Origin: Giardia intestinalis
Taxonomy: Eukaryota
Direction: 5' to 3' (one strand)
DNA: 64,000 nucleotides
Assembly: GCA_000002435.2 (NCBI GenBank)
Contig: CM018790.1
Program-made: the position numbers and the translations under genes
In this document: positions 1 through 64,000 of the stretch, piece by piece
How the letters are laid out: each line of letters begins with the position of its first letter
Position numbering within the stretch: position 1 is the first letter of the stretch
Notes under the pieces: model-generated
Database searches by the model: none
Seen by the model: only the letters and a program-made list of their open reading frames with translations
Told to the model about the DNA's origin: nothing

Positions 1-2082
1 CGCCCGCATAACCGCGTTGCCATGTCCCTCTAATGTTTTGAAAAGAGAGAGCTTCGTGTCACCACTATTACCCCTCCCAGTTATCTGCACTAAACGAATA
101 CGCTTATCTCCGCAGGCAAGAGCGAGCAGCTTTTCATGCAGTGAGTACTCAACAGACCAAATGGTGCGCTTAGCAGCCTTTTGCATTTCTACGATAAATT
201 GAGGATGCGATAGATCATCAACGCCCCACAACTTCAAGCTAAGATCTGCTGAAACAGTGGCTAACTGCCGTTGATTCGGAGATAGAGCAATATGGTTGAT
301 AGAATCAAGGTGAGCCAAAACCGTTGCAGTAGGATGGAGCGTCCTGGGCGTAAGGACACTGTCATCACTTAGTTGAGCAAATGCAGATAAATCGTAGATT
401 CGTAAGCATTTATCCGCTGCACCTGTTGCGGCAAACCACCGTTTGCCCGCACATAGCACTACACAGTCTATATCAGAAGCAGCATCCTCTAGTATGGCTG
501 TGCATACCCACGGTGTAATTGCCAACTGAAGGGGGTAGGCCAGAACATTCTGTTCATTGCCAGCAGAGTGAGAGACCTGCAGTGAGGCATAAAGGTCAGT
601 GGTGCTGATATCTACCTCTAAAGGAAGGCGCTGCCAAAGCCGAACAGTCCCATCCTTTGATGCAGTGCAAAAGGCGCTCGACTCAGCAGATGCCCCAATG
701 CACGTCACGTAGTCGCTGTGGCCATAGCACGAATAGTTTTGCACAACAGTTACTGCCCCCGACTCTTCACTGCTCTCGAGGTAACGAATGACACGGACCT
801 GATTGGAACTAGTTCCTATAGCCAGCTCGTTGCTTGAAACCTTCTTAATGTCAAGCACTTCCCCGCTATCAGAGCAGATGGTAGAGACGACCAGCATGCG
901 AAAACGTGGAAGCTGACTGTACTCTGAAATGGAAAGGGGGTCTGGTAACTGCTTACCTGGGGGACAGATGTATTCCATGGTTGTAGCATCAAAGAGGAGA
1001 ATAAGTAGATCCGACGTCGTTGATAGAAGAAAGTGGTGCACGGCAGCATCGGATGGTCTGCTCGAACCCACCGAATAAGGAATCTTGTAGGAAAAGCTGC
1101 AGATGCCGACATAGCTGTTATGCTTACGGCTCCCCGGAGGGTCGGAAACGAAGTCCTCGGCAAACGGACGGCCCAAGTACTTTGAACAGTAGTGGTGATT
1201 GGTACTCATAAGATCTTTGCTGTAGTTGAGATCCATTCCTGTCGAGGCATAGTGATTGACGTAGTTCTCTGTGGTCTTTGTGTTGAAGACCTCAGACAGC
1301 ACAAATCGCAACATGTCACCATCGCTTGTAGAAGGGCCGACAAGAGCATCTCCGCAGACGACCATATCAACAAACGTGCTGTGAATGTTGACAATGCGCT
1401 TCTGAATAAGTGATCCTGCAGCTATTTGTGTAATAACTAGGACCTTGTCTTCACCGGACGAAATTAGGTAGTCATCCAGCAAGGTAAATGCAAAAATGGT
1501 GCTTAGATGTGCAGTAATTTTCCCAATGCATTGCTTTGAATGCAACTCGTGGACGAGTAGCTCAGAGCGTGATAGAGTAATGAGATACAAGTATTGATTT
1601 GGGGACTCCATGTCATAGAGAAACATGGACTTAACACACAGTGTTGAAAAATCTCTGAAGCAGTGAGTGTCGTAGAGACCATCGTAGTTACACACACGAA
1701 CGCTTTTATCCGCAGATGTAGTGGCAAAAAGTGACCCGGTTGCGTCGAAGACTATGCAGGTTATTACAGCCTGGTGACTGGATTTACGGGTCCGGAGGAC
1801 CAAACCCTTTTCCAGGTCGACAACATAAATGACTCCAGATTTGCTCGCAACTACGGCCTCATCCCTCGTGGGGTGTATTACCATGGCAGTGAGCATATCC
1901 CCCTCGTCGCTAACTGAGATGGAGGCATCGTAGCGGCCATGTGGTACGGTCAGGAGGGACAGACGATTGTCGTAAAAACAGACTAATCTAGCCCCATCCT
2001 TCGTTGGTAGAACGGGACCACCTGTATAGAACTTTTCTAACGATAGTACTTGGTTAAAGCTCGTGCGAAGATGCCATGCCAT
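1..2082 (-). CDS. WD40-repeat protein, 5' portion only (C-terminus lies beyond the window start). The ORF track missed it because the stop codon is outside the window
   Basis: I translated the reverse strand by hand. There is a single open frame from an ATG at 2082 to position 1 (about 690 codons, no stop), beginning MAWHLRTSFNQVLSLEKFYTGGPVLP. It has repeated WD-like motifs (SADKSVRVCNYD, ASKDGTVRLWQ, VSADLSLKLWG, ACGDKRIRLVQI). The minus-strand sequence just upstream of the ATG is AT-rich (gtatttttaagg). Confidence 0.6.
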   Translation of the reverse strand, partial: MAWHLRTSFNQVLSLEKFYTGGPVLPTKDGARLVCFYDNRLSLLTVPHGRYDASISVSDEGDMLTAMVIHPTRDEAVVASKSGVIYVVDLEKGLVLRTRKSSHQAVITCIVFDATGSLFATTSADKSVRVCNYDGLYDTHCFRDFSTLCVKSMFLYDMESPNQYLYLITLSRSELLVHELHSKQCIGKITAHLSTIFAFTLLDDYLISSGEDKVLVITQIAAGSLIQKRIVNIHSTFVDMVVCGDALVGPSTSDGDMLRFVLSEVFNTKTTENYVNHYASTGMDLNYSKDLMSTNHHYCSKYLGRPFAEDFVSDPPGSRKHNSYVGICSFSYKIPYSVGSSRPSDAAVHHFLLSTTSDLLILLFDATTMEYICPPGKQLPDPLSISEYSQLPRFRMLVVSTICSDSGEVLDIKKVSSNELAIGTSSNQVRVIRYLESSEESGAVTVVQNYSCYGHSDYVTCIGASAESSAFCTASKDGTVRLWQRLPLEVDISTTDLYASLQVSHSAGNEQNVLAYPLQLAITPWVCTAILEDAASDIDCVVLCAGKRWFAATGAADKCLRIYDLSAFAQLSDDSVLTPRTLHPTATVLAHLDSINHIALSPNQRQLATVSADLSLKLWGVDDLSHPQFIVEMQKAAKRTIWSVEYSLHEKLLALACGDKRIRLVQITGRGNSGDTKLSLFKTLEGHGNAVMRA

Positions 2083-2114
2083 CAAACCTTAAAAATACAA
2101 TTATTTCTTTTTTA
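2083..2114. promoter_or_regulatory. Shared AT-rich bidirectional initiator region between divergent genes
   Basis: The sequence is taaaaatacaattatttcttttttaATG. It sits between the minus-strand ATG at 2082 and the plus-strand ATG at 2115. Giardia promoters are short AT-rich elements abutting the start codon. Confidence 0.45.
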
Positions 2115-3095
2115 ATGCCCGCTACACTCCATGTTGTCACGCCTGGCAAGCTTCCTTTGGGGTCTGTAGCACGCGCAGCCTATGGAATTCGTCGCAGCCC
2201 CATTTATGAAGTCGTAGTTGCGGATAGCCTTGATTACCTCCTTGAGTCTAATTCGACTGCCGAGCAGGTAGACGCCCGAGGGCTACTTTGTCGAGCGGCC
2301 ATAGATTCTCTTACTAAGGTCACTGATGGTCAGCATGTGCGATGCCTATCTGAGCTCCTTCTGCCCTGTACCAGTTGCGATCTTTTATGGCCGGTAACCT
2401 TTGAAGTGTCGCGGCTGATGACGCTTGAGCATGCTTCCGCCGTTTTTGACAAGAAGGTAAAGAACCTCCTGGCCTCGGAAACGCTTCTGCCATGCATTAT
2501 CTCCGCTCTGGCAAAGACCCACCAACGCTATCCTATCCGGGTCTGTGTCAGCGAATACCCTACCTTGGATGGCTTTCTGAATGCTCCTACAAAGCCATGT
2601 CTCCTTCCAACGGGGCAATTGTTTAGGACAACTCGGGGGAGGATAGTTAGCAAAACACTAACACCCCTTCCATATCTTAGACAGAATCCCGTGACAGAAG
2701 TGGACAAGGAGCACTCAACCATATACTGCACAGATACACCGGCAGAGATAGCAAAGAAGATCGCAAAAGCTTATTGCCAGCCCACAGACATAGAGAACAA
2801 CCCTCTTTTGGCATACCTAGAGGAGATTGTATTCCCGTATAGCAAACTAGTCACAGGGAAACCTATACACATAAATGCCGTAGTTTATAATGATATGGAA
2901 GAAGTCCGAAGAGCGTTCCGTGAGGATAAGATCACGCCCCAGTGTCTGAAGAAGGTTATGGCAGAGAAATTAGGGGAGATCGTCTCGCGTATCCAGGGCT
3001 TCCCACAGTATGCTGAGGCTGAGGCACTACTGAAGACCGTGCTCGATAAGGAGAAGCAGGAAAAGAAGAGTAAGAAAGACAAGAAGCAAAAGTGA
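2115..3095 (+). CDS. Hypothetical protein with a lysine-rich C-terminal tail (KEKQEKKSKKDKKQK)
   Basis: The ORF track gives 2076-3095. The first ATG (2076) would overlap the divergent WD40 gene start by 7 nt. The second ATG (2115, MPATLHV...) lies directly after the AT-rich initiator, so I prefer it. I recognised no domain. Confidence 0.45.
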   Translation: MPATLHVVTPGKLPLGSVARAAYGIRRSPIYEVVVADSLDYLLESNSTAEQVDARGLLCRAAIDSLTKVTDGQHVRCLSELLLPCTSCDLLWPVTFEVSRLMTLEHASAVFDKKVKNLLASETLLPCIISALAKTHQRYPIRVCVSEYPTLDGFLNAPTKPCLLPTGQLFRTTRGRIVSKTLTPLPYLRQNPVTEVDKEHSTIYCTDTPAEIAKKIAKAYCQPTDIENNPLLAYLEEIVFPYSKLVTGKPIHINAVVYNDMEEVRRAFREDKITPQCLKKVMAEKLGEIVSRIQGFPQYAEAEALLKTVLDKEKQEKKSKKDKKQK

Positions 3096-3096
3096 A

Positions 3097-4527
3097 TCAC
3101 TCGTTGAAGATGGCCCACAAGGACCGAGATTCTTGCTCGTGCTCGTACTCATAGTCCACCTCGCTACTGACAGCGTTGTGGAGGCTCGACTCGCTCCGGA
3201 AAGAGTCTAGTGCCCCTCCTTCCAAGTGGCTAGCGAGGTCTTCACGAATACTGGCAGGCAATCCGCGATCGTTGCGCACGCTTTCTGCAGCAGTGAGCCC
3301 GCTATGCTCAGCTCGCTGTCTTTTACGTTGCACAGAAGCATCCTCTTCTGGATCGACAGTTCCCTCTCTTGCTGCTTGAAGAGCGCGATAAAAGTCTCCG
3401 TGCTGAGCATCAAATAACTGAAGCTTTGCTTGCCTGACACCTGCAGGAGCAATATATTCCTGAATAGAGATGTCGCTTGCCAGACTCAAATCAATTGGTA
3501 TGGACATTGCAGTCGCCTGTGCGCCCTGAGCTAAAAGCGATCCTAGACTTGCCAACTGTTCGTGTGCTGCAGATTCTGCATAGTGCCGATGGTAAAGATG
3601 TCTGCGTACAAGAGATGGGGGCCGTACGTCTACGCCCTCAAGGTCGAGGTCTACATTACGAAGAACATCACCAATGGTTAGCTTGGCGAATAGCTCTGAT
3701 GATTGCATTTCTTGGAGACGGCGCGCAATGGTGTCTGGAGAACAAAAGACACAGCGGGAAATGCGATGAATGGGTATCCCATAGTTTAGTAACTTAAGCG
3801 CAACAAAAATACTGGCGCCTAACAAGCCTGATGGAAGCCTGCCGGTGTGAATATTAATAGCGGTAGAGGCCTTAAGAATGTACTTAGATACAACAAGAGT
3901 ATGCTCACGGAGCTGATCCACAGATGTTATGTGGATATTAGCGAAAAGCATACAATCTCTGTTGTCTTGAAATGCAGTCGTGAACTCTTCTTTCAGAATA
4001 CTATCCACAAACCGTGGTAACAGTGATTCAAGATCCTGGTAAGGTAGCTTGATATTATATTGACGCAGAAATGGCTGTATGTACTTGTTGAGCGTGAAAA
4101 CAGAAACGTTAAGAGCATCTGCATAGTCTATCAGAAGATGGGAGAGGTTGTGCTGTCGCCCCACAATGTAAAGAAGAGCTGCTGCCAAGAGATTGTTTCT
4201 CCGTCCTCTCGTTGCTTTGTCGCGCAGACAATTGGCATAGTAGTCGCTGGCTTTCCGAACAAGCTCCATTGGTAAATTTAGAATCATTGCAATTGTCTCT
4301 AGCTCCTTGGAAAAGTGTTTGATTGCAAGACTGCGAGCCGTGGAGGAGGTGTTAGCGCTTATGAAGTTCCCCATCACGGTGGACACACCATTTTGATCTT
4401 GGTAGATTAGATCATTGACAATGAGAGTGTCCATGATTACAAGCCCACAGTTACCACAGAACACTTTTGCTTGGCCCTCGTCAGTTATCGTGCTATTGGA
4501 AAGGCAAAATGGACATGAAATGGACAT
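3097..4527 (-). CDS. TFIIB-related transcription factor (TFIIB/BRF family; the C-terminal extension suggests a Pol III Brf1-like factor)
   Basis: The N-terminus has a zinc ribbon (CPFC...x17...CGNCG). This is followed by a TFIIB-type cyclin-fold core (LLAAALLYIVGRQHNLSHLLIDYADALNVSVFTLNKYI). The 476-aa length, with about 150 extra C-terminal residues, fits BRF. Confidence 0.6.
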   Translation of the reverse strand: MSISCPFCLSNSTITDEGQAKVFCGNCGLVIMDTLIVNDLIYQDQNGVSTVMGNFISANTSSTARSLAIKHFSKELETIAMILNLPMELVRKASDYYANCLRDKATRGRRNNLLAAALLYIVGRQHNLSHLLIDYADALNVSVFTLNKYIQPFLRQYNIKLPYQDLESLLPRFVDSILKEEFTTAFQDNRDCMLFANIHITSVDQLREHTLVVSKYILKASTAINIHTGRLPSGLLGASIFVALKLLNYGIPIHRISRCVFCSPDTIARRLQEMQSSELFAKLTIGDVLRNVDLDLEGVDVRPPSLVRRHLYHRHYAESAAHEQLASLGSLLAQGAQATAMSIPIDLSLASDISIQEYIAPAGVRQAKLQLFDAQHGDFYRALQAAREGTVDPEEDASVQRKRQRAEHSGLTAAESVRNDRGLPASIREDLASHLEGGALDSFRSESSLHNAVSSEVDYEYEHEQESRSLWAIFNE

Positions 4528-4592
4528 TCTTTTTTGATTGTTTACTCTGTCCCAGCAGATGATGATTCACTCCACCCAGCGGTTGCTCCCAG

Positions 4593-4877
4593 TGCTGTGC
4601 TGCCAGATTTACCTGCGGGTATGGTCTAGCAATCTTGTGGGTAAATTGTCGCTTAATTCCTAGCCAATCCGGAGACGACTGTTGGTCATTGATAACATAA
4701 CAAGAGGGTCCTCTCCAGTGATACATCCAGGGCCCGGTACATTTCTCTTCCGTTTCATGGGCGTGTGCTCTGTCTGGATGTGCACGTCAGCCTACCTAGG
4801 ATTCAACTTACTTGCCCATCTGCGTCGTCCACCAGTGATTTCTCTCCTTGGTCTACCGCTCTGATGGTGGAGGGTCT
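4593..4877 (+). repeat. Copy A of a diverged dispersed repeat (about 72% identical to 10064-10358). It is the leading part of a roughly 950 bp ORF-free block, 4528-5495
   Basis: I aligned the two copies by eye. Shared blocks include ccggagacgactgttggtcattgataacataac versus ccggagacaaaggttggttgtggatgatataac, and cgtcgtccaccagtgatttctctccttggtct versus catcgtccaccagtggcgcctctccttggtct. No reading frame is conserved between the copies. Confidence 0.5.
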
Positions 4878-5495
4878 TAACAGTTGATGTTCCTGGACCG
4901 ACGCCTCGACAGACCGAAGCATCACCCAAGTGTGCTGTGCAGATGGACCAGCCCACACGTCACCGAGCCAGACGCACTGCACAGGGTGAGCGTCGACATG
5001 ATCTCGCGCTGGATGGTGGAGCACCTCTGCGATCCGTGAGCAGAGGGTCATACTTCTCCCCCGACACCACCGCATAGGAGCTGTCCACTGGCATCCACGA
5101 ATGCGTACTATGACTCCAAGATAGAGGCGCACGGGGAGCGCACCTCCGATCATACTCGGGACCGATGCTCGCTTCATGAGAAGACGAAGAGGCACCCGAG
5201 GAACGGGGTAGATACCCGGGGTCGCGGTGTGCAATCTCCGTCGTAGAGCATCAGCACCACAAAGCTACTCCGGAGTGCATGGCCAGAGTCAACTGCTCTG
5301 AGGCCAGATCGCCGCGACAGACGCAAGGCCCGAGACAGCGGGTGCTCAATAGATGTCAGACGATAGCTGACCCAAGCCAGTCAGAGAGAAGAGACGCCCC
5401 GGAGCGCATAGTGGAGCACCCAACGGCTCCCAGGCGGGATGCACAAGGCTCTTCTCCAGAGTGGGCGGCATCCGAGCTTCGGACTCTGGACGGGT

Positions 5496-7633
5496 TTACT
5501 CGGACAGGAGCTGGCAAGCCGACATTGTTGAAACAGAGTAGATCTCGTTTGGGAGGATGCCTACTATCTCCATGCGATCCTTCTTCTTAGCGATATTGAG
5601 GGCAGTGGTACCGGGCGAGTGACCATGGCAGCTGCAGGTTGTCTTCAGATCTTTCTCGTTTTCCTTAAGAAGTCTTGCACACTCCACGGTGTTACTATAT
5701 GCCGCACTCATAAGGGCGATCTCCCTTGGTCGTTTGCATGCCGCCTTCCTCCTTCATTAGGAGCCTGACGCACTCTGGATGATCATTGCACACCGTCCAT
5801 GTGAGGACAGTCTGATGCTCGTTGTTCCTTATGCCAGTCTCCTGCTCGAGTAGCTCTACGATTCCTTCGTGCCCTCGTGCTGCTGCATACATGAGCTCCG
5901 TCCACCCTGAGATACTGCTCTCATACTCCATCAAAAGCTCAACGTGCCCAATATAGTCCACCAGGGGGTCATTGGAACGGTCGCACCGTGCCGCGAATAC
6001 GAGAGCGGCCCAACCGCCTACTTTCTCTCCCTTTTCGTGCTCTGCTAGCAGTTCTACTATTTCTGCGTATCCATTGCCGCAGCCATCATCAGAGCTGTTC
6101 CTTTGCGCATGTACCATCCGCTTCTTGTGACCTCTTTGTATGTTTTCCTCCCCCTCTGGATGGGTAAGAGTGCTTTTACAGCCCCCGCGTCGTTTCTATT
6201 GACAGCTCGCATGAGCGCCGTGACGCCGTTCTCATCGGTTGGGTCGATGGCCTCCACCACGGTTCCATGTCCTGCCTCTGCCGCAATCACCAAGGCCGTC
6301 TTGCCTTCGCTGCCGATCCGGTCCTTCTCATATGGGACCAGAAGGGAGGCAGCTCTTGCATAGTCCTCCTCTGTGGCGATCATCAGGTAGTCCAGCCATT
6401 CTTGTCCTGGAGACCGTTCTCCTCCCCAACAAGCAACTCGACGGGACTGATGCGCCCCTGCTCGTCGCGCTGACCAACACCGAGTCTTTCTTCAAGCAGC
6501 ATCCAGACGGTCTCCGTGCTATTCGTATGCGCGGCACGCATCAGCCCGGGCAACAAAAAGAGGCTGGACTGAGGGTCAGTCGTGTTCATCCTGTCATCGA
6601 ACTGTGCAAGCTTATTCTCCAGTGCCTTAATCATAGCTAGATGTTCCTTGCACTGATCTTCAAGTGCGTCGATCTAGTGGATTTAGTCTTAACATCCTCT
6701 TCCAGCAGCGCGATCCTGGCGTTAGCGCCATTCAGCGCAGCCTCCAAGGATCTGCACCTGTACCTCAGCATCACGCACTGACCCCCCAGCTCACTAACTG
6801 GGATGTCGAATGTAGCGAGCGTCTCGTGCAGCTCCCTGGCCGTCGGCCTCCTTCCAGGATCCAGCACGAATATCCCCTCCAGAACATTCTGCATGAAGCC
6901 ATCAGTGACACCGCTCAGGTCCGGCCTCCATCCATCAACGAAGACCTCTGCTGGCTCCTTGCCCCCCAAGAAGTTTGGTCTCCTCAGAGTAGTAAGTTCA
7001 TAAATGATGACCCCGAGGCTCCACACGTCGGAAGCATGGCTGGTCTCATTACGGAGGAGAATCTCGGGGGCCATGTATACTGCCGTGCCTGCAATGGTGC
7101 TCCCGCATCTCAGGGCGTCCTTACAGAGGCCGAAGTCGGCGATGATGAAGTGTTCACCATCTGCGCTGACGAGGACGTTCGCAAGCTTGAGGTCGCGGTG
7201 GACGAGGCCCTTGTAGGGGCGACCGTCGGCACCCACTCCGCTGAGGCCGTGGAGGTAGGCGAGGGCGGCGGCGACCTGCTTCATGACAGAGAGGATCACA
7301 GCGATAGGGACGGGGATCTTCCTTCGTTTGTGCTCGGTGAGGAGGCGCTCAAGGGTCTTGTCGTGCCGGTCCGTGACGACGTAGATGAGGCCCTCGTCTT
7401 CAATCACTTGATGATACTTGAGGACCCGGGTGAAAGATGTTAAGAAGGGCGGCCAGCCTACGCTTAATAGCATCCACACCGTGCTGATCCAGACCGTCGA
7501 GCCGGATCTCCTTCACAGTGAGGTGGGGGCATCCCTTGGGAGAGTAGATAACACTGAAGGCCCCCGCTGAGCACGGGGATGCCACCAGCGCCCATCGGCT
7601 CTGCAAAGCCGCTAACTGCACTGTTACTAGCAA
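5496..7633 (-). pseudogene. NEK-family protein kinase with C-terminal ankyrin repeats, broken by at least 5 frameshifts
   Basis: Six consecutive minus-strand ORF fragments (7400-7633, 6637-7479, 6383-6634, 6057-6383, 5695-6117, 5496-5711) lie in frames 1,0,1,2,0,2. The kinase N-lobe (GAFSVIY...VKEIRL...HPG) shifts frame into subdomains V-XI (YVVTD...HRDLKLANVLV...DFGLC...YMAPE). Ankyrin-like repeats follow (TALVIAAEAGHGTVVEAI, TELMYAAARGHEGIVELL). Confidence 0.55.
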
Positions 7634-8263
7634 CTCCTAGGGCGCCCTCTGCGGTGGCTGGGACAGGGAGTGGAGTCAACAGCCATCGCTAATCTTAACG
7701 CAATCCGGAGCCACCCTTTGGAGTGGCCTTGGCTACTGCCCGAGCAAGGCGCCCAGTGTGAGCTGCCGATGACAGGCCAAGGAGGGCATACTCGCGGCTC
7801 GTATGGTCCTAAGCAGGTCGGATTCTGGAGGCTAACACGGAGCGCCCCGACAAAACACGCCGACTGGGGACCACACTGAGCTCTGGATGCATCAATAGAG
7901 AGAAGCTCTTAGTATGTTATCCACAACCAGACCTCGTCTCCGGACGGCTGGGAAGTGAGCGCGGCTTACCCGTGGGACCTCTGAGCGCACCTGCAGGCGG
8001 CCCCAGCGATACAGTGACGGCAATGTACAGGAGTGCACCCCGAGCAATCACTCCACAAGAGAGGTGCGATTTGAGTCTGGCCCTCACTGGTCCTGTTCCT
8101 ATGGAAGTCAGAGAGAACTACACTATCAGCTGGCCTCCAGTGAGCGTGCTCCTATCTTGTCCTTCTTCAGTCCAACTGGTTAAGGGAGCAAGAGCAGCTG
8201 TCTCTCACTGCTCGCGGCAACACATCAGCCTGACAGAAGAGCAGTGGCATACTAACCCGGCTA

Positions 8264-10027
8264 ATGTTGGTAGGATTTCTCCTAGTTTGTGCAACAGTGC
8301 TGGCAAAGGACAGCGGGAAGGACACATGCTTCCCGGGATACACCCTCAACCCCACCACGAAGAAGTGCGACAGGAACTCCGCGCCGTGCGAGGTCGAGGG
8401 CTGTGATGTCTGCGAGGAAAGCAACCCCCAGCAGTGCAAGACGTGCGGCTCAGGCTACACCCTCAACCCCACCACGAAGAAGTGCGACAGGAACTCCGCG
8501 CCGTGCGAGGTCGAGGGCTGTGATGTCTGCGAGGAAAGCAACCCCCAGCAGTGCAAGACGTGCGGCTCAGGCTACACCCTCAACCCCACCACGAAGAAGT
8601 GCGACAGGAACTCCGCGCCGTGCGAGGTCGAGGGCTGTGATGTCTGCGAGGAAAGCAACCCCCAGCAGTGCAAGACGTGCGGCTCAGGCTACACCCTCAA
8701 CCCCACCACGAAGAAGTGCGACAGGAACTCCGCGCCGTGCGAGGTCGAGGGCTGTGATGTCTGCGAGGAAAGCAACCCCCAGCAGTGCAAGACGTGCGGC
8801 TCAGGCTACACCCTCAACCCCACCACGAAGAAGTGCGACAGGAACTCCGCGCCGTGCGAGGTCGAGGGCTGTGATGTCTGCGAGGAAAGCAACCCCCAGC
8901 AGTGCAAGACGTGCGGCTCAGGCTACACCCTCAACCCCACCACGAAGAAGTGCGACAGGAACTCCGCGCCGTGCGAGGTCGAGGGCTGTGATGTCTGCGA
9001 GGAAAGCAACCCCCAGCAGTGCAAGACGTGCGGCTCAGGCTACACCCTCAACCCCACCACGAAGAAGTGCGACAGGAACTCCGCGCCGTGCGATACTCCC
9101 AACTGCAAGGCCTGCGACAACCCCAAAACAGACAACGAAATCTGCACTGAATGTAATGATAACAATTATCTCACTCCAACCAGTCAGTGCGTATCTGACT
9201 GCACGACCCTCAAGGGCTACTACGGAGACGATAGTGGCAAAAAGACATGCAAGAGGTGCAACGATGCGTGCGCAGAGTGTAAGGGTGAGGGTGCTGATAA
9301 GTGTACGGCCTGCCCTGCTGGGAAGATGCTTCAGTATACAGATGCTGATACTCCTGCCAATGGGGGCACGTGCATGAACCAGTGCAGCGTGAGCCCTGCA
9401 AACGATGGATGCGCAGAGTGTGGGGCCCAAATAGGAGGAACTGCATATTGCTCAAAGTGCAAGAACACTCAACAGGCACCACTGGATGGCAACTGTGCGG
9501 CCAATACGCGAACACGATTTTGCACTACGGTGAGTAATGGAGCATGCACTCAATGTGAAAATAACTACTTCCTCAAAGATGGCGGTTGCTATCAAACAAA
9601 TAGACAGCCTGGTAAACAAGTGTGCACCCAAGCTAACGGAGGAAAGTGTCAGACATGTGCCAATGGCTTAGCAGCAACTGATGGCAACTGTGCAGAATGT
9701 CATCCTACTTGTGCTACGTGCTCGACTGCAGGTACGGCTGACAAGTGTAAGACCTGTGCCACTGGGTATTACAAGGAAAACGGTAGCGATACCACTACTG
9801 GGTTATGCAAGAAGTGCTCAGAGAAGATCTCTGGATGCAAGCAATGTGTGTCATCATCTGGCAGTTCAGTCATATGTTTAGAATCAGAAGTAGGCACTGG
9901 TGGAAGCGTCAACAAGAGCGGCCTCTCCACGGGGGCCATCGCGGGGATCTCCGTTGCTGTGATTGTTGTCGTCGGAGGGCTTGTCGGATTCCTTTGCTGG
10001 TGGTTCCTCTGCCGCGGGAAGGCGTAG
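8264..10027 (+). CDS. vsp: Variant-specific surface protein (VSP)
   Basis: It has a signal peptide (MLVGFLLVCATVLA) and is Cys-rich, with many CXXC motifs and a GGCY motif. The C-terminus has a transmembrane helix and the canonical tail GFLCWWFLCRGKA-stop. It contains internal tandem repeats. Confidence 0.85.
   Translation: MLVGFLLVCATVLAKDSGKDTCFPGYTLNPTTKKCDRNSAPCEVEGCDVCEESNPQQCKTCGSGYTLNPTTKKCDRNSAPCEVEGCDVCEESNPQQCKTCGSGYTLNPTTKKCDRNSAPCEVEGCDVCEESNPQQCKTCGSGYTLNPTTKKCDRNSAPCEVEGCDVCEESNPQQCKTCGSGYTLNPTTKKCDRNSAPCEVEGCDVCEESNPQQCKTCGSGYTLNPTTKKCDRNSAPCEVEGCDVCEESNPQQCKTCGSGYTLNPTTKKCDRNSAPCDTPNCKACDNPKTDNEICTECNDNNYLTPTSQCVSDCTTLKGYYGDDSGKKTCKRCNDACAECKGEGADKCTACPAGKMLQYTDADTPANGGTCMNQCSVSPANDGCAECGAQIGGTAYCSKCKNTQQAPLDGNCAANTRTRFCTTVSNGACTQCENNYFLKDGGCYQTNRQPGKQVCTQANGGKCQTCANGLAATDGNCAECHPTCATCSTAGTADKCKTCATGYYKENGSDTTTGLCKKCSEKISGCKQCVSSSGSSVICLESEVGTGGSVNKSGLSTGAIAGISVAVIVVVGGLVGFLCWWFLCRGKA
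8342..9091 (+). repeat. Tandem repeat of a 117-bp unit, about 6.4 copies, apparently identical, inside the VSP coding sequence. Each unit encodes 39 aa (TLNPTTKKCDRNSAPCEVEGCDVCEESNPQQCKTCGSGY)
   Basis: I read the period directly from the sequence and from the protein repeats. The seventh copy is truncated after ...RNSAPC. Confidence 0.85.
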
Positions 10028-10063
10028 ACTTAGGTAGTAAACGCATTACTTTATGTAGCTTAT

Positions 10064-10358
10064 GTGGATGTGCTACCGGGTGCTTGTAGGTACGATCCAG
10101 AAATCTCACGAATAAATTCTCGCTCCTTTGGCCGTGTCCGGAGACAAAGGTTGGTTGTGGATGATATAACGAGGAGCTCCTCTCTTTTAGTATATCTAAA
10201 ACCTGGCACCTTCCCTGGTCGCTCCGCAGGGGTGTGCTCAGCTGAGTGTGCACACCCGGGAATGCTTGCTCAGTCGGCCTGGGATTCCGCTTACTCACCA
10301 TGTACATCGTCCACCAGTGGCGCCTCTCCTTGGTCTTCCTTCACGGTGGGTGAAGCCC
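10064..10358 (+). repeat. Copy B of the diverged dispersed repeat (same orientation as copy A). It is the leading part of a roughly 950 bp ORF-poor block, 10028-10977
   Basis: See copy A. Copy B carries a roughly 15-nt insertion relative to A. The 3' part (10360-10760) is GC-rich with no credible ORF. Confidence 0.5.
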
Positions 10359-10977
10359 GGGTCGCCGTCTTTTTTAGATGCCCCGTCTGTCAGGGGCTGC
10401 CACCGGGCTCTCCGCTGGCTGGGCCCTCGGTGTCCGTCCGGCTGTGTCCCGGTCCAACTGGTGGGTAGAGGCAGGGGGATTGCTGGGGCAGTGAGGACCG
10501 AGTGGGTGGTGTCCATCTGTGCCCCTGGGCTCTCGGTGGGCCATTGGGGCGGTGGGTGATTCTCGCTCTGTTTGCTGCAGTGGTTGTGTCTGATCTCCAG
10601 CCCGCGCTGCACGAGATATAAGCCAGGCACCGACGATCACACTAGGTCCCTGGTCGTCCCTCTGCAAGAGTAGAGGGGAGCCCCTGTCTGCTGTCACAAC
10701 TACCCCACCCCCAGGCGGGTCCGGCAGCACCACAATGAAATCTTCAGCATGCACATTTTCTGCTCGTGTCATCGTAGTTTAGATTGTGCATATCTTAGTT
10801 ATACTAAACTCTACTTCATCAGCCACTAGAACTAGCATAGCTTGGAGCAGCGCTTATTTACTAACTATACTGATGTGTGCTTTACAGCTACACAGTAATC
10901 CACATAGAATACTAATCCATGTCAAGTTGCAAACTACTAAGGTTAGCGCTCATACTTCTTACGGTCCCTTCATGGCC

Positions 10978-13900
10978 TTAAATATCAGAACTGCCTGTGC
11001 TACACTGCCCAATTGATGTATTGCTACTTGTGACGCCAGAGGCTTTATTGACATGCATTGTGGATGGAACAGTGGATTGTATTGCTAACAGATTTGCCAA
11101 GGGAGCCGATTGGGCTATATCGGAAGCACTATGAGTGGAAGACGTATCTGAAATACTTGAAGGAGCCTTTGCTTCAACCACGTCTGTAGTTATCTTAATA
11201 GTTGATGTCTTTTTCCGTGAGTCTACATGTGATGGTGTAGACGGTGAGCTGGTATTTGATTCCGCTATGGGGTCGTCTAAATTCGCTGGTCTCTGGTCAG
11301 TACTATTGCCAAGAAAGCACAACTTTGGTATTATGGGGTGTGCACTCATTGTTTTCGACTGAAGATCTGTATCATCGTCGTCTTGGTTAACTAAGCGAAT
11401 GCGTGTGATTGGTGTCTTGATACCTGCGGACTCTTTCGGAAGGGACTGCAAATTTAGTGCAGGAATTACTAGAGGGCTCCGTGGAGAAGTGGGGCGCAGC
11501 TGTGGCTTAGCATCGCTACCCGCTGGAGTCCCTGTCGAAGTGCTACTTTCTCCTTTCACAGTGAAATCATTCCATCGCGTCAGTTCGTACTGGATTGATG
11601 CATTTATCCAATGCAGTGGAAGATTGATGCGCCCTATCAAGAGAGTCCTAAGTCTCCGCAAGAAGAGACCCCTGGGGAAGCTGGATTCCTGTTTGCTAAG
11701 AACACACGGGTCCCATGAAATATGGCGCCCATACCGGTAAAGAAAACAATAGTGTGCGGTTAGTAGTTGAATGCGGCACAGATTGAAGCCTTGCATATCC
11801 ACCTCAGGCCGTGTACACTTGCAACAACAGCACATATATTGTGAGGTCCCATGACCGATATCTGGAAAGATAGTAGGCGGGGGGTATGAGTATCTGTACT
11901 CTGGAGTAGAGCCGACTAACGACTCTTGCATGCTGTTAATAGGCTCGTCTGCAGAAAAGTGGAGCGTAGAAAGAGTAGGAGGACGGGCCTGTTGCTGTTG
12001 ATTGGATGGCGTAATTGTGCTGTTATTAGTAACAATACTTGTTGTGCGTAGCTTGCTTAAGGATCCTGTTGTACGAGTTTGGCGTTTATTACGCATTAGT
12101 ATGATATCTGAAGCATTCTGCTGGTCATCTTCATTGTAGGGCTCATAGTAGAAGCTGTTATTCCTACTCACTATACTATGTTCTCCGTGAGGTTCATCAT
12201 CGACATTGTCGTCATCGATAGTTGTGCAAATCGAGTCATCAAAGATGCTTGTAAGACCTCCTACATCCTTTAGCTCTTTGCGGATCTGAGACGCCACAAT
12301 ACAATCCTCCAAAGAGCGTGTAAACATCCTATCCCGATATAAAAAGCGTTGCTCAGCCCCCATATCCTTGAAAATCTCTGGATTCCCTGTTTCAGTCGAG
12401 CTTTCTCGTTCCTTAAGACTGGTCTGCTTCTGGTGTCCTTCTATTCCTGCGAGTATTTTGCCTATAGCTGTTCTATTGTATAACTTGTTCCGCTGGATAT
12501 ACTTGTCATTCAATGCGGAATCAAGGGGCTTCTCCGGTTGCTCATCAACTACGTCTTGCTCTCTTTCAGGCTTAATACTACCAGAGAGATCAACGCTCTT
12601 CTGAGACATAGCGCTACTTATTGAGGCTTCTTTTGCATCCAGTTCTCGTAGTACCGGCGAGCTCGGCTCTGGCCTGGCATGAAATTGTTGTTGTTGTTGT
12701 TGTTGTTGCTGTTGCTGTTGAGGCGATTGATTTGGTGTGGACTTAGTATTCCGCGTGGGAGAAAGCACGCAGCTTTGTGATGTAGCTAGAGTGGAGAACT
12801 GGAAGGCGTTTCCCGGTAAACTACGTGCAGACGGTCTCTGTGAAAACGCCTTTGACTTCACCTGATTATGATCTGCAAGTGGAGCAGAGGTCATACTGAT
12901 ATGTTCAATTTCAGAAATTTCTTGAATATCCAGTTTGATCCCTGAAAGCGTCTTTGTGGACAGAGGAGGGTTGGAGTACAAGGGGTTAGAGAGCGCCTTA
13001 ATCGGAACCGATGCAGACGATTTGTGTTCTGAGAACCCAGCAGTTAATTGATTGAACGGGGAGCTTGCGCGACTGCTTTCTAATGACTCAGTTAAAGAAG
13101 AGCTAGCACTTTGCGCACTAATGTCAGAGTGCTGAAGCATATGCGGTTGACTTTGCACTTCTGCCACGGGAAAAAGAGGCCCAGGCTGGAAACTATTAAT
13201 ATCATCTTTTAGATAGTATTCTACGTCTCTCTCATTGCCCAGGGTCTCTGAGAAAGACCTGGTAAGCATCTGATACCATAGTCGCGTTCCCAATTCATAA
13301 AAGGACGATCCTACCGTTAGCGTAGTTAATCCATCAATTACGTTTTGCAACTGCATTCGCTTAAGCTTTGCAATGATGCTTCTAAGCGTGGGGCACTTTC
13401 TGATGGTGTTGAGGGTCTCCTGATCATCCAAATCGAAAAACGAGTTGGCATTATGGGCGTTTCCGTGAAGCAGACGAAGAGAAAACTCGACAGCATTCTG
13501 GGAGCTCCCAATATAAACATCCAAAGGGGATATCTTTTCAGACCAATCAAAATTATGAATATGGAGAATATTTTTCTCATCGACAAGGGCGTGAAGTACA
13601 TTTTCAAAGGAGTCGGACAGTATGGAGTCAAGGGTGTTCGACTCAGGTCCCTGTGAGCCATTCCCAGCCACACCATACTCTTGTCTCATAGAGGCATAAG
13701 CGTCGAGAAGAGGATGCTCAAAGCGGGCCGTGCTTTTGCTATCCAGTGAGGACACCCGCAAGTCGGGAGCTGAGAGAGAAACCTTGAGCGGTGGCGCAGA
13801 AGAGATTGGAGCCTGTTCGTGGGTTAGACTGCGCTGATATTTCTTGAGAAGCTTCTTGATGTAGTTGAAAATATGCTTACGACGGGGATAGAGGGATGCA

Positions 13901-16900
13901 GCCGACGACGCTTCAGCGACGAATTTCGAAGAATTAATAATCGACAGCAGTTGCTTGCTCCTTGTTCGTTCATTCAAAACAGGCGACGGAAGCCTGTATA
14001 GTAAGCTATCGGGGCTTCCATCATATAGTGATTCTGAGAGTACCCGTTCCAACAACGTTTTGACATGACGTGCCTCGTCCATTAGAGATACCGAGTTGCG
14101 CCTCACATTATCAGTGTGGAAAGTCGGCGAGGCTTTGGAGACCGTTTTCCGGTGTTCAAATATCCGGTCAACCATACAAATACCTGTGGATTTTCTGACC
14201 ACGTGTGCCTGTGCAATCTCAGGCACAGTAATATATACCGACTTATTAAACTCTGTGTCCGACAATAAATCAGATTGCCCTTCAGAGTCGAGACTAAAGG
14301 ACATGTGCCTGTTCAGAACATCACTGCTACTCATTGGACTCTTCGCTCTATTCTTTGAGCACAGCTCTGTTTTTGTTTTAAGCTTTTCTGAAGCGATGAT
14401 GTGGGCATGAGTATTAATCTTCTCCCCACTGGTAAAGTCATCTATGCGGTAACCTGTATGATTGAGCACATCATGTTTGGACTTTCTAAATAGCTTAGAA
14501 GAGAAGAGGGCCAGTGTGTTAGCCAGCAGAGGAATATCGGTGCACGTATAGATCATACTGTTGTCAATGGTGCTTGCAGTGATACACTTGCTATTATTAG
14601 CCAGCACGTATTGTCTGCGGCGCATAATTATCAGCATGTGAAACCGTCGGAGCTGATGGTAGTCTCTCTTCGCTTCTCTCCACAACGCACGGATGTTCCC
14701 AGACTTACTGGTCGCTACGGAGTGTGCGTGAGACAAAACAGAGTGCATCGTCGTTACACTGATGTCCGAAGTCCCCTTTGCCGGAATGCTCATTGGCAGC
14801 TTAAATTGTCTTGGATTGACAGCAGGATGATACATGCATTCAAACAGCGTGTATCTGTGACTTGGAATCTCGTCTAGAAGACCACACAGCAAGTCGGTAA
14901 TCAGCAATCCAAAGGTTCCACAGAGAGCAAAGGCTTCTTGGCTATACCTGTACAGAGGGGTTCGTCTGACCAAGCCTGTGAGTGAATGAAAAAGCATAAC
15001 TCCTGTTTGCCAAGCGTCTGCATGTACAGCTGAAAACAGGGAATGAGCCCTGTGTGGGTCGTGGTCACTACACGTCTGCATAACAGCGCGAGACTCGGGA
15101 GAAAGAATAGTCGGAGTCCCTGTGGAACTGCTAATAAAGTAGGTATTCCTTGGCATAGCCGGAAACGTGTTGATCTGTCTAATAGATGAGAGGTAGGATT
15201 GTAGTGCCTGCCCAACCTTGTTAGTCTCTATCGTCTCCTGAATGAAGTCTTCAATGCGGCTGATAGTGGAGAGAAGCGCAGCGTCTCGTTGTGACAGTGA
15301 GCTATTTGAAGTCTTAATTGAGCAATCAATGGCTGGCACCAACAAGGAGTTGTCAGCAGGGAAATCTGCGTCTAGATGGGTATGACCTTTGCATGTTTTC
15401 TCTGCAAGTCCAGTTCCATCGGGTGTTAAGTCAGTCAATTTCAAGCTCAGCGCGTCAGTGTGAAAAGCTTTTTGGAAGGTTGCCGCATGCGAATCATCGT
15501 CGAGCAAAGGAATGTCTACACAAGGCTCTAAGTTGCCTAAAAAGGCGTCCTTTTGGTCATCCAAGGAAAGAACCAGAGTAAGGCAAGAAGAGTGAAGCGC
15601 TCTTGTCACAGAACTTTTGTCACTAGTACGTGCAATATGAGCCGTATCAATGCTTGCATTGGGCTTTGCAGCAGTAACTGTTGCTTGTCGTAAGCTGAGA
15701 GTAGTATCCTTGCATGAAGAGTTGTTTGGTTTAATACTTATTTTGTCAAAAATAGGCTCCGACATATCAAATGATTGTGTCTCGTAGATTCCAGACATCC
15801 TGCATATCCCTATACTTCCATTAAGGGTGTCCATATCTATTTGTGAGGGCTTCAAAGACTGCTGTGAGTCGTCCAGCTTAGCTGCCTCAGTGCATATGGC
15901 AGTGCCCTCTTTGACTAAGATGTCAGCATTGAAGCTAAAGGCCGACGAAACTAAGTCGGCCTCTCTCCTAGATGAAGCATGCACACAGTCAGAATCCATA
16001 GAGGCTACTACATCATGACCCAACAAAAGGCTGCCTTCGTCTTCTTGTGGTAAAATACGTTGCCGCACAAGGTCATTAAAAAAGCATGTAAAGCTCTTGC
16101 GAAGAAGAGAAAGGTGTCTATTGTATATGCTTTTTAGTGTCTCTAGGACGGTCTGTGCTGTTGGTAGTCTGACCCCCTCTTCCTCGAGGATGATTGCAGT
16201 ATCAAAGTCACTGATCTTTGCACGGTAGGGTGCAGTATCCGAGTCCCCTAACAGATAGTACGTTATATCTGATGACTCTTTTAGTGATTGAAGTCTGTAC
16301 CGAGATCCGCTTGGAAGCAGCAAAGGAGAAAGAACGTTGTCATTGAGGCGAGAGGATATACGTGTAGGCCCTCTGGGCATAACAGTGGGCGGATTGGCGG
16401 CGGTTGGTAGTGCATTTTGTAAAGGAAGCTTCAAAGAAAGTGGGGGTATATTGTACCTATCTTTAGGGTCCCTCCTCAGCGTATTCTCAATTGGGTTGCT
16501 ATGAGATGGATCACTACTCAGAGCAGTACTTGCCAAGGGAGTGCTGGACTGAGATTGTACGGTCCCAACTGCAAAGTCACCTATTGTGCCTGAGGTGCTA
16601 GTAAAGAACAGGTCGGTCGTTCTGGGGACCTTCCGTGGAAGTAGCTTACTTGCAGGAGGTATCGGTGTCTTGAAATTGCTTTGAAGATCGGTGGTGATGA
16701 TGATGTTCTCTAATTTGATATCTTGGTGTACAACGTTGCAGAAGTGCATGTAGCAGAGAGCATCGACAACCTGATAGAAGAGTATCATGATCTTCTTTAG
16801 ATCTGCTGTGCGTACAACCTCCTGGAGGGTCCCCCCGTCACAGTACTCTATTATGAAAACGAAGTTATCATCATAGTTCATGGTGCACCGACCTGTGTTC

Positions 16901-17715
16901 TGATAGCGTGGAGTCAGGTTGGAGTCCAATTGGGAGCTACGGGCCGAGTATTGTTTGAGCTTACTGCCAGCCGATGGCATACGTCTATGGGCAAGCTCCG
17001 ATCCCTGGGTCAATGGTTTAGCAATACCATTAAGAGCCATCGGATTGTGCAAAAGAGGCTGCAAATCGGAGACAAGCTCTGGTTGTAGCATCCCCTTGGC
17101 GTTTGAGAGTTGATCAATAATAGATTGATACTTGCAGGGAAGCTCACATATCAGGTTGACCTGCTGTGCAATAGACAGGATTGTCTGAACCCACGGGGGC
17201 AAGCTTCCCGGTGTTACGGCGTACTGACCGGCAAACGTAGAACCAGGAATTAGGGACTCCATAGAGTTCTCCACAGAGCAAACATCAGCGTAAATAGGGT
17301 GATGCATCACCTCAATGAGGTTAAGAATAGATGGGTGTGCGGTGGTCAAGAAATCCATGACCCGGGAGCAATTCCAAAGGAATTTGTCCGCAGATTCCTG
17401 GGTTAAGAGCTTACGCCTCAGAGAAGTTCGGTTGATCATGCGCATGGCTGCTTTTTGCTCTGTAAGCGGGTTATGGCATAGTCTCACGTTGGCATAGGCA
17501 CCCCGACCGATTGTTCTCTGTATGATCCACTCGTTAATGCACACGTTCCCCTGGGCTGTCGTTGTAACCCAGATCCGATCCTTGACTGGAACTCGAAGCA
17601 GTCCTGGCAGAAATGGAGCAGAGATGCCTGTCAAAAGGTGGAAGACGCCTGTCGCTGACTCTGACGTACTAGATGTGCTGTCAGTACTTGCATGGTTCAC
17701 TTCATGCAAGGCCAT
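10978..17715 (-). CDS. Giant (2245 aa) protein with a split, divergent protein-kinase-like domain near the N-terminus and a long low-complexity region containing polyQ
   Basis: It has a glycine-loop-like IGRGAYANV...AMRMI. About 200 aa later there is HFCNVVHQDIKLENIII (HRD-like catalytic loop) and GDFAVG (DFG-like). The Q13 tract is encoded by a (TTG/CTG)n run at 12685-12723 on the plus strand. Confidence 0.55.
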   Translation of the reverse strand: MALHEVNHASTDSTSSTSESATGVFHLLTGISAPFLPGLLRVPVKDRIWVTTTAQGNVCINEWIIQRTIGRGAYANVRLCHNPLTEQKAAMRMINRTSLRRKLLTQESADKFLWNCSRVMDFLTTAHPSILNLIEVMHHPIYADVCSVENSMESLIPGSTFAGQYAVTPGSLPPWVQTILSIAQQVNLICELPCKYQSIIDQLSNAKGMLQPELVSDLQPLLHNPMALNGIAKPLTQGSELAHRRMPSAGSKLKQYSARSSQLDSNLTPRYQNTGRCTMNYDDNFVFIIEYCDGGTLQEVVRTADLKKIMILFYQVVDALCYMHFCNVVHQDIKLENIIITTDLQSNFKTPIPPASKLLPRKVPRTTDLFFTSTSGTIGDFAVGTVQSQSSTPLASTALSSDPSHSNPIENTLRRDPKDRYNIPPLSLKLPLQNALPTAANPPTVMPRGPTRISSRLNDNVLSPLLLPSGSRYRLQSLKESSDITYYLLGDSDTAPYRAKISDFDTAIILEEEGVRLPTAQTVLETLKSIYNRHLSLLRKSFTCFFNDLVRQRILPQEDEGSLLLGHDVVASMDSDCVHASSRREADLVSSAFSFNADILVKEGTAICTEAAKLDDSQQSLKPSQIDMDTLNGSIGICRMSGIYETQSFDMSEPIFDKISIKPNNSSCKDTTLSLRQATVTAAKPNASIDTAHIARTSDKSSVTRALHSSCLTLVLSLDDQKDAFLGNLEPCVDIPLLDDDSHAATFQKAFHTDALSLKLTDLTPDGTGLAEKTCKGHTHLDADFPADNSLLVPAIDCSIKTSNSSLSQRDAALLSTISRIEDFIQETIETNKVGQALQSYLSSIRQINTFPAMPRNTYFISSSTGTPTILSPESRAVMQTCSDHDPHRAHSLFSAVHADAWQTGVMLFHSLTGLVRRTPLYRYSQEAFALCGTFGLLITDLLCGLLDEIPSHRYTLFECMYHPAVNPRQFKLPMSIPAKGTSDISVTTMHSVLSHAHSVATSKSGNIRALWREAKRDYHQLRRFHMLIIMRRRQYVLANNSKCITASTIDNSMIYTCTDIPLLANTLALFSSKLFRKSKHDVLNHTGYRIDDFTSGEKINTHAHIIASEKLKTKTELCSKNRAKSPMSSSDVLNRHMSFSLDSEGQSDLLSDTEFNKSVYITVPEIAQAHVVRKSTGICMVDRIFEHRKTVSKASPTFHTDNVRRNSVSLMDEARHVKTLLERVLSESLYDGSPDSLLYRLPSPVLNERTRSKQLLSIINSSKFVAEASSAASLYPRRKHIFNYIKKLLKKYQRSLTHEQAPISSAPPLKVSLSAPDLRVSSLDSKSTARFEHPLLDAYASMRQEYGVAGNGSQGPESNTLDSILSDSFENVLHALVDEKNILHIHNFDWSEKISPLDVYIGSSQNAVEFSLRLLHGNAHNANSFFDLDDQETLNTIRKCPTLRSIIAKLKRMQLQNVIDGLTTLTVGSSFYELGTRLWYQMLTRSFSETLGNERDVEYYLKDDINSFQPGPLFPVAEVQSQPHMLQHSDISAQSASSSLTESLESSRASSPFNQLTAGFSEHKSSASVPIKALSNPLYSNPPLSTKTLSGIKLDIQEISEIEHISMTSAPLADHNQVKSKAFSQRPSARSLPGNAFQFSTLATSQSCVLSPTRNTKSTPNQSPQQQQQQQQQQQQFHARPEPSSPVLRELDAKEASISSAMSQKSVDLSGSIKPEREQDVVDEQPEKPLDSALNDKYIQRNKLYNRTAIGKILAGIEGHQKQTSLKERESSTETGNPEIFKDMGAEQRFLYRDRMFTRSLEDCIVASQIRKELKDVGGLTSIFDDSICTTIDDDNVDDEPHGEHSIVSRNNSFYYEPYNEDDQQNASDIILMRNKRQTRTTGSLSKLRTTSIVTNNSTITPSNQQQQARPPTLSTLHFSADEPINSMQESLVGSTPEYRYSYPPPTIFPDIGHGTSQYMCCCCKCTRPEVDMQGFNLCRIQLLTAHYCFLYRYGRHISWDPCVLSKQESSFPRGLFLRRLRTLLIGRINLPLHWINASIQYELTRWNDFTVKGESSTSTGTPAGSDAKPQLRPTSPRSPLVIPALNLQSLPKESAGIKTPITRIRLVNQDDDDTDLQSKTMSAHPIIPKLCFLGNSTDQRPANLDDPIAESNTSSPSTPSHVDSRKKTSTIKITTDVVEAKAPSSISDTSSTHSASDIAQSAPLANLLAIQSTVPSTMHVNKASGVTSSNTSIGQCSTGSSDI

Positions 17716-17869
17716 CCTTACCGCAGTTGGGAGACAAGACCAGACGTACTTTTAAAGGTGTACTTTTAAATTGGACGTCCTCCGTCAGTGAGACGGCAGA
17801 AGCCCAAAGAGCCGAGAGAGGCATTCGCCTAGAATCTCTATCGTCGCCGTTTACTTAAGAGTCTTGTGA

Positions 17870-19357
17870 TTACCAGGAAATGCTCCGATCTCTCCTATTA
17901 ATATTACGGATAACTATCGCATACGCTCGCCGGACACGCTCGTCCTCTTCGGCCTCTGCCATCTTTCTGCAACGCTCAACGAGCTCCCTGGCCTCTCGTT
18001 GATCCTTGAGAACTGCGCATTTATCACAGAAACTTTCAAACTCTTTTTCCTTCTCTCTTGCTAACCTCAATTTGGCAATTTCAGCAAGGGTTTCCGTGGC
18101 CATGCGCTTTGCCTCTGCGCGCTTCTCCTCAGCCAGCATCTTCTCATACTCCGCCTCCCGGACATGCTCAAGATGCTGCTTTTGGTTGTACTCTAAATCG
18201 GCCATCTCTTCGACGGCCTTACGTGCAAACTTGTCTGCCACGTTAAACTCGTTTATCTTCCGTGCTTCATCCTCGAGTTTCTTGTATTTTGCTGCACGTG
18301 CTTGACGCGCCTCCTCCGCACGTACGTTAGTGATATCCTGGCCCTCACACCTGAGCATCGAGTTAATGCGCCGTTCCTCATCTGCCTTAATCTGTTTGGC
18401 CACAGCTAGCTGAGCTATTTCCGTGGCAGCAGCCTTCTTCTCTTTCAAGCTCTTCATCCGGGCCTCATGGATGGCGTGTCGTTCGTCAAGTTTTTGTTGA
18501 ACCATCTGGATCTCTAAGTCGGTAGCCATCTCTTCAAGGGCGCGAATGTTGTCCTGTTTCTTCTTTTCTTCAACCTGCTTGTCAAGGATAGATCTGCATG
18601 TCATATTTCGTCTACGAGTGTCTTCGTACTCTTTTCTATGGAGTTCCTCGTCGAGAGCTTTCAGCCTCCGCATTTCCACAAGTTCATTCTCTCGTTCACG
18701 GCGTTCCTCTTCGCGCTGGTATTGGCCCTTCTGCGTCTGGGCCAAGTTCACCCTATCGACACGCTCTCGTGCGGTCCGCTGTGCCAGTGCCTTCTCAGCA
18801 TTGGCATCCACTTCTTCCTTGTAGAGTCTGTACGCTGTCTCCTTTTCCTGCAGCCCCTCCTGAAGTTCGGCTTGTCGGCGCTCTTCCTTGATGCGCTTAG
18901 TCTCTGCAAGGTCCTTGAGGCAATCTGCCGTTATCTTAGCACTGCGGAACATACGCATGTAGTCATTGTCGAGCTCCTTGTGACGCCGGTACTGCTCCTG
19001 GACAGCGTCAGCCTTTTTCTTCTCGCGCTCGAGCCACGCCTGTTCCAGCTCACGGATCTCTTGCTCCTTTGCCGCTTCTTGATCGGCCATCTTTTGCAGA
19101 CGCGCCTGGCGCTGATCCTCGATCGTATTTTTCCAAGTTTTCGTGCGCTCAGCTCCTATCTGCGCCCTGATAATGTTATTTCGGTTAAAGATTGTGTCAT
19201 CGCGGCCAGAGACAGACTCTGTGGGATAAAGTGGGCCAGCACGGTGCCGAATCATGTTCAGATCGTATTGATCCAAAACGATCGGCTTATTGGATTTGGT
19301 CATGCGTTGTGTGATCTTCGGTTTGGTTGCAAACAGCGTGGTATCGGTGTACGGCAT
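17870..19357 (-). CDS. Highly charged coiled-coil protein (E/R/K-rich)
   Basis: The 495-aa ORF is dominated by ERRERENELVEMRRLKALDEELHRKEYED-type heptads. The divergent intergenic region 19358-19508 is AT-rich. Confidence 0.5.
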   Translation of the reverse strand: MPYTDTTLFATKPKITQRMTKSNKPIVLDQYDLNMIRHRAGPLYPTESVSGRDDTIFNRNNIIRAQIGAERTKTWKNTIEDQRQARLQKMADQEAAKEQEIRELEQAWLEREKKKADAVQEQYRRHKELDNDYMRMFRSAKITADCLKDLAETKRIKEERRQAELQEGLQEKETAYRLYKEEVDANAEKALAQRTARERVDRVNLAQTQKGQYQREEERRERENELVEMRRLKALDEELHRKEYEDTRRRNMTCRSILDKQVEEKKKQDNIRALEEMATDLEIQMVQQKLDERHAIHEARMKSLKEKKAAATEIAQLAVAKQIKADEERRINSMLRCEGQDITNVRAEEARQARAAKYKKLEDEARKINEFNVADKFARKAVEEMADLEYNQKQHLEHVREAEYEKMLAEEKRAEAKRMATETLAEIAKLRLAREKEKEFESFCDKCAVLKDQREARELVERCRKMAEAEEDERVRRAYAIVIRNINRRDRSISW

Positions 19358-19508
19358 GGCGACAACAACTGCTATGGAGAATTTGTAATTTATGTTTTGT
19401 AAATAAAATTGCTAAAGATTAATTAGGACTTTTAAATTAAATTGCATATAAACTAGCACTTTAAAAGATGGCAAAAAGTTAGCACGCTCTGGGATACAGG
19501 GTTGACAG

Positions 19509-20468
19509 ATGTTCAAAAACAGGAAAACGAAAAAGGGGAAGGCAGACGAGGTGCTTGAATATGAGGGAGCGACGTCACTTGAGTCTAACCCCGTGGAAGA
19601 TTACGATGACCGTGAGGACTCGAAGGACCAGGACTCTCCTACTGCGGGAAGACACGGCAATCCAGGCCCTATGAGCCTCAGAGAGATCGACGACGCAGGC
19701 TACAATATCCCCCTTCCGCCAGAGCCGGACCACGTTGATCCGTCCATCAAGAAAATGAAAAAGGGACTCGCTAAGATGTCGGAAAAGGAGCTCTTCAACC
19801 TCTTTCACGCATTCCAGCCTGTTGAGCTGAGCCTCGAGACTATATACGTTCCCTTTCTTCCAGACTATACTCCGTCCATCGGTGACGTGGATCCATTTAT
19901 CAAGGTGCCCCGGCCCGACAACAAGGTAGAGGCACTGGGGCTTGTTGTCTTGGATGACCCATGCATCAATCAGTCAGATCCAACAGTCTTAGGGCTTCAA
20001 TTGAAAGACACGACCAAGGCGGTTAATCTGGACCTAGAGGTTGATCTAGGAGCTAGCGGAGGAGACACAAACAATGATCTCCATGTGCGCAAGGATGTGA
20101 TCAAAATGGTTCCTTCTGCAGACGACCCAGTCAAACAAGTTACTAACACAAAACAAAATGTTAATTCATGGATCCAAAAGATAGACGAGCTGCACGACAA
20201 AATAGGCCACAACGCTGAATATGCATATTCCCTGCCTATCCCGGACACAATAATGAACCTTTGGGAGCCCCAATTCATTGAGTTGCTAGAGAAAGTGGAC
20301 CTACCAACTGCCAACATAGAGCTATCTACAGAAGAGTACGCCCGGTTGGTGTGCGCGCTTCTCGATATACCCGTGGGGGAGAGTCTCATCGAGTCTCTTC
20401 ACATGCTGTTTATAAATTATCTGGACGTTCAAGATAATTTGAAGTTAGCACAGCACGGTATCCTATAA
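19509..20468 (+). CDS. IFT46: Intraflagellar transport protein 46 (IFT complex B)
   Basis: The conserved core VPFLPDYTPSIGDVDPFIKVPRPDNKVEALGLVVLDDPCINQSDPTVLGLQLK matches the Chlamydomonas IFT46 block (KPFIPDYIPAVGGIDEFIKVPRPD...SDPTVLTLQL) as I remember it. ARLVCALLDIPV...ESLHMLF also matches. A candidate AGTAAAC polyA signal lies at 20513-20519. Confidence 0.7.
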   Translation: MFKNRKTKKGKADEVLEYEGATSLESNPVEDYDDREDSKDQDSPTAGRHGNPGPMSLREIDDAGYNIPLPPEPDHVDPSIKKMKKGLAKMSEKELFNLFHAFQPVELSLETIYVPFLPDYTPSIGDVDPFIKVPRPDNKVEALGLVVLDDPCINQSDPTVLGLQLKDTTKAVNLDLEVDLGASGGDTNNDLHVRKDVIKMVPSADDPVKQVTNTKQNVNSWIQKIDELHDKIGHNAEYAYSLPIPDTIMNLWEPQFIELLEKVDLPTANIELSTEEYARLVCALLDIPVGESLIESLHMLFINYLDVQDNLKLAQHGIL

Positions 20469-20577
20469 CAAGCGTCCTTGTGGCATCGCTGCCTCTTCTT
20501 CAGCGTATAGACAGTAAACACCTTGCATATTATGGTCGATTACTCAATGTTCAGCACGCCGATATGAGCAAAAAACA

Positions 20578-22119
20578 ATGGCTCATAATAGTATGAAGCT
20601 ACTTCCCGGAGACTCCCTCTTTGCTGAGACTCCCCAGGGAGAGATTCTGACCGTCAACGTTTTCTCTGGGCTTCTTGAGACACCGGGATGCATTGTCCCT
20701 CTGCGCAGACCTTTGAAACTAACTCACTCTTCGGCACTCCTTTTTTCCTCATCGAACAATACGCGTGTCAATGTAACCTCTGCGCAAAAGCAGAAGGACC
20801 CCTGGACGTGGACAGCTCCATACCCCTGCGCTGAGCTGAAAGCGCTCTTCCAGCACATTATGTCTGTTGCTCACACAGGCCTTGTACCTTGGGTCGGTAT
20901 AGTAGGGCCTCAGTCATCAGGAAGAAAGACCATTCTGTACACTTTGGCTGGCTGGCTTACTCGAGCCGGAGTAACCACCATAGTGGCTGACTATGACCCC
21001 GCTGGAACAGCAGTGGGGTATCCTGGGACCATTTCAGCTGCACACTTCCTTGTAGGAGAGGAGCCCGGGTCCATGCTTTGTACCTGGGGTGTATGCTCCT
21101 TTTGCGACAGTAGAAAGGCCCCCAATTACCTTACAACTACAATTCAAGATCGTATCTTTTCGTTGCTCACCAATCACGATGTTCGCGGGCTCGATAAGCC
21201 AGTAGTTGTCCTTTATCGAATGCGTGCATATCAAAATACAATTGAGGGTCGCCAACAGCTGCATGCCCACTTTTCTAATATGTGGTCGTTCCTAGAAGAT
21301 CGAGTATATACTTACAAGGCGCCAACATTTACTCAGCCCCAAGGCCCCACTGGGGCGACGATGGCCCACTTTAATAGGTTTATGAGCGAACTAAAGGATG
21401 AGATAGGCACATTGACATACCTTCAGGCTATTAAGCACTTTGGAAAGTATATTCCCATTATTATATCCACTAGAAACCCCGTCCAGTTAGGCACATTCAC
21501 CATATCACGGTCCACAGAGGACAAAGCCAAAGACCCTTTGCCCCAAAGCGCCCCGGTGCCAATTGTGCACGTAATGATCGATCCTCTTTTGAAAGATGTA
21601 ACGCCAACAGCACGAATGCAGCAACAACGTATAAAGGAACACTTCTACGGCTACAACTGGCAGCTTGCCCCAATGGTTCTCAGGTTCAAGTACGCTACAC
21701 GTGTCGAGAAGGCCATGCCCGATATCGACAAGGGTGAGCAGCATGAGTTTTGTAGTATCATACAGCTTATGAGAGACGAGGACACAGACTACGCACGCAT
21801 TCTTACCCACCAGGACTTTACTGGCGCTACGCCAATGAACCTGCATGAGCGAGTTTGTTACGTACCAAGATTTCACGATGAAACCCAGGGTGCGGAGATA
21901 CTTGGACAGCACGAGGCAGGTAAGCTATCAGAGTTTTTGGAGAGTGAAGAAGGTGCTATAGTTCTTTTGAATGCAAACATCATAGGTCTTGCTGTGATTA
22001 AGGGGTATGAAGCCCGTGATGACGAGCTATACCTAGAGATCCTTTTGCCAACAAAAACAATTGTTTCTGAGATTATGCTGCTTATTCTCACAGAGCACTA
22101 TGCTGGCGGATCCCTATGA
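20578..22119 (+). CDS. CLP1: Clp1-family polynucleotide kinase (pre-mRNA cleavage factor Clp1 / Grc3 / Nol9 family)
   Basis: The N-terminal beta domain (LLPGDSLFAETPQGEILTVNVFSGLLE) resembles the Clp1 ELRFEVE...LLTGMAEIFG block. The P-loop is VGIVGPQSSGRKT. The C-terminal IKEHFYGYNWQLAPMVLRFKY resembles Clp1 [21 protein letters not shown]. Confidence 0.6.
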   Translation: MAHNSMKLLPGDSLFAETPQGEILTVNVFSGLLETPGCIVPLRRPLKLTHSSALLFSSSNNTRVNVTSAQKQKDPWTWTAPYPCAELKALFQHIMSVAHTGLVPWVGIVGPQSSGRKTILYTLAGWLTRAGVTTIVADYDPAGTAVGYPGTISAAHFLVGEEPGSMLCTWGVCSFCDSRKAPNYLTTTIQDRIFSLLTNHDVRGLDKPVVVLYRMRAYQNTIEGRQQLHAHFSNMWSFLEDRVYTYKAPTFTQPQGPTGATMAHFNRFMSELKDEIGTLTYLQAIKHFGKYIPIIISTRNPVQLGTFTISRSTEDKAKDPLPQSAPVPIVHVMIDPLLKDVTPTARMQQQRIKEHFYGYNWQLAPMVLRFKYATRVEKAMPDIDKGEQHEFCSIIQLMRDEDTDYARILTHQDFTGATPMNLHERVCYVPRFHDETQGAEILGQHEAGKLSEFLESEEGAIVLLNANIIGLAVIKGYEARDDELYLEILLPTKTIVSEIMLLILTEHYAGGSL

Positions 22120-22201
22120 GGCATCTTTGTTCGAGGACAAGGCAGGGCTGGGTAAATAATTAGAAACTTTAAAACAAATCAGGGTGTCGGAGTCGGTCTG
22201 A

Positions 22202-24226
22202 ATGTCCGGAAAGTCAAAGAGCGACGAAGTCACGCGCATTGCAATTGTCAACAAGGACCGGTGCAAGCCGAAGAAGTGCAACCAGGAGTGCAAGCTACTA
22301 TGTCCCGTCAACAAAACAGGGAAGCGCTGCGTTGTTGCGTCCTCAGAGGGCAACAAGACCGCCATGATATCTGAGAAACTGTGCATAGGCTGTGACATCT
22401 GCGTCAAGAAGTGTCCCTTTGATGCTATAAGGATCATCAACTTGCCATCGTCCCTGGACTCACAGGTCTCTTATCGCTACGGCATTAATAGCTTCAAACT
22501 GCACCGCGTACCAATACCTAAGCCTGGGCAGGTCCTGGGGCTGGTTGGAGAAAATGGCATTGGAAAGTCAACTGCGCTTGGGATACTCGCTGGAAACATC
22601 AAGCCCAACTTCGGAGACCTCAAGAATCTTGATCCAGACTGGGAGGAAATCGTCCAGCACTACAGAGGAACGGAGATCCAGGCTTATTTCATGAAGTTGA
22701 AGGACGGCGAAATTAAGGCCGCACATAAAGTCCAGTATGTCGACGCCATCACCAAGACGGATAAGCGCACTGATACCCTGGCCACCATATTCCAGAAGCG
22801 CAAGAAGAAGGCGCCAGAGCTTTACAATCGTGTTGTGCAAATGATGGAGCTTGAAAACCTGCTTGAACGTCAGCTGGGGAACCTCTCTGGCGGGGAACTA
22901 CAGAGGTTTGCCCTCGCTTATGTAGCCATGCAGAACACGGCCATATATCTTATCGATGAGCCTTCGTCCTACCTGGACATCAAGCAACGCCTGACGGCGG
23001 GAAGATTGATACGATCCTTAGTTGAGAAAGACCTGGACAAGTACTGCGTCGTTGTTGAGCATGATCTGGCTGTTCTGGACTATTTGTCAGATTACACCAG
23101 CCTGCTGTATGGTAAGGCGGGTGTTTTTGGGATCATTTCGATGCCATCCTCTGTCCGTGAAGGCATTAACATATTCCTTTCTGGATACCTTCCATCAGAG
23201 AACATGCGCTTTCGTGACGAGGCCCTGAAGTTCCAGGTGACAGACAGTGTAGAGGAAGAGGAACAAAGGGACGCCAAAGGCTCTGAAAAAAGTCGTATTC
23301 AGACGTACCCTGCCATGGAGATATGCTTTAGCATTACTAAGTCTAACGGGTCTAACTCCGACTCGGACTTTGTGGAAGACGACCCAGATGTCGCCAACCG
23401 TGTGCTGGATACCGCTGTTATCCCAACAGATACCAACGACGTGGTTCCTACCTCGACTCTATATGATAAGCAAAAGGCTCGAGACTTTAGTTTCCGTCTG
23501 CGCGTAGAAGCAGGGCACTTTGAGTACAGTAAGATCACGCTGTTGTTAGGCGAGAATGGAACTGGTAAGTCGACCCTTATAAAAGCATTGGTTGGGGCTG
23601 TTCAACCCGTCGCCGTTGAGGGCTTCCTCCCTACCCTACCGTTTTCGCTGAAGCCCCAGACAATAGCTCCCTCGTTCAAGGGAACCGTTCAAGAGCTATT
23701 TCTAAGTCGCATCGCGGAAACGTACAACCACTCTGGCTTCCAGGATGACGTTGTGAAGCCACTAGACATCAAGCACCTCCTAGAAAGGAAGGTCACACAA
23801 TTGTCTGGTGGTGAATTGCAGCGTGTCGCCTTAATCCTGGCTTTGGGGAAGCCTGCAGACGTTTATCTCATTGACGAGCCCAGCGCCTACCTCGATGCAT
23901 CACAACGCCTGGTGTGTGCAAAGGTTATCAAGCGGTTTGTCATAAACACCAAGAAGGCCTGCTTCGTTGTAGAGCACGACTTTCTGATGGCTCTTTATCT
24001 GGCCGATAGCGTAGTAGTTTTCACAGGGACGCCTGGTGTAGATGCCGTGGCCTGTAAGCCCTGTGGTGTGACTCAAGGCTTCAACAAGTTTCTTTCAATC
24101 ATCCAAGTAACGTTTCGCAGGGACCCTGAAAACCTGAGGCCCAGAGTCAACAAGCTCAATAGCGCGAAGGACCGTGAGCAGAAGATCAGCGGCCAGTACT
24201 TTACCAATTTCACTGACGACACATAA
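22202..24226 (+). CDS. ABCE1: ABCE1 / RNase L inhibitor (Rli1) ribosome-recycling ATPase
   Basis: The N-terminal Fe-S cluster domain (CKPKKCNQECKLLCPV...CIGCDICVKKCPFDAI) is followed by two ABC cassettes (GENGIGKST / LSGGELQR ... GENGTGKST / LSGGELQR). Confidence 0.9.
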   Translation: MSGKSKSDEVTRIAIVNKDRCKPKKCNQECKLLCPVNKTGKRCVVASSEGNKTAMISEKLCIGCDICVKKCPFDAIRIINLPSSLDSQVSYRYGINSFKLHRVPIPKPGQVLGLVGENGIGKSTALGILAGNIKPNFGDLKNLDPDWEEIVQHYRGTEIQAYFMKLKDGEIKAAHKVQYVDAITKTDKRTDTLATIFQKRKKKAPELYNRVVQMMELENLLERQLGNLSGGELQRFALAYVAMQNTAIYLIDEPSSYLDIKQRLTAGRLIRSLVEKDLDKYCVVVEHDLAVLDYLSDYTSLLYGKAGVFGIISMPSSVREGINIFLSGYLPSENMRFRDEALKFQVTDSVEEEEQRDAKGSEKSRIQTYPAMEICFSITKSNGSNSDSDFVEDDPDVANRVLDTAVIPTDTNDVVPTSTLYDKQKARDFSFRLRVEAGHFEYSKITLLLGENGTGKSTLIKALVGAVQPVAVEGFLPTLPFSLKPQTIAPSFKGTVQELFLSRIAETYNHSGFQDDVVKPLDIKHLLERKVTQLSGGELQRVALILALGKPADVYLIDEPSAYLDASQRLVCAKVIKRFVINTKKACFVVEHDFLMALYLADSVVVFTGTPGVDAVACKPCGVTQGFNKFLSIIQVTFRRDPENLRPRVNKLNSAKDREQKISGQYFTNFTDDT

Positions 24227-24256
24227 GCCTTGGAAGTATGGAAGTAAATTAAAAAT

Positions 24257-27200
24257 ATGGATTGTGAGCAGGAGCTCCGACCTGCATACAATATTTCTCC
24301 AAGTAAGAAGTGCAACTCGACGGATCCTATGGTATATAAACAATTTCTAGAGGAAAAATCCAGACAAAACGCTCTGAAACGTCGCCAAGAGGAGCTCGAG
24401 AACAGGTCGGCCAAAGCGCAGAGAGAGCAAGGATGGTCCAAGTATGTGAATGGTGAAAATAAGGGGACAGCGCGCAAGGCTAACTCATCAATGTCTAACG
24501 CAAATAACCCTCCTGCGCGACGGAGGTCAAGTCTATTTCCAAATCAGCAAAATACGCAGTGCACATCTTTACCATTATTTCCAGGAGCTCCCATCATGCC
24601 ACGGTCTGGGCCACCACCCATTAGTGATTCACAGCAACACCCTATTAGTAAGTCTATTGCCCAGGGTGGTCAGCAACGACGAGAGGGCGCTCGTGAATCG
24701 TGGGGGTGTCTTAACTATAATGAGTCTCTTAAACCTAGTGATGCCGGTCCTTATCCAACCAATCCGTACTTAAATCAGAGACAAGATTCCATGGAATACA
24801 TGGACAGCCTCCAACCAGGCGTACCATTGATTCACCAAAGCCGCTCGGATACTTTCTTAGATGGGAAGACACAGGAAATCGTGTTCAGTGGCACTGGAAC
24901 CATGTTTGAAGAAACACTTTTCTCATACGATTTTGAGGCCACAGGAGCAGGACTTGCAGACCCAGCTGTTGAGATACGCCTTACTGAACCTCTAGCAAAT
25001 CAAAATTGCAAGTATACTGGAGAGGAACATGAGGCTGATTTGAAGGAGGAGATACATGAGAGCGAAAGGTTTTCTGCTCTAGAAAACACAGGGAAGTTTA
25101 CGCACGAAGAAAGCACTTCTTTGTTTGGGTCATTGCTAAACACGCAAGAAGAACCAGACTCAAATGCAAGCATGAGCATTCCAGATAGCCTAATGATACT
25201 CGTCGAAAAAATGGATCAACTTCCCCCTAGCTGCTTCCAACCCCACGAGAACCTAGCAGCTACTGATAACCAGCCTCCTCCACTTGGCCGTGACGAGCTA
25301 AGAGGCGATTCTCGAAATGGCACTCGGCCACGCTCGTCGTTCCAAGAACTAAGACAGCAAGCACATGATCTCAAGACAGCGTTTACTAAGCTGAGCACCA
25401 ATGATCCTAGCGCTATTGCAGACTACGTTCTTAGTATGCCCCAAGAGTTCCAGATAAAACTGATGCATCTCATCAGGAAGGGAATGAGTGGTGACCAGCA
25501 GTCTTTGGGCGAGCTTCATGTCTCCTTTCAGCAAACGTCACTGATGTCCGAGATGGGTGACTCCCTTGTGACACCCATGTCGTTTTGTGATAAGTCCTTG
25601 GCCTCTACGCCAACTCGTGAAGTAAGACGCGTTAAAGAAGTAGTTACATCATCACCTCAAATAACCTCTACCCCTCTGTTAGCTCATCGCGCCAATCTTC
25701 CTGCTTTTGACGGTGATCTTAGCTTTAACCAATATAGGTCTCCTTCTCCAAAGCAGCCATTTCAGCCTACACCAACTCCTGCGTTCTCCAAATCATTGAG
25801 AGGTACTACCTTCGACAGTCCAGACTCTCCAGAAGAGAAGCCCATTACATCAGTTAATCAGCACACATTGCAACGCGCAACTCTGCGACGTGCCAGCCTA
25901 TCTCCAGTTGACGCCAATGCTCCTGCTGTGGACATCCATATACCAGCGGCGCCATCGGACGAAGTGGCCGTGCAGGACTGTGGAGGTAATATTCAAGAAT
26001 ATTTCGACCAATATGCACAGAGACACAGCCAAGTACCATCTACCGACTATTATAGAAGTATCTCTGACTGTTCCATCCAAGATGATACTGGCTCCAGTGA
26101 TGATGCCGAATCTAAAAGTCCTCTGGATGACATCAATAGAATCCTCCGAATTGAAGAGGCTCTCAGAGATTCTTCTGCAAACAGGCGCTTTTCTGCAAAG
26201 CCCCTTCTTACTGCTTCATCAAAGAGTTTTGCTGTACCGGAGGGAAAGCCCCCCGTTGTGCTTGAGAGTCCTCTACTTGTTGCTGAGTCCCAAAGACCAA
26301 GCAGACCGCATAGCCATTACACGCCCCGCTCCAGCAATACAATGCGGGTCTCCTATGGTCCTCACTACTTGGAAAAGGTGCAAAACGTGGAGCATCACTT
26401 GCCTATCCTGCTCCTTAAGTTTACGTCGACACACCCTAACTTCACTGCCAACCTCCGCGCCACCATGCTTCCAAATATACTGCAAGACGGGAACACAATT
26501 ATATACACAGCAGAGTATTTAAGTCTAAGCCGCGGAGTCTGGAAGACACGACAGCGACAGGGCGACATGTGTGTCGTAGACGCCATTCCATCACAGAAAG
26601 ACCCTATTTATGTATACCTAAGCTGCCTGTACTTGCCAGGAACCCCAAAATACTCTGTTGCCCAAGAGACCAGGAGAACACGGGATCCGACCCTAATTAT
26701 GCACCAGTTCACCGCCAGTGTTTATGCATTCTATCTTTCTGCTGCTGAGAACTATTGCAAAAAGAGTTTACATGGTCACTCTTACGAAAAAACGATTGCA
26801 GATCTGCGCAAGCTCTTTCCCAGTGGACACCGTGCTAATGTAGGAAATTCTCCCACTCTCCGAAAGGTTGTTTTAGACATATCCTCGTTAATAGCCAAGG
26901 ACCAAGATTTCCGAGTTGCAACTTGCATTGAGACACATCGGTGTATAAATGGCCTTCCAGCAACAACATTAGGCTCAGCCACAGATGTACTGATAGATCC
27001 TGCACCGATTCCCTTCACACCTGCCTCGAAGCTCTCGCCACGAGGCCCATCTCAGCACCAGCGGGTGCGGATTGATGGAAGCTCAATAACCCTATCCAAT
27101 AAAGCAGATAGGGCAGTACTCTATGACAAGATAACGATAAATATTCTTTCTAATCACGGAGACATAGGATTCGTGGGACTTGTAGCCCTCCAATTCTACG

Positions 27201-29683
27201 ACTCGGAAGGGGTAGAGATCTCTCCGTTCTATGATGCCATTTCTGGGCCGGACTCTGCCACTGTCGCGGCCTACATCAGTACAGACCCGAAAAAGAGCTC
27301 CATAATACCGCCTGGATCAATATATAATTTGCTCAACTTTGAATGCAGAACCACCGACCCAGATAAGATGTGGGTAGTTCGTCGCAACTTGGCAAAGCAG
27401 ATTGTCATTACTGTTAGTATACCAGTAACCCGACGTGTTTCTGCGGTGCGCTTCTGGAACTATAACAAAAGTCCGACAACAACAGACCAGGGTGTTCGCC
27501 GTGTTATAATTAAGCTGAACGCAGCAACAGTAGCAGACACAGAAATCAAGAAGGCCACTGGAACGCTCTCTGGGTGCTGCTCATGCGCTACCCTAATTGT
27601 ATTGGGGCATCAAAGTAGAGACTACGTAGAAAAAGTCCTCACTAGAGACAGATATAGAGAGATTATTGAAGAGGAGAACCAGGAACGTGAACGGTTAGCA
27701 AAGCTCGGAGAGGTTCCAAAAATAGATTTCTCCACAGCTGCATATAACCAACGAGGAGCTAGGCAATCGTCACACTGTAAGTTTGGTCCTCTTTCTACAA
27801 GCACCCTGTCTCTCATGGTTACTTCCATGTACGGAGACTACTCTAAGACAGTAACACTGGGCAACATAGCCCTAATAGATCATACTAACACCGTTTTACT
27901 GCCACGAAAGGTCCAGGTCCACGGTTCAGATGCAACCCACGTTGTCAGAGGACACTGCATGGGCAGAACAGAGAGAGTTGCAGTACTTACACCAGAGTTT
28001 AACCTCGAGCAGAGCTGTTTCATAGGGACCGCTACAAAGAACATCGCCTCCTATGATGAGTGTGCAAACGGACAGGAGCGAGTTGTAGCAGATGCTGTGA
28101 GCGAACCACTATGGGTCTGTTCGGTCGAAAAACATAATCACGAAGGAGGTACAGATGTAGTACCGCACGTGCAGGACATCCTTGCTAGCAGCTGTGGCGC
28201 AGGAATAACTGTCTGGTTCAAGGCAGCAGGAACTGTGGCAGAGGACGGCCTGATAATGTCCTCCAACAGTCCTGCCACTGCCTCAAGAGTTTCTGATAAG
28301 GCAGATGAATCCGGAGAGGCCGAGGAACCGGTGCGATACATTAAAAATGTTATACTCATTAATACGGCCGGAAATCAATCCTCTAATATACGGTACGTTC
28401 TTCTTTTTGTCAACGGGACGTTGTGGACGCCGTTTCCAGGCGTGTTCGTGCGTCCTAATTGTTACTCTAACTACTTTGCTACTCTCACGTCATCCCTCAA
28501 GAACATTATCAATAAAATTTCAATCATTGTAAAAGCACAACGCCAGCGCAAGGAAGTAGAAGATATAATGGAGGTATCTGTTGACAGAAAGGAGCAGCAG
28601 AGCAGAGGCATGGGCAGTAGCAGCGGCACGTCAACAGACGATGTCTTCGAAAAGCTCTATAAAGACGTGAGCGAAAAGGAAATACTCAATACTCCTGCGT
28701 TTGTAGAACCACAAATGGCCACGTTCATAAGGATTATGCACTCAAACGTTCTGTTTGGCCAATGGATAAGTATGGGACTGAATCAGCCCCGAGGAGCCAT
28801 GGAGATTACTAAAGAGCTAGGCTTGCAGAGCGATTATGACGCCCTCTTCAATTCGATCCATAACGAGCTGATAAAACGCGTAGAGAGAATCCAGGAACTT
28901 CAAGCGGGTACGGGCTATGGTGTAGGAAAGCGATTGGAGCAGGATCTATCTGACAATATCACATGCAATCAGAACCAGGTAGTGTATGTCTCACAGCACC
29001 TGTTACATGGCGGGCAACACCTGTCGTACATGTCTCTGAACTCTCCAAGGGGATACTGCTTAACCATCAACATTCTATCGCGGCATCCAGCCCAAAAAAG
29101 ATCAAAATCAGCGTCTTCTAGGCAATACTCTGATGGCAGTTTTCATAGTGTATTTAGTATTGGCCTCAACTCCATCAAAATATACGATGGAGTACACAAC
29201 CCCATCAACTTTAACACCACCGGGTGCGGAGTTTACTCCACGGCGCTATCCCAGACTTTAGCATACGACCTACAGGCATACAGGAACGTCAGTAGCAGCA
29301 TAGTGGTATCAGATGCAGAGAGCCCGGCAAGCAATCTTCTCAAGGGCCTCCCATGGGAGGTCACCTACAGGCTATCTCTTAATAGCTCTGCGACTTCTGA
29401 AATTGGAGATGAGGTCAAGGAGGCTATGCGCAGGATAGGGATATTTCGATCAGATGGGATCTTGATGGGTATCCACTTCATATCCTCCAGTCCCATGGAC
29501 ATCAGTGCCATTATATTCTGTAACAATAAGATTGCAGAAGTAAGCATTGCTATGGATACTCGCGTAATTTTTGAAGGGTGCCTGACAAATACCACGGACC
29601 CCCAAGTCATCGCTTTCTGCAAGAACCAGCAGCAATACAAGTCACTTGCTTCCGTAGGCATCAATGATAAACAAATGGTATGA
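24257..29683 (+). CDS. Giant (1808 aa) hypothetical protein with no recognised domain
   Basis: It is a single uninterrupted ORF. The start codon has the typical AT-rich initiator (gtaaattaaaaatATG). Its N-terminal third is low-complexity and S/P/Q-rich. Confidence 0.55.
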   Translation: MDCEQELRPAYNISPSKKCNSTDPMVYKQFLEEKSRQNALKRRQEELENRSAKAQREQGWSKYVNGENKGTARKANSSMSNANNPPARRRSSLFPNQQNTQCTSLPLFPGAPIMPRSGPPPISDSQQHPISKSIAQGGQQRREGARESWGCLNYNESLKPSDAGPYPTNPYLNQRQDSMEYMDSLQPGVPLIHQSRSDTFLDGKTQEIVFSGTGTMFEETLFSYDFEATGAGLADPAVEIRLTEPLANQNCKYTGEEHEADLKEEIHESERFSALENTGKFTHEESTSLFGSLLNTQEEPDSNASMSIPDSLMILVEKMDQLPPSCFQPHENLAATDNQPPPLGRDELRGDSRNGTRPRSSFQELRQQAHDLKTAFTKLSTNDPSAIADYVLSMPQEFQIKLMHLIRKGMSGDQQSLGELHVSFQQTSLMSEMGDSLVTPMSFCDKSLASTPTREVRRVKEVVTSSPQITSTPLLAHRANLPAFDGDLSFNQYRSPSPKQPFQPTPTPAFSKSLRGTTFDSPDSPEEKPITSVNQHTLQRATLRRASLSPVDANAPAVDIHIPAAPSDEVAVQDCGGNIQEYFDQYAQRHSQVPSTDYYRSISDCSIQDDTGSSDDAESKSPLDDINRILRIEEALRDSSANRRFSAKPLLTASSKSFAVPEGKPPVVLESPLLVAESQRPSRPHSHYTPRSSNTMRVSYGPHYLEKVQNVEHHLPILLLKFTSTHPNFTANLRATMLPNILQDGNTIIYTAEYLSLSRGVWKTRQRQGDMCVVDAIPSQKDPIYVYLSCLYLPGTPKYSVAQETRRTRDPTLIMHQFTASVYAFYLSAAENYCKKSLHGHSYEKTIADLRKLFPSGHRANVGNSPTLRKVVLDISSLIAKDQDFRVATCIETHRCINGLPATTLGSATDVLIDPAPIPFTPASKLSPRGPSQHQRVRIDGSSITLSNKADRAVLYDKITINILSNHGDIGFVGLVALQFYDSEGVEISPFYDAISGPDSATVAAYISTDPKKSSIIPPGSIYNLLNFECRTTDPDKMWVVRRNLAKQIVITVSIPVTRRVSAVRFWNYNKSPTTTDQGVRRVIIKLNAATVADTEIKKATGTLSGCCSCATLIVLGHQSRDYVEKVLTRDRYREIIEEENQERERLAKLGEVPKIDFSTAAYNQRGARQSSHCKFGPLSTSTLSLMVTSMYGDYSKTVTLGNIALIDHTNTVLLPRKVQVHGSDATHVVRGHCMGRTERVAVLTPEFNLEQSCFIGTATKNIASYDECANGQERVVADAVSEPLWVCSVEKHNHEGGTDVVPHVQDILASSCGAGITVWFKAAGTVAEDGLIMSSNSPATASRVSDKADESGEAEEPVRYIKNVILINTAGNQSSNIRYVLLFVNGTLWTPFPGVFVRPNCYSNYFATLTSSLKNIINKISIIVKAQRQRKEVEDIMEVSVDRKEQQSRGMGSSSGTSTDDVFEKLYKDVSEKEILNTPAFVEPQMATFIRIMHSNVLFGQWISMGLNQPRGAMEITKELGLQSDYDALFNSIHNELIKRVERIQELQAGTGYGVGKRLEQDLSDNITCNQNQVVYVSQHLLHGGQHLSYMSLNSPRGYCLTINILSRHPAQKRSKSASSRQYSDGSFHSVFSIGLNSIKIYDGVHNPINFNTTGCGVYSTALSQTLAYDLQAYRNVSSSIVVSDAESPASNLLKGLPWEVTYRLSLNSSATSEIGDEVKEAMRRIGIFRSDGILMGIHFISSSPMDISAIIFCNNKIAEVSIAMDTRVIFEGCLTNTTDPQVIAFCKNQQQYKSLASVGINDKQMV

Positions 29684-29742
29684 ATGATAAATGGTTAGGA
29701 GCTTATAAGTCAAGCCCGAAGGCTTAATTTTGGCTGTTTGAT

Positions 29743-29994
29743 CTAGCTATTTGATACCACCATAATCACATTGTCTCCGCGGAGCATAAAATTCTTTCGT
29801 TCTTCTGTATACTCGATGCCATTCTCCTCCCACGTCTCTGTGGCTTCTGAAAAGACGAGGTTCAAATGACGGTCGTATGCTTTTAGAACCCCAGTAATAA
29901 AGCGTCCTGAGCGCAGCTGAACGAGGACAGGCTTGCGCAGCGCCAGCACTTCGTCAAAGAACGCGTACGGTGAATCTGAGATCTTGTTTGACAT
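29743..29994 (-). CDS. Sm-like (LSm) protein, possibly LSm3
   Basis: The Sm fold motifs are VLVQLRSGRFITGVLKAYDRHLNLVF...FMLRGDNVIMV. The ORF-track version (to 30186) would overlap the MCM6 3' end. The internal ATG at 29994 (MSNKIS...) gives an 83-aa Sm-sized protein downstream of the MCM6 stop. Confidence 0.6.
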   Translation of the reverse strand: MSNKISDSPYAFFDEVLALRKPVLVQLRSGRFITGVLKAYDRHLNLVFSEATETWEENGIEYTEERKNFMLRGDNVIMVVSNS

Positions 29995-30076
29995 TGTGGT
30001 GACTATCGTGATTTTTTGTGTCTGGAAGTTCACTTTCCCACTTTCATCCACTTGGGCTGCACTAGAGTCTTCAGTG

Positions 30077-32941
30077 CTACTGTATGCCGAATGTTGGGGC
30101 AAGATGGGTAAATACATACTCACCTGGCGCGTCCTCGAGTAGCCAGCGATACTCCATGACCATTTTATCGAAGACCACCTTTGCAATGGCTCGACGTTCT
30201 ATTTCTGTCATCGTAGCATCTAGTGGCAGGTTGAGAACCAGCAGATTGATACTGGTATCATATGTAAGGCGCGAATGGCCTTCAGCAGCCATTATATACC
30301 GCATGCTTTGGCACATGGCCACTAATATAGTATATGATAAATCTATCGTTAGTACATTCGCAGAGGATTGGGATTGGTCTACAGTTCGCTCTGAGCGCCT
30401 CTCTCTGCCTCGTCCGTTGTCTTCATCAATGAGATCATCCGACCCATCCTGATCAATCTGACCCCGTGAGCCAGCTTTTGGCCTATTCAATAGATTGTCC
30501 AACTGTACCCTTCCATCAGTCAGCACTTCTACTTCGAACTTGATAATCTGATCTGCTACGTTAACGCAGGTCGTAGAAACCAGCTCAGCTGCCTTCTTTA
30601 CGTGCTCCTTGGTGATGGCCGTTGCCAAGCAGAGCCTTGCAAATGCCTCTGAGAGTCGCACAAGAGACTCCAGTTGACGTACAGTGATGCGAAAGCTCCT
30701 AGAGGTTGAGCCCACGTCTCTTCTACGAAGCTCAACCCATTGGTGAGAAATCTCGTCGATGGCGTCCTTTTGCAGTATGGGGCGAATAGTACGGCCTAAC
30801 GAAAGGTACAGTTGGATGATTTTGAAGGGGTACGGCACCTGGGGCTCTCCCCCAAGGTTCAGCAAGCTCCCTACGTTCTGGCAGTACTCCATGGCGTACC
30901 TCTCCTCCTGGGTAAGGTGATCAATATTAATCGGCTGAGATAAATTATTCTCCGGGTTGATTTCTTTTGCATATTGATATGCCGTGTTCCGGAGGACCTG
31001 CATGGTTATTATTCTGGATGCAACAAAGTTATCGACCTCCTTGTTGGGCTCATCTAGCAATACAAATGCCAGGTCGAAGCGGCTAAGGATAGGCTGGGAG
31101 ATGTTTATGTTGTTCTTAAGGGACTTGTTGCGTTGGTACCTTGAGCCTATCGGATTCATGGCGGCGAGCACTGGGGTCTTTGCTTTCAGAGTAATTGAGA
31201 TACCTGCCTTATTGATCGACACGCTCTGCTGCTCTAAACACTCATGCAGGGCTGTTTGATCGGTTACGCTTATCTTTTCAAACTCATCTATGAGGCACAG
31301 GCCGCCGTCTGCACGGATTAGAGCCCCTGCTTCCACAGTATATTCTCCTGTATCCGGATCAGTCACAACTGCAGCAGTGAGGCCTGCAGCAGTGCTGGAT
31401 TTCCCACTTGTGTAAACTGCCTTTTGATGAAAGTCTGCGGTATACTGAAGAAGCTGAGATTTAGCAGTGCTGGGGTCGCCAATGAGAAGAATATTGATGT
31501 CGGACCTAATTGAGAGATGCTCTGATCTGGTTATTTTCTTGATACCGCCTAGAAGCTGAAGGAGAATACCTAGCTTGACTGTCTCGTGTCCATAGATATG
31601 TGGGGCGAACGATGCAACCAAGTTAGAAACGATATTGGGGTCGTTGCGCATATTGGATACAGCCTCACGATACTCATCTGATAAGGAATCGAGCATGGCT
31701 GCAAGCGTTTGCTCCACGTCTTCGTTCGCTACCTCATCAGAGTGCTTGGTCAGCTGCTCTTCAAATGCGATCAGGAACGACGGTTTGTGAGCGTTGTAAT
31801 CCATGGGATCGTTATCACTGGCTCCATCTATTGCTTCTGGTTGATTGCCTCCCTCTGGAACTGGTCCAAAGATATCTTTGCTCATCTTGCAATATATGTG
31901 ACTTCCAATTATGACGTTTCTATAGGTAATTTCCCGGAGGCCTACACCTGTTATGCCAGTAACCCCCTCCTCATATCTTCCTCTCTGGATGTTGTCTTGG
32001 ACCGCTGCTGAAGTCATATTCCCACTCTCAATGGAATATCCTGCTATGACGCTTTTAAGAGACGATGATCGTATTTCATATGGCATGGACATTGCTGAGA
32101 TATTCGGTTGAACTATGAGGCACCCCGTCAAATTCACGCGATCACCAGGCTTGAGGACCCCTGCAAAGGTCTCTCGAAGGATGACATCATATGACGCGGG
32201 TGTTATGCGGGTGGGGTCTCCCCCCTCTTCGCTGGTTGTTGTATCTGCAATGCTTTCTTGCAGGCGAACTCGTTGTGTGTCAGCAAAGGTGCACTGGTCA
32301 GTCAGCAGCTCAAAGGTGGTGCCGCCAACACTGCTCCGAGCGGAGCACCGAGGACATGAGGCCGGCTCGGTGAACTTGTAGTCCTGGGCCACATTCGGTA
32401 TTACCTCTCCACAACTAGCGCACCTGAAGGTTCCCAAAATAAGTTCTGGCTGTACATCAGATGTCCTGGTCACGGTTCCGACCAGCTCCACCAATTGGCC
32501 AATGTGCGAGGACGTCAACTCAGAAAGCAGCAGAACATTATTCATTCCATAGCAGCTGATGTAAAGTGGTCGAAGCACCTGCTGTTGCCCGGATGTCAGG
32601 ACCTGGAATGCAGCGCCTCTGTAAGGAGCTAGGGTGGTGTTGAGTACTATCCTGATCGCCTCTACAATCAAAGGCTCAAAGACATAGAATTGCTTGCGAA
32701 CAGTCTCGCAGTATGCCTGCGTGCGAATATTATCGTACAAGTGGCTGAAGTTAATGTAAAGGGTGTTGGAGTCGTTGTCAATCATTTGTCGCATCCGCCT
32801 TAGATAAATGGCCGTTGAAACATCCGGCTCCTTGTCTGGATCTCCTGTGTACGTGTTAAAGAACTCTACAAAAAGCTGGATATGCCCATCCCGAAGCTCC
32901 TGCGCGCTCTGGCCGCCAGAGGTATCCATTTTTATAGACAT
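30077..32941 (-). CDS. MCM6: MCM replicative helicase subunit, best match MCM6
   Basis: It has a C4 zinc finger (CASCGEV...CPRCS), Walker A (GDPSTAKSQLL) and Walker B (LIDEFEKI). The block LEQQSVSINKAGISITLKAKTPVLAAMNPIGSRYQRNKSLKNNINISQPILSRFDLAFVLLDE is closest to MCM6 (MEQQTISITKAG...[37 protein letters not shown]). Confidence 0.75.
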   Translation of the reverse strand: MSIKMDTSGGQSAQELRDGHIQLFVEFFNTYTGDPDKEPDVSTAIYLRRMRQMIDNDSNTLYINFSHLYDNIRTQAYCETVRKQFYVFEPLIVEAIRIVLNTTLAPYRGAAFQVLTSGQQQVLRPLYISCYGMNNVLLLSELTSSHIGQLVELVGTVTRTSDVQPELILGTFRCASCGEVIPNVAQDYKFTEPASCPRCSARSSVGGTTFELLTDQCTFADTQRVRLQESIADTTTSEEGGDPTRITPASYDVILRETFAGVLKPGDRVNLTGCLIVQPNISAMSMPYEIRSSSLKSVIAGYSIESGNMTSAAVQDNIQRGRYEEGVTGITGVGLREITYRNVIIGSHIYCKMSKDIFGPVPEGGNQPEAIDGASDNDPMDYNAHKPSFLIAFEEQLTKHSDEVANEDVEQTLAAMLDSLSDEYREAVSNMRNDPNIVSNLVASFAPHIYGHETVKLGILLQLLGGIKKITRSEHLSIRSDINILLIGDPSTAKSQLLQYTADFHQKAVYTSGKSSTAAGLTAAVVTDPDTGEYTVEAGALIRADGGLCLIDEFEKISVTDQTALHECLEQQSVSINKAGISITLKAKTPVLAAMNPIGSRYQRNKSLKNNINISQPILSRFDLAFVLLDEPNKEVDNFVASRIITMQVLRNTAYQYAKEINPENNLSQPINIDHLTQEERYAMEYCQNVGSLLNLGGEPQVPYPFKIIQLYLSLGRTIRPILQKDAIDEISHQWVELRRRDVGSTSRSFRITVRQLESLVRLSEAFARLCLATAITKEHVKKAAELVSTTCVNVADQIIKFEVEVLTDGRVQLDNLLNRPKAGSRGQIDQDGSDDLIDEDNGRGRERRSERTVDQSQSSANVLTIDLSYTILVAMCQSMRYIMAAEGHSRLTYDTSINLLVLNLPLDATMTEIERRAIAKVVFDKMVMEYRWLLEDAPGEYVFTHLAPTFGIQ

Positions 32942-33076
32942 TAAAGGTATGATAGATGTGTACTTGATACTCCAGCTTACGAAAAGCTCTCTCTGGAAGC
33001 TCTTAGAGCTAACAGCCCTCCTCAGATTGCTGTAAGCACAGATATAATTTATTCTTAGTTTGAGGATTGGTGTAGC

Positions 33077-34513
33077 TTAATAAATCACCGGCTGGATGTT
33101 AAAATCGACTACGTGCCGCTCCCCCATGCTCTTTGCAAGGTCCTCATAGCCATGTCTGACCAGATCAACTATTCTGCTCCGTTCCTCAATGTCCTCCGGA
33201 CTCATATAATTGGTGTAGTGATGCAAGAAAGTGCGCGTCTTGTACATCTTATCGAAGGCTTGCTTGAGATGCGTAATGCTTCCTAGAATCTGAGGAGTGT
33301 TTCTGAGACAAACAGCGTCACAGTCAGCATGCGGAGGCTTGTTATTGCACAGCCCAACCTTGAACCCCTGCGAGCCCCAGCTCGGATGCTTGACATGCTC
33401 CTTTTGAATGAGTGCCTCCACTGCTGATGCTAGACGCCCGCTATCAGCGTTGGCCGACCTTCCCAGGATCGCAGACGCCAAGGAGAAATTGTGGGCCCCA
33501 ATAGGTCCTGCACTGTATTCCATGAGAAGCTGGTTATTGTTATTCAAGAGCTCCCTGACAGCAGCCTCAAGCGTACGATACGGAGGGGCCATTGGCAGGG
33601 GAGCCAGACTCGTACAAACTAGGTTCAGTTCTGGGAACGGAACCAGGTTGACGGATAGCTCGTTCAGGTCGACGTTCAGCTCTCCTCCAAAACGCATGCT
33701 TGCTGTAATGCAGCTCAGTGCGGTAGTAATTGTCTGGTTGACGTCTCTGAATGGTCTGTGCTTATTTCCAATGTCCCCTTGGCCTACAAGGGGGTCATTT
33801 GCAAGTCTTTTTGCATTGACCCGGACAGTCTTGTCCGGGTTTACCCGCTTATTTCCGAGGTTCTCCACACAACGCATAATGGACTCGTTGTCAAAGGGTA
33901 GTATGACATCTGCAGACTGCAAGAGGGAAGACAGAGCAAATACACTGTTGTATGGCGATGTTATGACATCGTTCGCGTTTCTACTTGGGATAATGGGCGC
34001 AGAAAGAATGGAGAGCCCGTGAAAGGCATCTGCTGTAAGCTCTAGCAATTTGCTTCCTAGCCCAGACCCTGTGCCACCTCCGAGAGACGAAAAGAAAAGG
34101 AAGCCCTGTGGTGAGTCACAACTTTCAAGGGCATGTTGGATTATGTTCAGGGCACGCTGACCATGCTCCTCGCCATATCCTGCGTACCCTGCGCCAAAAT
34201 TGTTCCCTGCCCCGGTACCAACCCGATCTTTAACCAAAAGAGTCTCATCAAAGATGGAATTAATATCGCTTGTCAGCAGACTGTTGAGTACGCCTTCTTC
34301 CATATCGATGAGCACAGCACGAGCTTTAAGCTTGGTTATGGGGGAATAGAGGCCTAAGTCCCTGCCTCGTGCGTCCACATTCCGGAAGAAAGTTGACATA
34401 GAATCGCTATAGTCCTTTCCATATGTGCTATGCTCGCCCAAGATGGTTCTCCAGAACTCTGCCCCTATTTGGTTTCCACACTGCCCCGTTTGAACGACCA
34501 AAATTTCACGCAT
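33077..34513 (-). CDS. TUBE: Epsilon-tubulin
   Basis: The tubulin GTP motif (GQCGNQIG, GGGTGSG) is present. The sequence is specifically epsilon-like: STFFRNVDAR...LKARAVLIDMEEGVLN and NDVITSPYNSVFALSSLLQSADVILPFDNES match human TUBE1 blocks (SSFFRNVDTR...LKARAVLIDMEEGVVN; DDVITSPYNSILAM...ADCVLPIDNQS). Confidence 0.8.
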   Translation of the reverse strand: MREILVVQTGQCGNQIGAEFWRTILGEHSTYGKDYSDSMSTFFRNVDARGRDLGLYSPITKLKARAVLIDMEEGVLNSLLTSDINSIFDETLLVKDRVGTGAGNNFGAGYAGYGEEHGQRALNIIQHALESCDSPQGFLFFSSLGGGTGSGLGSKLLELTADAFHGLSILSAPIIPSRNANDVITSPYNSVFALSSLLQSADVILPFDNESIMRCVENLGNKRVNPDKTVRVNAKRLANDPLVGQGDIGNKHRPFRDVNQTITTALSCITASMRFGGELNVDLNELSVNLVPFPELNLVCTSLAPLPMAPPYRTLEAAVRELLNNNNQLLMEYSAGPIGAHNFSLASAILGRSANADSGRLASAVEALIQKEHVKHPSWGSQGFKVGLCNNKPPHADCDAVCLRNTPQILGSITHLKQAFDKMYKTRTFLHHYTNYMSPEDIEERSRIVDLVRHGYEDLAKSMGERHVVDFNIQPVIY

Positions 34514-34531
34514 CCGGACTAGGTCCCAGAA

Positions 34532-35242
34532 TTAAGCCAAATTTATTATCGCTAAATCGTCCTCCACCTCGGCGAGACAGGCGGATGGATCCAAAAGCCA
34601 AGGCTCAAGCACTCGATCAAAAAGGATACGGAACCACGGGGTCATCTCTTCCCAATGGGCACGGATCTCAACCGTATTTGCCCACAATAACTCTGAGACT
34701 TCATCCTTATTATATGCTGTGGACTTAATAACGTCATTGATTAGGGCCACCTGCGTGCTATCGGCCACATGGAGCAGAACATAGTCTATCTCATGTTCGC
34801 ACAGATCTACCTTCTCCTCTCTGCCTGATGTCTGAACGGACAAAGCAACCGGAGACGTCGCCGCATACCTAAAGATCCATACGCAGCTCAGCGTGTCCTC
34901 AGGGTGTTGTAGAGGAACCCCAAGCTCAAACTGATACCGTCTACATGCGGCACGCTTGACACCAGCGATACCCTCGGCATCACTGGGGATTGAGGCGAGG
35001 GGATGGGAACAACATGTGTTTGATAGCATGCTGGGAAACGAAGCTTTGGTTGAGGCTCTGCGCTGAAGAAGAACCCTTTTTTGGTTGTCTACGGTAACAA
35101 CAGAAAATGCACGGTGGAGCAGCCCGCCGCGCGTATGTGCAACAAACTTTGGGGCTCTGCCAATTATCTTGTTTTCCTCATCAACAAGAATAACATCGTC
35201 TGTAGCTGGCTCTGCATGTGCCTTCATCTGGGGGCTCAGCAT
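34532..35242 (-). CDS. IDI1: Isopentenyl-diphosphate delta-isomerase, type I (Nudix)
   Basis: LLHRAFSVV...LLQRRASTKASFPSMLSNTCCSHPL, GVKRAACRR, EHEIDYVLL and TPWFRILF match the IDI1 active-site blocks (LHRAFSVFLFN...QQRS..KITFPG..TNTCCSHPL; GEHEIDYIL; TPWFKII). Confidence 0.8.
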   Translation of the reverse strand: MLSPQMKAHAEPATDDVILVDEENKIIGRAPKFVAHTRGGLLHRAFSVVTVDNQKRVLLQRRASTKASFPSMLSNTCCSHPLASIPSDAEGIAGVKRAACRRYQFELGVPLQHPEDTLSCVWIFRYAATSPVALSVQTSGREEKVDLCEHEIDYVLLHVADSTQVALINDVIKSTAYNKDEVSELLWANTVEIRAHWEEMTPWFRILFDRVLEPWLLDPSACLAEVEDDLAIINLA

Positions 35243-35353
35243 CTCCTGAAAAGACTCGTGGACCAGAACTTAGAGCTTAGACTTGTAACCTGTGCTTGAT
35301 AACTTATTTGACAATTTAAATGAAATTCTAAGTTTTGCATTGGACAGAAACAA

Positions 35354-35617
35354 ATGAAGCAATCTAGATGCACCAACGCTTGGACCGATAGGGATAGCAA
35401 GCTACTACATCCCGATTGCCTATCAACTATCCGCTCCTTCGTCTCTGAACAAGAGCCTGGCGTGGAGCCTCTCGAGATATTTGGAGCTCGCAGTAAAATC
35501 GTAGAAGTTGGCTATGATACAATGGTAAATGTTAGAACAACGTCTACTTCCACTTATAAGATAGTGCTGTGGTTCGATCTGGAGCGTTTCCACGTCAAGG
35601 AGTTTGAGAAGCTCTAA
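35354..35617 (+). CDS. Small hypothetical ORF (87 aa) in a 467-bp intergenic gap
   Basis: The ATG is preceded by an AT-rich initiator (aaatgaaattctaagttttgcattggacagaaacaaATG). I found no recognisable domain, so it could be non-coding. Confidence 0.2.
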   Translation: MKQSRCTNAWTDRDSKLLHPDCLSTIRSFVSEQEPGVEPLEIFGARSKIVEVGYDTMVNVRTTSTSTYKIVLWFDLERFHVKEFEKL

Positions 35618-35709
35618 CGGTGTAAACACTGGTCGAGACAAGGATATGCGAAGTCTTTATGCCTAGCGTTGCCTAATGCAATGTTGCAAGCTACTCTACT
35701 CTTGCTTAC

Positions 35710-38700
35710 CTAAGTCAATCTTAAAACTGGAAGAAGCATCTCAGACACTATGGGGGTTTGGTCTTCCGGTAAATCATTCGCCAAGAGGTCATCGGGGAGG
35801 TCGCTTGACAATAGGCTGCCATATTCTCGTGCTGCGCGGAATATTGGGTCCAGTATTCTCTTGCGCAAGAACCCGTCGATAAAGCACTCCACAGGGAGGG
35901 AGGAAATTACCGACAGAAGCACAACTGGTTCGTTTCCAAAGCTCACAAGTTGCCTGACAACCTTGTGCTTTAGCTGCAGTGCATTCCTCATGAACACAAG
36001 TCCGCACAGGAGCGCTGGGCTGAGACTAGTGTACATGCAATCATGCACCACCGCTTCAAATGGATACACGTTCGCCTGAAAAATGACCTGAGGAGATCCT
36101 GTGATGCGCAGTGCAGAGAGCATGAGCGTTGGCTCCTTGCTTTTTGTGCAGTAAGTGGTGCCAACTCCATATGAATTGGGCTTGCTGGCCATGCCCTCAT
36201 CTGCCGACACAATATAGTATCGTGGAAAACAGATGCAATATGGGGTCTGCATATTCACGTAGAGAGACGGTTCATCTGCAAATAGAGCGCCGGGTAGGGG
36301 CAGAACTGAAAGAGAATGGGACATCTCTAACAGGACGACTTCATCCCTTGAGAGAGCATCTATGAAGACAGTGGGAAACTTTGTGACGAGATGAGCAAGC
36401 AGGGTAAAGCACTCTGCGACTATCGACTGCAGATCGACCGACAAGACGTGGTCTTCAACGCCCCTCTGGTGCCGAGAAAACAGCTGAGAGGATGTCAGGT
36501 CGCCCATATCGATGTTATCGGTTATGTGACGGGCAAAGGACCTTAGACGGAAGTGTTTCCTCTCCTTAGAGTGGCTTGCAAAAGATGTGGACGATAGAAG
36601 AAGTTGGGAAAGACAGCTAATAGCTGCCTTACATAGACACGATAAGCCTGGCCCAAAGTACGAGTTAAAACCTTCTTGGTCATATAGTAGAAAGCTGTCG
36701 ATTGCTATGCGCAAAGCCTGCTGAACTGCAGAAAAATTATCGTGCACTATTGCCAGCTCAGTGCAGCAAGCATCACTACGGGTCAAGAATGACTCGCTCG
36801 GTATTATCGGTATACTTATCCGGGCCCATACGCCATCGACTATAAACCTGTCCTTGAAGAATGCATCCAATATGGCTGCTGCCCGCACATTGGCTGTCAG
36901 GTGGACCATCTTAAGTGCTACGGAGAGAAAGCTGTACACCAATGCCTCTTTACATACACCAGGAGTCTTATTCAGATACCTCGTAATGTTGGTTAACGGT
37001 ACAGAGGTGGCAGTATAGATTGATTTGAGCTCCGGGTGCTCATGGCATTGTGGGAGAAAGATTGCGCTAAAGCGGAGATAGGTAGATGCAAGAAAGAGTG
37101 CCAGAGTAGAGGCATCTATTAGGAGGCTTATCTCATCAGTGGAATAACCCCCTCGTTCTAAAAGGGGTATTATCTCTTGGGCTGCAGCAACGCACTTATG
37201 CAAGTAGTTGGTAGTGAGTGCTGCGATTGACAGCATAACTGCGTACGTATATGTATGAATTTCGGAGTGATCGTGCCCTATGATGGCAATGGTGTCTGAG
37301 AAGATGGACTCTGCGTTGTTAGCGTCCTTGAGCTTGTAGCGGCTGCCAGGCCAGGATAGCAGATACTGTACCCAAGCCTGCTTATCTATTGGTTCGGAAG
37401 TTGTTGCTCTATCTCTAGTTGCTTCTTCTTGCGCTTGAACAGGAGCCCCTACAAGAATCTTCTCTGCACGAATCACCACTTTGGAGGTATATTCTCGAAG
37501 AGGAAAGGCTGTGTCAGTATAGAATCTCGAGACATTCCTGATGGCCACCATTGCCAACTGTTGCAGTGCTATCCACTGCAGCGTGAGTGTTTCATGCAAC
37601 TCGATGCTTTCAGTCAAAGCCGTGGCCTCAGAAAGGCTATGAATTGATGCAGATATCTTTCCATTGGTATGCTCAGTAGAAGCAGCCCCATGTATGCCAT
37701 AGTTTATGCTCGGAGGCCATACGGTATCAACCTGTTTGTAAACCAGCTCACTGCCCTGCACAGTAAGCGACCCCGATAGAAGTTGGGGGCTGCTATCCTT
37801 GGAGTCTCGCGTGGACTCCTTCATATTTTCCTTGTAGCGTGTAGTCGACGAGAGTGCCTTTTCTTTTATGCGCTTGTTGAACTCCTCTCGTCTGTTGTGT
37901 ATGAGCTCGTACCTTGCCTTGAGGCTCTTCATGGTTTGCTCAGCGTACTGTGCACGTCTTTGGCTGGCGAGAGTAACTCGCTGGATGCTATTTTTCGCAG
38001 CCTCCTGGACCGCCAGCAGCTGAGATTCCCGTAAGACCTGTGCACGGGTTTGCCGTTCAGTAAACTGCGTCTGCAAAAGAGCATTCTCCTCCTCTAGTTG
38101 CTTTCGAACCTGTGCTGTCTTTGTGATGACCTCATCTAACTCCTTTTTCAGCCTAGTGTTCCTGGTCTTTAGAAGGCTGTTCCGTCTCTTCTCGGCTTCT
38201 TTGTACTTTGCCTCCAGCTTAGCTTTTGAAGTATCTAAGTCCACTGTGGACCCAGTAACCCATTTATTCGGGCTGAATGGTGCTCGCAGCTGTGAAGAAG
38301 TTGGGGACCCCGGAAGACTAGTTACTCTCTTGGGTGTTGTGGGGGCCTTCCTGGACTCGGTTGATGGAAAGTCTATCTCTAGGTACTCAAAGGCCGGGGC
38401 CGTGACTTGCCTTTCACTCTTGTCTGATGCCTCGGCGTCCGACCCATTGAAGTACCTGAAGGGAGGAATGGCAGTTTCAACAGGCTGGAGTCCTGGTGGT
38501 GGAAAGGAAAAGACATTTGCAGAGGACGACGGTTGCCCCAGGATGGGTATACTCGGGATGGGAGGAAGCGGCTGAGTTAACCCCGGCGGAGGCAGAAGCG
38601 GTATCTGGAAAGGAAATTGGTTGGATGATGTAGAGATAGCAGGATATAGAGGCAGCCCTGTGGAAAAGAAAGGAGGATAACCCATAGCAGAAAAAGCATC

Positions 38701-38931
38701 CATACTATTAGTGCTTGAACCACAAGGGCTAGGGAACGTCCCCTCAGCATCTTGCACTAGTACAAGCAACTCCATCAGAAGCTGACACACAGTGCTCTGA
38801 AAGGCAGCATAACCAGGAGCAGAGATAAGCTCTCTTTTGTTAACAATGCTAGACACATCATGGAGGACCCCTTTCAGTGTACGCACAATGTTGCCAAAAA
38901 GTAGCTCGACATAGCTAGACACAAAAGTCAT
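35710..38931 (-). CDS. Large (1073 aa) hypothetical protein with a central coiled-coil segment
   Basis: It is an uninterrupted ORF. Its ATG abuts an AT-rich bidirectional spacer. Confidence 0.55.
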   Translation of the reverse strand: MTFVSSYVELLFGNIVRTLKGVLHDVSSIVNKRELISAPGYAAFQSTVCQLLMELLVLVQDAEGTFPSPCGSSTNSMDAFSAMGYPPFFSTGLPLYPAISTSSNQFPFQIPLLPPPGLTQPLPPIPSIPILGQPSSSANVFSFPPPGLQPVETAIPPFRYFNGSDAEASDKSERQVTAPAFEYLEIDFPSTESRKAPTTPKRVTSLPGSPTSSQLRAPFSPNKWVTGSTVDLDTSKAKLEAKYKEAEKRRNSLLKTRNTRLKKELDEVITKTAQVRKQLEEENALLQTQFTERQTRAQVLRESQLLAVQEAAKNSIQRVTLASQRRAQYAEQTMKSLKARYELIHNRREEFNKRIKEKALSSTTRYKENMKESTRDSKDSSPQLLSGSLTVQGSELVYKQVDTVWPPSINYGIHGAASTEHTNGKISASIHSLSEATALTESIELHETLTLQWIALQQLAMVAIRNVSRFYTDTAFPLREYTSKVVIRAEKILVGAPVQAQEEATRDRATTSEPIDKQAWVQYLLSWPGSRYKLKDANNAESIFSDTIAIIGHDHSEIHTYTYAVMLSIAALTTNYLHKCVAAAQEIIPLLERGGYSTDEISLLIDASTLALFLASTYLRFSAIFLPQCHEHPELKSIYTATSVPLTNITRYLNKTPGVCKEALVYSFLSVALKMVHLTANVRAAAILDAFFKDRFIVDGVWARISIPIIPSESFLTRSDACCTELAIVHDNFSAVQQALRIAIDSFLLYDQEGFNSYFGPGLSCLCKAAISCLSQLLLSSTSFASHSKERKHFRLRSFARHITDNIDMGDLTSSQLFSRHQRGVEDHVLSVDLQSIVAECFTLLAHLVTKFPTVFIDALSRDEVVLLEMSHSLSVLPLPGALFADEPSLYVNMQTPYCICFPRYYIVSADEGMASKPNSYGVGTTYCTKSKEPTLMLSALRITGSPQVIFQANVYPFEAVVHDCMYTSLSPALLCGLVFMRNALQLKHKVVRQLVSFGNEPVVLLSVISSLPVECFIDGFLRKRILDPIFRAAREYGSLLSSDLPDDLLANDLPEDQTPIVSEMLLPVLRLT

Positions 38932-38950
38932 ACAATTTATTAAAGGGCTT
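38932..38950. promoter_or_regulatory. 19-bp AT-rich bidirectional spacer (acaatttattaaagggctt) between the divergent ATGs at 38931 and 38951
   Basis: Direct reading of the sequence. Confidence 0.35.
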
Positions 38951-39304
38951 ATGGAGAAACTTTACACGTATATTGAGCAGACCCATGCCGCTCTGGAAGC
39001 TGGTGCCGTGCGGCCAAACACGCTGCTAGACAGCTTGCCGCCCGAACACAGCCACCTGAAGCAAGATATTCTTTTGCTATTTTCTAGCCAAATCGAGAAA
39101 ACAAAGGGCCTTTCAGACCCTCTTTCGAGGTTTCATACACCGTGCCTAACCGTACAAGAGAATTTGGAGGTGGCATGCATTGTTCGCAATGGGTTGGAGA
39201 TGAAGGCGGCGCGGCTTCCATCCCCCATCCACCCGCTTTTTCGCCTCTCAGTCCCTCAGGAGAATCTTATATCTATTGCTAAAAGAAGCTGGAGAAAGGG
39301 CTAA
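38951..39304 (+). CDS. Small hypothetical ORF (117 aa) initiated from the bidirectional spacer
   Basis: The only support is the ORF plus the AT-rich initiator. It may instead be a sterile divergent transcript. Confidence 0.25.
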   Translation: MEKLYTYIEQTHAALEAGAVRPNTLLDSLPPEHSHLKQDILLLFSSQIEKTKGLSDPLSRFHTPCLTVQENLEVACIVRNGLEMKAARLPSPIHPLFRLSVPQENLISIAKRSWRKG

Positions 39305-39390
39305 TCTTCGTATCGCACAACCGGTGAGCCCCTGGAATTTCTGGGCACAATTCAAAAATTGTAGCGAAAATAAATATAGTAATAAAATAA

Positions 39391-40206
39391 ATGGCATCCA
39401 AAGAGCCCTCGCGCAAGCAACAGATGACAGCCCAGGAGGCCGCGATTTCCGCATTAAAGGGCGTTCCGCTTGGAGAGAAGGGCGAGGCTCTTCTACAAGA
39501 TCTTAGAAGCAACGAGAAGTGTGCTGCAGCAGCACTTGCACTTCTCAGGATCTTGTCTGCACAGGTCGCCGAGGAAGACCAGCATGCAGAGGCACTGTCT
39601 ATGTTACGAGAGTTGATAGATTCTTCTGGCAGGGGATCCTTCGAGGTTTCAAGCGGAAAGATAGCTATGGATAACGTTTTAGGAACTAGCACCTATTCGG
39701 GCGCTGCGCTTGATGGCACATGGAATTTCCTCATAGATGACAACGAGGACGGGGACGCACGTGTCTGTAGATGCTATCACTCCTCGTACCCCCTGCTGGA
39801 CGCAGAGAAGGAGGCGGATAGGACGGCAATGGACAAGACCTTTACGGGAGAAGAAACAACCTTGTCCGGAGATCATGGGTTCATGTTCATCTGCGACGGT
39901 GCGGTCCACAATACGGATGAGGCCGTGCCAAAGGACACCGCTATCTGGCTCAAAGGTGACAGAGCGACAAAATGGTATAGCTACCATGCTGCCCTTGCTA
40001 CAGATCTGCTGCTCGTGCATGCGGCGACGGAAAAGCCGTACGGCTTTATGATCGAAATTCCGGATGAGCAGGTTGTCACCGTGCAGAAGGATTCAAACGG
40101 CGTTATTGTTGGCTTCTACTTTGAGACAAGCTACGGGGACGAGGACGATGAGGACGACTTCGAGGGCTCACTTGCTTCTGAAGGCTCTGACGAGGAGGCA
40201 AACTAA
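39391..40206 (+). CDS. Hypothetical protein with an acidic C-terminal tail (GDEDDEDDFEGS...SDEEAN)
   Basis: It has a strong AT-rich initiator (aaataaatatagtaataaaataaATG). I found no recognisable domain. Confidence 0.5.
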   Translation: MASKEPSRKQQMTAQEAAISALKGVPLGEKGEALLQDLRSNEKCAAAALALLRILSAQVAEEDQHAEALSMLRELIDSSGRGSFEVSSGKIAMDNVLGTSTYSGAALDGTWNFLIDDNEDGDARVCRCYHSSYPLLDAEKEADRTAMDKTFTGEETTLSGDHGFMFICDGAVHNTDEAVPKDTAIWLKGDRATKWYSYHAALATDLLLVHAATEKPYGFMIEIPDEQVVTVQKDSNGVIVGFYFETSYGDEDDEDDFEGSLASEGSDEEAN

Positions 40207-40277
40207 TTCTAAGGTAAATCAAACTCTGTGCGGTGTGTTTACATTACAACCTGCTCTGCTTCCAGACCCGGTTCTGA

Positions 40278-41873
40278 TCACGAGTCTTCTACGTCGCTGT
40301 CTTTCTCTATTTCATCGTACTCTATCCCCACGTTGATTGGCTTAAAGAGCTGGATCCCATTGGCATCTGTGACAAACATAGCTCCCGAAACCTGCGGGTG
40401 GAACGCAAGCTCCTTCGGTTCCTGAAGGTTCATATGGAGGAAAAGAAGTTCCTTGGGTAGCTGATTCAACTGTGACACAGCGTCCGTGGTGAAGGTATCT
40501 GCACCAGCTATTTCAACATCATCGTTTTCTATCTCATGATCCCAAATGCTCAGCACACCATCGTCAGATGTCGCTGCAAAGAGAGATGGGTCATTAGGGG
40601 AGAACTTCACACTTGTTATGGCCTGTGAGTGGTAGGGGAAAGCTCCTGCAGGGGCTGTGGTGCTCCGTATGTCCCACAGGCACAACTGACCAGCATCGTC
40701 GCCAGTAACGAGAAGATTTTCGTTAAAAAAGTTCCAGTCACAAACATTGACGTCGGCACTACCGACATTAAAGGCGTATGTGCTTGCTGCAGTCCTGGGG
40801 TCATGGATAATAAGCCTGCCGTCGCAGCTACACGTGGCAAAGCAGCTACTCTCTAAGAGAGCGCCTGTCTTGGCAAACACTATGTCCTCTATAGAGTCAT
40901 TGTGTGGTTGCTTCCTATTGGTGTCAACCGCTACAGAGCCATCTGGCCGCATGTGAAAAGCTCTGAGGAACCCCTGGCAATCCCCTGCAAGCCACAAGGA
41001 ACGGACAGGATTACATGCCAGAGCATAGCCTTCTATTCCATTATTGTCGGTGGCATGAATACACAGGGGGTTGGCGAGGTGTACCTCCAATGTGCTGCGA
41101 CCCTTTGCCCGCTTTGACTTCTGGGGCTTCTTGGTTAAGCCAACGGGCATGCTTGTCTCTGTATGAATTGGCGGAATCTGTATTGCTCCTGCACCCGCGA
41201 GGCTGGCCCCTGTACTTGTGTGCCAGTATTCCCCAGAAGCAAAAGCTCCCACCCCTGCGCTCTTGAGCAACGGCGCACAGTTTATAAAGCTAATCACACC
41301 GTCATCCGTCCAAAGGCCGGCGATTGCGGCACTTCCCGCCGGGTAACAGTTACTATAGAAGGATGTCCCTGAGCGAATGCGGTTGACAGTCGCTGGGATA
41401 TCTATCTTACGCTGAATAAGGGTGGGATCCAGCGAGCTGTCCTCCTCAAAGCGCGTCGAGGAGACGTCTGTGAAATGGTAAAGCACCAGCTCTCCCATCT
41501 CAGTGCAGTTCCTATCAACCTGGCAGCCCCCCAGCAACAATAGCTGATGAGGAAACTCGGACCGATTGAGGCCAAAGTTGTCGACAATGGGGTCTAGGGA
41601 GAGAACGGGCCAGACGACAGTAAAGCGATGCAGGTAGTCATAGGTGCTTGGGTTGTATTCCAGCTCCTCGTGCTGGCTGTTGGGCTGCTTTTGGGCTGTG
41701 TGAGGGAGGTAGATCTCTCGCCGGGGCTCGGGAGAGTCAACGTCGAAGTCTGCCTTGTAGTTGGGGAGATCTGCAACGCTCTTGAGCTCGACAAGCTCTT
41801 CCCCGCCGAGCGCGCACTCTGGGTGCTCGTCGGCGCTGGATCCGAGGCTGTCCTCGCGGTCGGACATTTGCAT
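40278..41873 (-). CDS. Glutamate-rich WD-repeat protein (GRWD1 / Rrb1-like ribosome-biogenesis chaperone)
   Basis: The N-terminal block YDYLHRFTVVWPVLSLDPIVDNFGLNRSEFPHQLLLLGGCQ matches the Rrb1/GRWD1 signature (YDMLH...WPCLSFDI..D.LG..R..FPH..Y.VAGTQA). The C-terminal WD repeats end in acidic residues. Confidence 0.55.
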   Translation of the reverse strand: MQMSDREDSLGSSADEHPECALGGEELVELKSVADLPNYKADFDVDSPEPRREIYLPHTAQKQPNSQHEELEYNPSTYDYLHRFTVVWPVLSLDPIVDNFGLNRSEFPHQLLLLGGCQVDRNCTEMGELVLYHFTDVSSTRFEEDSSLDPTLIQRKIDIPATVNRIRSGTSFYSNCYPAGSAAIAGLWTDDGVISFINCAPLLKSAGVGAFASGEYWHTSTGASLAGAGAIQIPPIHTETSMPVGLTKKPQKSKRAKGRSTLEVHLANPLCIHATDNNGIEGYALACNPVRSLWLAGDCQGFLRAFHMRPDGSVAVDTNRKQPHNDSIEDIVFAKTGALLESSCFATCSCDGRLIIHDPRTAASTYAFNVGSADVNVCDWNFFNENLLVTGDDAGQLCLWDIRSTTAPAGAFPYHSQAITSVKFSPNDPSLFAATSDDGVLSIWDHEIENDDVEIAGADTFTTDAVSQLNQLPKELLFLHMNLQEPKELAFHPQVSGAMFVTDANGIQLFKPINVGIEYDEIEKDSDVEDS

Positions 41874-41934
41874 TTATTGACAACCAACGAGAAAAAGGAG
41901 GACTCGCATATCGAGCCTTGTTTGGCGGGCTGCA

Positions 41935-42006
41935 GGGAGCATGGTCTAGCGGTATGATTCTCCGTTCGGGTCGGAGAGGTTCCGGGTTCGACTCCCGGTG
42001 CTCCCC
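41935..42006 (+). tRNA. tRNA-Pro (anticodon CGG)
   Basis: I folded it by hand into a cloverleaf. The acceptor stem is GGGAGCA/TGCTCCC (7 bp perfect). The anticodon stem is CTCCG/CGGAG with loop TTCGGGT, giving anticodon CGG. The T-arm is CCGGG-TTCGACT-CCCGG. It is near-identical in layout to human tRNA-Pro-CGG (GGCTCGTTGGTCTAGGGGTATGATTCTCGCTTCGGGTGCGAGAGG...). Confidence 0.85.
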
Positions 42007-42008
42007 GT

Positions 42009-43118
42009 TTACTCGACCCAGCGGCCGCTTGCCGCCCGGAAGAGCCGGTCGAGGAGCGCGTCGGCAAGCCCCCGGGCAGGCTCTGGAGGCAGCGCGAGGA
42101 TGCACGCGGGCCCAAGCTTATCTGCCCGCCGCAGCGTCTCGAAGAGGCTTTGCGCAGCGGCCTCGAGTGTCGGCACGCTGTAGGCTCGCAAGATCCGTGC
42201 CGGCTCTGTGCCTTCTGGAAGAAGTCCGGCTAGACTTCTGAGGAGGGCATCAGGCTCCAGCTCTGCGAGAGCAGGATTGCAGTCAAGAATGACGACGAAG
42301 CCGTCGAGACGGGCCGGCAGGATGGCTCTAACAGCGCCTGGAAGCATAGGGCCTCCTTTCATGACAAGGTAACATTCAGTTCGCGGAGAGTAGTGTCGCA
42401 GAAACTGACCCGGCGAAGAGACTGCTTTCGTCTGAAGACCAGAGCTGGAAAGAGCACGTGTCTCAACGCGTATATAGTCCAAGGCGTTTGTCGGAAGAGT
42501 TGCAACTAGCATTTCTTCATTGACTTGGCCTCGACGCAGGATCGTCAAGCAATCCTTCTCGACCAACAGAACAGTGGACTCAATCCCTATGTCACAGCGT
42601 CCGCCATCGATGATCAGGAGGTCGCTATTAACAAACTCTGCAGCGACATCCTCTGCCTGCGTGGGAGAGATGCTCCCAAACATATTCGCGGAAGGGGCAG
42701 CGAGGGGCCGCGCAGCAAGCTCTAGAATAGCGCAGGCAACGGGGTGGCGAGGCATCCGTACACCGATTGTTTGGCTACCCGCTGTGACAATGGATGGGAC
42801 ACAAGGTGCGGCTGGAAGCACCATGGTGAGCGGACCCGGCCAAAATGCGGCTGCAAGGGCGTCGACTATTGAAGACAGCTCTACAGAAACCACAGCGACC
42901 ATAGGCAGTTGGGAAATATGCGATATATGAACAATGAGGGGATCGTTTGCGGGACGTTGTTTTAAGGTGAAGATCTTCGCGCATGCAGCTTCTGAAAGCG
43001 CGTCTGCAGCCAAGCCATACACTGTCTCTGTTGGTATAGCAACCAGCTCTCCACGCTGAAGGGCTCCTGCGGCATCAGCAAGCTCTGATTGGGTCGTGCC
43101 AAGGATGCGCGGAGGCAT
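42009..43118 (-). CDS. SUA5: Threonylcarbamoyl-AMP synthase (Sua5/YrdC family, with a C-terminal Sua5 domain) for t6A tRNA modification
   Basis: The YrdC core is LVAIPTETVYGLAADA...NDPLIVHIS...WPGPLTMVL...IGVRMPRHP. The track ORF start (43229) would overlap the upstream kinase gene. The internal ATG at 43118 (MPPRILG...) sits just after that gene's stop at 43132. Confidence 0.75.
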   Translation of the reverse strand: MPPRILGTTQSELADAAGALQRGELVAIPTETVYGLAADALSEAACAKIFTLKQRPANDPLIVHISHISQLPMVAVVSVELSSIVDALAAAFWPGPLTMVLPAAPCVPSIVTAGSQTIGVRMPRHPVACAILELAARPLAAPSANMFGSISPTQAEDVAAEFVNSDLLIIDGGRCDIGIESTVLLVEKDCLTILRRGQVNEEMLVATLPTNALDYIRVETRALSSSGLQTKAVSSPGQFLRHYSPRTECYLVMKGGPMLPGAVRAILPARLDGFVVILDCNPALAELEPDALLRSLAGLLPEGTEPARILRAYSVPTLEAAAQSLFETLRRADKLGPACILALPPEPARGLADALLDRLFRAASGRWVE

Positions 43119-43131
43119 TGAATTTTTCAGG

Positions 43132-44040
43132 CTATATTGCGAAGAACTGGTGCATAAGGGCGCGCTGAGCAGTAATACGGTCCTCAGGATTCCACGCAAG
43201 CATGTGTGCGAGGAGATCTGCCAACACATGACTGCAGCCGAGCTCTCTGCGAAGAGCTTCTCTAGCTTCAGCTAGCGTATAAATGTCGGCATCTGACACT
43301 GTCATGTTTTCGGTTATGAAGCGAGGCAAGGCATGCATGGCGCCTTTGCAGGCATCCGGCTTTAGGGGTTTTAGGAAGGCACAGATGAGCTGCAGCTGCT
43401 GAATCTCGGTGTCGCCGGGGAACAGAGGATCGCCCGTAAGCAGCTCAGCAAAGCAACAACCTGCTGCCCAGATGTCGATTGGAGGGCCATATCCGCTATA
43501 GTGCAGAAGGAGCTCAGGTGCTCTATACCACCGCGTGCTAACATAATCGGTATTTTGACGGGATCCCTGTGCCCTTGAAAGGCCAAAGTCAGCTATCTTT
43601 ACCCCAACAATGTCTCCGTTGGCATCTCCCGTCTCGCTCGTTAATAGAATGTTCTCTAGTTTCAAATCCCGGTGAATCACGCTGTTCGTATGGATGTGAT
43701 AGAGGCCCTGGAGAATGCGGAATGCAATGTTTCGTAGCATGTGCTCTTTGAGTGGTCCCGAAGATCGAAGAAAATTCAGGAGGGTACCTCCACCTGCGTA
43801 TTCGAAGATCAAGTGTGTGTGGTCCCTAGTGACAACTACTCGAATAAGGCGAATGATATTTGGATGGGGTGGAAGCCTCCGGAGCGTAGCTACTTCGGGC
43901 AGCTGGAGAGGATCAGAGACACAGAGGGTGTGACTGTTCATGATCTTGATGGCGACGAAATCCCCCTTCGTATCCACTGCGTGCAGGACATCCCCGTACG
44001 TGCCAGACCCCACGCGACGCACCGGCGTGTAGGCATCCAT
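43132..44040 (-). CDS. CMGC protein kinase with a TDY activation motif (MAK/ICK/LF4 RCK family or MAPK-like)
   Basis: Motifs are GSGTYGDV, VAIK, HRDLKLENILL, DFGLSR and TDYVSTRWYRAPELLL. The start was moved to the internal ATG at 44040 (MDAYTPV...), 20 nt after the RPL37e stop. Confidence 0.7.
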   Translation of the reverse strand: MDAYTPVRRVGSGTYGDVLHAVDTKGDFVAIKIMNSHTLCVSDPLQLPEVATLRRLPPHPNIIRLIRVVVTRDHTHLIFEYAGGGTLLNFLRSSGPLKEHMLRNIAFRILQGLYHIHTNSVIHRDLKLENILLTSETGDANGDIVGVKIADFGLSRAQGSRQNTDYVSTRWYRAPELLLHYSGYGPPIDIWAAGCCFAELLTGDPLFPGDTEIQQLQLICAFLKPLKPDACKGAMHALPRFITENMTVSDADIYTLAEAREALRRELGCSHVLADLLAHMLAWNPEDRITAQRALMHQFFAI

Positions 44041-44060
44041 CGGACCGACCTCGTGCAAAT

Positions 44061-44330
44061 TTACTTGGCAAGGTACTTCCTGGCGTTTGCCTTGAGCGTT
44101 CCCGAGTTGTAGGCCCTGTAGACCTTGCGCATGTGGGACATGCTGCCCGTCCCCTGTGTCCTTCTGCGGAGAGACTTGTAGCTCCAGTTGTACCTGCGCA
44201 TCTTGGCAGACGGGTACCCGCAAGACGCACACTCGTGCTTCTGTAGGTGGAAGGAGTGCTTGCCGCACCGGCGGCAGCTGCCGTGAATGCGCGTGTGGCG
44301 CTTACCGAACGACGCTGTGCCCTTGGACAT
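44061..44330 (-). CDS. RPL37: 60S ribosomal protein L37e
   Basis: MSKGTASFGKRHTRIHGSCRRCGKHSFHLQKHECASCGYP has the C4 zinc ribbon of L37e. The start is set at MSKGT (44330), preceded by ttaaaaacgggaactcgATG. The stop codon lies inside AGTAAAT, an AGTRAAY polyA signal. Confidence 0.85.
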   Translation of the reverse strand: MSKGTASFGKRHTRIHGSCRRCGKHSFHLQKHECASCGYPSAKMRRYNWSYKSLRRRTQGTGSMSHMRKVYRAYNSGTLKANARKYLAK

Positions 44331-44514
44331 CGAGTTCCCGTTTTTAACAGCGACTAATTCCAATTTAAAATGCTATGTCCGGCATGGAGGTATGGAGGAG
44401 TGAGGCCCGGCGCATGCTGAAAGGGTCAGGACACAAAGCTACCTATCGATTGCTCACTACACAACCCAACTAGCCGCTTCGCAGATATTTGGCGTTCAGT
44501 AAATTTCAACTTTA

Positions 44515-47500
44515 GTGTTCATGGACACTTTGCGTCAGTTCTTCACGGATCCCCAGCTTTTTTATGACTCTGAGCGACAGTGCCGAGCACTTGAAATGGC
44601 AATCACCATCCGCGAGGCTGAGCCGCTGTACTACATCGAGTGCAGACCTTTCAGTCAGCTCCTCGATGCCATCGATAGAAACGTTTTAGAACGCTTTTCA
44701 TTATCAGAACTTTCAAGCTTTAAGCACAACAAGAGAGACCAGCGGGTGTTGAGCGCGGGGATTCGAACCGCAGAAGAACACAATCCAGTCATGGCCGGGA
44801 TCTTTGGCTGCTTTGAAGAGTATCTTGATGAAGCCAGAAACGCGCTGCTGCAGGACGGAGCAGATGCAGGCTCGATCAAAGACCTTGTGGTGCTTAAGCA
44901 GCTCGACGCTAAGAGCACCAGAACCCAAGAAGAGCTCCAGCGTGATCTGTGCATGTTGGTCGCACCGCTGTGTCGCTTTCTGTATGTAACCTTGAGCAAA
45001 GGTATTTATTTGACCACCTCTACAGACGAATTCAGGGACGTCCATGCTGTCGAGGTCCTATTCCAGAGCATTGCAAGACTCTTTCTTCACACACTACCTC
45101 ATTTACTATTTAACTTTGGCACGGATGTGGAGGACCCGGCACAGTTTTCCTTTAACAACGAAAGCGTCTGCCTTATGATGAAGGCTGCTTTGGAGATGCT
45201 TGCGTCTTTAATGGCTCTCATCAACTATCACAATAAGTACGGACCAATACTATTGGTTCCTGATGCTCGGCAAGATGTGATTGATGCGCAAAATAGCCTC
45301 GAACACATCCTGCCAACCAAAACGGACTATAGTCAGGTGGTGAAGCTATCGTCTCTCGATCACCTATTGTTTTCTATAGGGAAGGGTGTGATGCCTATCC
45401 TTGGGGAATACCTTATGCAATGCAATAAGTTTCTCTCCGCTTTGTACACCGTCACCAACCCACACCGCACAAGGTTGAGCCAGCTAAATGCTGCGCTGAG
45501 TAGCATAAGTATAGGCATCTTATTCTTTATTCACGAGCTCTTGTCAATGACGTACGTCGACTCTTCCTGCCTTGTGTATGAGCAGCCCTCAGTTCCTGTG
45601 GATGATACTGTCGGAACGCTGCGCAATAAGAGCTTTAGAAAAATCAGAAACTCGAGTAACCCCAGAGACAATGAATTTTTAACTAGGAGAGCTATATCCA
45701 AGAACTTACCCAACAAAACCGCTGTCGCTAGCTTTAAGACTCGAGAAGAGGTCCACGAGTGCATCATATCTACCATGGTTGTCAACAAAATGATAGATCA
45801 GATCTTTGTCTTTCTTCAGGCCTCTGAAGGAAGCAGACCCTACCTGCTAGCTCTTTCCATTTTGCACATTCTTCCTTTGGATCGCATGAGCTCCACACAT
45901 TATGCATGTACCGTCCTTGCGCGGCTATGCGTTGACAAATTTCACCACTACTTTGTTGTCAAGGGACATGACTTCGCATATAAACGGCTTAACCGCAAAG
46001 AAATAGACCTTCAGCTTTCATACCTCCACCTAATAGCCAAGGCGTCCACTCTCAAGTCCTCCTTCATATCTGTTCTATGCGAATTCATACGGCTTACACC
46101 CGAGAAGGAATCTGTTAATAAACCTAGGAAGACATCAACAATGGATAAGGATGCAGAGCCAGAACAGTTAGTGTTCAATTTTGTCTCTGACTATGTCATA
46201 GAACTTCTTTCTCGCTACGGACGCCACGAATTTCATCCCGTTCGGCACGCTCTTGTGTATCTAAATGGTCCAGCACAGCTTGAGGCTATCATGCAAGCAG
46301 GAATGACAATAGCCAAGGAGACTCTTGTCTTCGAAAGGCCTCCAATATATAATGATGCAACTATGACCGGGTTGTCCTTCAACAAGAATCTTGTTAAAGA
46401 AGAGAACACGAAAAATACCTCTGCAGCCGGACGCAGCATAGGATCAGGGAGATCTTCAGCCTTGTTTCGTCACCAAGCCACCCACCCTGTCTCAGGAAGC
46501 ACAGGAGGAAGAGATTCAGGGCTTAATCTATTTAATAGCAGCGCCCGAAACGTACCTTTATCTAATACCCTACATAAGAATAGCCTACCCGAAAGCGACC
46601 GTGTTGCAGGAACAACTGTCTCTATCATAAAATCGTGTGCTGGAACGGCGTCCACCGCAATTCCCAAATCTTCTGTTAAACCCATAATTGATAGCAAGGT
46701 GATGAAAGCTCTTACAGAAGAATATATTCATGTGTCCAAAACCGCAAAGACCTCTGGCACGGCTACAAACACTGGCAGAAGACAGTTAGAATACCACAGA
46801 CCAGCGAAGAACTTCCGAAGCAATGTCCCCGAGGGATACACTGTTAACTACATTGAGCTGAACAAGCAGCGGTTGTCAGAAGGCAAGCTTGTAGAAGAGG
46901 ACTACCAGCGTCAGGTGAAGCTTGCCGCTCAGCAGGATGAAGAAGAGGACTACTATATTCTTCATAGCAGCGACATACCAAATCATATGAGGACCGTAAA
47001 GATGTATGAGGCGCTTGAGGAGCGCGAAAAGCGGAACAGAAGGATGTTCAACGCCTGCAAGGCCAAAATCTTCACTGACATGCGCAAGGGAATGTCGGTG
47101 ATAATGCACAATGGCACCTACGAAAACGAGCACTTCGACGAATGCGTTAAGATTAAGAATAAGGGGAGCTTAATGGGAAAACTGACAGCAGCATTGGGTG
47201 GCGGAGCGCTGGATTCGAATATGCCCCTGGTTACCAACGCGCTGGACCAGATTGACCCCGTCTATGAAGTTTTATACATATACCACAGCCTTGTGATTCT
47301 GCGCAACCTGATCTGCCACTCTTCGACAATGGCTGACAACAAGACACGATCTATCCTTGCCACTATAAAGCCAGATCTCCTCAAAGCTCTGGTGTACTTT
47401 ATCTCTACCCAAAACCCGGTCCTCTTAAGCGTAAGCTTTGATCTACTCTTCGAAATCATCACCTATCCCGAGGGCCTTTCTGAGTACCTTCAGTACGGCA

Positions 47501-49533
47501 TTAATATCGATCTAAGCTCTCAAGAAGAAGCCAACGCCCTTGCAAATATGGGAGAGAAGATGGATTATTCTGCATCCGTCTGGGAAATATTGATGTTCTC
47601 TAACTTTGTTGATATTTTACGCGACATGATTTCCGTGGGCCAGATAGACGCTATCAATTTCATTATGCGCTTTTTCCAACAGTCTCAGATTAGGAGCTTT
47701 GCTGCAGCAGGACTTGCGCAAGCTGCCACACACGATGACCCAGCGCCGATCCTCCGTCTTAACGAGAAGGTCATTAAAGAGTTTGCCGTCTTTATAGATC
47801 CATTGATCCAGTTCTTCTACATGACTAGTGACATCGAAATGCAGCAGATTGCGTTGATTGCTGTTTCCTTCCTTTCGTTCACATGTGGCCCTTCTACTCG
47901 GCCGCTTCTTGGTTCATACATCAGCAACCACTCCTTGGATGTGCTTTCGGGCACAATCATCGATGTGAGTAGGGTTCCAAATCATTTTAATATGCTAGCA
48001 GTAATTGTCGCTGCTTATGGTGTCTTCGCTGGATCCAACGATAGCCGTGCTGCAGCGGCTTGTGTTCAGAGCAACGTCCTCTCAACTATATGCGAGACGT
48101 TTGTGTCCCGCTTCACAGACACTAAGAAAGACAGTGCAAAGTTAGCCTTTGTTGATATTATTCTAATACGGTTCCTTACAGATATCCTTGGTAGCGGAAA
48201 CGCAGAGGTATTAGCCTATCTCCAAGAAAACACGACTCTGCAATCAGCAATTTGCGGACTGTATCGGCGGTGGCTACAGACCAACAAGATGATGCATGTT
48301 GATGAGGATACGTTAGTCCTTTTACCAGGAACGGAGCGAAAGGCCGCTAAGCGTAATATTCCCCGTGGTTGTTTCTATGATCTGACAACAGACTTCATAT
48401 CTGCCGTCTCAATGCTGAAACGCTCAGGGTCGCCGGCAAACGTTGTCGAATCTCTACGCTCTGGAAGTACGCGCACCACAGCAACGTCTCGTGGACGGCC
48501 AGTAAAAAACTATATCCACCAATACAGTAACATCGTGGCCATACAGTCGCAAATTTGTGATGCTATGGGTAATGATGAGTCGTTTGAGCTGCTAGACCTT
48601 TTCCAAAATAAAGATTGCGAAGAAAGCGTCTCAGGATCCCGCTCATTCACCGCCACGAAAACATTGGGAACATTAAATGAAGGGGTTCTTGAAGATAATG
48701 GATCAGGTGAAGGCTGCAGAGATACACATATGAAAGGAAGATATAGTGAGCTCCTAAACCTGAATAGCCGTTTCAAGTACAAGGATTGGTTTCCACCCAT
48801 TCTGGACTCTCCAACTGTCGAAAGAAGTCAACTTGAGATACCTCCAGAGCTTACCAATATGATGCTTACAGATTTCAATAGTCTCGTTCTAGCGTTCTTC
48901 AAGGCCTTATATCACAACCTTGGCTCATTAGAATGCAAGATAATCAAATATGAACCCAAACGCGAGTCCCTCCTTCAGTCAGCGCTTATGCAAGCATCTG
49001 TAAGAAGCGAGGCACCAAGTCTCAACGCTTCGCTAGTGTCAACTAAGCATACCAAAGCCACAGTCAGCGATCTTAATCTAAGCAGCCTGGGAGGGCCAAC
49101 CGTTACACTTCCATCGCTGCCCACTCCAGCGTCAATGACGGTTCCTGAGAGTCTTACAGGCACTGCAAAGCCTAGTCTGGGCCTTTGCCTTCCTATCGTT
49201 CCCAAGCTTGGAAGCGGTAAGATGGACATCGCTTTAAGTACTAAAGCCACCACTCCTCCAGCAGCTCCAGAGGTAGTGCTGCACCTTCCAACCGTCGATG
49301 TCCTGAGCATCATAGCTATGCTTGGGTATGGTCTGAAAAGCACCCTCGAGATTTATCAAAAAACAAGTGCTGTCGAGTTCATAGCAGCCGACAGAGAGTT
49401 CGTCACCGCAGCAGCTACCCGAATCGAAGAGCGGATTATGGCGCTATCTGAGCAAGGGGCTGCACTGGTTCGGGAGGAGAGGGATGCGCAGCTGGGCGGA
49501 GAAGCTGAATACTACACGAGTATGCTGAAGTAA
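44515..49533 (+). CDS. Giant (1672 aa) hypothetical protein, possibly alpha-helical repeat (ARM/HEAT-like)
   Basis: It is an uninterrupted ORF with no motif I can name. Confidence 0.55.
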   Translation: MFMDTLRQFFTDPQLFYDSERQCRALEMAITIREAEPLYYIECRPFSQLLDAIDRNVLERFSLSELSSFKHNKRDQRVLSAGIRTAEEHNPVMAGIFGCFEEYLDEARNALLQDGADAGSIKDLVVLKQLDAKSTRTQEELQRDLCMLVAPLCRFLYVTLSKGIYLTTSTDEFRDVHAVEVLFQSIARLFLHTLPHLLFNFGTDVEDPAQFSFNNESVCLMMKAALEMLASLMALINYHNKYGPILLVPDARQDVIDAQNSLEHILPTKTDYSQVVKLSSLDHLLFSIGKGVMPILGEYLMQCNKFLSALYTVTNPHRTRLSQLNAALSSISIGILFFIHELLSMTYVDSSCLVYEQPSVPVDDTVGTLRNKSFRKIRNSSNPRDNEFLTRRAISKNLPNKTAVASFKTREEVHECIISTMVVNKMIDQIFVFLQASEGSRPYLLALSILHILPLDRMSSTHYACTVLARLCVDKFHHYFVVKGHDFAYKRLNRKEIDLQLSYLHLIAKASTLKSSFISVLCEFIRLTPEKESVNKPRKTSTMDKDAEPEQLVFNFVSDYVIELLSRYGRHEFHPVRHALVYLNGPAQLEAIMQAGMTIAKETLVFERPPIYNDATMTGLSFNKNLVKEENTKNTSAAGRSIGSGRSSALFRHQATHPVSGSTGGRDSGLNLFNSSARNVPLSNTLHKNSLPESDRVAGTTVSIIKSCAGTASTAIPKSSVKPIIDSKVMKALTEEYIHVSKTAKTSGTATNTGRRQLEYHRPAKNFRSNVPEGYTVNYIELNKQRLSEGKLVEEDYQRQVKLAAQQDEEEDYYILHSSDIPNHMRTVKMYEALEEREKRNRRMFNACKAKIFTDMRKGMSVIMHNGTYENEHFDECVKIKNKGSLMGKLTAALGGGALDSNMPLVTNALDQIDPVYEVLYIYHSLVILRNLICHSSTMADNKTRSILATIKPDLLKALVYFISTQNPVLLSVSFDLLFEIITYPEGLSEYLQYGINIDLSSQEEANALANMGEKMDYSASVWEILMFSNFVDILRDMISVGQIDAINFIMRFFQQSQIRSFAAAGLAQAATHDDPAPILRLNEKVIKEFAVFIDPLIQFFYMTSDIEMQQIALIAVSFLSFTCGPSTRPLLGSYISNHSLDVLSGTIIDVSRVPNHFNMLAVIVAAYGVFAGSNDSRAAAACVQSNVLSTICETFVSRFTDTKKDSAKLAFVDIILIRFLTDILGSGNAEVLAYLQENTTLQSAICGLYRRWLQTNKMMHVDEDTLVLLPGTERKAAKRNIPRGCFYDLTTDFISAVSMLKRSGSPANVVESLRSGSTRTTATSRGRPVKNYIHQYSNIVAIQSQICDAMGNDESFELLDLFQNKDCEESVSGSRSFTATKTLGTLNEGVLEDNGSGEGCRDTHMKGRYSELLNLNSRFKYKDWFPPILDSPTVERSQLEIPPELTNMMLTDFNSLVLAFFKALYHNLGSLECKIIKYEPKRESLLQSALMQASVRSEAPSLNASLVSTKHTKATVSDLNLSSLGGPTVTLPSLPTPASMTVPESLTGTAKPSLGLCLPIVPKLGSGKMDIALSTKATTPPAAPEVVLHLPTVDVLSIIAMLGYGLKSTLEIYQKTSAVEFIAADREFVTAAATRIEERIMALSEQGAALVREERDAQLGGEAEYYTSMLK

Positions 49534-50078
49534 AGGATATCTCTGCTTAACCAGCTAGAGACCTTAGCTTGTTGGAGTTCTTGGGCGGTTGTAGCTATCA
49601 TGTATACAAGTTGATTGATACAGGGGCATAAATCTGTCAAAAGATAGAAGCTGACACATTGGCAACCTACTGAGTACGACATAACTGCCCCTTGCTAAAC
49701 CGAAATTTAGACTCGTGACACACAAATATGCAATCGGATTATTGCACATGCATGTTTTCAAAATTAATTGGCACAGGGGAGCAGGAAATCTGCCTTCCCA
49801 TGAATCAGTTCTTTTGGGCCAGCAATTAGTTTTGGGTATACACGTGGAGGCGAGATAGATTTGAACGTCCGCGCTCTATTATTTTCCAGGAGTGTCTTCC
49901 GGCATGTTAGTCGAGCAAAGTTTGTGTCGATAAGGTGAAACATGTGTGTAAAGCACACATGGACAAAAGCCGCGGCATTCTTTATCTCAATTGAAGCATA
50001 AGGTCGATAGGCTAGAGCAACTTTTCCGTCTATCTTCAAGAATCACGTTATATTAGCAACGCCTTTAAGAAAGAGTTT

Positions 50079-50768
50079 GTGTTGACCGGGAATAATTTTC
50101 GGATGCTCTTTCGACAGCAGCAACAGCTCCCTTTGACGACTCAGAACCAATGGATTATAAACTATCAAAGGGGGGATATACAGTATGCCGTAGCTCGCGC
50201 CCTTGCGATGTTCTTAAGCACCGGTCTTTTCGCAAATGGATACGATTGGCCTGAAGAGAAGGCCCGGAGAGAGCAGCTCCAGGCCCTGGTTGATCAGATG
50301 GATGCGTTCCTCGGGTATATTTCCGATGCAATCCACTTCACTGATACGGAGCTAGTTTATGCCCTGGTCCTCTTGTCGCGGATCCACGTGCGAGGCGACT
50401 CCTGTGTTAGTGTGTTTACCGTACGGCGGTTTTTACTGGTATGTCTTCACATTTCTATTCAGATGACTCGAGACTATGAGCTGACATTCTGGCGGTGGCC
50501 CGAGCTTCTCTCCAATCTAGATCTCGCAGCGTACACGGCTATGTACGCTGAAGCCCTGAAGATCCTCGACTGGAATACTCACGTCGTAAGTGAGGAGTTA
50601 GCGACAACGCATGCACATATCTCTTCATTTCTCATTGTGCATGACGAACGGATACAGCGGTACGCGGACCCATACACGCCCTACTTGATGCATCAGTATT
50701 GGCATCCGAATTCGTGCTACTTTTCCCCTATGCCCGTTTACAATTTACCACAGGTCTATATGTGGTAG
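50079..50768 (+). CDS. Cyclin-like protein (Pho80/PCL-type cyclin fold suspected)
   Basis: LVYALVLLSRIHVRG...FTVRRFLLVCLHISIQMTRDYELTFWRW resembles the PHO80-like cyclin box. My confidence in this call is low. Confidence 0.35.
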   Translation: MLTGNNFRMLFRQQQQLPLTTQNQWIINYQRGDIQYAVARALAMFLSTGLFANGYDWPEEKARREQLQALVDQMDAFLGYISDAIHFTDTELVYALVLLSRIHVRGDSCVSVFTVRRFLLVCLHISIQMTRDYELTFWRWPELLSNLDLAAYTAMYAEALKILDWNTHVVSEELATTHAHISSFLIVHDERIQRYADPYTPYLMHQYWHPNSCYFSPMPVYNLPQVYMW

Positions 50769-50788
50769 CCAATAGCATTTCCGCGAAT

Positions 50789-51079
50789 TTATTTATTCGT
50801 GTCGCTTTCCCTGCCCTCTCCCTGCTCCGGGAAGTCTGCAGGGAGAGCCCCGCCTAGTTGTAAATTACAAGGTCTGTATTCGTGCTCAAACATGTACCAT
50901 GCAACGAGGAAGCATATCGAGAGAACTAGGAAGGGAAGCCCCAGGAGCGGCTGGTGGTAGGTGATATATGCTCCCAGCCCGATCAACATCACAGAGGACA
51001 GGTAGACACATCCGATAACCTTTGCGCCAGCACCCTCCTGAAGCCATTTTGGGAGCCCGTCCTCGGGAGAAACTGACAT
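50789..51079 (-). CDS. Small membrane protein (96 aa, two predicted transmembrane helices)
   Basis: The hydrophobic stretches are VIGCVYLSSVMLIGLGAYI and LGLPFLVLSICFLVAWYMF. The ATG has an AT-rich initiator (aatcaatttaaaATG). Confidence 0.35.
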   Translation of the reverse strand: MSVSPEDGLPKWLQEGAGAKVIGCVYLSSVMLIGLGAYITYHQPLLGLPFLVLSICFLVAWYMFEHEYRPCNLQLGGALPADFPEQGEGRESDTNK

Positions 51080-51157
51080 TTTAAATTGATTCGGAACCAG
51101 CTTGAGGGTCAGAACGATCGCACGCCAAGCCCCGCTCTAATAATTTACTATCTGCGG

Positions 51158-53884
51158 CTACTTCCGATGCTTTTCTGTCGTGGTGGCGGCGAGCTCGCCC
51201 ATCTCCCTGACAAGGTCAAGAATCTCTGTGATTCGAAGCTCGGCCTCGTCAACGCGTTCTCCTGTCTGTTGGAGGCTTGCAGCAACGTTAGAAAGCGTCT
51301 CTGCGGTCCTTATGCGGAAGGATTCAACCATGGCCAACATGTTGTTGCAGGAGAAAACAGTCGTGCGAACCTTTTCATTACACTCTTCCTGAGTATTAGT
51401 GAGCTCTTGGGTGGTTACCTCGCGCTTCTTGGCCAACTCGGCCAATTCTTGATCTAGATTTTTGATCTGAAGATTCAGATCGACCTTCCTTTTAGAAAGA
51501 TCGCGTATCTGCCCGAGGACGGCCATCGCTTTTTCGTTTTTCGCATCTTGTTCATAGTTTTTAGCAGCCTCGAAATTAGAATACCGGGCCGCGACAATGT
51601 CGCACTGATCCTTCCACTTTTTGTTCTTGGTCTCCAAGCTAGCTATTTCTGCTTGAATCGCAACATCCTCTTTTTCTGCTGCCTTCTGCTTTTTTTCAAT
51701 ATCCTTTTGGGCGAGATTAAGTAGATGGATCAGCTGGCCACAGGTCATACTTAGCCCCGTACAGAGATCAGAAAACTTGCGCGGCTCTCCTGTTTGGTTC
51801 GCACTTCTTACGTTACACATCTGCTCGATAGCATTAACTGTTCCATTTCTGTCCAATGGAACAACGATGTCAGAGGAACTTGCGTCTGAAAAATTCCTGA
51901 ATACACTCTCGAAACTCTGGATGTCTTTTACGTTATAGATGCCAGAAATTTCCATAAACTTAGCCAAAGTGGGTGACTCTGAGACTTTTTTCTGCAGTGC
52001 AGAGAGCTCAATGGCCAATCCATATGCAGACTGGGAAAGCAAGCTCTTGGAGGAGAGAATCTTTTCCTGCAATTCTACAATTTGTGCTGACTTGTTCTTG
52101 TTGTTCTGATTAATCGCTTCCAGCTTTCCTATATGCATGCTATAGAGATGATGGCTAACATAATCTGTTGCATGCGCCAGCTTCTCCTCTTGTATCTGGG
52201 CCACTTGATTAGCGATGCCACTAATTTTCTCTCGAAGCTCTGTCTTCTGACGCATTAGATCAGCGACCTTCTGCGAAAGAATCTCTTTTTTGTTCTGATT
52301 GCTAAGAAGGCTCAAGGCACCCTCCAATGCCTCCACCCGTTGCGCTAAGAACGTGAAAAATGAGTCTACGGAGTCTGTGCATACGTTATACATGGTATAA
52401 AAGTCCTGCGAACGTGCCACGATGCTTTGTATGGTAAGGTCCATATACTGATCTGTTACTTGTAACTTTCTAAACAGATCCACAAGGGCGGCATCTCTCT
52501 GTGGCGGGTCTATCTTCTCAATTCTTATGATTTCTTCTGTTGGAACAAACTTGGCCTTCTTCAAAAAGTTGAAGATTTGAGTGTGTACGTGTTGATCTGA
52601 GACGTTAGTGTTAGAAATAAACACTAACAGTTCTGTCATTTTACTGCAAAGGACCTCCAGGTGACCCTTTAGCTGAGACTTCAACTCTGTATTCTCGTGG
52701 CTGATTGCATCTAGGCGAGCCATATAGGTCACCTGACAGTCGCTTGCCTTTTGCTGAAACGCTTCTAGCGTCTCGGTAGTGGCGCGAGGCGACATGTTGG
52801 TATATAACGATAAGATCATCCCACTGTAGGGAGGTGTGACCACCAGATTTTTGTCTGGAAACATCTGGAATGCGTAGTCTATCATGTCCTTTACCATACT
52901 ATCATCAAATGTTCCTTCACTGTCTGCTCCCAATAATATTGTCTTATCTTCAATCACTTCTTGTCCATTCTTGTTTAGAGCAGTGGAAGGACCATCGGTG
53001 ATAGGATAAAGCCCCTGTACGTCTTGCAAGGTTTTCCTCTGCTCTGGTGTCAGGTCCGCAATTATCTCATCCCAGACGACTGTGGCGTTGTTGTCTGATC
53101 TCGTGCTCTTTCTGATCTGTATGCGCTCAGAGATAAACTTGTGATAGGCCTTCTTGACGAACTCTAGGTAGTGTATCAAAAGAAGCATCCGCCACGAGTC
53201 TCTCGTAAGAAAAGATATAGCTTTCGGGCCTAAGGTCTTTTTAGCACCACTGTCGAGAATGGTTTGGAGTGTTGCAAGTTCTGTGTTGATATCCTTAAGC
53301 ACATCTGTCGCCCGCTCAAAGGGGTTGGACTTTGGGTTGAAGACTGGGTTGAAAGCATGCAAGAAGGATTTTAGCTGTGCTGATAGGTTGTCATATGGCG
53401 GATTCATTAGAATGTACCACATTGCACCTATAAACTGGATAACGTTGGACCGGATGGTACTTTGCTTATTTTGTTGGTTAGATCCCAAGGGCTGGTTGAT
53501 ATTAAAGCTCTGCAGGATCGCAAGATGGGCTCTAGAAATAAGTTTCAGTCCGCTGATATCGTGTAAGAAGAGGAAGCACTCCACGTAATCATTCATGGTG
53601 TTCCATTGGCCACTCTTTAGTACTTTCCCTTTGGACCTAAGAAATTCCACGATGTCTGTCTGCATAGATACTATCGTTGACTGACTGTCTTGCCGCTCTT
53701 TGCCACGGGTGTTGTGGACCCAGGCGGACTGTCTAACAGAATCACCCCTAACGCTCGTTTGGGGATGAGAGTGCTGCTGAACAACAGTACTTCTGCGATT
53801 TGTGTTGGCTGATTCAGCACGGGGTTGAAAAGATTGGGCCGACACTTGTCGCGTTTGCTGCATGAACGACTGGCGGTTGGACAT
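51158..53884 (-). CDS. Large (908 aa) coiled-coil protein, hypothetical
   Basis: It is an uninterrupted ORF with long heptad-rich segments. The ATG has an AT-rich initiator (tttccaaaaaactATG). Confidence 0.55.
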   Translation of the reverse strand: MSNRQSFMQQTRQVSAQSFQPRAESANTNRRSTVVQQHSHPQTSVRGDSVRQSAWVHNTRGKERQDSQSTIVSMQTDIVEFLRSKGKVLKSGQWNTMNDYVECFLFLHDISGLKLISRAHLAILQSFNINQPLGSNQQNKQSTIRSNVIQFIGAMWYILMNPPYDNLSAQLKSFLHAFNPVFNPKSNPFERATDVLKDINTELATLQTILDSGAKKTLGPKAISFLTRDSWRMLLLIHYLEFVKKAYHKFISERIQIRKSTRSDNNATVVWDEIIADLTPEQRKTLQDVQGLYPITDGPSTALNKNGQEVIEDKTILLGADSEGTFDDSMVKDMIDYAFQMFPDKNLVVTPPYSGMILSLYTNMSPRATTETLEAFQQKASDCQVTYMARLDAISHENTELKSQLKGHLEVLCSKMTELLVFISNTNVSDQHVHTQIFNFLKKAKFVPTEEIIRIEKIDPPQRDAALVDLFRKLQVTDQYMDLTIQSIVARSQDFYTMYNVCTDSVDSFFTFLAQRVEALEGALSLLSNQNKKEILSQKVADLMRQKTELREKISGIANQVAQIQEEKLAHATDYVSHHLYSMHIGKLEAINQNNKNKSAQIVELQEKILSSKSLLSQSAYGLAIELSALQKKVSESPTLAKFMEISGIYNVKDIQSFESVFRNFSDASSSDIVVPLDRNGTVNAIEQMCNVRSANQTGEPRKFSDLCTGLSMTCGQLIHLLNLAQKDIEKKQKAAEKEDVAIQAEIASLETKNKKWKDQCDIVAARYSNFEAAKNYEQDAKNEKAMAVLGQIRDLSKRKVDLNLQIKNLDQELAELAKKREVTTQELTNTQEECNEKVRTTVFSCNNMLAMVESFRIRTAETLSNVAASLQQTGERVDEAELRITEILDLVREMGELAATTTEKHRK

Positions 53885-53905
53885 AGTTTTTTGGAAATCC
53901 CAGCA

Positions 53906-55297
53906 TCACGCCTTGGTTGGTGGAAGTCCAGAAGGTCGAGCTAAGGGAAGGTCGGCGGGCCTACCAGAAGATCTTCCCTTAATAATGCGTTGTCCTTCGG
54001 TCGATGGTGCACGAGTGCCAGTCGGAGAGGTGCTGGTCAGCCAAGCCTGCGTAGAGCTGCGAGTTCCCTTGCCGGCAAGAATGGGAGACGCATCCCGAAC
54101 GTACGCAGTGCGAAGAGATGCTCCAAGACAGGCGAATGCATCATCAGATTGCGAGATACAAGAAGGAACAAGAGCAGATGACGCAGAGGATTCATCATCA
54201 CTCATGCCGGGAATTACCTCAAATGTCCTGGCAGCCTCCACAGTTGGAAAGGTGCGAGAAACCGAAGGCTTATCTGTAAGGGCGTGAGATCCAACGTGCA
54301 TAAGAAGATTTTGCTCTGGAGCAATTACAGACGCAGATGCAAATGTAGACGCAGCACTGAGATTTGCGCGTGACCTGTAGGAGTATGGTTGTGGAAGTGA
54401 TCCCTGTGCAGTAAGTTGTCCAGACCCATATCCAGCAACGGTAGATGGACGCGGATATGCTTTATAAATGTGGCTAGCTGAGCCTGGCCTTTTGCTGGTA
54501 CCAGATGGAACTGCTGGTGGAACGGGTGCCAAGGAGCTAGTTACTGGTTCTGCAGAACTTATGCTTTTTTCCCGTTGTTGTGTCTGCATCGACCCACTAT
54601 CTTTGTCAACGTCTATTGTGCTCGTAAAGGCTTCTATGTCATTGACCTCATTCCCCAAATTCTGAAGCTCGTGTATTTCTGTGCAAGAAAGTTCACACCG
54701 TGGCCCAGATCGCACTGCCATAGAGTTGGCGCTCAAGGATTCGCGTCTGCCATTCTTCACACTGGGCGTAACATCTGGTCTAACATGACTTTGGGGTGTG
54801 TTGATCTTTCGGGCCTTTGGCGTTATATATGTATTGGACGGCTCAGCACTTGATGCTGATTGATATTCAGGACTATTACTTCTGGATTTTGAAATGCGGG
54901 CTAACAGTCTGTTGAACTTCTCAGCAAAGCTGTCAAAGCGTTGCTCTAAAACTGTGATTCTTGCTAACATCTCCTCCTGTTGGCGGAGGACCTTCTGCTC
55001 TACGATCTCTTGCGTTTGTTTTGCTATTTTACTCTTCAGTTTTCGTGGAAGCTCAGTTGAAAGCATCTTGCAATAGGCTGCTACTTTATCTGTAATTTCT
55101 TCTAGAGCAAGCATTCGTCTCTCAAGGGTCAAGTGATCCTTTAGGATAGACTTTCCGTAGCCACTAACAGGCCCCTCCTCGGGGAGAATTGGAGCAAATT
55201 CTGTTAGCATTGGTGCAGGAGGAAGAACATCTGAGTGTGAGGGCTCATATAACTGCGTTGTTGTGAAGAGACCGGTGCGCTCAACCAATTGAGACAT
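53906..55297 (-). CDS. Hypothetical protein (463 aa) with an N-terminal coiled coil and an S/T/P-rich C-terminal half
   Basis: It is an uninterrupted ORF with an AT-rich initiator (accaaattttaaagtATG). Only 21 nt separate it from the downstream gene. Confidence 0.5.
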   Translation of the reverse strand: MSQLVERTGLFTTTQLYEPSHSDVLPPAPMLTEFAPILPEEGPVSGYGKSILKDHLTLERRMLALEEITDKVAAYCKMLSTELPRKLKSKIAKQTQEIVEQKVLRQQEEMLARITVLEQRFDSFAEKFNRLLARISKSRSNSPEYQSASSAEPSNTYITPKARKINTPQSHVRPDVTPSVKNGRRESLSANSMAVRSGPRCELSCTEIHELQNLGNEVNDIEAFTSTIDVDKDSGSMQTQQREKSISSAEPVTSSLAPVPPAVPSGTSKRPGSASHIYKAYPRPSTVAGYGSGQLTAQGSLPQPYSYRSRANLSAASTFASASVIAPEQNLLMHVGSHALTDKPSVSRTFPTVEAARTFEVIPGMSDDESSASSALVPSCISQSDDAFACLGASLRTAYVRDASPILAGKGTRSSTQAWLTSTSPTGTRAPSTEGQRIIKGRSSGRPADLPLARPSGLPPTKA

Positions 55298-55312
55298 ACT
55301 TTAAAATTTGGT

Positions 55313-55975
55313 TCACAAATAATCATCGTAAGGGGAAGCATCGTACGCGCCATCATCCACATCATCATCGTAGCCACACGAGTCAAAGTACTCTTCGTCA
55401 GCGGTAAAGTTGCCCGGGTCGTCAAGGCCGGGCTGCAAGGCAAACTCAACAGAGGCCATAGCTCCAACGGCCTCGCAATTTTGGACATTGTGCCGCAGCT
55501 GTTTCCCTGTACAAGGTGCAGGTGGGATTACCTGGCCGTTGAATCCTGGCAAGAGTGGAAGATTGGCGGTTTGGAGCTCCTGCAACAAAGACCAGTCCCC
55601 ATGTATTGAATAGGCATATCCATCTATGAGCCACCGAGCTACAGCGAAATCTGAGTCGTCCTCAACGTCTGTATTGAAATCTTCTGCCAAAACTTGGATT
55701 AGAAACCCAGCCACCTCTGATTCGCAGGCGTCGCTTCCACATGACTGGAAGAAGGTTACGATCTCTCGGGCCATAGTATCGGCCTTCTCTGAAAACCGAG
55801 AGAATGATATAATGTTGTGTTCATAAATGGCACGGAAGACGTGCCAAGAGGACAAAAGCATGCAGACGTAGCTGTAAAACAACTCCCAGTTCATTGCGTT
55901 ATTACAGCCGCGCGAACTGTACGGACACTCCTGTCTAGGGTACACGATCTGTGAGAGATCTCCGGTGAGAATCAT
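55313..55975 (-). CDS. TSR2: TSR2-like pre-rRNA processing protein (Rps26 escort)
   Basis: AGFLIQVLAEDFNTDVEDDSDFAVARWLIDGY matches yeast Tsr2 (MIDEFETNVEDDSALPIAVEVINIY), and there is an acidic D/Y-rich tail. The start was moved from 56017 to the ATG at 55975 (MILTGD...), which is preceded by ttctttaattaaaacattgtc. Confidence 0.45.
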   Translation of the reverse strand: MILTGDLSQIVYPRQECPYSSRGCNNAMNWELFYSYVCMLLSSWHVFRAIYEHNIISFSRFSEKADTMAREIVTFFQSCGSDACESEVAGFLIQVLAEDFNTDVEDDSDFAVARWLIDGYAYSIHGDWSLLQELQTANLPLLPGFNGQVIPPAPCTGKQLRHNVQNCEAVGAMASVEFALQPGLDDPGNFTADEEYFDSCGYDDDVDDGAYDASPYDDYL

Positions 55976-56084
55976 CCCTCTAAAGCACAAAGACAATGTT
56001 TTAATTAAAGAATCCATTGGTCACTGGCAGTCATTGACGCGACGCGATACGTATTTACTACTAGGAGAGGCAGAGACCCAACGG

Positions 56085-56405
56085 CTAATCCACCTTGACA
56101 ATGTGCATCTTCCTGAGCTGCTGCCTTGAGAGTTTGTTAACCTTGGCATTGGATATCTTCTGCTCGCCGCTCGCTGCCCGTGCGTTCTTTTCACGCCTTT
56201 CACGGTTCTTCTTGCGCTGCTTCCTGGCTGCTTCTTCTCGCTTGGCGTTGGCCTCCTTGAGCTGCCTGTCAAGTTCTCTGGTCTCCTGGAGCTCACGAGT
56301 TAGCTTCATCTTGATAGCCGTTGTCCGGCAGCTCCTCCGAATGGGTTTGACTGGTGTGCGCCAGCTCTGGGACAAAGCTGCGCCCGACACGTGACCATTC
56401 CCCAT
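56085..56405 (-). CDS. Small basic coiled-coil nucleolar-type protein (Cgr1/CCDC86-like?)
   Basis: MGNGHVSGAALSQSWRTPVKPIRR...RELDRQLKEANAKREEAARKQRKKNRERREKNAR. The start is set at the internal ATG at 56405, which has an AT-rich initiator (tttttaaagttattacagATG). The upstream part of the track ORF lacks this. Confidence 0.35.
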   Translation of the reverse strand: MGNGHVSGAALSQSWRTPVKPIRRSCRTTAIKMKLTRELQETRELDRQLKEANAKREEAARKQRKKNRERREKNARAASGEQKISNAKVNKLSRQQLRKMHIVKVD

Positions 56406-56426
56406 CTGTAATAACTTTAAAAAGGA
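56406..56426. promoter_or_regulatory. 21-bp AT-rich bidirectional spacer between the divergent ATGs at 56405 and 56427
   Basis: The sequence is taactttaaaaaggaATG on the plus strand; its reverse complement gives the minus-strand initiator. Confidence 0.35.
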
Positions 56427-56819
56427 ATGCAAATTATAAACCGCGAGCACCCGACCTTGGTGACGAACATCGAGGTCTATCACATACTGCGGCATCGGTA
56501 TTACCGCCAGGCCACTGGCTCTGCAGAAGGTGGCCTCTTTAAGAAGCAGCTGGCTATGGAGCTCCAGATGCATCACTATCTCAAACCGAAAGTCAAGCAT
56601 ATTACCAAGGAAATGCTTATCCGATTATGGAACTACCTAGGACCAGAAAACCATTTTACAGACCTCCACCGCTTCCAGATTCTCAACGACATACCGCAAA
56701 GCCCTGCAGAGCTCTCTGCAATTCTCCAGGACTCTGACTACTTTACTGAGGACCGCATAGAAGAGGCGTTTGCGTACCTCAGTCAGTTCCTGAAATCCCC
56801 TGAGCCCGCTACGCACTAG
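56427..56819 (+). CDS. RNA polymerase Rpb4/RPC9-family subunit (HRDC-like)
   Basis: N-terminal LVTNIEVYHILRH resembles LSNYEVLKFL. The C-terminal FQILNDIPQSPAELSAILQDSDYFTEDRIEEAFAYLSQFL resembles the Rpb4/C17 K.E.LQI.N..P....EL...I.E.EER..EE.....L helix pattern. Confidence 0.4.
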   Translation: MQIINREHPTLVTNIEVYHILRHRYYRQATGSAEGGLFKKQLAMELQMHHYLKPKVKHITKEMLIRLWNYLGPENHFTDLHRFQILNDIPQSPAELSAILQDSDYFTEDRIEEAFAYLSQFLKSPEPATH

Positions 56820-57011
56820 CATTGAAGATAAGGCTAACTCTGCATGGATCCATAAACGTGCATACAGTAGTGATAGGTTTACTCTCTGCTATAAGCAGGC
56901 AACTCCATATAAACTCGAATGAGTAAACTGTCCATGATTGAGTCTGTTCATGGGATGAGCAGCTCGGCGCATGAAGTTAGCTAAAGAACCCCTCTATTAG
57001 GGCAATCGAAA

Positions 57012-58031
57012 TTAAGATCCGTTCTTTTTGGTATAATCCGGCTTCTCGCGTTCGTTGTCCGGAACGGCGTCGAACTGTAAGAAGCAAATTCCGCCACCAC
57101 CATTTGTGTCCACCTCCATCACTGCAGCCAAGTTCTTGCACTTGTAGAAATAGTTAGGACAGCTCCAGCAAGTACAACACTTGTTGTTAAAGAACCACTG
57201 GTAGCCTTGGGGAGCAAGTTGGTGGGCCCTGGTTATGATTTCTACGCCATTATCGGAGTTGAACTTATCTACGGCCTGGGCGCCAAACAAGAATCCGGCT
57301 CCACGCGTGGAAGGCGAGAAGAGTGATACCTTAGTCTCTGGGTCGCTCCAGCAAAGGTCTGTGAAGCTTCCTTCACTAGGTATTTCAATTGATCTCTGAA
57401 TCACGCGAATGGTATCTATCAGAGGGCACTTTGGCGACAGACCGCCGTGAACCCCGAAGATCCTATCGTCCACAACAGCCGAAATGGGAAGGTAGTCAAA
57501 GGAATCAACAAAGAGCTTCCAGACTGCAGAGTGGGAATAGTAACGCTGGCACTGTTCGTAGAAGCCATAGACCTGTGTGATTGACCTGCACTCATGGTTG
57601 CCACGGATAAGGTAGATCTGTGTGGGGTACATAAGCTTTAGAAGATAAAGCAGGGTTATCGTCTCTAAGCTGAAATATCCACGATCGACGTAGTCTCCGA
57701 GGAAGAGGTACTTTTTGGGCGTAGGATGCACTCGCAGGGCCTTGGCGTTAGAACTCATGGAGGTGTTAGGCTTAAGGTTAGCCGGAACCACGGTCGTGTT
57801 TGCCTCCTTCGGAGTTGAATTGTCGATGCGTCCACCAACGTCAAAAAGCTTGACAACGTCGTAGAACTGACCGTGTAGATCACCGCATATGTTGACTGGT
57901 CCGGAAATGTTTAAGACGTTTGGCTCTTGAGCTAGAATGGCCTGAACGCGCCAAACCAACTCTCTGATATCGTCCTCAGCTAGCATTTGGCGCTGCCACG
58001 TCATAGTAAGAAGCTTGGCTGGGTCTATCAT
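57012..58031 (-). CDS. PPP-family Ser/Thr phosphatase catalytic subunit (PP2A/PP4/PP6-like) with a roughly 35-aa insertion in the catalytic core
   Basis: Motifs are GDLHGQ, GDYVDRG, GNHE, HGG, RG and SCPNYFY. The insertion RIDNSTPKEANTTVVPANLKPNTSMSSNAKALRVHPTPKK lies between the first two motifs. Confidence 0.85.
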   Translation of the reverse strand: MIDPAKLLTMTWQRQMLAEDDIRELVWRVQAILAQEPNVLNISGPVNICGDLHGQFYDVVKLFDVGGRIDNSTPKEANTTVVPANLKPNTSMSSNAKALRVHPTPKKYLFLGDYVDRGYFSLETITLLYLLKLMYPTQIYLIRGNHECRSITQVYGFYEQCQRYYSHSAVWKLFVDSFDYLPISAVVDDRIFGVHGGLSPKCPLIDTIRVIQRSIEIPSEGSFTDLCWSDPETKVSLFSPSTRGAGFLFGAQAVDKFNSDNGVEIITRAHQLAPQGYQWFFNNKCCTCWSCPNYFYKCKNLAAVMEVDTNGGGGICFLQFDAVPDNEREKPDYTKKNGS

Positions 58032-58069
58032 CCTTCAAAATTTTGCTGTTTCGAGAATTAAAGTAATTT

Positions 58070-59830
58070 TTGACCCAGGAAGGCATCGGTATCTCGCCAT
58101 ACAATATGGAAGAAGAACTGTTAGACGTTAATAGACAAAACGTGCGTCTGAAGCAATTGCTAGGAGAGGCTCAACGTACATTTGAGTTGATCGACGAACA
58201 GCGCCGTAAAGCAGCGAGTATCATTGAATCACACGAGCAAGTGATGGCCCAAAAGGCTCTTGAAAATAGCCAGCTCCAGGAACGGTTGACAGAGATGGAG
58301 CGCGCCACTCGGTCCATGGCGTCCATTGAACACCAACTGGAATTCAACAAGGCAGAGCTCTCCCGTCTTGCTGCTGAAAATGAGTCACTGAAGCAGGAGC
58401 TCAAAGCCTCTGCTAAAAAGAACACTGACCTCACTCAATACAAATATCAAGCAGCAGCCTTAATGTCTGAATTGGCTGCAGTTAAAAAAGATTTAGAAAC
58501 TACCAATGTGGATGCATCCAGGACTAAGGAAGAGCTATCTGCTACAATAGAGACGAACAAGGAGCTTCGCATGGCACTGAGCTCATCCACAGACCAATTG
58601 ACTGTCCTTTTAGCCCTCTTGCTCGAAAGGAGTGATCAAGCAAAAAGCGGTGGAGATGGTGCTACTGCTAGCTGTGATATTGATGATTCTGATAATCGGA
58701 AGCATCTTTATGACATTCTTAGCTGTCAGTCGACTATTCTGAGTCATTTTGTACTTTTCAGCTCCTCTGCGGGTGCATCTCCTTTGCCAATCTTTCTTCT
58801 AACTTGTACTCTTTTCACCCAGCGGCTCCTTCTTCGGCGATTGTGCGCTTTTATTAACCAGGGAACACTAAGCCTGTCTGACAATTCAGAGCGCCTGAAC
58901 TTCTTATTAAGTTCCTTTGCATTATCGCTTGTGGAAGATTTCATATCAGTTTTTCTCACCCAAGGAGAGAAGTTCTATCTTGCTGCAACCGAGATGCCCA
59001 GTCCTGAAGTATTTAAGGCAGCATTGAGTCTATCGTCGTCATTGCAGGATGCTTGTGGGGACTCACTTGCAGCCCTAGAAGAGGTGATCCTGACCGGCGC
59101 CTTGCCGAGTCACTTACAGCCCAACCTTAGCGCGTCCAGGATTCGCGGGTTTTTTGGTCAGGTACTTCCTGTACTATTTTCCAGTATGGATATATTAACA
59201 GGTGCAGACACAGGTTTGTACGCTTATTCAACTTTCCTCTCTGCACCTTCATTAATTGAAAGGCTTATTTTTGTCGTCACAGCATACATCTATCGCACCG
59301 TCTCATTTGGCTTTCAACAGCCATTTATAACGCTTTCGTCAAGATTCTTCCTCGATGCAATGACTTTGTTGTGCCCTGCTCAGAATGCATTTCTGGATCA
59401 TGCTAGTCAATCGGGGTTCTCAGTTGGCCAAGTGGATTGCTTGCTGGCAGCTTTTTCCGATCAGCTCTCTATCGATCAATCGTCGTCCCTCTTAGATCTC
59501 ATAAGTAAGACTAGAGATTCATTATCTAAAACCCTTAGTAGCGATAGTATGATGGCACAGCAGAAACGAACAAAGGACCAGGCTCATGTAGATATAAAAA
59601 CGTTATTGACCAATATTCAGGCAGAGGCGTCTCAACAGTTCAAAAAGCTAGTCTGTGCGCAGGATGAGCTCAGAGTGGAGCTGGATCACACTCGGACAGA
59701 ATTGGCCAGCCTTCGTGAGGAGCATGCTAAGACCATTGGATTGTTAAGAATAGCAAATGATCGGATATCGGTTGCTGAAGAGACAACTACTGCATTACGA
59801 AATGCGTTATCTGCTCAGCTGATTACTTAA
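58070..59830 (+). CDS. Hypothetical protein (586 aa) with an N-terminal coiled coil
   Basis: It is an uninterrupted ORF with no recognised domain. Confidence 0.5.
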   Translation: MTQEGIGISPYNMEEELLDVNRQNVRLKQLLGEAQRTFELIDEQRRKAASIIESHEQVMAQKALENSQLQERLTEMERATRSMASIEHQLEFNKAELSRLAAENESLKQELKASAKKNTDLTQYKYQAAALMSELAAVKKDLETTNVDASRTKEELSATIETNKELRMALSSSTDQLTVLLALLLERSDQAKSGGDGATASCDIDDSDNRKHLYDILSCQSTILSHFVLFSSSAGASPLPIFLLTCTLFTQRLLLRRLCAFINQGTLSLSDNSERLNFLLSSFALSLVEDFISVFLTQGEKFYLAATEMPSPEVFKAALSLSSSLQDACGDSLAALEEVILTGALPSHLQPNLSASRIRGFFGQVLPVLFSSMDILTGADTGLYAYSTFLSAPSLIERLIFVVTAYIYRTVSFGFQQPFITLSSRFFLDAMTLLCPAQNAFLDHASQSGFSVGQVDCLLAAFSDQLSIDQSSSLLDLISKTRDSLSKTLSSDSMMAQQKRTKDQAHVDIKTLLTNIQAEASQQFKKLVCAQDELRVELDHTRTELASLREEHAKTIGLLRIANDRISVAEETTTALRNALSAQLIT

Positions 59831-59944
59831 TGCTCTGAAGCAATACTTTGATTCGACCAGTAAACACATCGCTACAGCTCGAGAATTTATTATTCTAAAG
59901 AGGACTCCCGGAGTCATTCCCGGAACCGTTCCCTGCGCCGGGTC

Positions 59945-60832
59945 TTGCGCATATCGAATCATATACAAATGATTATTTATGGATTTCTTTTTCTGTTGCT
60001 TCGCATCAGAGATATCTGTTCTACACGCTCCCAGCGAGTGCTTTCCATAAGCATTCTTCTTCTTATAAGTGTGATGCTTTCAACAAGCAGTTTAGAGAAT
60101 ATACTTGCCTTACTTCTTGGGATTGGCGAGATTCTATACACAGTTCGTCCTATTATATTCTTCAAGACGTGCACTACTTCACACTTGGCTCTTCTGCGAG
60201 CTAAGAACCCCGGGGTAATTCTTACAATTAGAAGCAGAGGCGCACAAAGTCAGGGATTAAGGCCAGGGCTGGATCATCCAATCTATCCTCGCCAGCGAAA
60301 ACACATTACAGAGGAACAGGTATTCCTAGGCGCACGTAGGTCTCAGAATTATGTAGACAGCCTAATTGAGGCCCTACTCAGAAACGACAGATCAAAAGCT
60401 CTGCGTTCTTCAAGAACGTTCTTCAGTCGTACTTCTAACTCTGAGTTTATTCTACAAATGATACGAGCCTTTGTATCACGCATGTGTAACAAGAAGGATG
60501 CAATGTTGTCTTCGGGAAAACCTGTGGTAGTAACAGAGCTATCGACAAGTGCGTCTGCTGCTAGCTACGAGTCTGAGGTGGAGCAAATACATGTGCTGAG
60601 CAGTGGGCATCAATTTGAGAATCACCGGTCTCAGTTTTCTGGTTTTCTTGAGCGCGTTCGCCTCATATATGAAGCGCGCCAAAGTAGACGATTGACTAAG
60701 TTCCTCCGGAGACAAGGAAGGCCCACAGACAAAAGAAAAACGCAAATCCCATTCACATCAGAGTGGATAGCAGGAGAAGATAGTGGCCTTGAAGCCCTTA
60801 CCCCATCGTCAGTGAGCAAACAGGATTGTTAA
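59945..60832 (+). CDS. Hypothetical protein, weakly supported. It may begin at the internal ATG at 59969, which has an AT-rich initiator, and has a hydrophobic N-terminus
   Basis: It is the only ORF above 100 aa in the 59831-60867 gap. The basic S/R-rich composition could also be non-coding. Confidence 0.3.
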   Translation: MRISNHIQMIIYGFLFLLLRIRDICSTRSQRVLSISILLLISVMLSTSSLENILALLLGIGEILYTVRPIIFFKTCTTSHLALLRAKNPGVILTIRSRGAQSQGLRPGLDHPIYPRQRKHITEEQVFLGARRSQNYVDSLIEALLRNDRSKALRSSRTFFSRTSNSEFILQMIRAFVSRMCNKKDAMLSSGKPVVVTELSTSASAASYESEVEQIHVLSSGHQFENHRSQFSGFLERVRLIYEARQSRRLTKFLRRQGRPTDKRKTQIPFTSEWIAGEDSGLEALTPSSVSKQDC

Positions 60833-60867
60833 AGGAAAAGAGAAGATACTCGGAGCCAGAAAGATTC

Positions 60868-61722
60868 TCAACCATTTATGGTCCAACCGTTCTCATCGAC
60901 CGTCTTCTTCGCAGCAGACCTTCTTGACGCGAAGGACGATAGCTGTGGTGGTTGGTACGTTCGTTTCTGCTGGGCTGGCTGGTAACTAGAAATGCAGGAA
61001 GTCCCGGAGCGCATGCTGCCAAGGTCTCCAGACAGACCCTTTTGGCGGAATGCCAGATCAAGGTCTGGAGGTTTTGAAAATGCAACTGGAAGAGACGCTT
61101 TACCAGAGTCTCGAAAGTTAAGAAGTGGAGCACTCGTGGATGCATTATCAACGGATGCACCATCAGACATAGCAAACCTTGCTCTATCCAGTGTAGAAGA
61201 ACCGTGGTCAGCTGCCCCCATGTTCTCCCTGGAAAACCCGGACGTTCCTGCGCGAGAGTCGGCAGTTCGAAAGACAAAGTCACCAGCTCCCGCCCCCTGA
61301 AGCATATCCCTCGTCAGCTCGGTAGGAGGGTAGTGATTATTGTATCTTGATTCGTATAGCACACGAACCTTAATAGGGGGGTCGTCCTCTCCATGTTCCT
61401 CGTCATAGTATTCTCCGTCCAAGGAGACGATAAAAGCAAGATCGTCCGGTGTCTGAACTTCCACACAGAATCCATTGTGTTCTTCGAGCTTCACGATAGA
61501 GATTCCAGAATCTGTCAAAAAACTTCGAAAGTCTTCGCAGGTTAGCTGAGAAAGATTATAGATCTTCGCCTTGTAGGGCGGGTTAGCTGGGATCTCATTG
61601 TTTTTATAACTTGTACGTTCGGCCCAGCCCTCAGGTTGCATGCCATCGGAACGCACTCTCTCCTCGGAGACAATATCGATAATCTTGTCCCCAGATTCTA
61701 AATTCCTGCACAAGTCATCCAT
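60868..61722 (-). CDS. Hypothetical protein (284 aa)
   Basis: It is an uninterrupted ORF. The overlapping 135-aa ORF (60876-61283) is in another frame and is rejected. Confidence 0.45.
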   Translation of the reverse strand: MDDLCRNLESGDKIIDIVSEERVRSDGMQPEGWAERTSYKNNEIPANPPYKAKIYNLSQLTCEDFRSFLTDSGISIVKLEEHNGFCVEVQTPDDLAFIVSLDGEYYDEEHGEDDPPIKVRVLYESRYNNHYPPTELTRDMLQGAGAGDFVFRTADSRAGTSGFSRENMGAADHGSSTLDRARFAMSDGASVDNASTSAPLLNFRDSGKASLPVAFSKPPDLDLAFRQKGLSGDLGSMRSGTSCISSYQPAQQKRTYQPPQLSSFASRRSAAKKTVDENGWTING

Positions 61723-61866
61723 GAGGGCGAGCGCTAACGGAATAGGGTAGTTTTTAATGGAGACAAACAGATTTAATTACGCATATAATATCGAAATTTC
61801 ATCTTTCTGTCCCAAAAAGAGGCACATCGAGCACTAGTTTACCGATCGCTAGAGCCCGTACCGCGG

Positions 61867-62946
61867 ATGGACATAGAAGAGCTACGCAGTGAGGATGTTG
61901 TTAGGAAACTCAAGGAGTCTGAGGCTCTCGTTCTATACCTCCGCACGGTTGTCGAGTCCAAAGACGACAAGATTGCCCACTTGGAGCAGGAAATGCGGCT
62001 GGCTGCGTCTCGCCACTCTGACGCTCTCACGAACCTGGGCGAAATCCACGATGCAGCCATCGTGACCTTGAAAAATGAGATCAGTCAACTTCACGACACC
62101 ATTGAGCGAATGAATGGTGAGATGGAGGTCATGCAAGTAGCTGCACGGGAAAATTCCCTCTTGCGGGCACAGATTGTCCGGCTCAAGAATGATGCTGCCG
62201 TGGAAGTGAAAACGCATCAAGACAAAATGCATGAACTCCGTAGTGAGATTAGTCGCGTTAGGGCTAGTTTGGCAACAGAGTTTCACACCCAGCTGGAAAG
62301 TGTGTTGAGGGAGAAGACGGCCGAGCACCTTATGGCATTGCCTGTGAAGGCTCGAGAGGCCTTGGCCGAGAAAGAACTGCTGCGCTTTCAGTTGGCTAAT
62401 CAGGATAAAGAAATTTTTGAGATCTGTACCGAGTCATTTAATCTACGGAAGCAGTTGAAGGACAAAGAGTTTGAACTAGAGACTCTCAAGGAAGAGATTC
62501 AGGCGTTTAGCAAAAGCAATGCTCAACAGAAGAAAAAGTTTCAGGCGCAGCAGAAGCGGATGAATGAAATTTTGGAGGAAAACTCAGATCTCCGTGGGCA
62601 AAGTACCGCTCTGCAGGTCACAGCGAAACAATTACAAGATGCTAACACTAAGCTTGACGTTAGCCTAAGGGAACTTCAAGAAATGAAACTCCGATACTCA
62701 CTGCTGATGAAGGGGATGCTCAAGGTCTGCCACCGCTTTTCTGTTTCTGTCGACATGTTTTATTCTGACCCGTTTGAATCAGCTGCTGCGCAGATTGATG
62801 TACCAGCCCAAAAACCGCAATCCAAAAGGTCTTCTGGTTATGGAGAACCAGGTGCTAGACCCAAACCACCAGCAGATATACGTGATAAGTCTGGTCGCCT
62901 GCGAAAGGCTGACGGATCGCTGCGATTTATCCTTCCAGAAATATAG
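61867..62946 (+). CDS. Coiled-coil protein (359 aa), hypothetical
   Basis: Heptad-rich sequence runs through most of the ORF. It is not SF-assemblin-like by sequence. Confidence 0.5.
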   Translation: MDIEELRSEDVVRKLKESEALVLYLRTVVESKDDKIAHLEQEMRLAASRHSDALTNLGEIHDAAIVTLKNEISQLHDTIERMNGEMEVMQVAARENSLLRAQIVRLKNDAAVEVKTHQDKMHELRSEISRVRASLATEFHTQLESVLREKTAEHLMALPVKAREALAEKELLRFQLANQDKEIFEICTESFNLRKQLKDKEFELETLKEEIQAFSKSNAQQKKKFQAQQKRMNEILEENSDLRGQSTALQVTAKQLQDANTKLDVSLRELQEMKLRYSLLMKGMLKVCHRFSVSVDMFYSDPFESAAAQIDVPAQKPQSKRSSGYGEPGARPKPPADIRDKSGRLRKADGSLRFILPEI

Positions 62947-63711
62947 GGGCTTCCTGACTATGCTTTTTGTATTCTTTTACGCAACCAGAGCCGCAGTTAT
63001 AAATGCTAGCATCTGGTGCGTTGTCAAGGTTGGTTCTTTGAGCCTTTTGCTCAGAACTAAGATTAGATAAAGAATGGCGATACTGCCTGTGTTCTAAGGC
63101 TGAGCAAAGTGGAATGACCTCCAATTCGTTCAGCCCAAGCTCTGTAACTCTCTTTCACAGGAACCACGCTTGGATATTTTTAATATGCATTAAGCTCCAT
63201 CCTCAGCACTCCTCACTGTCTTCTTTGGAACTAGACTCAAAAGAGCAGAGAGCACATCTAGGTCCTGGCAGCCAGATCACCTTTCGTACTAAACATCCTA
63301 CTTACGTCTCTCTCCTAAGTCGGGGCACTTCGAGGTTATCGATGGAATTCTACTCCCCTGGGGAGGTCTTAATAACTCCTCCGTATATCTTTTACTAAGT
63401 TTTTTCCATTTTTCAATCTTGATTGAGTTATTTTAAGATTGCTTTTTGAAAACTTTAAACATATTGCATCACCTCAATTCACTGGTTTACGGTACATTAC
63501 TCAAGCATGCAACACCTGCCGTCTTGCTTCTATACCTCTTATCCCCATATTAGGGAAATTAATTGTAAATGAAGCAAAGATGTGTCTGCATTCTGCATAA
63601 GAGCTGCTCACGTGCTGCGATGTCAGGTTGTTACCACAGTTGCTCCTTTGCGTTTCAGATGGAGATTTGGCCTAACGATGAAAAATTGCACTTATTTCTC
63701 TCCCTCTCTTG

Positions 63712-64000
63712 ATGCCAAAATCTCGTAAAGAGCGCATGGAGGCGCGTATATTGCGCATGAAACAGAATAGAGAGCGTCAGGGAGAGTACATAGCCCAGAT
63801 GAATGCCATCAAACTCACTGACGAGCAGAAGGCCTTAATGAAGTCGACAAAGCATTTCGGACAAAAGCCAGCCAAAAAAGACCAGCTCCGTGAAGACTTA
63901 ACCCGGGAGCGCGTCGGTCTAAAACCTATACATATGCATTTATATCGAGAGGTCGTCGTGGATGACAATCTCTTTTGTGAGACTTCTCTTACCCTGCCCA
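63712..64000 (+). CDS. 5' end of an ORF that runs off the window (MPKSRKERMEARILRMKQNRERQGEY...), basic N-terminus
   Basis: I translated it by hand, and it is open to the window end. The ORF track missed it because no stop codon lies in the window. The upstream sequence is only moderately AT-rich. Confidence 0.3.
   Translation, partial: MPKSRKERMEARILRMKQNRERQGEYIAQMNAIKLTDEQKALMKSTKHFGQKPAKKDQLREDLTRERVGLKPIHMHLYREVVVDDNLFCETSLTLP

Follow-up and report, generated by a model that had tools for sequence, protein, structure and literature searches.

The variable surface antigens of Giardia, the VSPs, occupy non-syntenic, gene-poor, and fast-changing parts of the genome. To our knowledge, what moves or replaces these genes is poorly defined. 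VSP switching itself is regarded as epigenetic or post-transcriptional. Homology beside antigen cassettes is known from other organisms: in Trypanosoma brucei, VSGs have 70-bp repeats and conserved 3′ ends, and in Borrelia hermsii, vmp genes have upstream and downstream homology sequences. G-quadruplex motifs have also been linked to recombination in antigen families, as for Neisseria pilE and Plasmodium var.

VSP genes of Giardia carry an extended polyadenylation signal, ACTTAGGTAGT[AG]AA[CT]GC, 0 to 15 bp past the stop codon (Jerlström-Hultqvist et al. 2010, PMC3091692). Regions around VSPs are gene-poor and variant-rich (Xu et al. 2020). Duplicated VSP pairs have co-duplicated flanks, and VSP intergenic regions resemble one another (Adam et al. 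2010, PMC2996952; bioRxiv 10.1101/2022.03.07.483299).

Here, we describe a repeat family, R, in a 64-kb window (the whole stretch of DNA that was analyzed) of Giardia lamblia WB, and at further VSP loci. We propose that R (~340 bp) and a G-rich tail (~260 bp) would form the common 3′ flank of a subset of Giardia VSP genes. We found no description of R in the literature; it refines, and does not overturn, current views.

Each of the known systems shares some features with R. Canonical R units begin exactly with the extended polyadenylation signal. However, the known motif is 16 to 17 nt long and accompanies essentially all VSPs, whereas R and its tail extend ~600 bp further and follow only some of them, and R also occurs as orphan copies (R_A and R_C) that lack the motif. 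As in the duplicated VSP pairs, the flank is co-duplicated until an abrupt divergence, in gene-poor, variable surroundings with NEK/ankyrin genes nearby. Those pairs, however, are near-identical, inverted, and within one genome, whereas R copies are 55 to 87% identical, mosaic, and dispersed over unrelated VSPs, and the VSP here is solitary. Like the VSG and vmp blocks, R is a conserved non-coding block at a fixed place beside divergent antigen genes, with exchange boundaries inside it; but those blocks serve antigenic switching into an expression site, and the only exchange observed here is among strains and on an evolutionary time scale. Like the pilE and var motifs, the R tail is G-rich on one strand and has G-quadruplex-type motifs in five of six copies. 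The positions of these predicted motifs are not conserved, however, and WB has only a relaxed one.

An island with three R copies

The features of the locus, in window coordinates, are as follows.

3097..4527, minus strand: TFIIB-related factor BRF gene (Pfam TFIIB and Zn_Ribbon_TF), the conserved left neighbor
4528..4558, unstranded: BRF-proximal 31 bp common to WB and strain P15, the left edge of the WB-specific segment
4559..10728, unstranded: segment present in WB and absent from P15, which has ~330 bp of unrelated GC-rich DNA there
4554..4898, plus strand: R_A, orphan VSP 3′-flank repeat (nhmmer E=1e-85)
4899..5490, unstranded: GC-rich remainder of block A, outside the repeat family (GC 0.58-0.60)
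5553..7621, minus strand: NEK kinase/ankyrin-repeat pseudogene (Pfam Pkinase and Ank), with several frameshifts and at least five frame segments
7702..8039, minus strand: R_C, inverted orphan copy (nhmmer E=7e-65, profile positions 15-345; inverted repeats I1 and I2)
8264..10027, plus strand: VSP gene vsp101 (GL50803_115047), 587 aa (Pfam VSP E=5e-87)
10027..10381, plus strand: R_B, canonical copy (nhmmer E=7e-84), beginning at the vsp101 polyadenylation signal, with a T6 run at 10370-10375
10028..10044, plus strand: extended VSP polyadenylation signal ACTTAGGTAGTAAACGC, immediately past the stop at 10025-10027; canonical R units start here
10376..~10640, plus strand: G-rich tail, which makes up the second part of the VSP 3′ flank, homologous to the tails at L023, L028, L027, and L024, with an identity break at ~10584-10587 and a relaxed G-quadruplex motif at 10527-10556
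10978..17715, minus strand: giant gene (2245 aa), the conserved right neighbor

The genes at this locus agree with the original prediction: a TFIIB/BRF gene (3097-4527), a NEK/ankyrin pseudogene running from 7621 to 5553, and a VSP (8264-10027). The BRF orthologue is 93% identical in the assemblage E strain P15 and 89% in an assemblage-B-like contig, and the P15 orthologue of the giant gene has a Pkinase match. The NEK pseudogene is a mixture of frames: tblastn with intact NEKs passes through frames -3, -1, -3, -2, -1, and -2, and XP_001706213.1 is 100% identical to its kinase fragment. The vsp101 gene, which matches the entry of that name in the supplementary data of Adam et al. 2010 (PMC2996952), has a TAATGTT initiator and ~6 to 7 tandem repeats of 117 bp.

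The VSP and the pseudogene are bounded by block A (4528-5495) and block B (10028-10977), which had been described as free of ORFs. Mechanical ORFs longer than 100 aa do occur in both, although none has a Pfam match. The remainder of each block is GC-rich as described (GC 0.58-0.64). In block B, this GC-rich DNA is part of the R/tail family. That of block A is not: it has no similarity to any of the loci compared, and its ORF has no Pfam match.

A direct repeat of ~72% identity had been reported between the two blocks (4593-4877 and 10064-10358). In local alignment against 200 dinucleotide shuffles, 4596-4857 pairs with 10069-10339 at a score of 60 (shuffles 12.4±1.5, maximum 21; z=32). The similarity is thus real, although the identity is slightly lower than reported, at 69% without gaps and 63% with gaps (278 columns, 176 matches). 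By the family profile, the units are longer, at ~340 bp (4554-4898 and 10027-10381). End to end, R_A and R_B are 59 to 60% identical, and each is closer to copies at other loci.

R copies do not keep a reading frame, as had been proposed: they differ by indels of 1, 2, and 15 nt, and each of the six frames is stopped in at least one copy. Short stretches do translate alike in several copies (e.g., RRRLLVIDNITRGSS and RRQRLVVDDITRSSS), and gene callers predict ORFs across many of them, which could suggest the decayed remnant of a protein-coding gene. However, indels of 1 to 2 nt shift the frame between copies, the predicted ORFs lie in different frames, and the repeat has no Pfam match, nor any named or recognizable protein among 1.84 billion representatives. 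We therefore consider a coding origin highly improbable.

A third copy, R_C, lies inverted at 8039-7702, between the NEK pseudogene and the VSP start, and had been overlooked in the original prediction (z=16 to 21 against R_A and R_B). A fourth copy at 37879-37955, suggested by BLAST, failed in both alignment and profile search.

The three copies differ in composition. The polyadenylation motif ACTTAGGTAGTRAAYGC is present for R_B within the 0 to 15 bp after the VSP stop, and is missing from R_A and R_C. R_A is a mosaic, with a “type-2” 5′ end, a “type-1” center and 3′ part, and no G-rich tail. By segment, R_A is 66% identical to the second unit at L026 (L026u2), 87% to the first (L026u1), and 76% to L027a, compared with 51 to 62% to R_B. 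In the 31 bp next to BRF, the first 20 bp are similar to the T-run junction found ahead of the second R unit in a tandem. They match the L026 unit1/unit2 junction at 18 of 20 positions, a score reached by 0 of 500 shuffles for WB and 1 of 500 for P15. We looked for a remnant of VSP 3′ coding sequence beside R_A, R_C, and L027b, and found none.

R at other VSP loci

The family was extended by a HMMER search of an ORF across R_B against 1.84 billion representative proteins, followed by a profile search. This yielded ~10 unnamed ORFs whose frames are shifted against one another, every one of them on a Giardia contig from an ENA metagenome. The copies found in this way are a biased sample, reached through chance ORFs, and all come from metagenome contigs except for a partial match at L017. 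Exact-pattern scans of JGI metagenome contigs gave no match, either for the R core common to the three copies in the window or for a block common to six family members.

The repeat is not limited to the two positions first noted, since it recurs at the third window site and at five further VSP loci. At L023, L024, L025/L026, L027, and L028, R starts 0 to 4 nt past the VSP stop and always in the orientation of the gene. Six VSP loci with different VSP bodies, that of vsp101 included, thus have R in the same position and orientation. The canonical units (R_B, L023, L024, L026u1, L027a, and L028) start at the VSP polyadenylation signal and have a T6 run at their end, and a well-conserved block follows the T6 run in every one. 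These data bear out the idea of a non-coding element tied to VSP loci. The G-rich tail, which usually comes after R, recurs at L023, L024, L027, and L028. Because R takes the same place at the five further loci, usually with a tail behind it, R_B and the tail are the ordinary 3′ flank of vsp101. R_A and R_C are orphan copies.

Second R units, in tandem or nearby, are found at L026 and L027, and L026u2 and L027b join R_A and R_C as copies without a VSP. In tblastx comparisons, R, the tail, the VSP, and the NEK pseudogene are all that the other loci share with the island. Strain DH has the closest NEK homologue (P0005), at a different NEK/VSP locus where R is absent. A profile search found no R after the DH VSP in L022; because at least this one VSP lacks it, R is not required for VSPs in general.

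Dispersed copies, tandem units, and VSP-free orphans might point to a mobile non-coding element, resembling a MITE, SINE, or solo LTR, that inserts beside VSP 3′ ends. However, R has no consistent target-site duplications, with only 4- to 6-nt chance matches at the borders of seven copies, and its terminal inverted-repeat scores fall within those of shuffles, unlike a MITE or other DNA transposon. Nor does it resemble a SINE or non-LTR retroposon such as GilM, GilT, or GilD, as judged by its 3′ end and by protein searches: there is no poly(A) tail, and the unit ends in T6 on its own strand. The HMMER matches comprise only R translations and two unrelated low-complexity proteins, with no recognizable reverse transcriptase or transposase. 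Furthermore, the first nucleotide of every canonical copy has the same place with respect to the VSP polyadenylation signal, so that co-duplication with the gene is simpler than repeated insertion. A mobile element is therefore very unlikely.

Conservation along R is patchy across the six canonical copies, at 82 to 93% in 10159-10198 and 10314-10354 and ~55 to 70% elsewhere, and its variance among bins exceeds that of all 2000 permutations. This could reflect selection for a function besides recombination. R might then be under selection as an element of VSP loci that acts in cis or is transcribed, which would be compatible with spread by duplication. It could be a T/A-run promoter for antisense transcription through the VSP (RNAi-type silencing), a long alternative 3′ UTR, or a recombination-starting G-quadruplex tail. 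Besides the uneven conservation, this is favored by the T6 run and conserved block of each canonical unit, whose minus strand resembles the A-rich BRF promoter, and by the G-quadruplex motifs in five of six tails. One of these, at 10527-10556, is among only two in the 64-kb window (G4 scan). Alternative polyadenylation of VSP transcripts has also been reported (bioRxiv 10.1101/2022.03.07.483299). However, patchy gene conversion yields uneven conservation as well, 100-nt downstream regions had no effect on VSP expression in the same study (bioRxiv 10.1101/2022.03.07.483299), and some VSPs have no R after them. Fold energies of R_A and R_B are like those of shuffles on both strands (z=-0.26 to +0.85, or about -0.3 to +0.9), and 4000-11500 has no Rfam match beyond chance level, which also argues against a structured non-coding RNA. 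We consider a selected element of this kind unlikely.

A broader version would make R and its tail a functional module, in which a promoter-like T/A run and a G-quadruplex-prone tail promote breaks or antisense transcription, and ~600 bp of homology guides repair to other VSP loci. If true, Giardia would have an intrinsic mechanism of VSP repertoire diversification, comparable with what the 70-bp repeats provide for trypanosome VSGs. Judged by these sequence features, such a module seems rather unlikely.

Replacement of the VSP unit between strains

Comparison of BRF/giant-gene synteny shows that the island is isolate-specific, as had been suspected: 4559-10728 is missing in P15. In that strain, 708 bp separate BRF from the giant gene, and the homology with WB breaks off at 4558 and begins again at 10729. 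The ~330-bp GC-rich spacer of P15 has no similarity to blocks A, B, and C in local alignment with shuffles, and no match to the R and tail profiles. The assemblage-B-like contig (L021) stops 127 bp upstream of BRF, short of the island interval.

The original prediction took R_A and R_B to bracket a mobile unit. Their shared orientation at both ends of the island and the absence of the island from P15 would fit two ends of one insertion, as in a long target duplication or a pair similar to LTRs. However, the indel edges in P15, at 4559 and 10728, lie outside both repeats and are asymmetrical relative to them. A target duplication also requires a single R copy in P15, and none is kept there. The two repeats are not each other's closest relatives: R_B is the flank of vsp101 and R_A an orphan mosaic. 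Moreover, the third copy lies inverted within the island, and the interior has no reverse transcriptase. The exchange boundary described below maps to the G-rich tail past R_B, and does not correspond to a crossover between R_A and R_B. We thus regard a single inserted unit as extremely unlikely, and bracketing by the two repeats is not supported.

Recombination of VSP units, which had also been proposed, is seen at this very locus. In close relatives, the VSP and its R are replaced at the same chromosomal position, with sharp identity boundaries inside the flank. L023, a 65-kb k141 contig and the more reliable of these sequences, carries the orthologous locus. Its giant gene and flank are 98.4 to 99.1% identical to WB from ~10587 rightwards. 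Left of the break, the R core is 66% identical, the tail is mosaic, and the VSP C-terminus is 54% identical in amino acids. The R of L023 is 81% identical to that of L024 and 70% to R_B. Three assemblage-A isolates (L013, L015, and L017) match WB right of 10584 and have a different tail to the left, which is 69% identical to the WB tail and 86% to that of L024. In L023, L013, and L015/L017, some of which are short-read contigs, identity thus drops within the tail, from ~99% to 66 to 81% at ~10584-10587, and the copies at the orthologous position resemble paralogues more than they do the WB copy. Short-read contigs can be chimeric at repeats, which weakens L001, L013, and L015.

We consider it likely, from these sequence comparisons, that R is a VSP 3′-flank repeat family that has spread and been reshuffled along with VSP genes, as VSP loci underwent segmental duplication and converted one another ectopically. 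R and the tail probably provide the downstream homology within which VSP cassettes are exchanged. R has a fixed position beside divergent cassettes, and exchange boundaries fall inside the block (in part on short-read contigs). We infer that this homology causes exchange, rather than being its passenger. R_A and R_C would be remnants of earlier events (duplication, inversion, and replacement) from which the NEK-pseudogene/VSP island arose, in an order that is likewise conjectural.

The locus offers a handle on VSP replacement. Its flank of ~600 bp is common to unrelated VSP genes, its site is chromosome-internal and defined by two housekeeping genes, the exchange is recent, in that lineages 98 to 99% identical in the neighboring gene have different VSPs, and its boundary is mapped to near 10584-10587. 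With profiles of R and the tail, such flanks could be counted in complete assemblies, breakpoints of VSP exchange located across the genome, and artefacts of read mapping near VSPs corrected. Short-read contigs of many WB-like isolates break off at 4701 and 10614, as is expected if those stretches share 31-mers with other copies.

The island and its three repeat copies

The window is from Giardia lamblia WB (ATCC 50803). Its 4.5 to 10.7 kb segment, the GC-rich outlier of the window, contains three copies of a ~340-bp repeat (R_A, R_B and R_C). A second, milder GC rise at 40000-44000 (0.53-0.55 versus about 0.47-0.50 around it) has no copy.

Features of the island and its two flanking genes, in order
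3097-4527, minus: BRF gene, TFIIB domains
4554-4898, plus: repeat copy R_A
7621 to 5553, minus: NEK/ankyrin pseudogene
8039-7702, minus: repeat copy R_C
8264-10027, plus: VSP gene vsp101 (GL50803_115047), 587 aa, TAATGTT initiator, 117-bp tandem repeats
10027-10381, plus: repeat copy R_B
10978-17715, minus: giant gene, 2245 aa

The NEK/ankyrin gene is a pseudogene because intact NEKs align to it by changing among frames -3, -1, -3, -2, -1 and -2, in keeping with the decay proposed for it. Its kinase fragment 6637-7479 (minus) shows 100% identity to XP_001706213.1 (“Kinase, NEK”). The VSP gene agrees with vsp101 on chromosome 2 (supplement, Adam et al. 2010). Its 117-bp (39-aa) tandem repeat occurs in about seven copies at 98-100% identity (8207-9208); the 2010 catalogue (Adam et al.) gives six, and copy number may differ among assemblies or alleles.

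The similarity reported between the two island edges is genuine: 4596-4857 aligns to 10069-10339 with a local score of 60, where dinucleotide shuffles reach 12.4±1.5 (z=32). The identity, first given as about 72%, comes out slightly lower, at 69% without gaps and 63% with gaps. As proposed, no reading frame is kept between copies, which differ by indels of 1, 2 and 15 nt and have stops in every frame in some copy. The inverted copy R_C, overlooked in the original prediction, was detected at ~7998-7875 and extended to 8039-7702 by a family profile.

A non-coding repeat family downstream of VSP genes

We searched 1.84 billion representative proteins with the translated chance ORF across R_B (10064-10465). 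Of the ten matches, P0058 and P0059 are low-complexity and seemingly unrelated; most are short unnamed ORFs whose frames are shifted relative to each other, and which evidently come from translating one and the same family of DNA. A profile search regained the ORF matches with their sources, every one a Giardia contig from an ENA metagenome assembly, and their DNA yielded five VSP loci.

VSP loci carrying the repeat
L023: partial VSP; repeat 687-1029; then the 2245-aa giant gene, as in the window
L024: VSP 3611-5695; repeat 5695-6033
L025/L026: VSP; a tandem pair of units (L026 1571-1906 and 1903-2233)
L027: VSP 2849-4369; repeat 4373-4706; second copy 5979-6268
L028: VSP end 1006; repeat 1006-1332

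L023 is the orthologue of this locus in a relative. Units can be tandem (L026 1571-2233), or a single VSP can have two of them in the 1.6 kb downstream (L027).

At all five loci the repeat directly follows the VSP in the gene's orientation, bearing out the suggestion of a non-coding element tied to VSP loci. At every VSP-adjacent locus it starts with the extended VSP polyadenylation signal (ACTTAGGTAGTAAAC; described in PMC3091692), and it ends in a T6 run. A VSP of the DH strain (L022) has the signal and lacks the repeat; therefore, the repeat follows just some VSPs. There are two sub-types: type 1 adjoins the VSP, while type 2 has the 5' start GATGATTYACTCCACCCASCGG and is found in the second units of L026 and L027, a second unit always being of this type, and in the first ~100 bp of R_A.

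In L023, L024, L027 and L028 the repeat leads into a G-rich tail with homology to 10376-~10640. Thus, of the GC-rich remainders of the two blocks described as ORF-free in the original prediction (4528-5495 and 10028-10977), that of the right block belongs to the family. The left one (4899-5490, ~590 bp, GC 0.58-0.60, between R_A and the pseudogene end) shares no homology with the fetched loci and gives no domain match.

The repeat shows no sign of being a gene: it has no Pfam match and no kept frame, and its protein relatives appear to be just translations of other copies. Nor does it look like a structured RNA: it has no Rfam match, and on either strand it folds no more stably than shuffles do. 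It is not a typical transposon, as it lacks terminal inverted repeats, target duplications and a poly(A) tail, and its canonical copies all begin at one nucleotide relative to the VSP. Conservation along the repeat is significantly uneven, and the VSP-sense strand has G-quadruplex-type motifs in five of six tails (window 10527-10556; L024 6155-6185; L028 1495-1525), the WB motif (10527-10556) being one of just two relaxed ones in the 64-kb window. The repeat and tail might therefore have a selected function, e.g., a T/A-run promoter or a G4-triggered break.

Presence of the island and exchange of its VSP

The island is not in all isolates, as anticipated. P15 (assemblage E; ACVC01000066) has the giant gene and BRF side by side, with 708 bp between them. 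WB-P15 homology stops at 4558 and restarts at 10729; therefore 4559-10728, both repeats included, is carried by WB and missing from P15. In its place P15 has ~330 bp of GC-rich DNA, with no match to the blocks in WB or to the repeat profiles. Either a gain or a loss of the segment would fit, as an assemblage-B-like contig ends 127 bp upstream of BRF.

Contrary to the original prediction, R_A and R_B are not the ends of the mobile unit; nor are they paired LTRs or one long duplicated target, since P15 keeps no copy and their closest relatives lie elsewhere. R_A is a mosaic: it is nearest the second L026 unit over 4560-4655 (66%), and has 87% identity to the first L026 unit over 4656-4740 and 76% to the first L027 copy over 4741-4870, whereas R_B reaches just 51-62% over these segments.

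The recombination of VSP units put forward in the original prediction is seen at L023, which carries a different VSP at the orthologous position (54% protein identity at the C-terminus). From ~10587 rightwards, WB and L023 are 98.4-99.1% identical, the giant gene with its 3' flank included; on the left side, identity in the repeat core falls to 66%. The tail is itself a mosaic, ~96-98% identical over 10440-10545 with divergent stretches on both sides. The L023 repeat is closer to that of L024 (81%), from a different VSP and sample, than to R_B (70%), at the same chromosomal position.

Contigs of other assemblage-A isolates (L013, L015 and L017) are WB-like right of 10584; to the left, their tails are 69% identical to that of WB and 86% to that of L024. 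Another contig (L001) agrees with WB to 4834, then differs from it at 12 positions in 56 bp inside R_A. Contigs built from short reads may be chimeras where there are repeats, and the firmest case of exchange is L023, a 65-kb k141 contig. In more than 20 WB-identical isolates, short-read (Logan) contigs break off exactly at 4701 and 10614, as expected of a k=31 assembler if 31-mers here also occur in other copies or alleles. Such ends imply assembly-graph branch points, arising from near-identical paralogues elsewhere or from differences between alleles of the four genome copies.

A possible role in VSP replacement, and the left edge

Most likely, the repeat and tail are a 3' flank that one VSP sub-family has in common; they are copied when VSP genes are, and ectopic gene conversion reshuffles them. 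They would provide downstream homology within which VSP cassettes get replaced; R_A and R_C would be orphan relics of earlier island turnover. In apparent way of working, this resembles the homology blocks flanking antigen cassettes in trypanosomes and Borrelia, although in Giardia a switching role for such a flank is not expected from current models.

The 16-17-nt VSP polyadenylation motif (PMC3091692), inverted VSP pairs with near-identical flanks (PMC2996952) and the long, similar, gene-poor, variant-rich surroundings of VSPs (PMC7000408; bioRxiv 10.1101/2022.03.07.483299) have been published. We found no description in the literature of the ~340-bp unit and tail as a dispersed family.

At the left edge, the 20 bp that immediately precede the BRF start codon (4528-4547, TCTTTTTTGATTGTTTACTC) match the L026 tandem-unit junction (TCTTTTTTGATGATTTACTC) at 18 of 20 positions. 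They are common to P15 (L020 9981-10000), and in WB sit exactly at the expected end of a preceding unit before R_A. They could be microhomology used in island formation, or the trace of an older repeat array lost by P15. On the minus strand, AGTRAAY polyadenylation-signal-like motifs occur at 5500 (53 nt after the NEK pseudogene), and at 4571 and 4546, where R_A begins as type 2, immediately upstream of the BRF promoter. AGTAAAT is also on the minus strand of the L026 unit junction.

Follow-up and report, generated by a model that had tools for sequence, protein, structure and literature searches.

A frameshifted NEK kinase-ankyrin pseudogene of the Nek-GL4 family beside a VSP gene in Giardia intestinalis WB, with signs of gene conversion among its copies

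Introduction

Does a chain of overlapping reading-frame fragments on the minus strand beside a VSP gene of Giardia intestinalis represent one decayed gene, an intact gene broken up by errors of sequencing or assembly, or several small genes, each translated on its own? The chain lies in a window of 64,000 nt, by which we mean the whole stretch of DNA analyzed here, and an earlier note, made from the sequence alone, had read it as a decayed NEK kinase-ankyrin pseudogene. The flanking genes, the fragments, further copies of the locus and published curation all bear this reading out. We consider it very probable that the locus cannot make a NEK protein and is an unprocessed pseudogene of the duplicated, Giardia-specific Nek-GL4 kinase-ankyrin subfamily, with lesions that partly predate the split between assemblages A1 and A2 and with copies that are converting one another. 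The pseudogene has been published and curated, and the locus is therefore not new: it is already known as GL50803_137735, catalogued in the 2011 Giardia kinome paper.

Results

Exact protein matches of BRF and of the VSP identify the flanks in the window as those of G. intestinalis WB (ATCC 50803). The features that frame the locus are these:

3097..4527, minus strand: BRF (TFIIIB 70-kDa subunit), an exact match to KAE8302258.1 / XP_001706220.1
5496..7639, minus strand: the whole NEK (Nek-GL4) kinase-ankyrin pseudogene, from an in-frame TAG at 7639-7637 to a terminal TAA at 5498-5496
8264..10027, plus strand: VSP gene of 587 aa with a CRGKA tail, divergently oriented at the island flank, an exact match to KAE8302259.1 / XP_001706212.1

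The pseudogene is part of a small variable island, consisting of the VSP gene, the pseudo-NEK and a spacer, with a conserved gene on either side. The island is syntenic, with the order 2245-aa gene, VSP gene, pseudo-NEK and BRF being the same in WB and DH. No further copies of the pseudogene or of VSP fragments were found elsewhere in the window, and a bacterial promoter and terminator scan, of a type irrelevant to Giardia, found nothing. A candidate second broken kinase at 42-44 kb was rejected; the overlap there is between two ORFs, one a complete kinase and the other a Sua5/YrdC-type gene, so that no frameshift is present.

The whole pseudogene corresponds to GL50803_137735 (GK101), as its conceptual translation is the same as the entry in Table S1 of Manning et al. 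(2011, Genome Biol 12:R66). The published translation, '*ELLVTVQLAALQSRW...HPXVLKYHQVIEDEG...KTKSTXIDALEDQCKEHL...', agrees with the window at every residue, down to the initial stop and the X symbols placed at the frameshifts. The entry, G086 in Additional file 1, is classified as Other/Nek/Nek-GL4 and 'Pseudogene', with the remark 'N - multiple GiardiaDB' and 7 ankyrin repeats (PMC3218828). The same authors counted 30 kinase pseudogenes in WB, 29 of them in Nek-GL4, which they described as a fast-turning-over family with 'rampant gene duplication and pseudogenization' (PMC3218828).

Three-frame translation resolved the locus into six ORF fragments that follow one another on the minus strand from about 7640 to 5496 and read as one gene in changing frames:

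7400..7633, minus strand: Fragment 1, kinase N-lobe (three-frame translation; tblastn HSP in frame -1 at 7570-7424)
6637..7479, minus strand: Fragment 2, remaining kinase domain and start of the coiled coil (Pfam Pkinase, E = 3.2e-30)
6383..6634, minus strand: Fragment 3, coiled coil and the first, internally deleted ankyrin repeat (exactly the 2007 ORF GL50803_119991)
6057..6383, minus strand: Fragment 4, ankyrin repeats (Pfam Ank_2, E = 1.6e-10; exactly the 2007 ORF GL50803_102617)
5695..6117, minus strand: Fragment 5, ankyrin repeats (Pfam Ank_2, E = 8e-15; exactly the 2007 ORF GL50803_102842)
5496..5711, minus strand: Fragment 6, last ankyrin repeat and C-terminus (Pfam Ank_2, E = 1.2e-3; exactly the 2007 ORF GL50803_92401)

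Fragment 1 has a degenerate Gly loop ('SAGAFSVIY'), the lysine of 'LTVKEI' and 'HPG', with no ATG in frame. Fragment 2, which keeps HRDLKLAN, DFG and APE, matches Pkinase (PF00069) with 105.8 bits against a cut-off of 31.7, over profile positions 58-257 of 263, and tblastn places the N-lobe in a different frame from it. Catalytic residues are present in the conceptual translation ('LTVKEI', 'HRDLKLAN', 'ADFG') and are split over these two frames. The kinase subdomains and ankyrin repeats that the earlier note had described as recognizable are thus confirmed by Pfam (Pkinase, Ank_2) and by the HRD, DFG and APE motifs. An ATG-started reading of 6637-7473 corresponds in an exact look-up to the 2007 gene XP_001706213.1, a 278-aa 'Kinase, NEK'.

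When the fragments were stitched into a conceptual protein of 702 aa and used in a protein search, hundreds of matches to Giardia NEK kinase-ankyrin proteins were returned. All of the top ones were Giardia NEK-ankyrin proteins, which, together with the Table S1 listing, places the locus in Nek-GL4. Over the full length, the closest match was P0004 of P15, an intact protein of 769 aa, with 58% identity at 99% coverage; the protein collection contained no intact protein near-identical to the locus from end to end. The P15 gene was rejected as a syntenic counterpart, its neighbors being a reverse-transcriptase ORF, another NEK and a VSP, and it served as a frame reference only.

The TBLASTN comparison with an intact paralogue that the earlier note had proposed was made with this P15 protein and gave six colinear HSPs, running from 7570 to 5499 in frames -1, -2, -1, -3, -2 and -3, that is, with five frame changes. 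The locus therefore shows full-length colinear homology to the P15 gene together with frame-disrupting lesions. Their positions were determined by aligning the DNA of the window with two copies from DH (assemblage A2), the syntenic one (L019) and a second one from the beginning of that contig (L011), as well as with an ENA contig assembled from Illumina reads by MEGAHIT (L023) and with the intact paralogue of P15 (L012). The deletions behind the frame changes are as follows:

7426/7425, minus strand: Lesion B, 2-nt deletion, frame -1 to -2, in WB only among the aligned copies
6675/6674, minus strand: Lesion D, 1-nt deletion, GG to G, frame -2 to -1, in WB and syntenic DH
6386/6385, minus strand: Lesion F, 1-nt deletion, CCC to CC in 'GWTALM', frame -1 to -3
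6075/6074, minus strand: Lesion G, 1-nt deletion, GCACATGG to GCAATGG, frame -3 to -2, in WB and syntenic DH
5723/5722, minus strand: Lesion H, 2-nt deletion in 'KGWTALM', frame -2 to -3, WB-specific

The earlier claim of at least five single-base changes was right in the number of frame changes but not in their size, as the deletions are three of 1 nt and two of 2 nt; the sites given for them (7440-7480, 6634, 6383, 6117 and 5711) proved to be ORF boundaries, up to about 50 nt away from the indels.

Lesion B is also found in two paralogous WB pseudogenes, GL50803_119989 (GK119) and GL50803_137737 (GK102), which carry the same 2-nt deletion after 'HP(G)'. It is visible in the N-terminus 'MLLSVGWPPFLTSFTR' of XP_001707132.1 (P0148), a partial annotation of GK119, and appears as 'HPXVLKYHQV' in Table S1 of Manning et al. 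(PMC3218828). Lesion D is found neither in P15 nor in the ENA contig or the second DH copy. These last two have Lesion F in common with WB, at a site where the syntenic DH copy keeps its frame; where WB has Lesion H, they carry a different deletion, of 1 nt. A 33-nt in-frame deletion relative to P15 at about 6455, which takes out the core of the first ankyrin repeat ('DEQGR/ISPVELLV'), is common to all four assemblage-A copies. Private lesions of DH comprise a 10-nt deletion in the syntenic copy and one of 46 nt in the other.

The 5' end of the gene has been lost. All four assemblage-A copies have an in-frame TAG (7639-7637 in WB), and in none of them does the kinase frame offer an ATG ahead of the first frameshift. 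Upstream of about 7580, identity to the 5' end of the P15 gene with its AT-rich initiator is 35-37%, which is the random level. The A+T content of the 40 nt upstream of 7633 is 28%, compared with 59 +/- 11% ahead of the starts of 20 other ORFs in the window. Taken together, the TAG, the missing ATG, the low A+T content and the random-level 5' identity indicate loss of both start codon and promoter. The earlier statement that an AT-rich initiator is lacking was accordingly right in substance, although the 'first Met (7633)' to which it referred is a leucine codon, TTG, in second place after the TAG. A sixth frameshift, which would have separated an ATG at 7595 (frame 0) from the kinase frame, was considered and rejected, given that all copies and the published model start at the TAG and that the upstream sequence is without similarity to the 5' ends of intact GL4 genes.

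At least four copies of the pseudogene cluster exist in WB and at least two in DH. Three WB sisters, GK102, GK119 and GL50803_104063 (GK140), have the same truncated N-terminus, 'ELLVTVQLAALQSRWALVASPCSAGAFSVIYS', from which it follows that they were duplicated after the loss of the 5' end or that lesions were spread by conversion. GK119 resembles the WB locus in the 'DEQGRISPVELL' repeat deletion and the 'GWTT*' frameshift but, unlike it, reads through the site at 6675. Each of the sisters has extra lesions of its own and is sited elsewhere in the genome. Intact Nek-GL4 genes (P0004 of P15, and GL50803_41687 of WB with catalytic K, D and D) have the same architecture of kinase, coiled coil and ankyrin (TALM) repeats; they also have an AT-rich initiator, an ATG and one open frame, whereas the pseudogene has none of these three.

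The syntenic DH pseudogene, on contig AHGT01000023.1, is broken into fragments of 329, 192, 83 and 133 aa, with annotated fragments including DHA2_154551 and DHA2_154553. It resembles the WB locus in lying between VSP and BRF, in Lesions D and G, in the missing start and in the repeat deletion, and differs from it in lacking Lesions B, F and H and in its own 10-nt deletion. The second DH copy, at the contig start, was rejected as the DH orthologue in favor of this syntenic one. In the assemblage B isolate GS_B (L013), the slot beside BRF is occupied by a VSP gene and a 233-aa ankyrin-only ORF, which matches the 'MRAVNRNDAGAVKALLPIQRGRKTYKEV...' segment of the pseudogene at 34% identity. The locus may thus predate the split between assemblages A and B, the link through this ankyrin ORF being a weak one.

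With the conserved flanking gene BRF as the control for divergence, WB and DH were found to differ at 4 of 1431 positions in BRF (99.72% identity) and at 224 of about 2143 aligned positions between the pseudogene and its syntenic DH copy (about 89.5% identity), so that the divergence of the pseudogene is roughly 37 times that of BRF. Its identity between WB and DH varies from 72 to 97% per 100 nt, and in several stretches of 100 nt the two DH copies, which lie 64 kb from each other on a single contig, show 100% identity. The sharing of lesions is mosaic: the syntenic DH copy has D and G in common with WB, and its nonsyntenic counterpart has F. One further feature concerns an intact paralogue:

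7210..7224, minus strand: 15-nt in-frame insertion in the GRPYK region, a candidate gene-conversion tract (alignment and protein comparison)

The block of 71 residues around this insertion is identical to the catalytically competent Nek GL50803_41687, including the rare 5-aa insertion that the 15 nt encode. The excess divergence, the identity tracts in DH, the mosaic of lesions and the 71-residue block point to ectopic gene conversion among the GL4 copies, as we infer from comparison of their sequences.

Substitutions between the WB and DH copies fall at codon positions 1, 2 and 3 in the ratio 61:59:104, with many changes at the first two positions, a count that is confounded by gene conversion from paralogues; it would fit relaxed constraint in combination with imported sequence that had earlier been under selection. 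The excess at third positions implies either that decay of the coding signal is incomplete or that conversion from functional paralogues is recent. Relaxed selection, which the earlier note had proposed, is compatible with these data, but the excess divergence between WB and DH is probably owed to gene conversion among paralogues as much as to drift, and more than to relaxed selection alone.

Discussion

Our results strongly support the reading of the locus as a decayed gene, and the nature of the breaks is central to it. Were they errors, either homopolymer miscalls or a collapse of paralogues, the real gene would be an intact NEK of about 700 aa. Lesion F does lie in a short C run and Lesion D in a GG that has become G, and the region is repetitive enough that short-read contigs stop at the island edge: the 10 listed of 23 Logan contigs carrying WB BRF all end 175-393 nt upstream of BRF, without reaching the pseudogene. 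However, Lesions D, F and G are seen again in the DH and ENA assemblies, which were sequenced independently, and are therefore not sequencing artifacts, two of the lesions are 2-nt deletions outside homopolymers, and an in-frame ATG is missing from every copy. Five frameshifts within 2.1 kb also stand against none evident in about 49 kb of other ORFs in the window (counted as uninterrupted ORFs of at least 250 aa, including those of 2245, 1808 and 1672 aa), so that the neighboring ORFs are intact; the earlier note had likewise called the breaks decay and not sequencing error. Five of the fragments match, start to stop and in an exact look-up, five separate ORFs of the 2007 Sanger-based annotation (XP_001706213 and XP_001706215 to XP_001706218), a match that is circular for Lesions B and H (7426/7425 and 5723/5722) if the window comes from the 2007 assembly. 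In the 2020 PacBio assembly of WB, homopolymer indels were corrected with 100x Illumina reads (PMC7000408). The re-annotation based on PacBio and Illumina data has no CDS at the locus, judging from the protein collection and from the KAE accessions of BRF and the VSP, which are consecutive, so that the current annotation leaves no protein-coding gene, and hence no intact protein, between them. Together with the curation as a pseudogene in 2011 (PMC3218828), this makes an explanation by error extremely unlikely.

The 2007 annotation itself suggests another reading, in which a truncated 278-aa 'Kinase, NEK' and four small ankyrin proteins are genes in their own right. All five of these fragments are ATG started and were annotated as such, and a low SAGE signal is on record for the locus in the table of Manning et al. 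(R = 2.54, maximum 10.6; PMC3218828), which may reflect some transcription. Yet the 278-aa ORF opens with 16 out-of-frame residues and is without the whole N-lobe, the regions upstream of the fragments are not AT-rich, and the fragments are absent from the later annotation. Their boundaries, moreover, vary between WB, both DH copies and the ENA copy, so that the small ORFs are not conserved as units, and we regard their separate translation as very unlikely. Restoration of the frame by programmed ribosomal frameshifting, splicing or RNA editing has nothing in its favor beyond kinase motifs that can still be recognized; it would need five shifts of different sign in a gene whose start codon is missing. 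At none of the five sites is there a slippery heptamer at a conserved position, as the X XXY YYZ pattern is absent from all five and the shift sites are not conserved between copies, and the probability of this explanation is, in our view, negligible. The decayed Nek-GL4 gene thus remains by far the best account of the locus, which would then give no NEK protein.

The order of events that seems most plausible to us begins with the loss of promoter, start codon and the first 45 or so codons. Small deletions would then have accumulated, breaking the frame five times and removing part of an ankyrin repeat in frame; some of these lesions would be older than the A1/A2 split and others specific to one lineage. 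Gene conversion among the copies would have spread or erased single lesions and inflated the divergence between orthologues. More tentatively, the copies might be engaged in ongoing ectopic conversion, with one another and with functional GL4 Neks, and so be not just inert debris but possible donors and acceptors of sequence in the turnover of the subfamily; the 71-residue block, the tracts of 100% identity in DH and the mosaic of lesions point in this direction, but we consider it conceivable and somewhat doubtful.

For the annotation, the consequence is that the locus should stay a pseudogene and not be entered as five small genes. Manning et al. gave no A2 comparison of the locus and described no mosaic sharing of lesions; what our comparison adds is this mosaic distribution and the roughly 37-fold divergence between WB and DH relative to BRF, and it indicates that the pseudogene is older than the A1/A2 split and moves as a cassette with the VSP gene. 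The signs of concerted evolution fit the published account of rampant duplication and pseudogenization in Nek-GL4 (PMC3218828). Beyond such annotation housekeeping the locus has little significance, although gene conversion in the variable islands of Giardia could be studied on it as a modest test case.

A separate observation concerns the kinase motifs of the pseudogene: HRD, DFG, APE and a VAIK-type lysine are all still present in the conceptual translation, which counts against the pseudogene reading.

Recurrence of the VSP–pseudo-NEK cassette and its spacer

The arrangement VSP–97-aa ORF–pseudo-NEK occurs twice in isolate DH (assemblage A2), both times on contig AHGT01000023.1, with about 64 kb between the two:

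L011 1-8555: second DH copy, at the start of the contig
L019 66133-85563: DH locus syntenic with that of WB

The two cassettes are 100% identical over long tracts, yet each differs from WB; this pattern indicates that VSP–pseudo-NEK cassettes have undergone concerted evolution within DH. Between WB and DH, identity across the whole spacer separating the pseudogene (GL50803_137735) from BRF is only 88%, whereas BRF itself is 99.7% identical. This spacer holds an element that recurs beside other VSP/NEK cassettes:

4894-5371: non-coding element in the pseudogene/BRF spacer (300-480 nt)

Counterparts were found beside the VSP/NEK cassette of L011 (3223-3702, 77% identity) and at the intact P15 paralogue locus, L012 (4719-5026 and 12452-12772, 73-75% identity), and a Pfam search of window positions 4894-5371 returned no match.

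The assemblage B isolate GS_B has the following in the slot upstream of BRF:

L013 1-1937, contig AHHH01000039.1: VSP and a 233-aa ORF

Here the VSP has the same orientation as BRF, and the 233-aa ORF contains ankyrin only, without a kinase domain; a distinctive noncanonical segment is common to this ORF and the ankyrin tail of GL50803_137735 (34% identity).

Assembly breaks at the island edge

Among the Logan short-read matches listed, all contigs carrying the WB-type BRF (10 of 10) stop 175-393 nt upstream from that gene:

about 4700-4920: contig-end zone of the Logan BRF contigs (VSP/pseudo-NEK island edge)

The island edge is a reproducible break point of Illumina assemblies in the 10 Logan contigs listed.

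Tandem repeat in the VSP gene

The VSP gene at 8264-10027 contains a repeat array:

8339-9093, plus: 117-nt (39-aa) unit, 6.5 copies in tandem

The copies of this unit, YTLNPTTKKCDRNSAPCEVEGCDVCEESNPQQCKTCGSG, are 100% identical to one another, and such perfect identity implies that the array was expanded or homogenised very recently. At the syntenic DH locus, the VSP ORF is only 206 aa long.

Other kinase-related ORFs in the window

10978-17715, minus: 2245-aa ORF with a partial Pkinase profile match, syntenic in DH
42009-43229 and 43132-44268, minus: overlapping ORF pair comprising a protein kinase (378 aa) and a Sua5/YrdC-type ORF (406 aa)

The Pkinase match in the 2245-aa ORF, whose synteny is kept in DH, covers only residues 279-343, which align with positions 67-134 of the 263-position profile; the product is a large protein whose kinase domain looks incomplete or highly divergent. 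In the 42-44 kb pair, the two ORFs share about 98 nt, which lie in GC-rich sequence. A frameshift at 42009-44268 was considered and rejected, as the overlapping ORFs are two separate genes, the Sua5/YrdC-type gene and a complete protein kinase, the length of which is counted from a mechanical GTG start.

What the first reader, a model, noticed from the sequence alone, without database searches (positions are those of the whole stretch)
8342..9091. Perfect 117-bp x 6.4 tandem array inside the VSP ectodomain
Each 39-aa unit carries two CXXC motifs plus CDR/CKT cysteines. The copies look base-perfect, which implies very recent expansion, contraction or concerted evolution. Repeat-number variation would change the antigen's length without changing its C-terminal anchor. 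The -1 frame of the array is also open (an Arg/Pro/Ser-rich 362-aa ORF), which is a repeat artefact.
Basis: seen in the sequence. Interest (0 to 1): 0.55.

Follow-up and report, generated by a model that had tools for sequence, protein, structure and literature searches.

The report
Known Giardia VSP tandem-repeat gene
The perfect 117-base repeat is real, but it lies in an already catalogued surface-antigen gene of the gut parasite Giardia (vsp101, GL50803_115047), so it is an ordinary, published feature of this antigen family.

Summary
Window 8339-9093 holds 6.45 head-to-tail copies of a 117-bp unit with no mismatch. The array is in frame inside a 587-aa ORF (8264-10027, + strand). That ORF has the sequence features of a Giardia variant-specific surface protein (VSP).

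The protein is identical to KAE8302259.1, XP_001706212.1 and UniProt A8BLZ5 of Giardia intestinalis WB clone C6. Adam et al. 2010 list it as vsp101 / GL50803_115047: "TR117", 6 repeats, 587 aa, 79 Cys, 26 CXXC. All these values match the ORF here. The accession series and neighbour numbering place these records in the Sanger (2007) and PacBio (2020) assemblies, which argues against an assembly artefact.

Each 39-aa unit has six cysteines and is one cysteine module of the VSP ectodomain. The array ends in phase with the next, non-repeated module.

At the same chromosomal position, isolate DH (assemblage A2) carries a different, shorter VSP. It has its own near-perfect 117-bp x 2.9 array, and its unit is only 58% identical in DNA to the WB unit. 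This fits lineage-specific amplification or homogenisation.

Tandem-repeat VSPs, their varying copy number and their immunodominance are established literature. Verdict: already known, low interest. One side observation may be worth a follow-up: the arrays are markedly richer in G/C at third codon positions than the rest of their genes.

The parts
8262..8268 (+). Initiator-like element TAATGTT spanning the ATG (8264)
   Evidence: Read directly from the sequence. Adam et al. 2010, Additional file 1, lists INR = TAATGTT for vsp101. The element is conserved in the DH syntenic and paralogous loci.
8264..10027 (+). Complete VSP gene vsp101 / GL50803_115047 (587 aa plus stop)
   Evidence: ORF listing. 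Pfam VSP E = 5.4e-87. Exact identity to KAE8302259.1 / XP_001706212.1 / A8BLZ5. Matches the table row for vsp101: 587 aa, 79 Cys, 13.5% Cys, 26 CXXC, TR117 x 6.
8264..8338 (+). 75-bp leader: signal peptide MLVGFLLVCATVLA plus 11 residues before the array
   Evidence: The first 20 residues are identical to those of the repeat-bearing cysteine-rich protein O97448 (P0004) and near-identical to P0001 and P0003. AlphaFold2 predicts a helix at residues 2-16. SignalP was not run.
8339..9093 (+). Tandem array, 117 bp x 6.45, base-perfect, encoding 39-aa six-cysteine modules (aa 26-276)
   Evidence: GC 63% and GC3 0.90, against GC3 0.47 for the non-repeat ectodomain. The predicted secondary structure repeats every 39 residues.
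9094..9934 (+). Non-repeated cysteine-rich ectodomain; it starts with a module (C-DTPNCKACDNPKTDNEICTEC...) in phase with the repeat unit
   Evidence: Motif scan C-x4-C-x2-C-x(7-9)-C-x2-C at aa 42, 81..., 237 and then 276. This part is 53-77% identical to other WB, DH and P15 VSPs in a mosaic pattern.
9935..10024 (+). Transmembrane segment (aa 558-582) and cytoplasmic CRGKA (10010-10024)
   Evidence: These columns are nearly invariant in the 35-sequence alignment.
10036..10042 (+). AGTAAAC, matching the Giardia polyadenylation signal consensus AGTPuAAPy
   Evidence: Sequence read. The consensus itself is from my own knowledge of Giardia gene structure, not from a tool.
8289..9377 (+). 362-aa alternative-frame ORF, a by-product of the repeat and not a gene
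   Evidence: ORF; the unit has no stop in this frame; no Pfam family.

Best explanation
This is the known gene vsp101 (GL50803_115047) of Giardia intestinalis WB, assemblage A1. It belongs to the variant-specific surface protein family, of which the parasite displays one member at a time.

The 117-bp array encodes 6.45 identical copies of one 39-residue, six-cysteine, furin-/EGF-like module. These copies sit directly after the signal peptide, so in the model they form the membrane-distal half of the ectodomain. The non-repeated stalk, the transmembrane helix and the CRGKA tail are unaffected by the array.

Inferred steps:
- The array arose by in-frame tandem amplification of a single VSP module, through unequal recombination or replication slippage between adjacent homologous modules.
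- It arose, or was last homogenised, after the A1/A2 split.
- As shown for other repeat-bearing VSPs, gain or loss of units would change protein size, and the repeated epitope would dominate the antibody response when this VSP is the one expressed.

Shown here: the array, its perfection, its reading frame, the gene's identity, the same copy number in two WB accession records, and a different array at the same locus in isolate DH.

Not shown here: the recombination mechanism, immunodominance, and copy-number variation at this locus.
For: - Array.
- VSP features.
- Identity: the protein exactly equals KAE8302259.1, XP_001706212.1 and A8BLZ5. The flanking proteins exactly equal WB KAE8302258, KAE8302261, KAE8302262, KAE8302263 and KAE8302264.
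- Published catalogue row: vsp101, gene 115047, TR117, 6 repeats, 587 aa, 79 Cys, 26 CXXC (PMC2996952).
- Independent assemblies exist: Sanger 11x ARACHNE and PacBio 200x HGAP3 de novo (PMC7000408). Assigning XP_ to the first and KAE to the second rests on the accession series and neighbour numbering.
- Literature: the paper reports 30 repeat-bearing vsp genes with units of 105-516 bp and 2 to more than 20 copies, allelic copy-number variation in vspA6 and vspC5, and immunodominance of the vspA6 repeat. A 2022 preprint lists 36 of 136 WB VSPs with tandem repeats.
- Module phase: the C-x4-C-x2-C... motif recurs every 39 aa and continues into the first non-repeat module.
- Structure: the AlphaFold2 model has mean pLDDT 81 with beta-hairpin elements recurring every 39 residues. 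The nearest solved folds are R-spondin furin-like repeats (TM 0.58-0.65 on the target) and EGF arrays of LRP2.
- Recency: 0 substitutions are observed in 755 bp, against 5.5-12 expected since the WB/DH split.
- DH syntenic locus: 117 bp x 2.9, 99% matches, unit 58% nt and 33% aa identical to the WB unit. That unit occurs once in the WB protein P0003, so one-copy and multi-copy states of the same module both exist.
Against: - No copy-number difference was seen at this locus; the two WB accession records agree.
- I could not retrieve raw long reads, or the locus from other A1 long-read assemblies.
- The DH array may be under-counted, because it comes from a draft assembly and the literature warns that arrays can be condensed.
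- Surface expression of this VSP was not examined. It appears only as a probe or gene in expression and yeast-display tables.
- The disulfide or metal-binding state of the modules is unknown, and there is no solved VSP structure.
Confidence: 0.95

Rival explanations
1. The array length is an assembly artefact: a collapse or expansion of a longer or shorter true array.
For: Adam et al. 2010 warn that repeat copy numbers in the 2007 assembly are approximate and may be condensed. Short-read assemblies of A1 isolates never cross this region; their contigs stop at window 4701/4919 and 10578/10614.
Against: The 587-aa product is identical under XP_001706212.1 and KAE8302259.1. By accession series these belong to the Sanger assembly and the de novo PacBio 200x assembly respectively. 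A 755-bp array is far shorter than PacBio reads. [quoted passage not shown]
Confidence: 0.03
2. The array is an old, orthologous structure kept uniform by continuous concerted evolution in both A1 and A2, rather than a recent independent amplification in each lineage.
For: WB and DH have arrays of exactly the same period (117 bp) with the same cysteine spacing at the same chromosomal position. Each array is internally homogeneous, yet they are 42% diverged from each other in DNA.
Against: The DH gene's N-terminal 83 residues, including its unit, are by eye about 90% identical to another WB gene (P0003) that carries the unit once. This points to replacement of the gene at this locus, or independent amplification of different modules. 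A third isolate (L015, ENA ERZ27317378) has yet another VSP C-terminal region at this position. The flanks immediately around the VSP are only 82-85% identical between WB and DH, against 98.5% in the neighbouring gene. That indicates turnover of the whole cassette.
Confidence: 0.15
3. The gene is a silent or decaying family member, and the array has no role in the antigen. The repeat is then neutral satellite-like DNA that happens to be in frame.
For: The upstream neighbour is a frameshifted NEK kinase/ankyrin pseudogene. The region is part of the variable, gene-poor VSP neighbourhood described in the literature. No protein-level evidence was found here.
Against: The ORF is intact for 587 codons, with leader, Inr, transmembrane segment, CRGKA and a poly(A) signal. 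The unit preserves the family's cysteine spacing exactly and is in phase with the next module. The 2020 re-annotation kept it as a VSP rather than a pseudo-VSP. A microarray study lists ORF 115047 as differentially regulated.
Confidence: 0.05

Closest known systems
vsp101 / GL50803_115047 (KAE8302259.1, XP_001706212.1, UniProt A8BLZ5) of Giardia intestinalis WB C6
   Same: Everything. The 587-aa sequence is identical. The published descriptors match: TR117, 6 repeats, 79 Cys, 13.5% Cys, 26 CXXC, TAATGTT.
   Different: Nothing; this is the same gene.
vspA6 / CRP170 (vsp67): 195-bp repeat, about 22-25 copies
   Same: Same architecture: a short leader, then in-frame perfect tandem repeats, then a non-repeated ectodomain and the conserved 3' end (Figure 1 legend of PMC2996952). 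Allelic copy-number variation and immunodominance of the repeat are documented for it.
   Different: The unit is 65 aa rather than 39 aa, the unit sequence is unrelated, and there are many more copies. Neither variation nor immunodominance has been shown for vsp101.
vspC5 (vsp90, 105 bp x about 25) and CRP136 (vsp130, 120 bp x 22)
   Same: Single-module-sized units (35-40 aa) with CXXC motifs that start soon after the leader.
   Different: In vspC5 the repeats run up to the conserved 3' region, whereas vsp101 keeps a non-repeated ectodomain of about 280 aa. The unit sequences differ; the paper states each gene's repeat is unique.
Cysteine-rich protein O97448 (P0004, 76-aa repeat x 4.2)
   Same: The first 20 residues are identical (MLVGFLLVCATVLAKDSGKD). 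The post-repeat stalk and tail are closely related, with 53% identity overall at 96% coverage. Both follow the plan: same leader, interchangeable repeat cassette, related stalk.
   Different: The repeat cassette is 76 aa (two modules) and unrelated in sequence.
DH (assemblage A2) VSP at the syntenic position (AHGT01000023.1, locus L014 19346-19966)
   Same: Same chromosomal position between the NEK gene and the 2245-aa gene. Same leader type, same 117-bp period and same cysteine spacing, with a near-perfect array.
   Different: 199 aa only, 2.9 copies. The unit is 58% nt and 33% aa identical to the WB unit, and the repeats run straight into the membrane anchor.
Furin-like cysteine-rich repeats (R-spondin Fu1-Fu2) and EGF-like arrays (LRP2)
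   Same: The predicted fold is a rod of small disulfide-rich beta-hairpin modules. Foldseek gives probability up to 0.99, target TM 0.58-0.65 and rmsd 3-4.6 A over about 105 residues.
   Different: Fold resemblance only, at 15-24% identity. There is no sequence-level PDB match. No membership is claimed.

Membership tests
Giardia variant-specific surface protein (VSP) | Pfam PF03302 match above the gathering threshold | tested here: met
   E = 5.4e-87, 292.7 bits against a cut-off of 31.4.
Giardia variant-specific surface protein (VSP) | C-terminal hydrophobic anchor followed by the invariant pentapeptide CRGKA | tested here: met
   aa 558-582 AIAGISVAVIVVVGGLVGFLCWWFL, then CRGKA at aa 583-587 and a stop codon.
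Giardia variant-specific surface protein (VSP) | Cysteine-rich ectodomain (about 11-14% Cys) with many CXXC motifs and a GGCY motif | tested here: met
   79 Cys (13.4%), 26 CXXC, GGCY at aa 440.
Giardia variant-specific surface protein (VSP) | N-terminal signal peptide | tested here: met
   The hydrophobic leader MLVGFLLVCATVLA is shared with other annotated VSPs. A helix is predicted at residues 2-16. No dedicated signal-peptide predictor was available.
Giardia variant-specific surface protein (VSP) | Initiator-like TAATGTT/CAATGTT at the start codon, and AGTPuAAPy shortly after the stop | tested here: met
   TAATGTT at 8262-8268 and AGTAAAC at 10036-10042. The INR column of the published table agrees.
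Giardia variant-specific surface protein (VSP) | Mutually exclusive surface expression with switching | not testable with these tools
   This needs clone-level expression data. Only microarray and yeast-display mentions of ORF 115047 were found.
Tandem-repeat-bearing VSP subclass (vspA6, vspC5, CRP136, CRP65 and others) | Leader of 66-99 bp followed by in-frame head-to-tail repeats of 105-516 bp, 2 to more than 20 copies | tested here: met
   75-bp leader, 117 bp x 6.45, in frame. Criteria are from PMC2996952. The gene is listed there as TR117.
Tandem-repeat-bearing VSP subclass (vspA6, vspC5, CRP136, CRP65 and others) | Copy number varies between alleles or isolates | tested here: inconclusive
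   The two WB accession records carry the same protein, hence the same copy number. Short-read contigs of other A1 isolates do not span the array. DH has a different gene at the locus.
Tandem-repeat-bearing VSP subclass (vspA6, vspC5, CRP136, CRP65 and others) | The repeat is the immunodominant epitope | not testable with these tools
   Reported for vspA6 only.

The most novel reading that the evidence does not exclude
Perfect VSP arrays may be hot spots of ongoing GC-biased gene conversion. In all five repeat-bearing VSP genes for which I had DNA (WB, DH x2, P15 x2), the array is an exact run and its GC3 is 0.71-0.90, against 0.47-0.62 in the non-repeat ectodomain of the four genes that have one (the DH syntenic gene has almost none). 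In addition, the same chromosomal slot in A1 and A2 holds different genes, each of which has separately amplified a 117-bp module. If this holds generally, array composition would record the recombination process that also reshuffles the antigen repertoire.
Probability: 0.25. Interest if true: 0.4.

Novelty: already known. Interest (0 to 1): 0.1.

Why it matters
For the scan, it matters mainly as a resolved item. The window is Giardia WB, on the chromosome-scale record of 1,539,535 bp. The flagged array is a published feature of an annotated antigen gene, and tandem-repeat VSPs have been studied since the 1990s for size variation and immunodominant epitopes.

The added value here is modest:
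- The copy number is the same under the two WB accessions.
- The unit corresponds to one structural cysteine module.
- The A2 isolate carries a different repeat-bearing VSP in the same slot.
- Arrays are compositionally distinct (GC3-rich) from the rest of their genes.

The last point could be tested genome-wide.

Tried and rejected
- **Protein searches that missed the exact record.** A homology search with the full ORF and with three repeat units did not return the identical public protein. Its 90% cluster is represented by a 167-aa fragment (P0174). I therefore first suspected the gene was unannotated; the exact-sequence look-up corrected this. The three-unit search found only one distant relative (P0172, 53% identity). 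Absence of the unit from other isolates cannot be concluded, because cluster representatives hide members and short-read assemblies break at the array.
- **Locus look-ups that failed.** The look-up of encoding contigs found no record for the VSP itself, P0001 or P0003. I could not read the WB chromosome records or locate the WB gene that carries the DH-type unit.
- **Structure searches.** The PDB sequence search gave no hit. Foldseek hits over the whole model are weak (TM on the query 0.05-0.18), so only the local furin-like/EGF-like resemblance is used.
- **Flanking inverted repeat.** I considered whether the arms 7913-7945 / 10136-10168 (33 nt, 82%) mark a mobile cassette. BLAST shows only weak dispersed similarity (75-79% over 53-84 nt). 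I left it as a side note.
- **Alternative-frame ORF.** The 362-aa ORF was rejected as a gene. It has no Pfam family. By hand calculation, roughly one frame in three would lack stops across a 39-codon unit of this GC content.
Full report
**1. The observation**

Tandem Repeats Finder reports one array in the region: 8339-9093, period 117, 6.5 copies, 100% matches, no indels, score 1510. A base-by-base comparison at offset 117 gives an unbroken identity run from 8339 to 8976. This defines an array of 755 bp, or 6.45 copies. All six complete units and the 53-bp partial unit are identical.

The array is in frame within the ORF 8264-10027 (+ strand, 587 aa). The unit translates as YTLNPTTKKCDRNSAPCEVEGCDVCEESNPQQCKTCGSG. 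Each unit has six cysteines: two CXXC motifs plus two single cysteines.

The 362-aa Arg/Pro/Ser-rich ORF exists at 8289-9377. It is displaced by +1 nt from the VSP frame. It is one of only two frames without stops across the array, and it has no Pfam match. It is a by-product of copying a GC-rich unit that lacks stops in that frame.

**2. What the gene is**

The ORF matches Pfam VSP (PF03302) at E = 5.4e-87, 292.7 bits against a cut-off of 31.4. Its other features all fit a VSP:
- a hydrophobic leader;
- 79 cysteines (13.4%), 26 CXXC motifs and one GGCY motif;
- a transmembrane stretch at aa 558-582, and CRGKA as the last five residues;
- the initiator-like TAATGTT over the start codon, and AGTAAAC eight bases after the stop.

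Proteins encoded on both sides of it are identical to those of Giardia intestinalis WB clone C6:
- KAE8302258 (BRF);
- KAE8302261 (putative Maebl);
- KAE8302262 (IFT46);
- KAE8302263 (hypothetical protein);
- KAE8302264 (RNase L inhibitor).

All lie on a record of 1,539,535 bp.

The VSP itself is identical over all 587 residues to KAE8302259.1, XP_001706212.1 and UniRef100_A8BLZ5, all named "VSP". My first homology search missed this record because its 90% cluster is represented by a 167-aa fragment.

**3. It is already catalogued**

Additional file 1 of Adam et al. 2010 (PMC2996952) has this row: vsp101, clade II, gene 115047, "TR117", 117 nt per repeat, 6 repeats, chromosome 2, complete, INR TAATGTT, 587 aa, 61.5 kDa, 79 Cys, 13.5% Cys, 26 CXXC. 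Every value that can be checked agrees with the ORF here.

The same paper makes these points:
- 30 complete vsp genes in WB carry tandem repeats, with units of 105-516 bp and 2 to more than 20 copies.
- The repeat sequence is unique to each gene.
- Copy numbers in that assembly are approximate.
- Allelic copy-number variation is documented for vspA6 and vspC5.
- The vspA6 repeat is immunodominant.

A 2022 preprint re-counts 36 repeat-bearing VSPs among 136 in the new WB assembly. GL50803_115047 also appears as a VSP in a microarray study and in a yeast-display screen.

**4. Is the copy number real?**

The WB genome has been assembled twice by independent methods. The first used Sanger reads at 11x with ARACHNE. 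The second used PacBio RS II at 200x, assembled de novo with HGAP3 (PMC7000408).

The older-series accession (XP_001706212.1) and the newer-series accession (KAE8302259.1) carry the identical 587-aa sequence. The KAE numbering also runs in order with the neighbouring genes of this window. By accession series and that numbering I take XP_ to come from the first assembly and KAE from the second. On that reading, both assemblies contain 6.45 units.

A 755-bp array is well within the length of a PacBio read. I do not know which assembly the window was taken from, but the argument does not depend on it.

Short-read assemblies cannot address the question. Contigs from A1 isolates are 100% identical to the window but stop at 4701/4919 on one side and 10578/10614 on the other.

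**5. Anatomy of the unit**

The motif C-x4-C-x2-C-x7-C-x2-C recurs every 39 residues, at aa 42, 81, 120, 159, 198 and 237. It is followed at aa 276 by the first non-repeated module, CDTPNCKACDNPKTDNEICTEC, in the same phase. The array thus ends exactly where a homologous module begins. This is what unequal exchange between neighbouring modules would produce.

An AlphaFold2 model built on a 35-sequence alignment has mean pLDDT 81. Its beta-strand elements repeat with a 39-residue period, and confidence dips at unit borders.

Foldseek against the PDB finds local resemblance to R-spondin furin-like repeats, with probability up to 0.99, target TM 0.58-0.65 and rmsd 3-4.6 A over about 105 residues. 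It also finds EGF-like arrays of LRP2. No solved structure matches by sequence.

I conclude that one unit equals one small cystine-rich module, and that the array lengthens the membrane-distal end of a rod of such modules. The fold assignment rests on a prediction.

**6. Relatives show a modular plan**

O97448 (P0004) shares the first 20 residues with vsp101 and has a related stalk, but it carries a 76-aa repeat x 4.2. P0001 has a near-identical leader and a 37-aa repeat x 3. P0003 has the leader and no repeat.

Their periods are 35-40 aa, or 62-83 aa, or about 100 aa. These periods roughly fit whole numbers of modules.

**7. The same locus in another lineage**

In isolate DH (assemblage A2; AHGT01000023.1, locus L014) the neighbouring 2245-aa gene is 98.5% identical to WB, with no gaps. 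The DNA around the VSP is only 82-85% identical.

Between the conserved leader and the conserved anchor, DH has 435 bp where WB has 1602 bp. The DH gene encodes 199 aa. It contains its own 117-bp array of 2.9 copies with 99% matches. Its unit is CTVPNCKRCAQGKPAECEECNSNFNLDSNTKQCNPAPAA. That unit has the same cysteine spacing as the WB unit but is only 58% (nt) and 33% (aa) identical to it.

The DH unit and the DH N-terminus are by eye about 90% identical to WB protein P0003, which carries the unit once. A third isolate (L015, an ENA assembly) has yet another VSP C-terminal region at this position.

This agrees with published statements that A1 and A2 VSP repertoires have largely evolved independently (PMC4570179). 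Within A1, by contrast, VSPs are conserved in position (PMC11169602).

**8. How recent?**

WB and DH differ at 1.45% of all sites and at 3.2% of four-fold degenerate sites in the neighbouring gene. Suppose the 6.45 units had existed since that split without homogenisation. Then 5.5 substitutions (overall rate) to 12 substitutions (four-fold rate) would be expected in 755 bp. None is seen (P = 0.004 to 6e-6).

The amplification, or the last homogenisation, therefore post-dates the A1/A2 split. Finer dating is not possible, because A1 isolates are almost identical to each other.

**9. Mechanism, with its status**

Shown here:
- the gene is an intact VSP;
- the array is perfect and in frame;
- the two WB accession records carry the same copy number;
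- one unit equals one cysteine-motif module in sequence;
- a different array occupies the same slot in A2.

Inferred from the family literature: unequal recombination or slippage changes copy number in steps of 39 residues without touching the anchor, and the repeated epitope dominates the antibody response when this VSP is the one displayed. Neither was tested for this gene.

**10. Side observations**

- **GC3 of arrays.** The array has GC3 = 0.90 (35 of 39 codons end in G or C). The non-repeat ectodomain has 0.47, and neighbouring housekeeping genes have 0.46-0.60. The binomial P is 2e-8. Arrays in the other repeat-bearing VSP genes examined also have high GC3: 0.85 (DH syntenic gene, which has almost no non-repeat ectodomain), 0.83 against 0.62, 0.83 against 0.52, and 0.71 against 0.54. 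GC-biased gene conversion in the arrays is one possible reading, but an N-terminal composition gradient has not been excluded.
- **NEK-VSP pair.** The VSP is paired head-to-head with a frameshifted NEK-kinase/ankyrin pseudogene at 5496-7633 on the minus strand. The pair is bracketed by weak direct repeats of about 200 bp. A paralogous NEK-VSP pair exists elsewhere in DH.
- **Upstream region.** About 400 bp upstream of the VSP start is conserved among the three loci compared.

**11. Verdict**

The feature is a published one in an annotated gene of a well-studied antigen family. Novelty: already known. Interest: low.

Noticed in passing
window 8339-9093 versus 9094-9907; loci L014, L018, L019, L020: Third-codon-position GC is much higher in the tandem array (0.90) than in the rest of the ectodomain (0.47). 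The other four repeat-bearing VSP genes examined also have GC3-rich arrays: DH syntenic 0.85 (almost no non-repeat ectodomain to compare), then 0.83 against 0.62, 0.83 against 0.52, and 0.71 against 0.54. All five arrays are base-perfect runs. Possibly GC-biased gene conversion. An N-terminal composition gradient has not been excluded.
   Followed up: partly
L014 19346-19966 (DH, assemblage A2, syntenic with window 8264-10027); L015 19340-20023: The same chromosomal slot holds a different VSP in other assemblage A isolates. DH has a 199-aa VSP with its own 117-bp x 2.9 array. An ENA assembly has a third, unrelated VSP C-terminal half. The flanking 2245-aa gene is 98.5% identical, whereas the immediate VSP flanks are only 82-85% identical.
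   Followed up: yes
window 5496-7633 (- strand): A NEK-type protein kinase followed by ankyrin repeats is broken over at least six ORFs in different frames, so it is a frameshifted pseudogene. It is oriented head-to-head with the VSP. An intact-looking counterpart (411-aa kinase plus ankyrin ORFs) sits next to a VSP in DH locus L013, 85% identical in DNA.
   Followed up: partly
window 4650-4857, 7880-7961, 10136-10339: Weak dispersed repeats (75-79% identity over 53-84 nt) bracket the NEK-VSP pair as direct copies, with an inverted partial copy between the two genes. Short-read contigs of A1 isolates end close by, at 4701/4919 and 10578/10614. Whether they mark the borders of a duplicated cassette is unresolved.
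   Followed up: partly
window 7883-8307; L014 19902-20328; L013 2749-3175: About 400 bp upstream of the VSP start codon, including TAATGTT and the first 14 codons, is conserved at 82-85% among the WB locus, the DH syntenic locus and a DH paralogous locus. The ectodomains that follow are unrelated. Gene callers place a 97-aa ORF there in DH (144 aa in WB); it is probably non-coding.
   Followed up: partly
window 12685-12720 (- strand gene 10978-17715): A (TTG)12 microsatellite, CAA/CAG on the coding strand, encodes a polyglutamine run inside the 2245-aa kinase-like protein. That exact 2245-aa protein sequence was not found in the protein collection, although A1 short-read contigs are 100% identical in DNA there.
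   Followed up: no
window 2076-3095 (+): The 339-aa ORF equals the 2007 model XP_001706221.1. The 2020 annotation uses a 326-aa model (KAE8302257.1, putative nucleotidyl transferase / tyrosine-tRNA ligase), so the start codon was revised between annotations.
   Followed up: no
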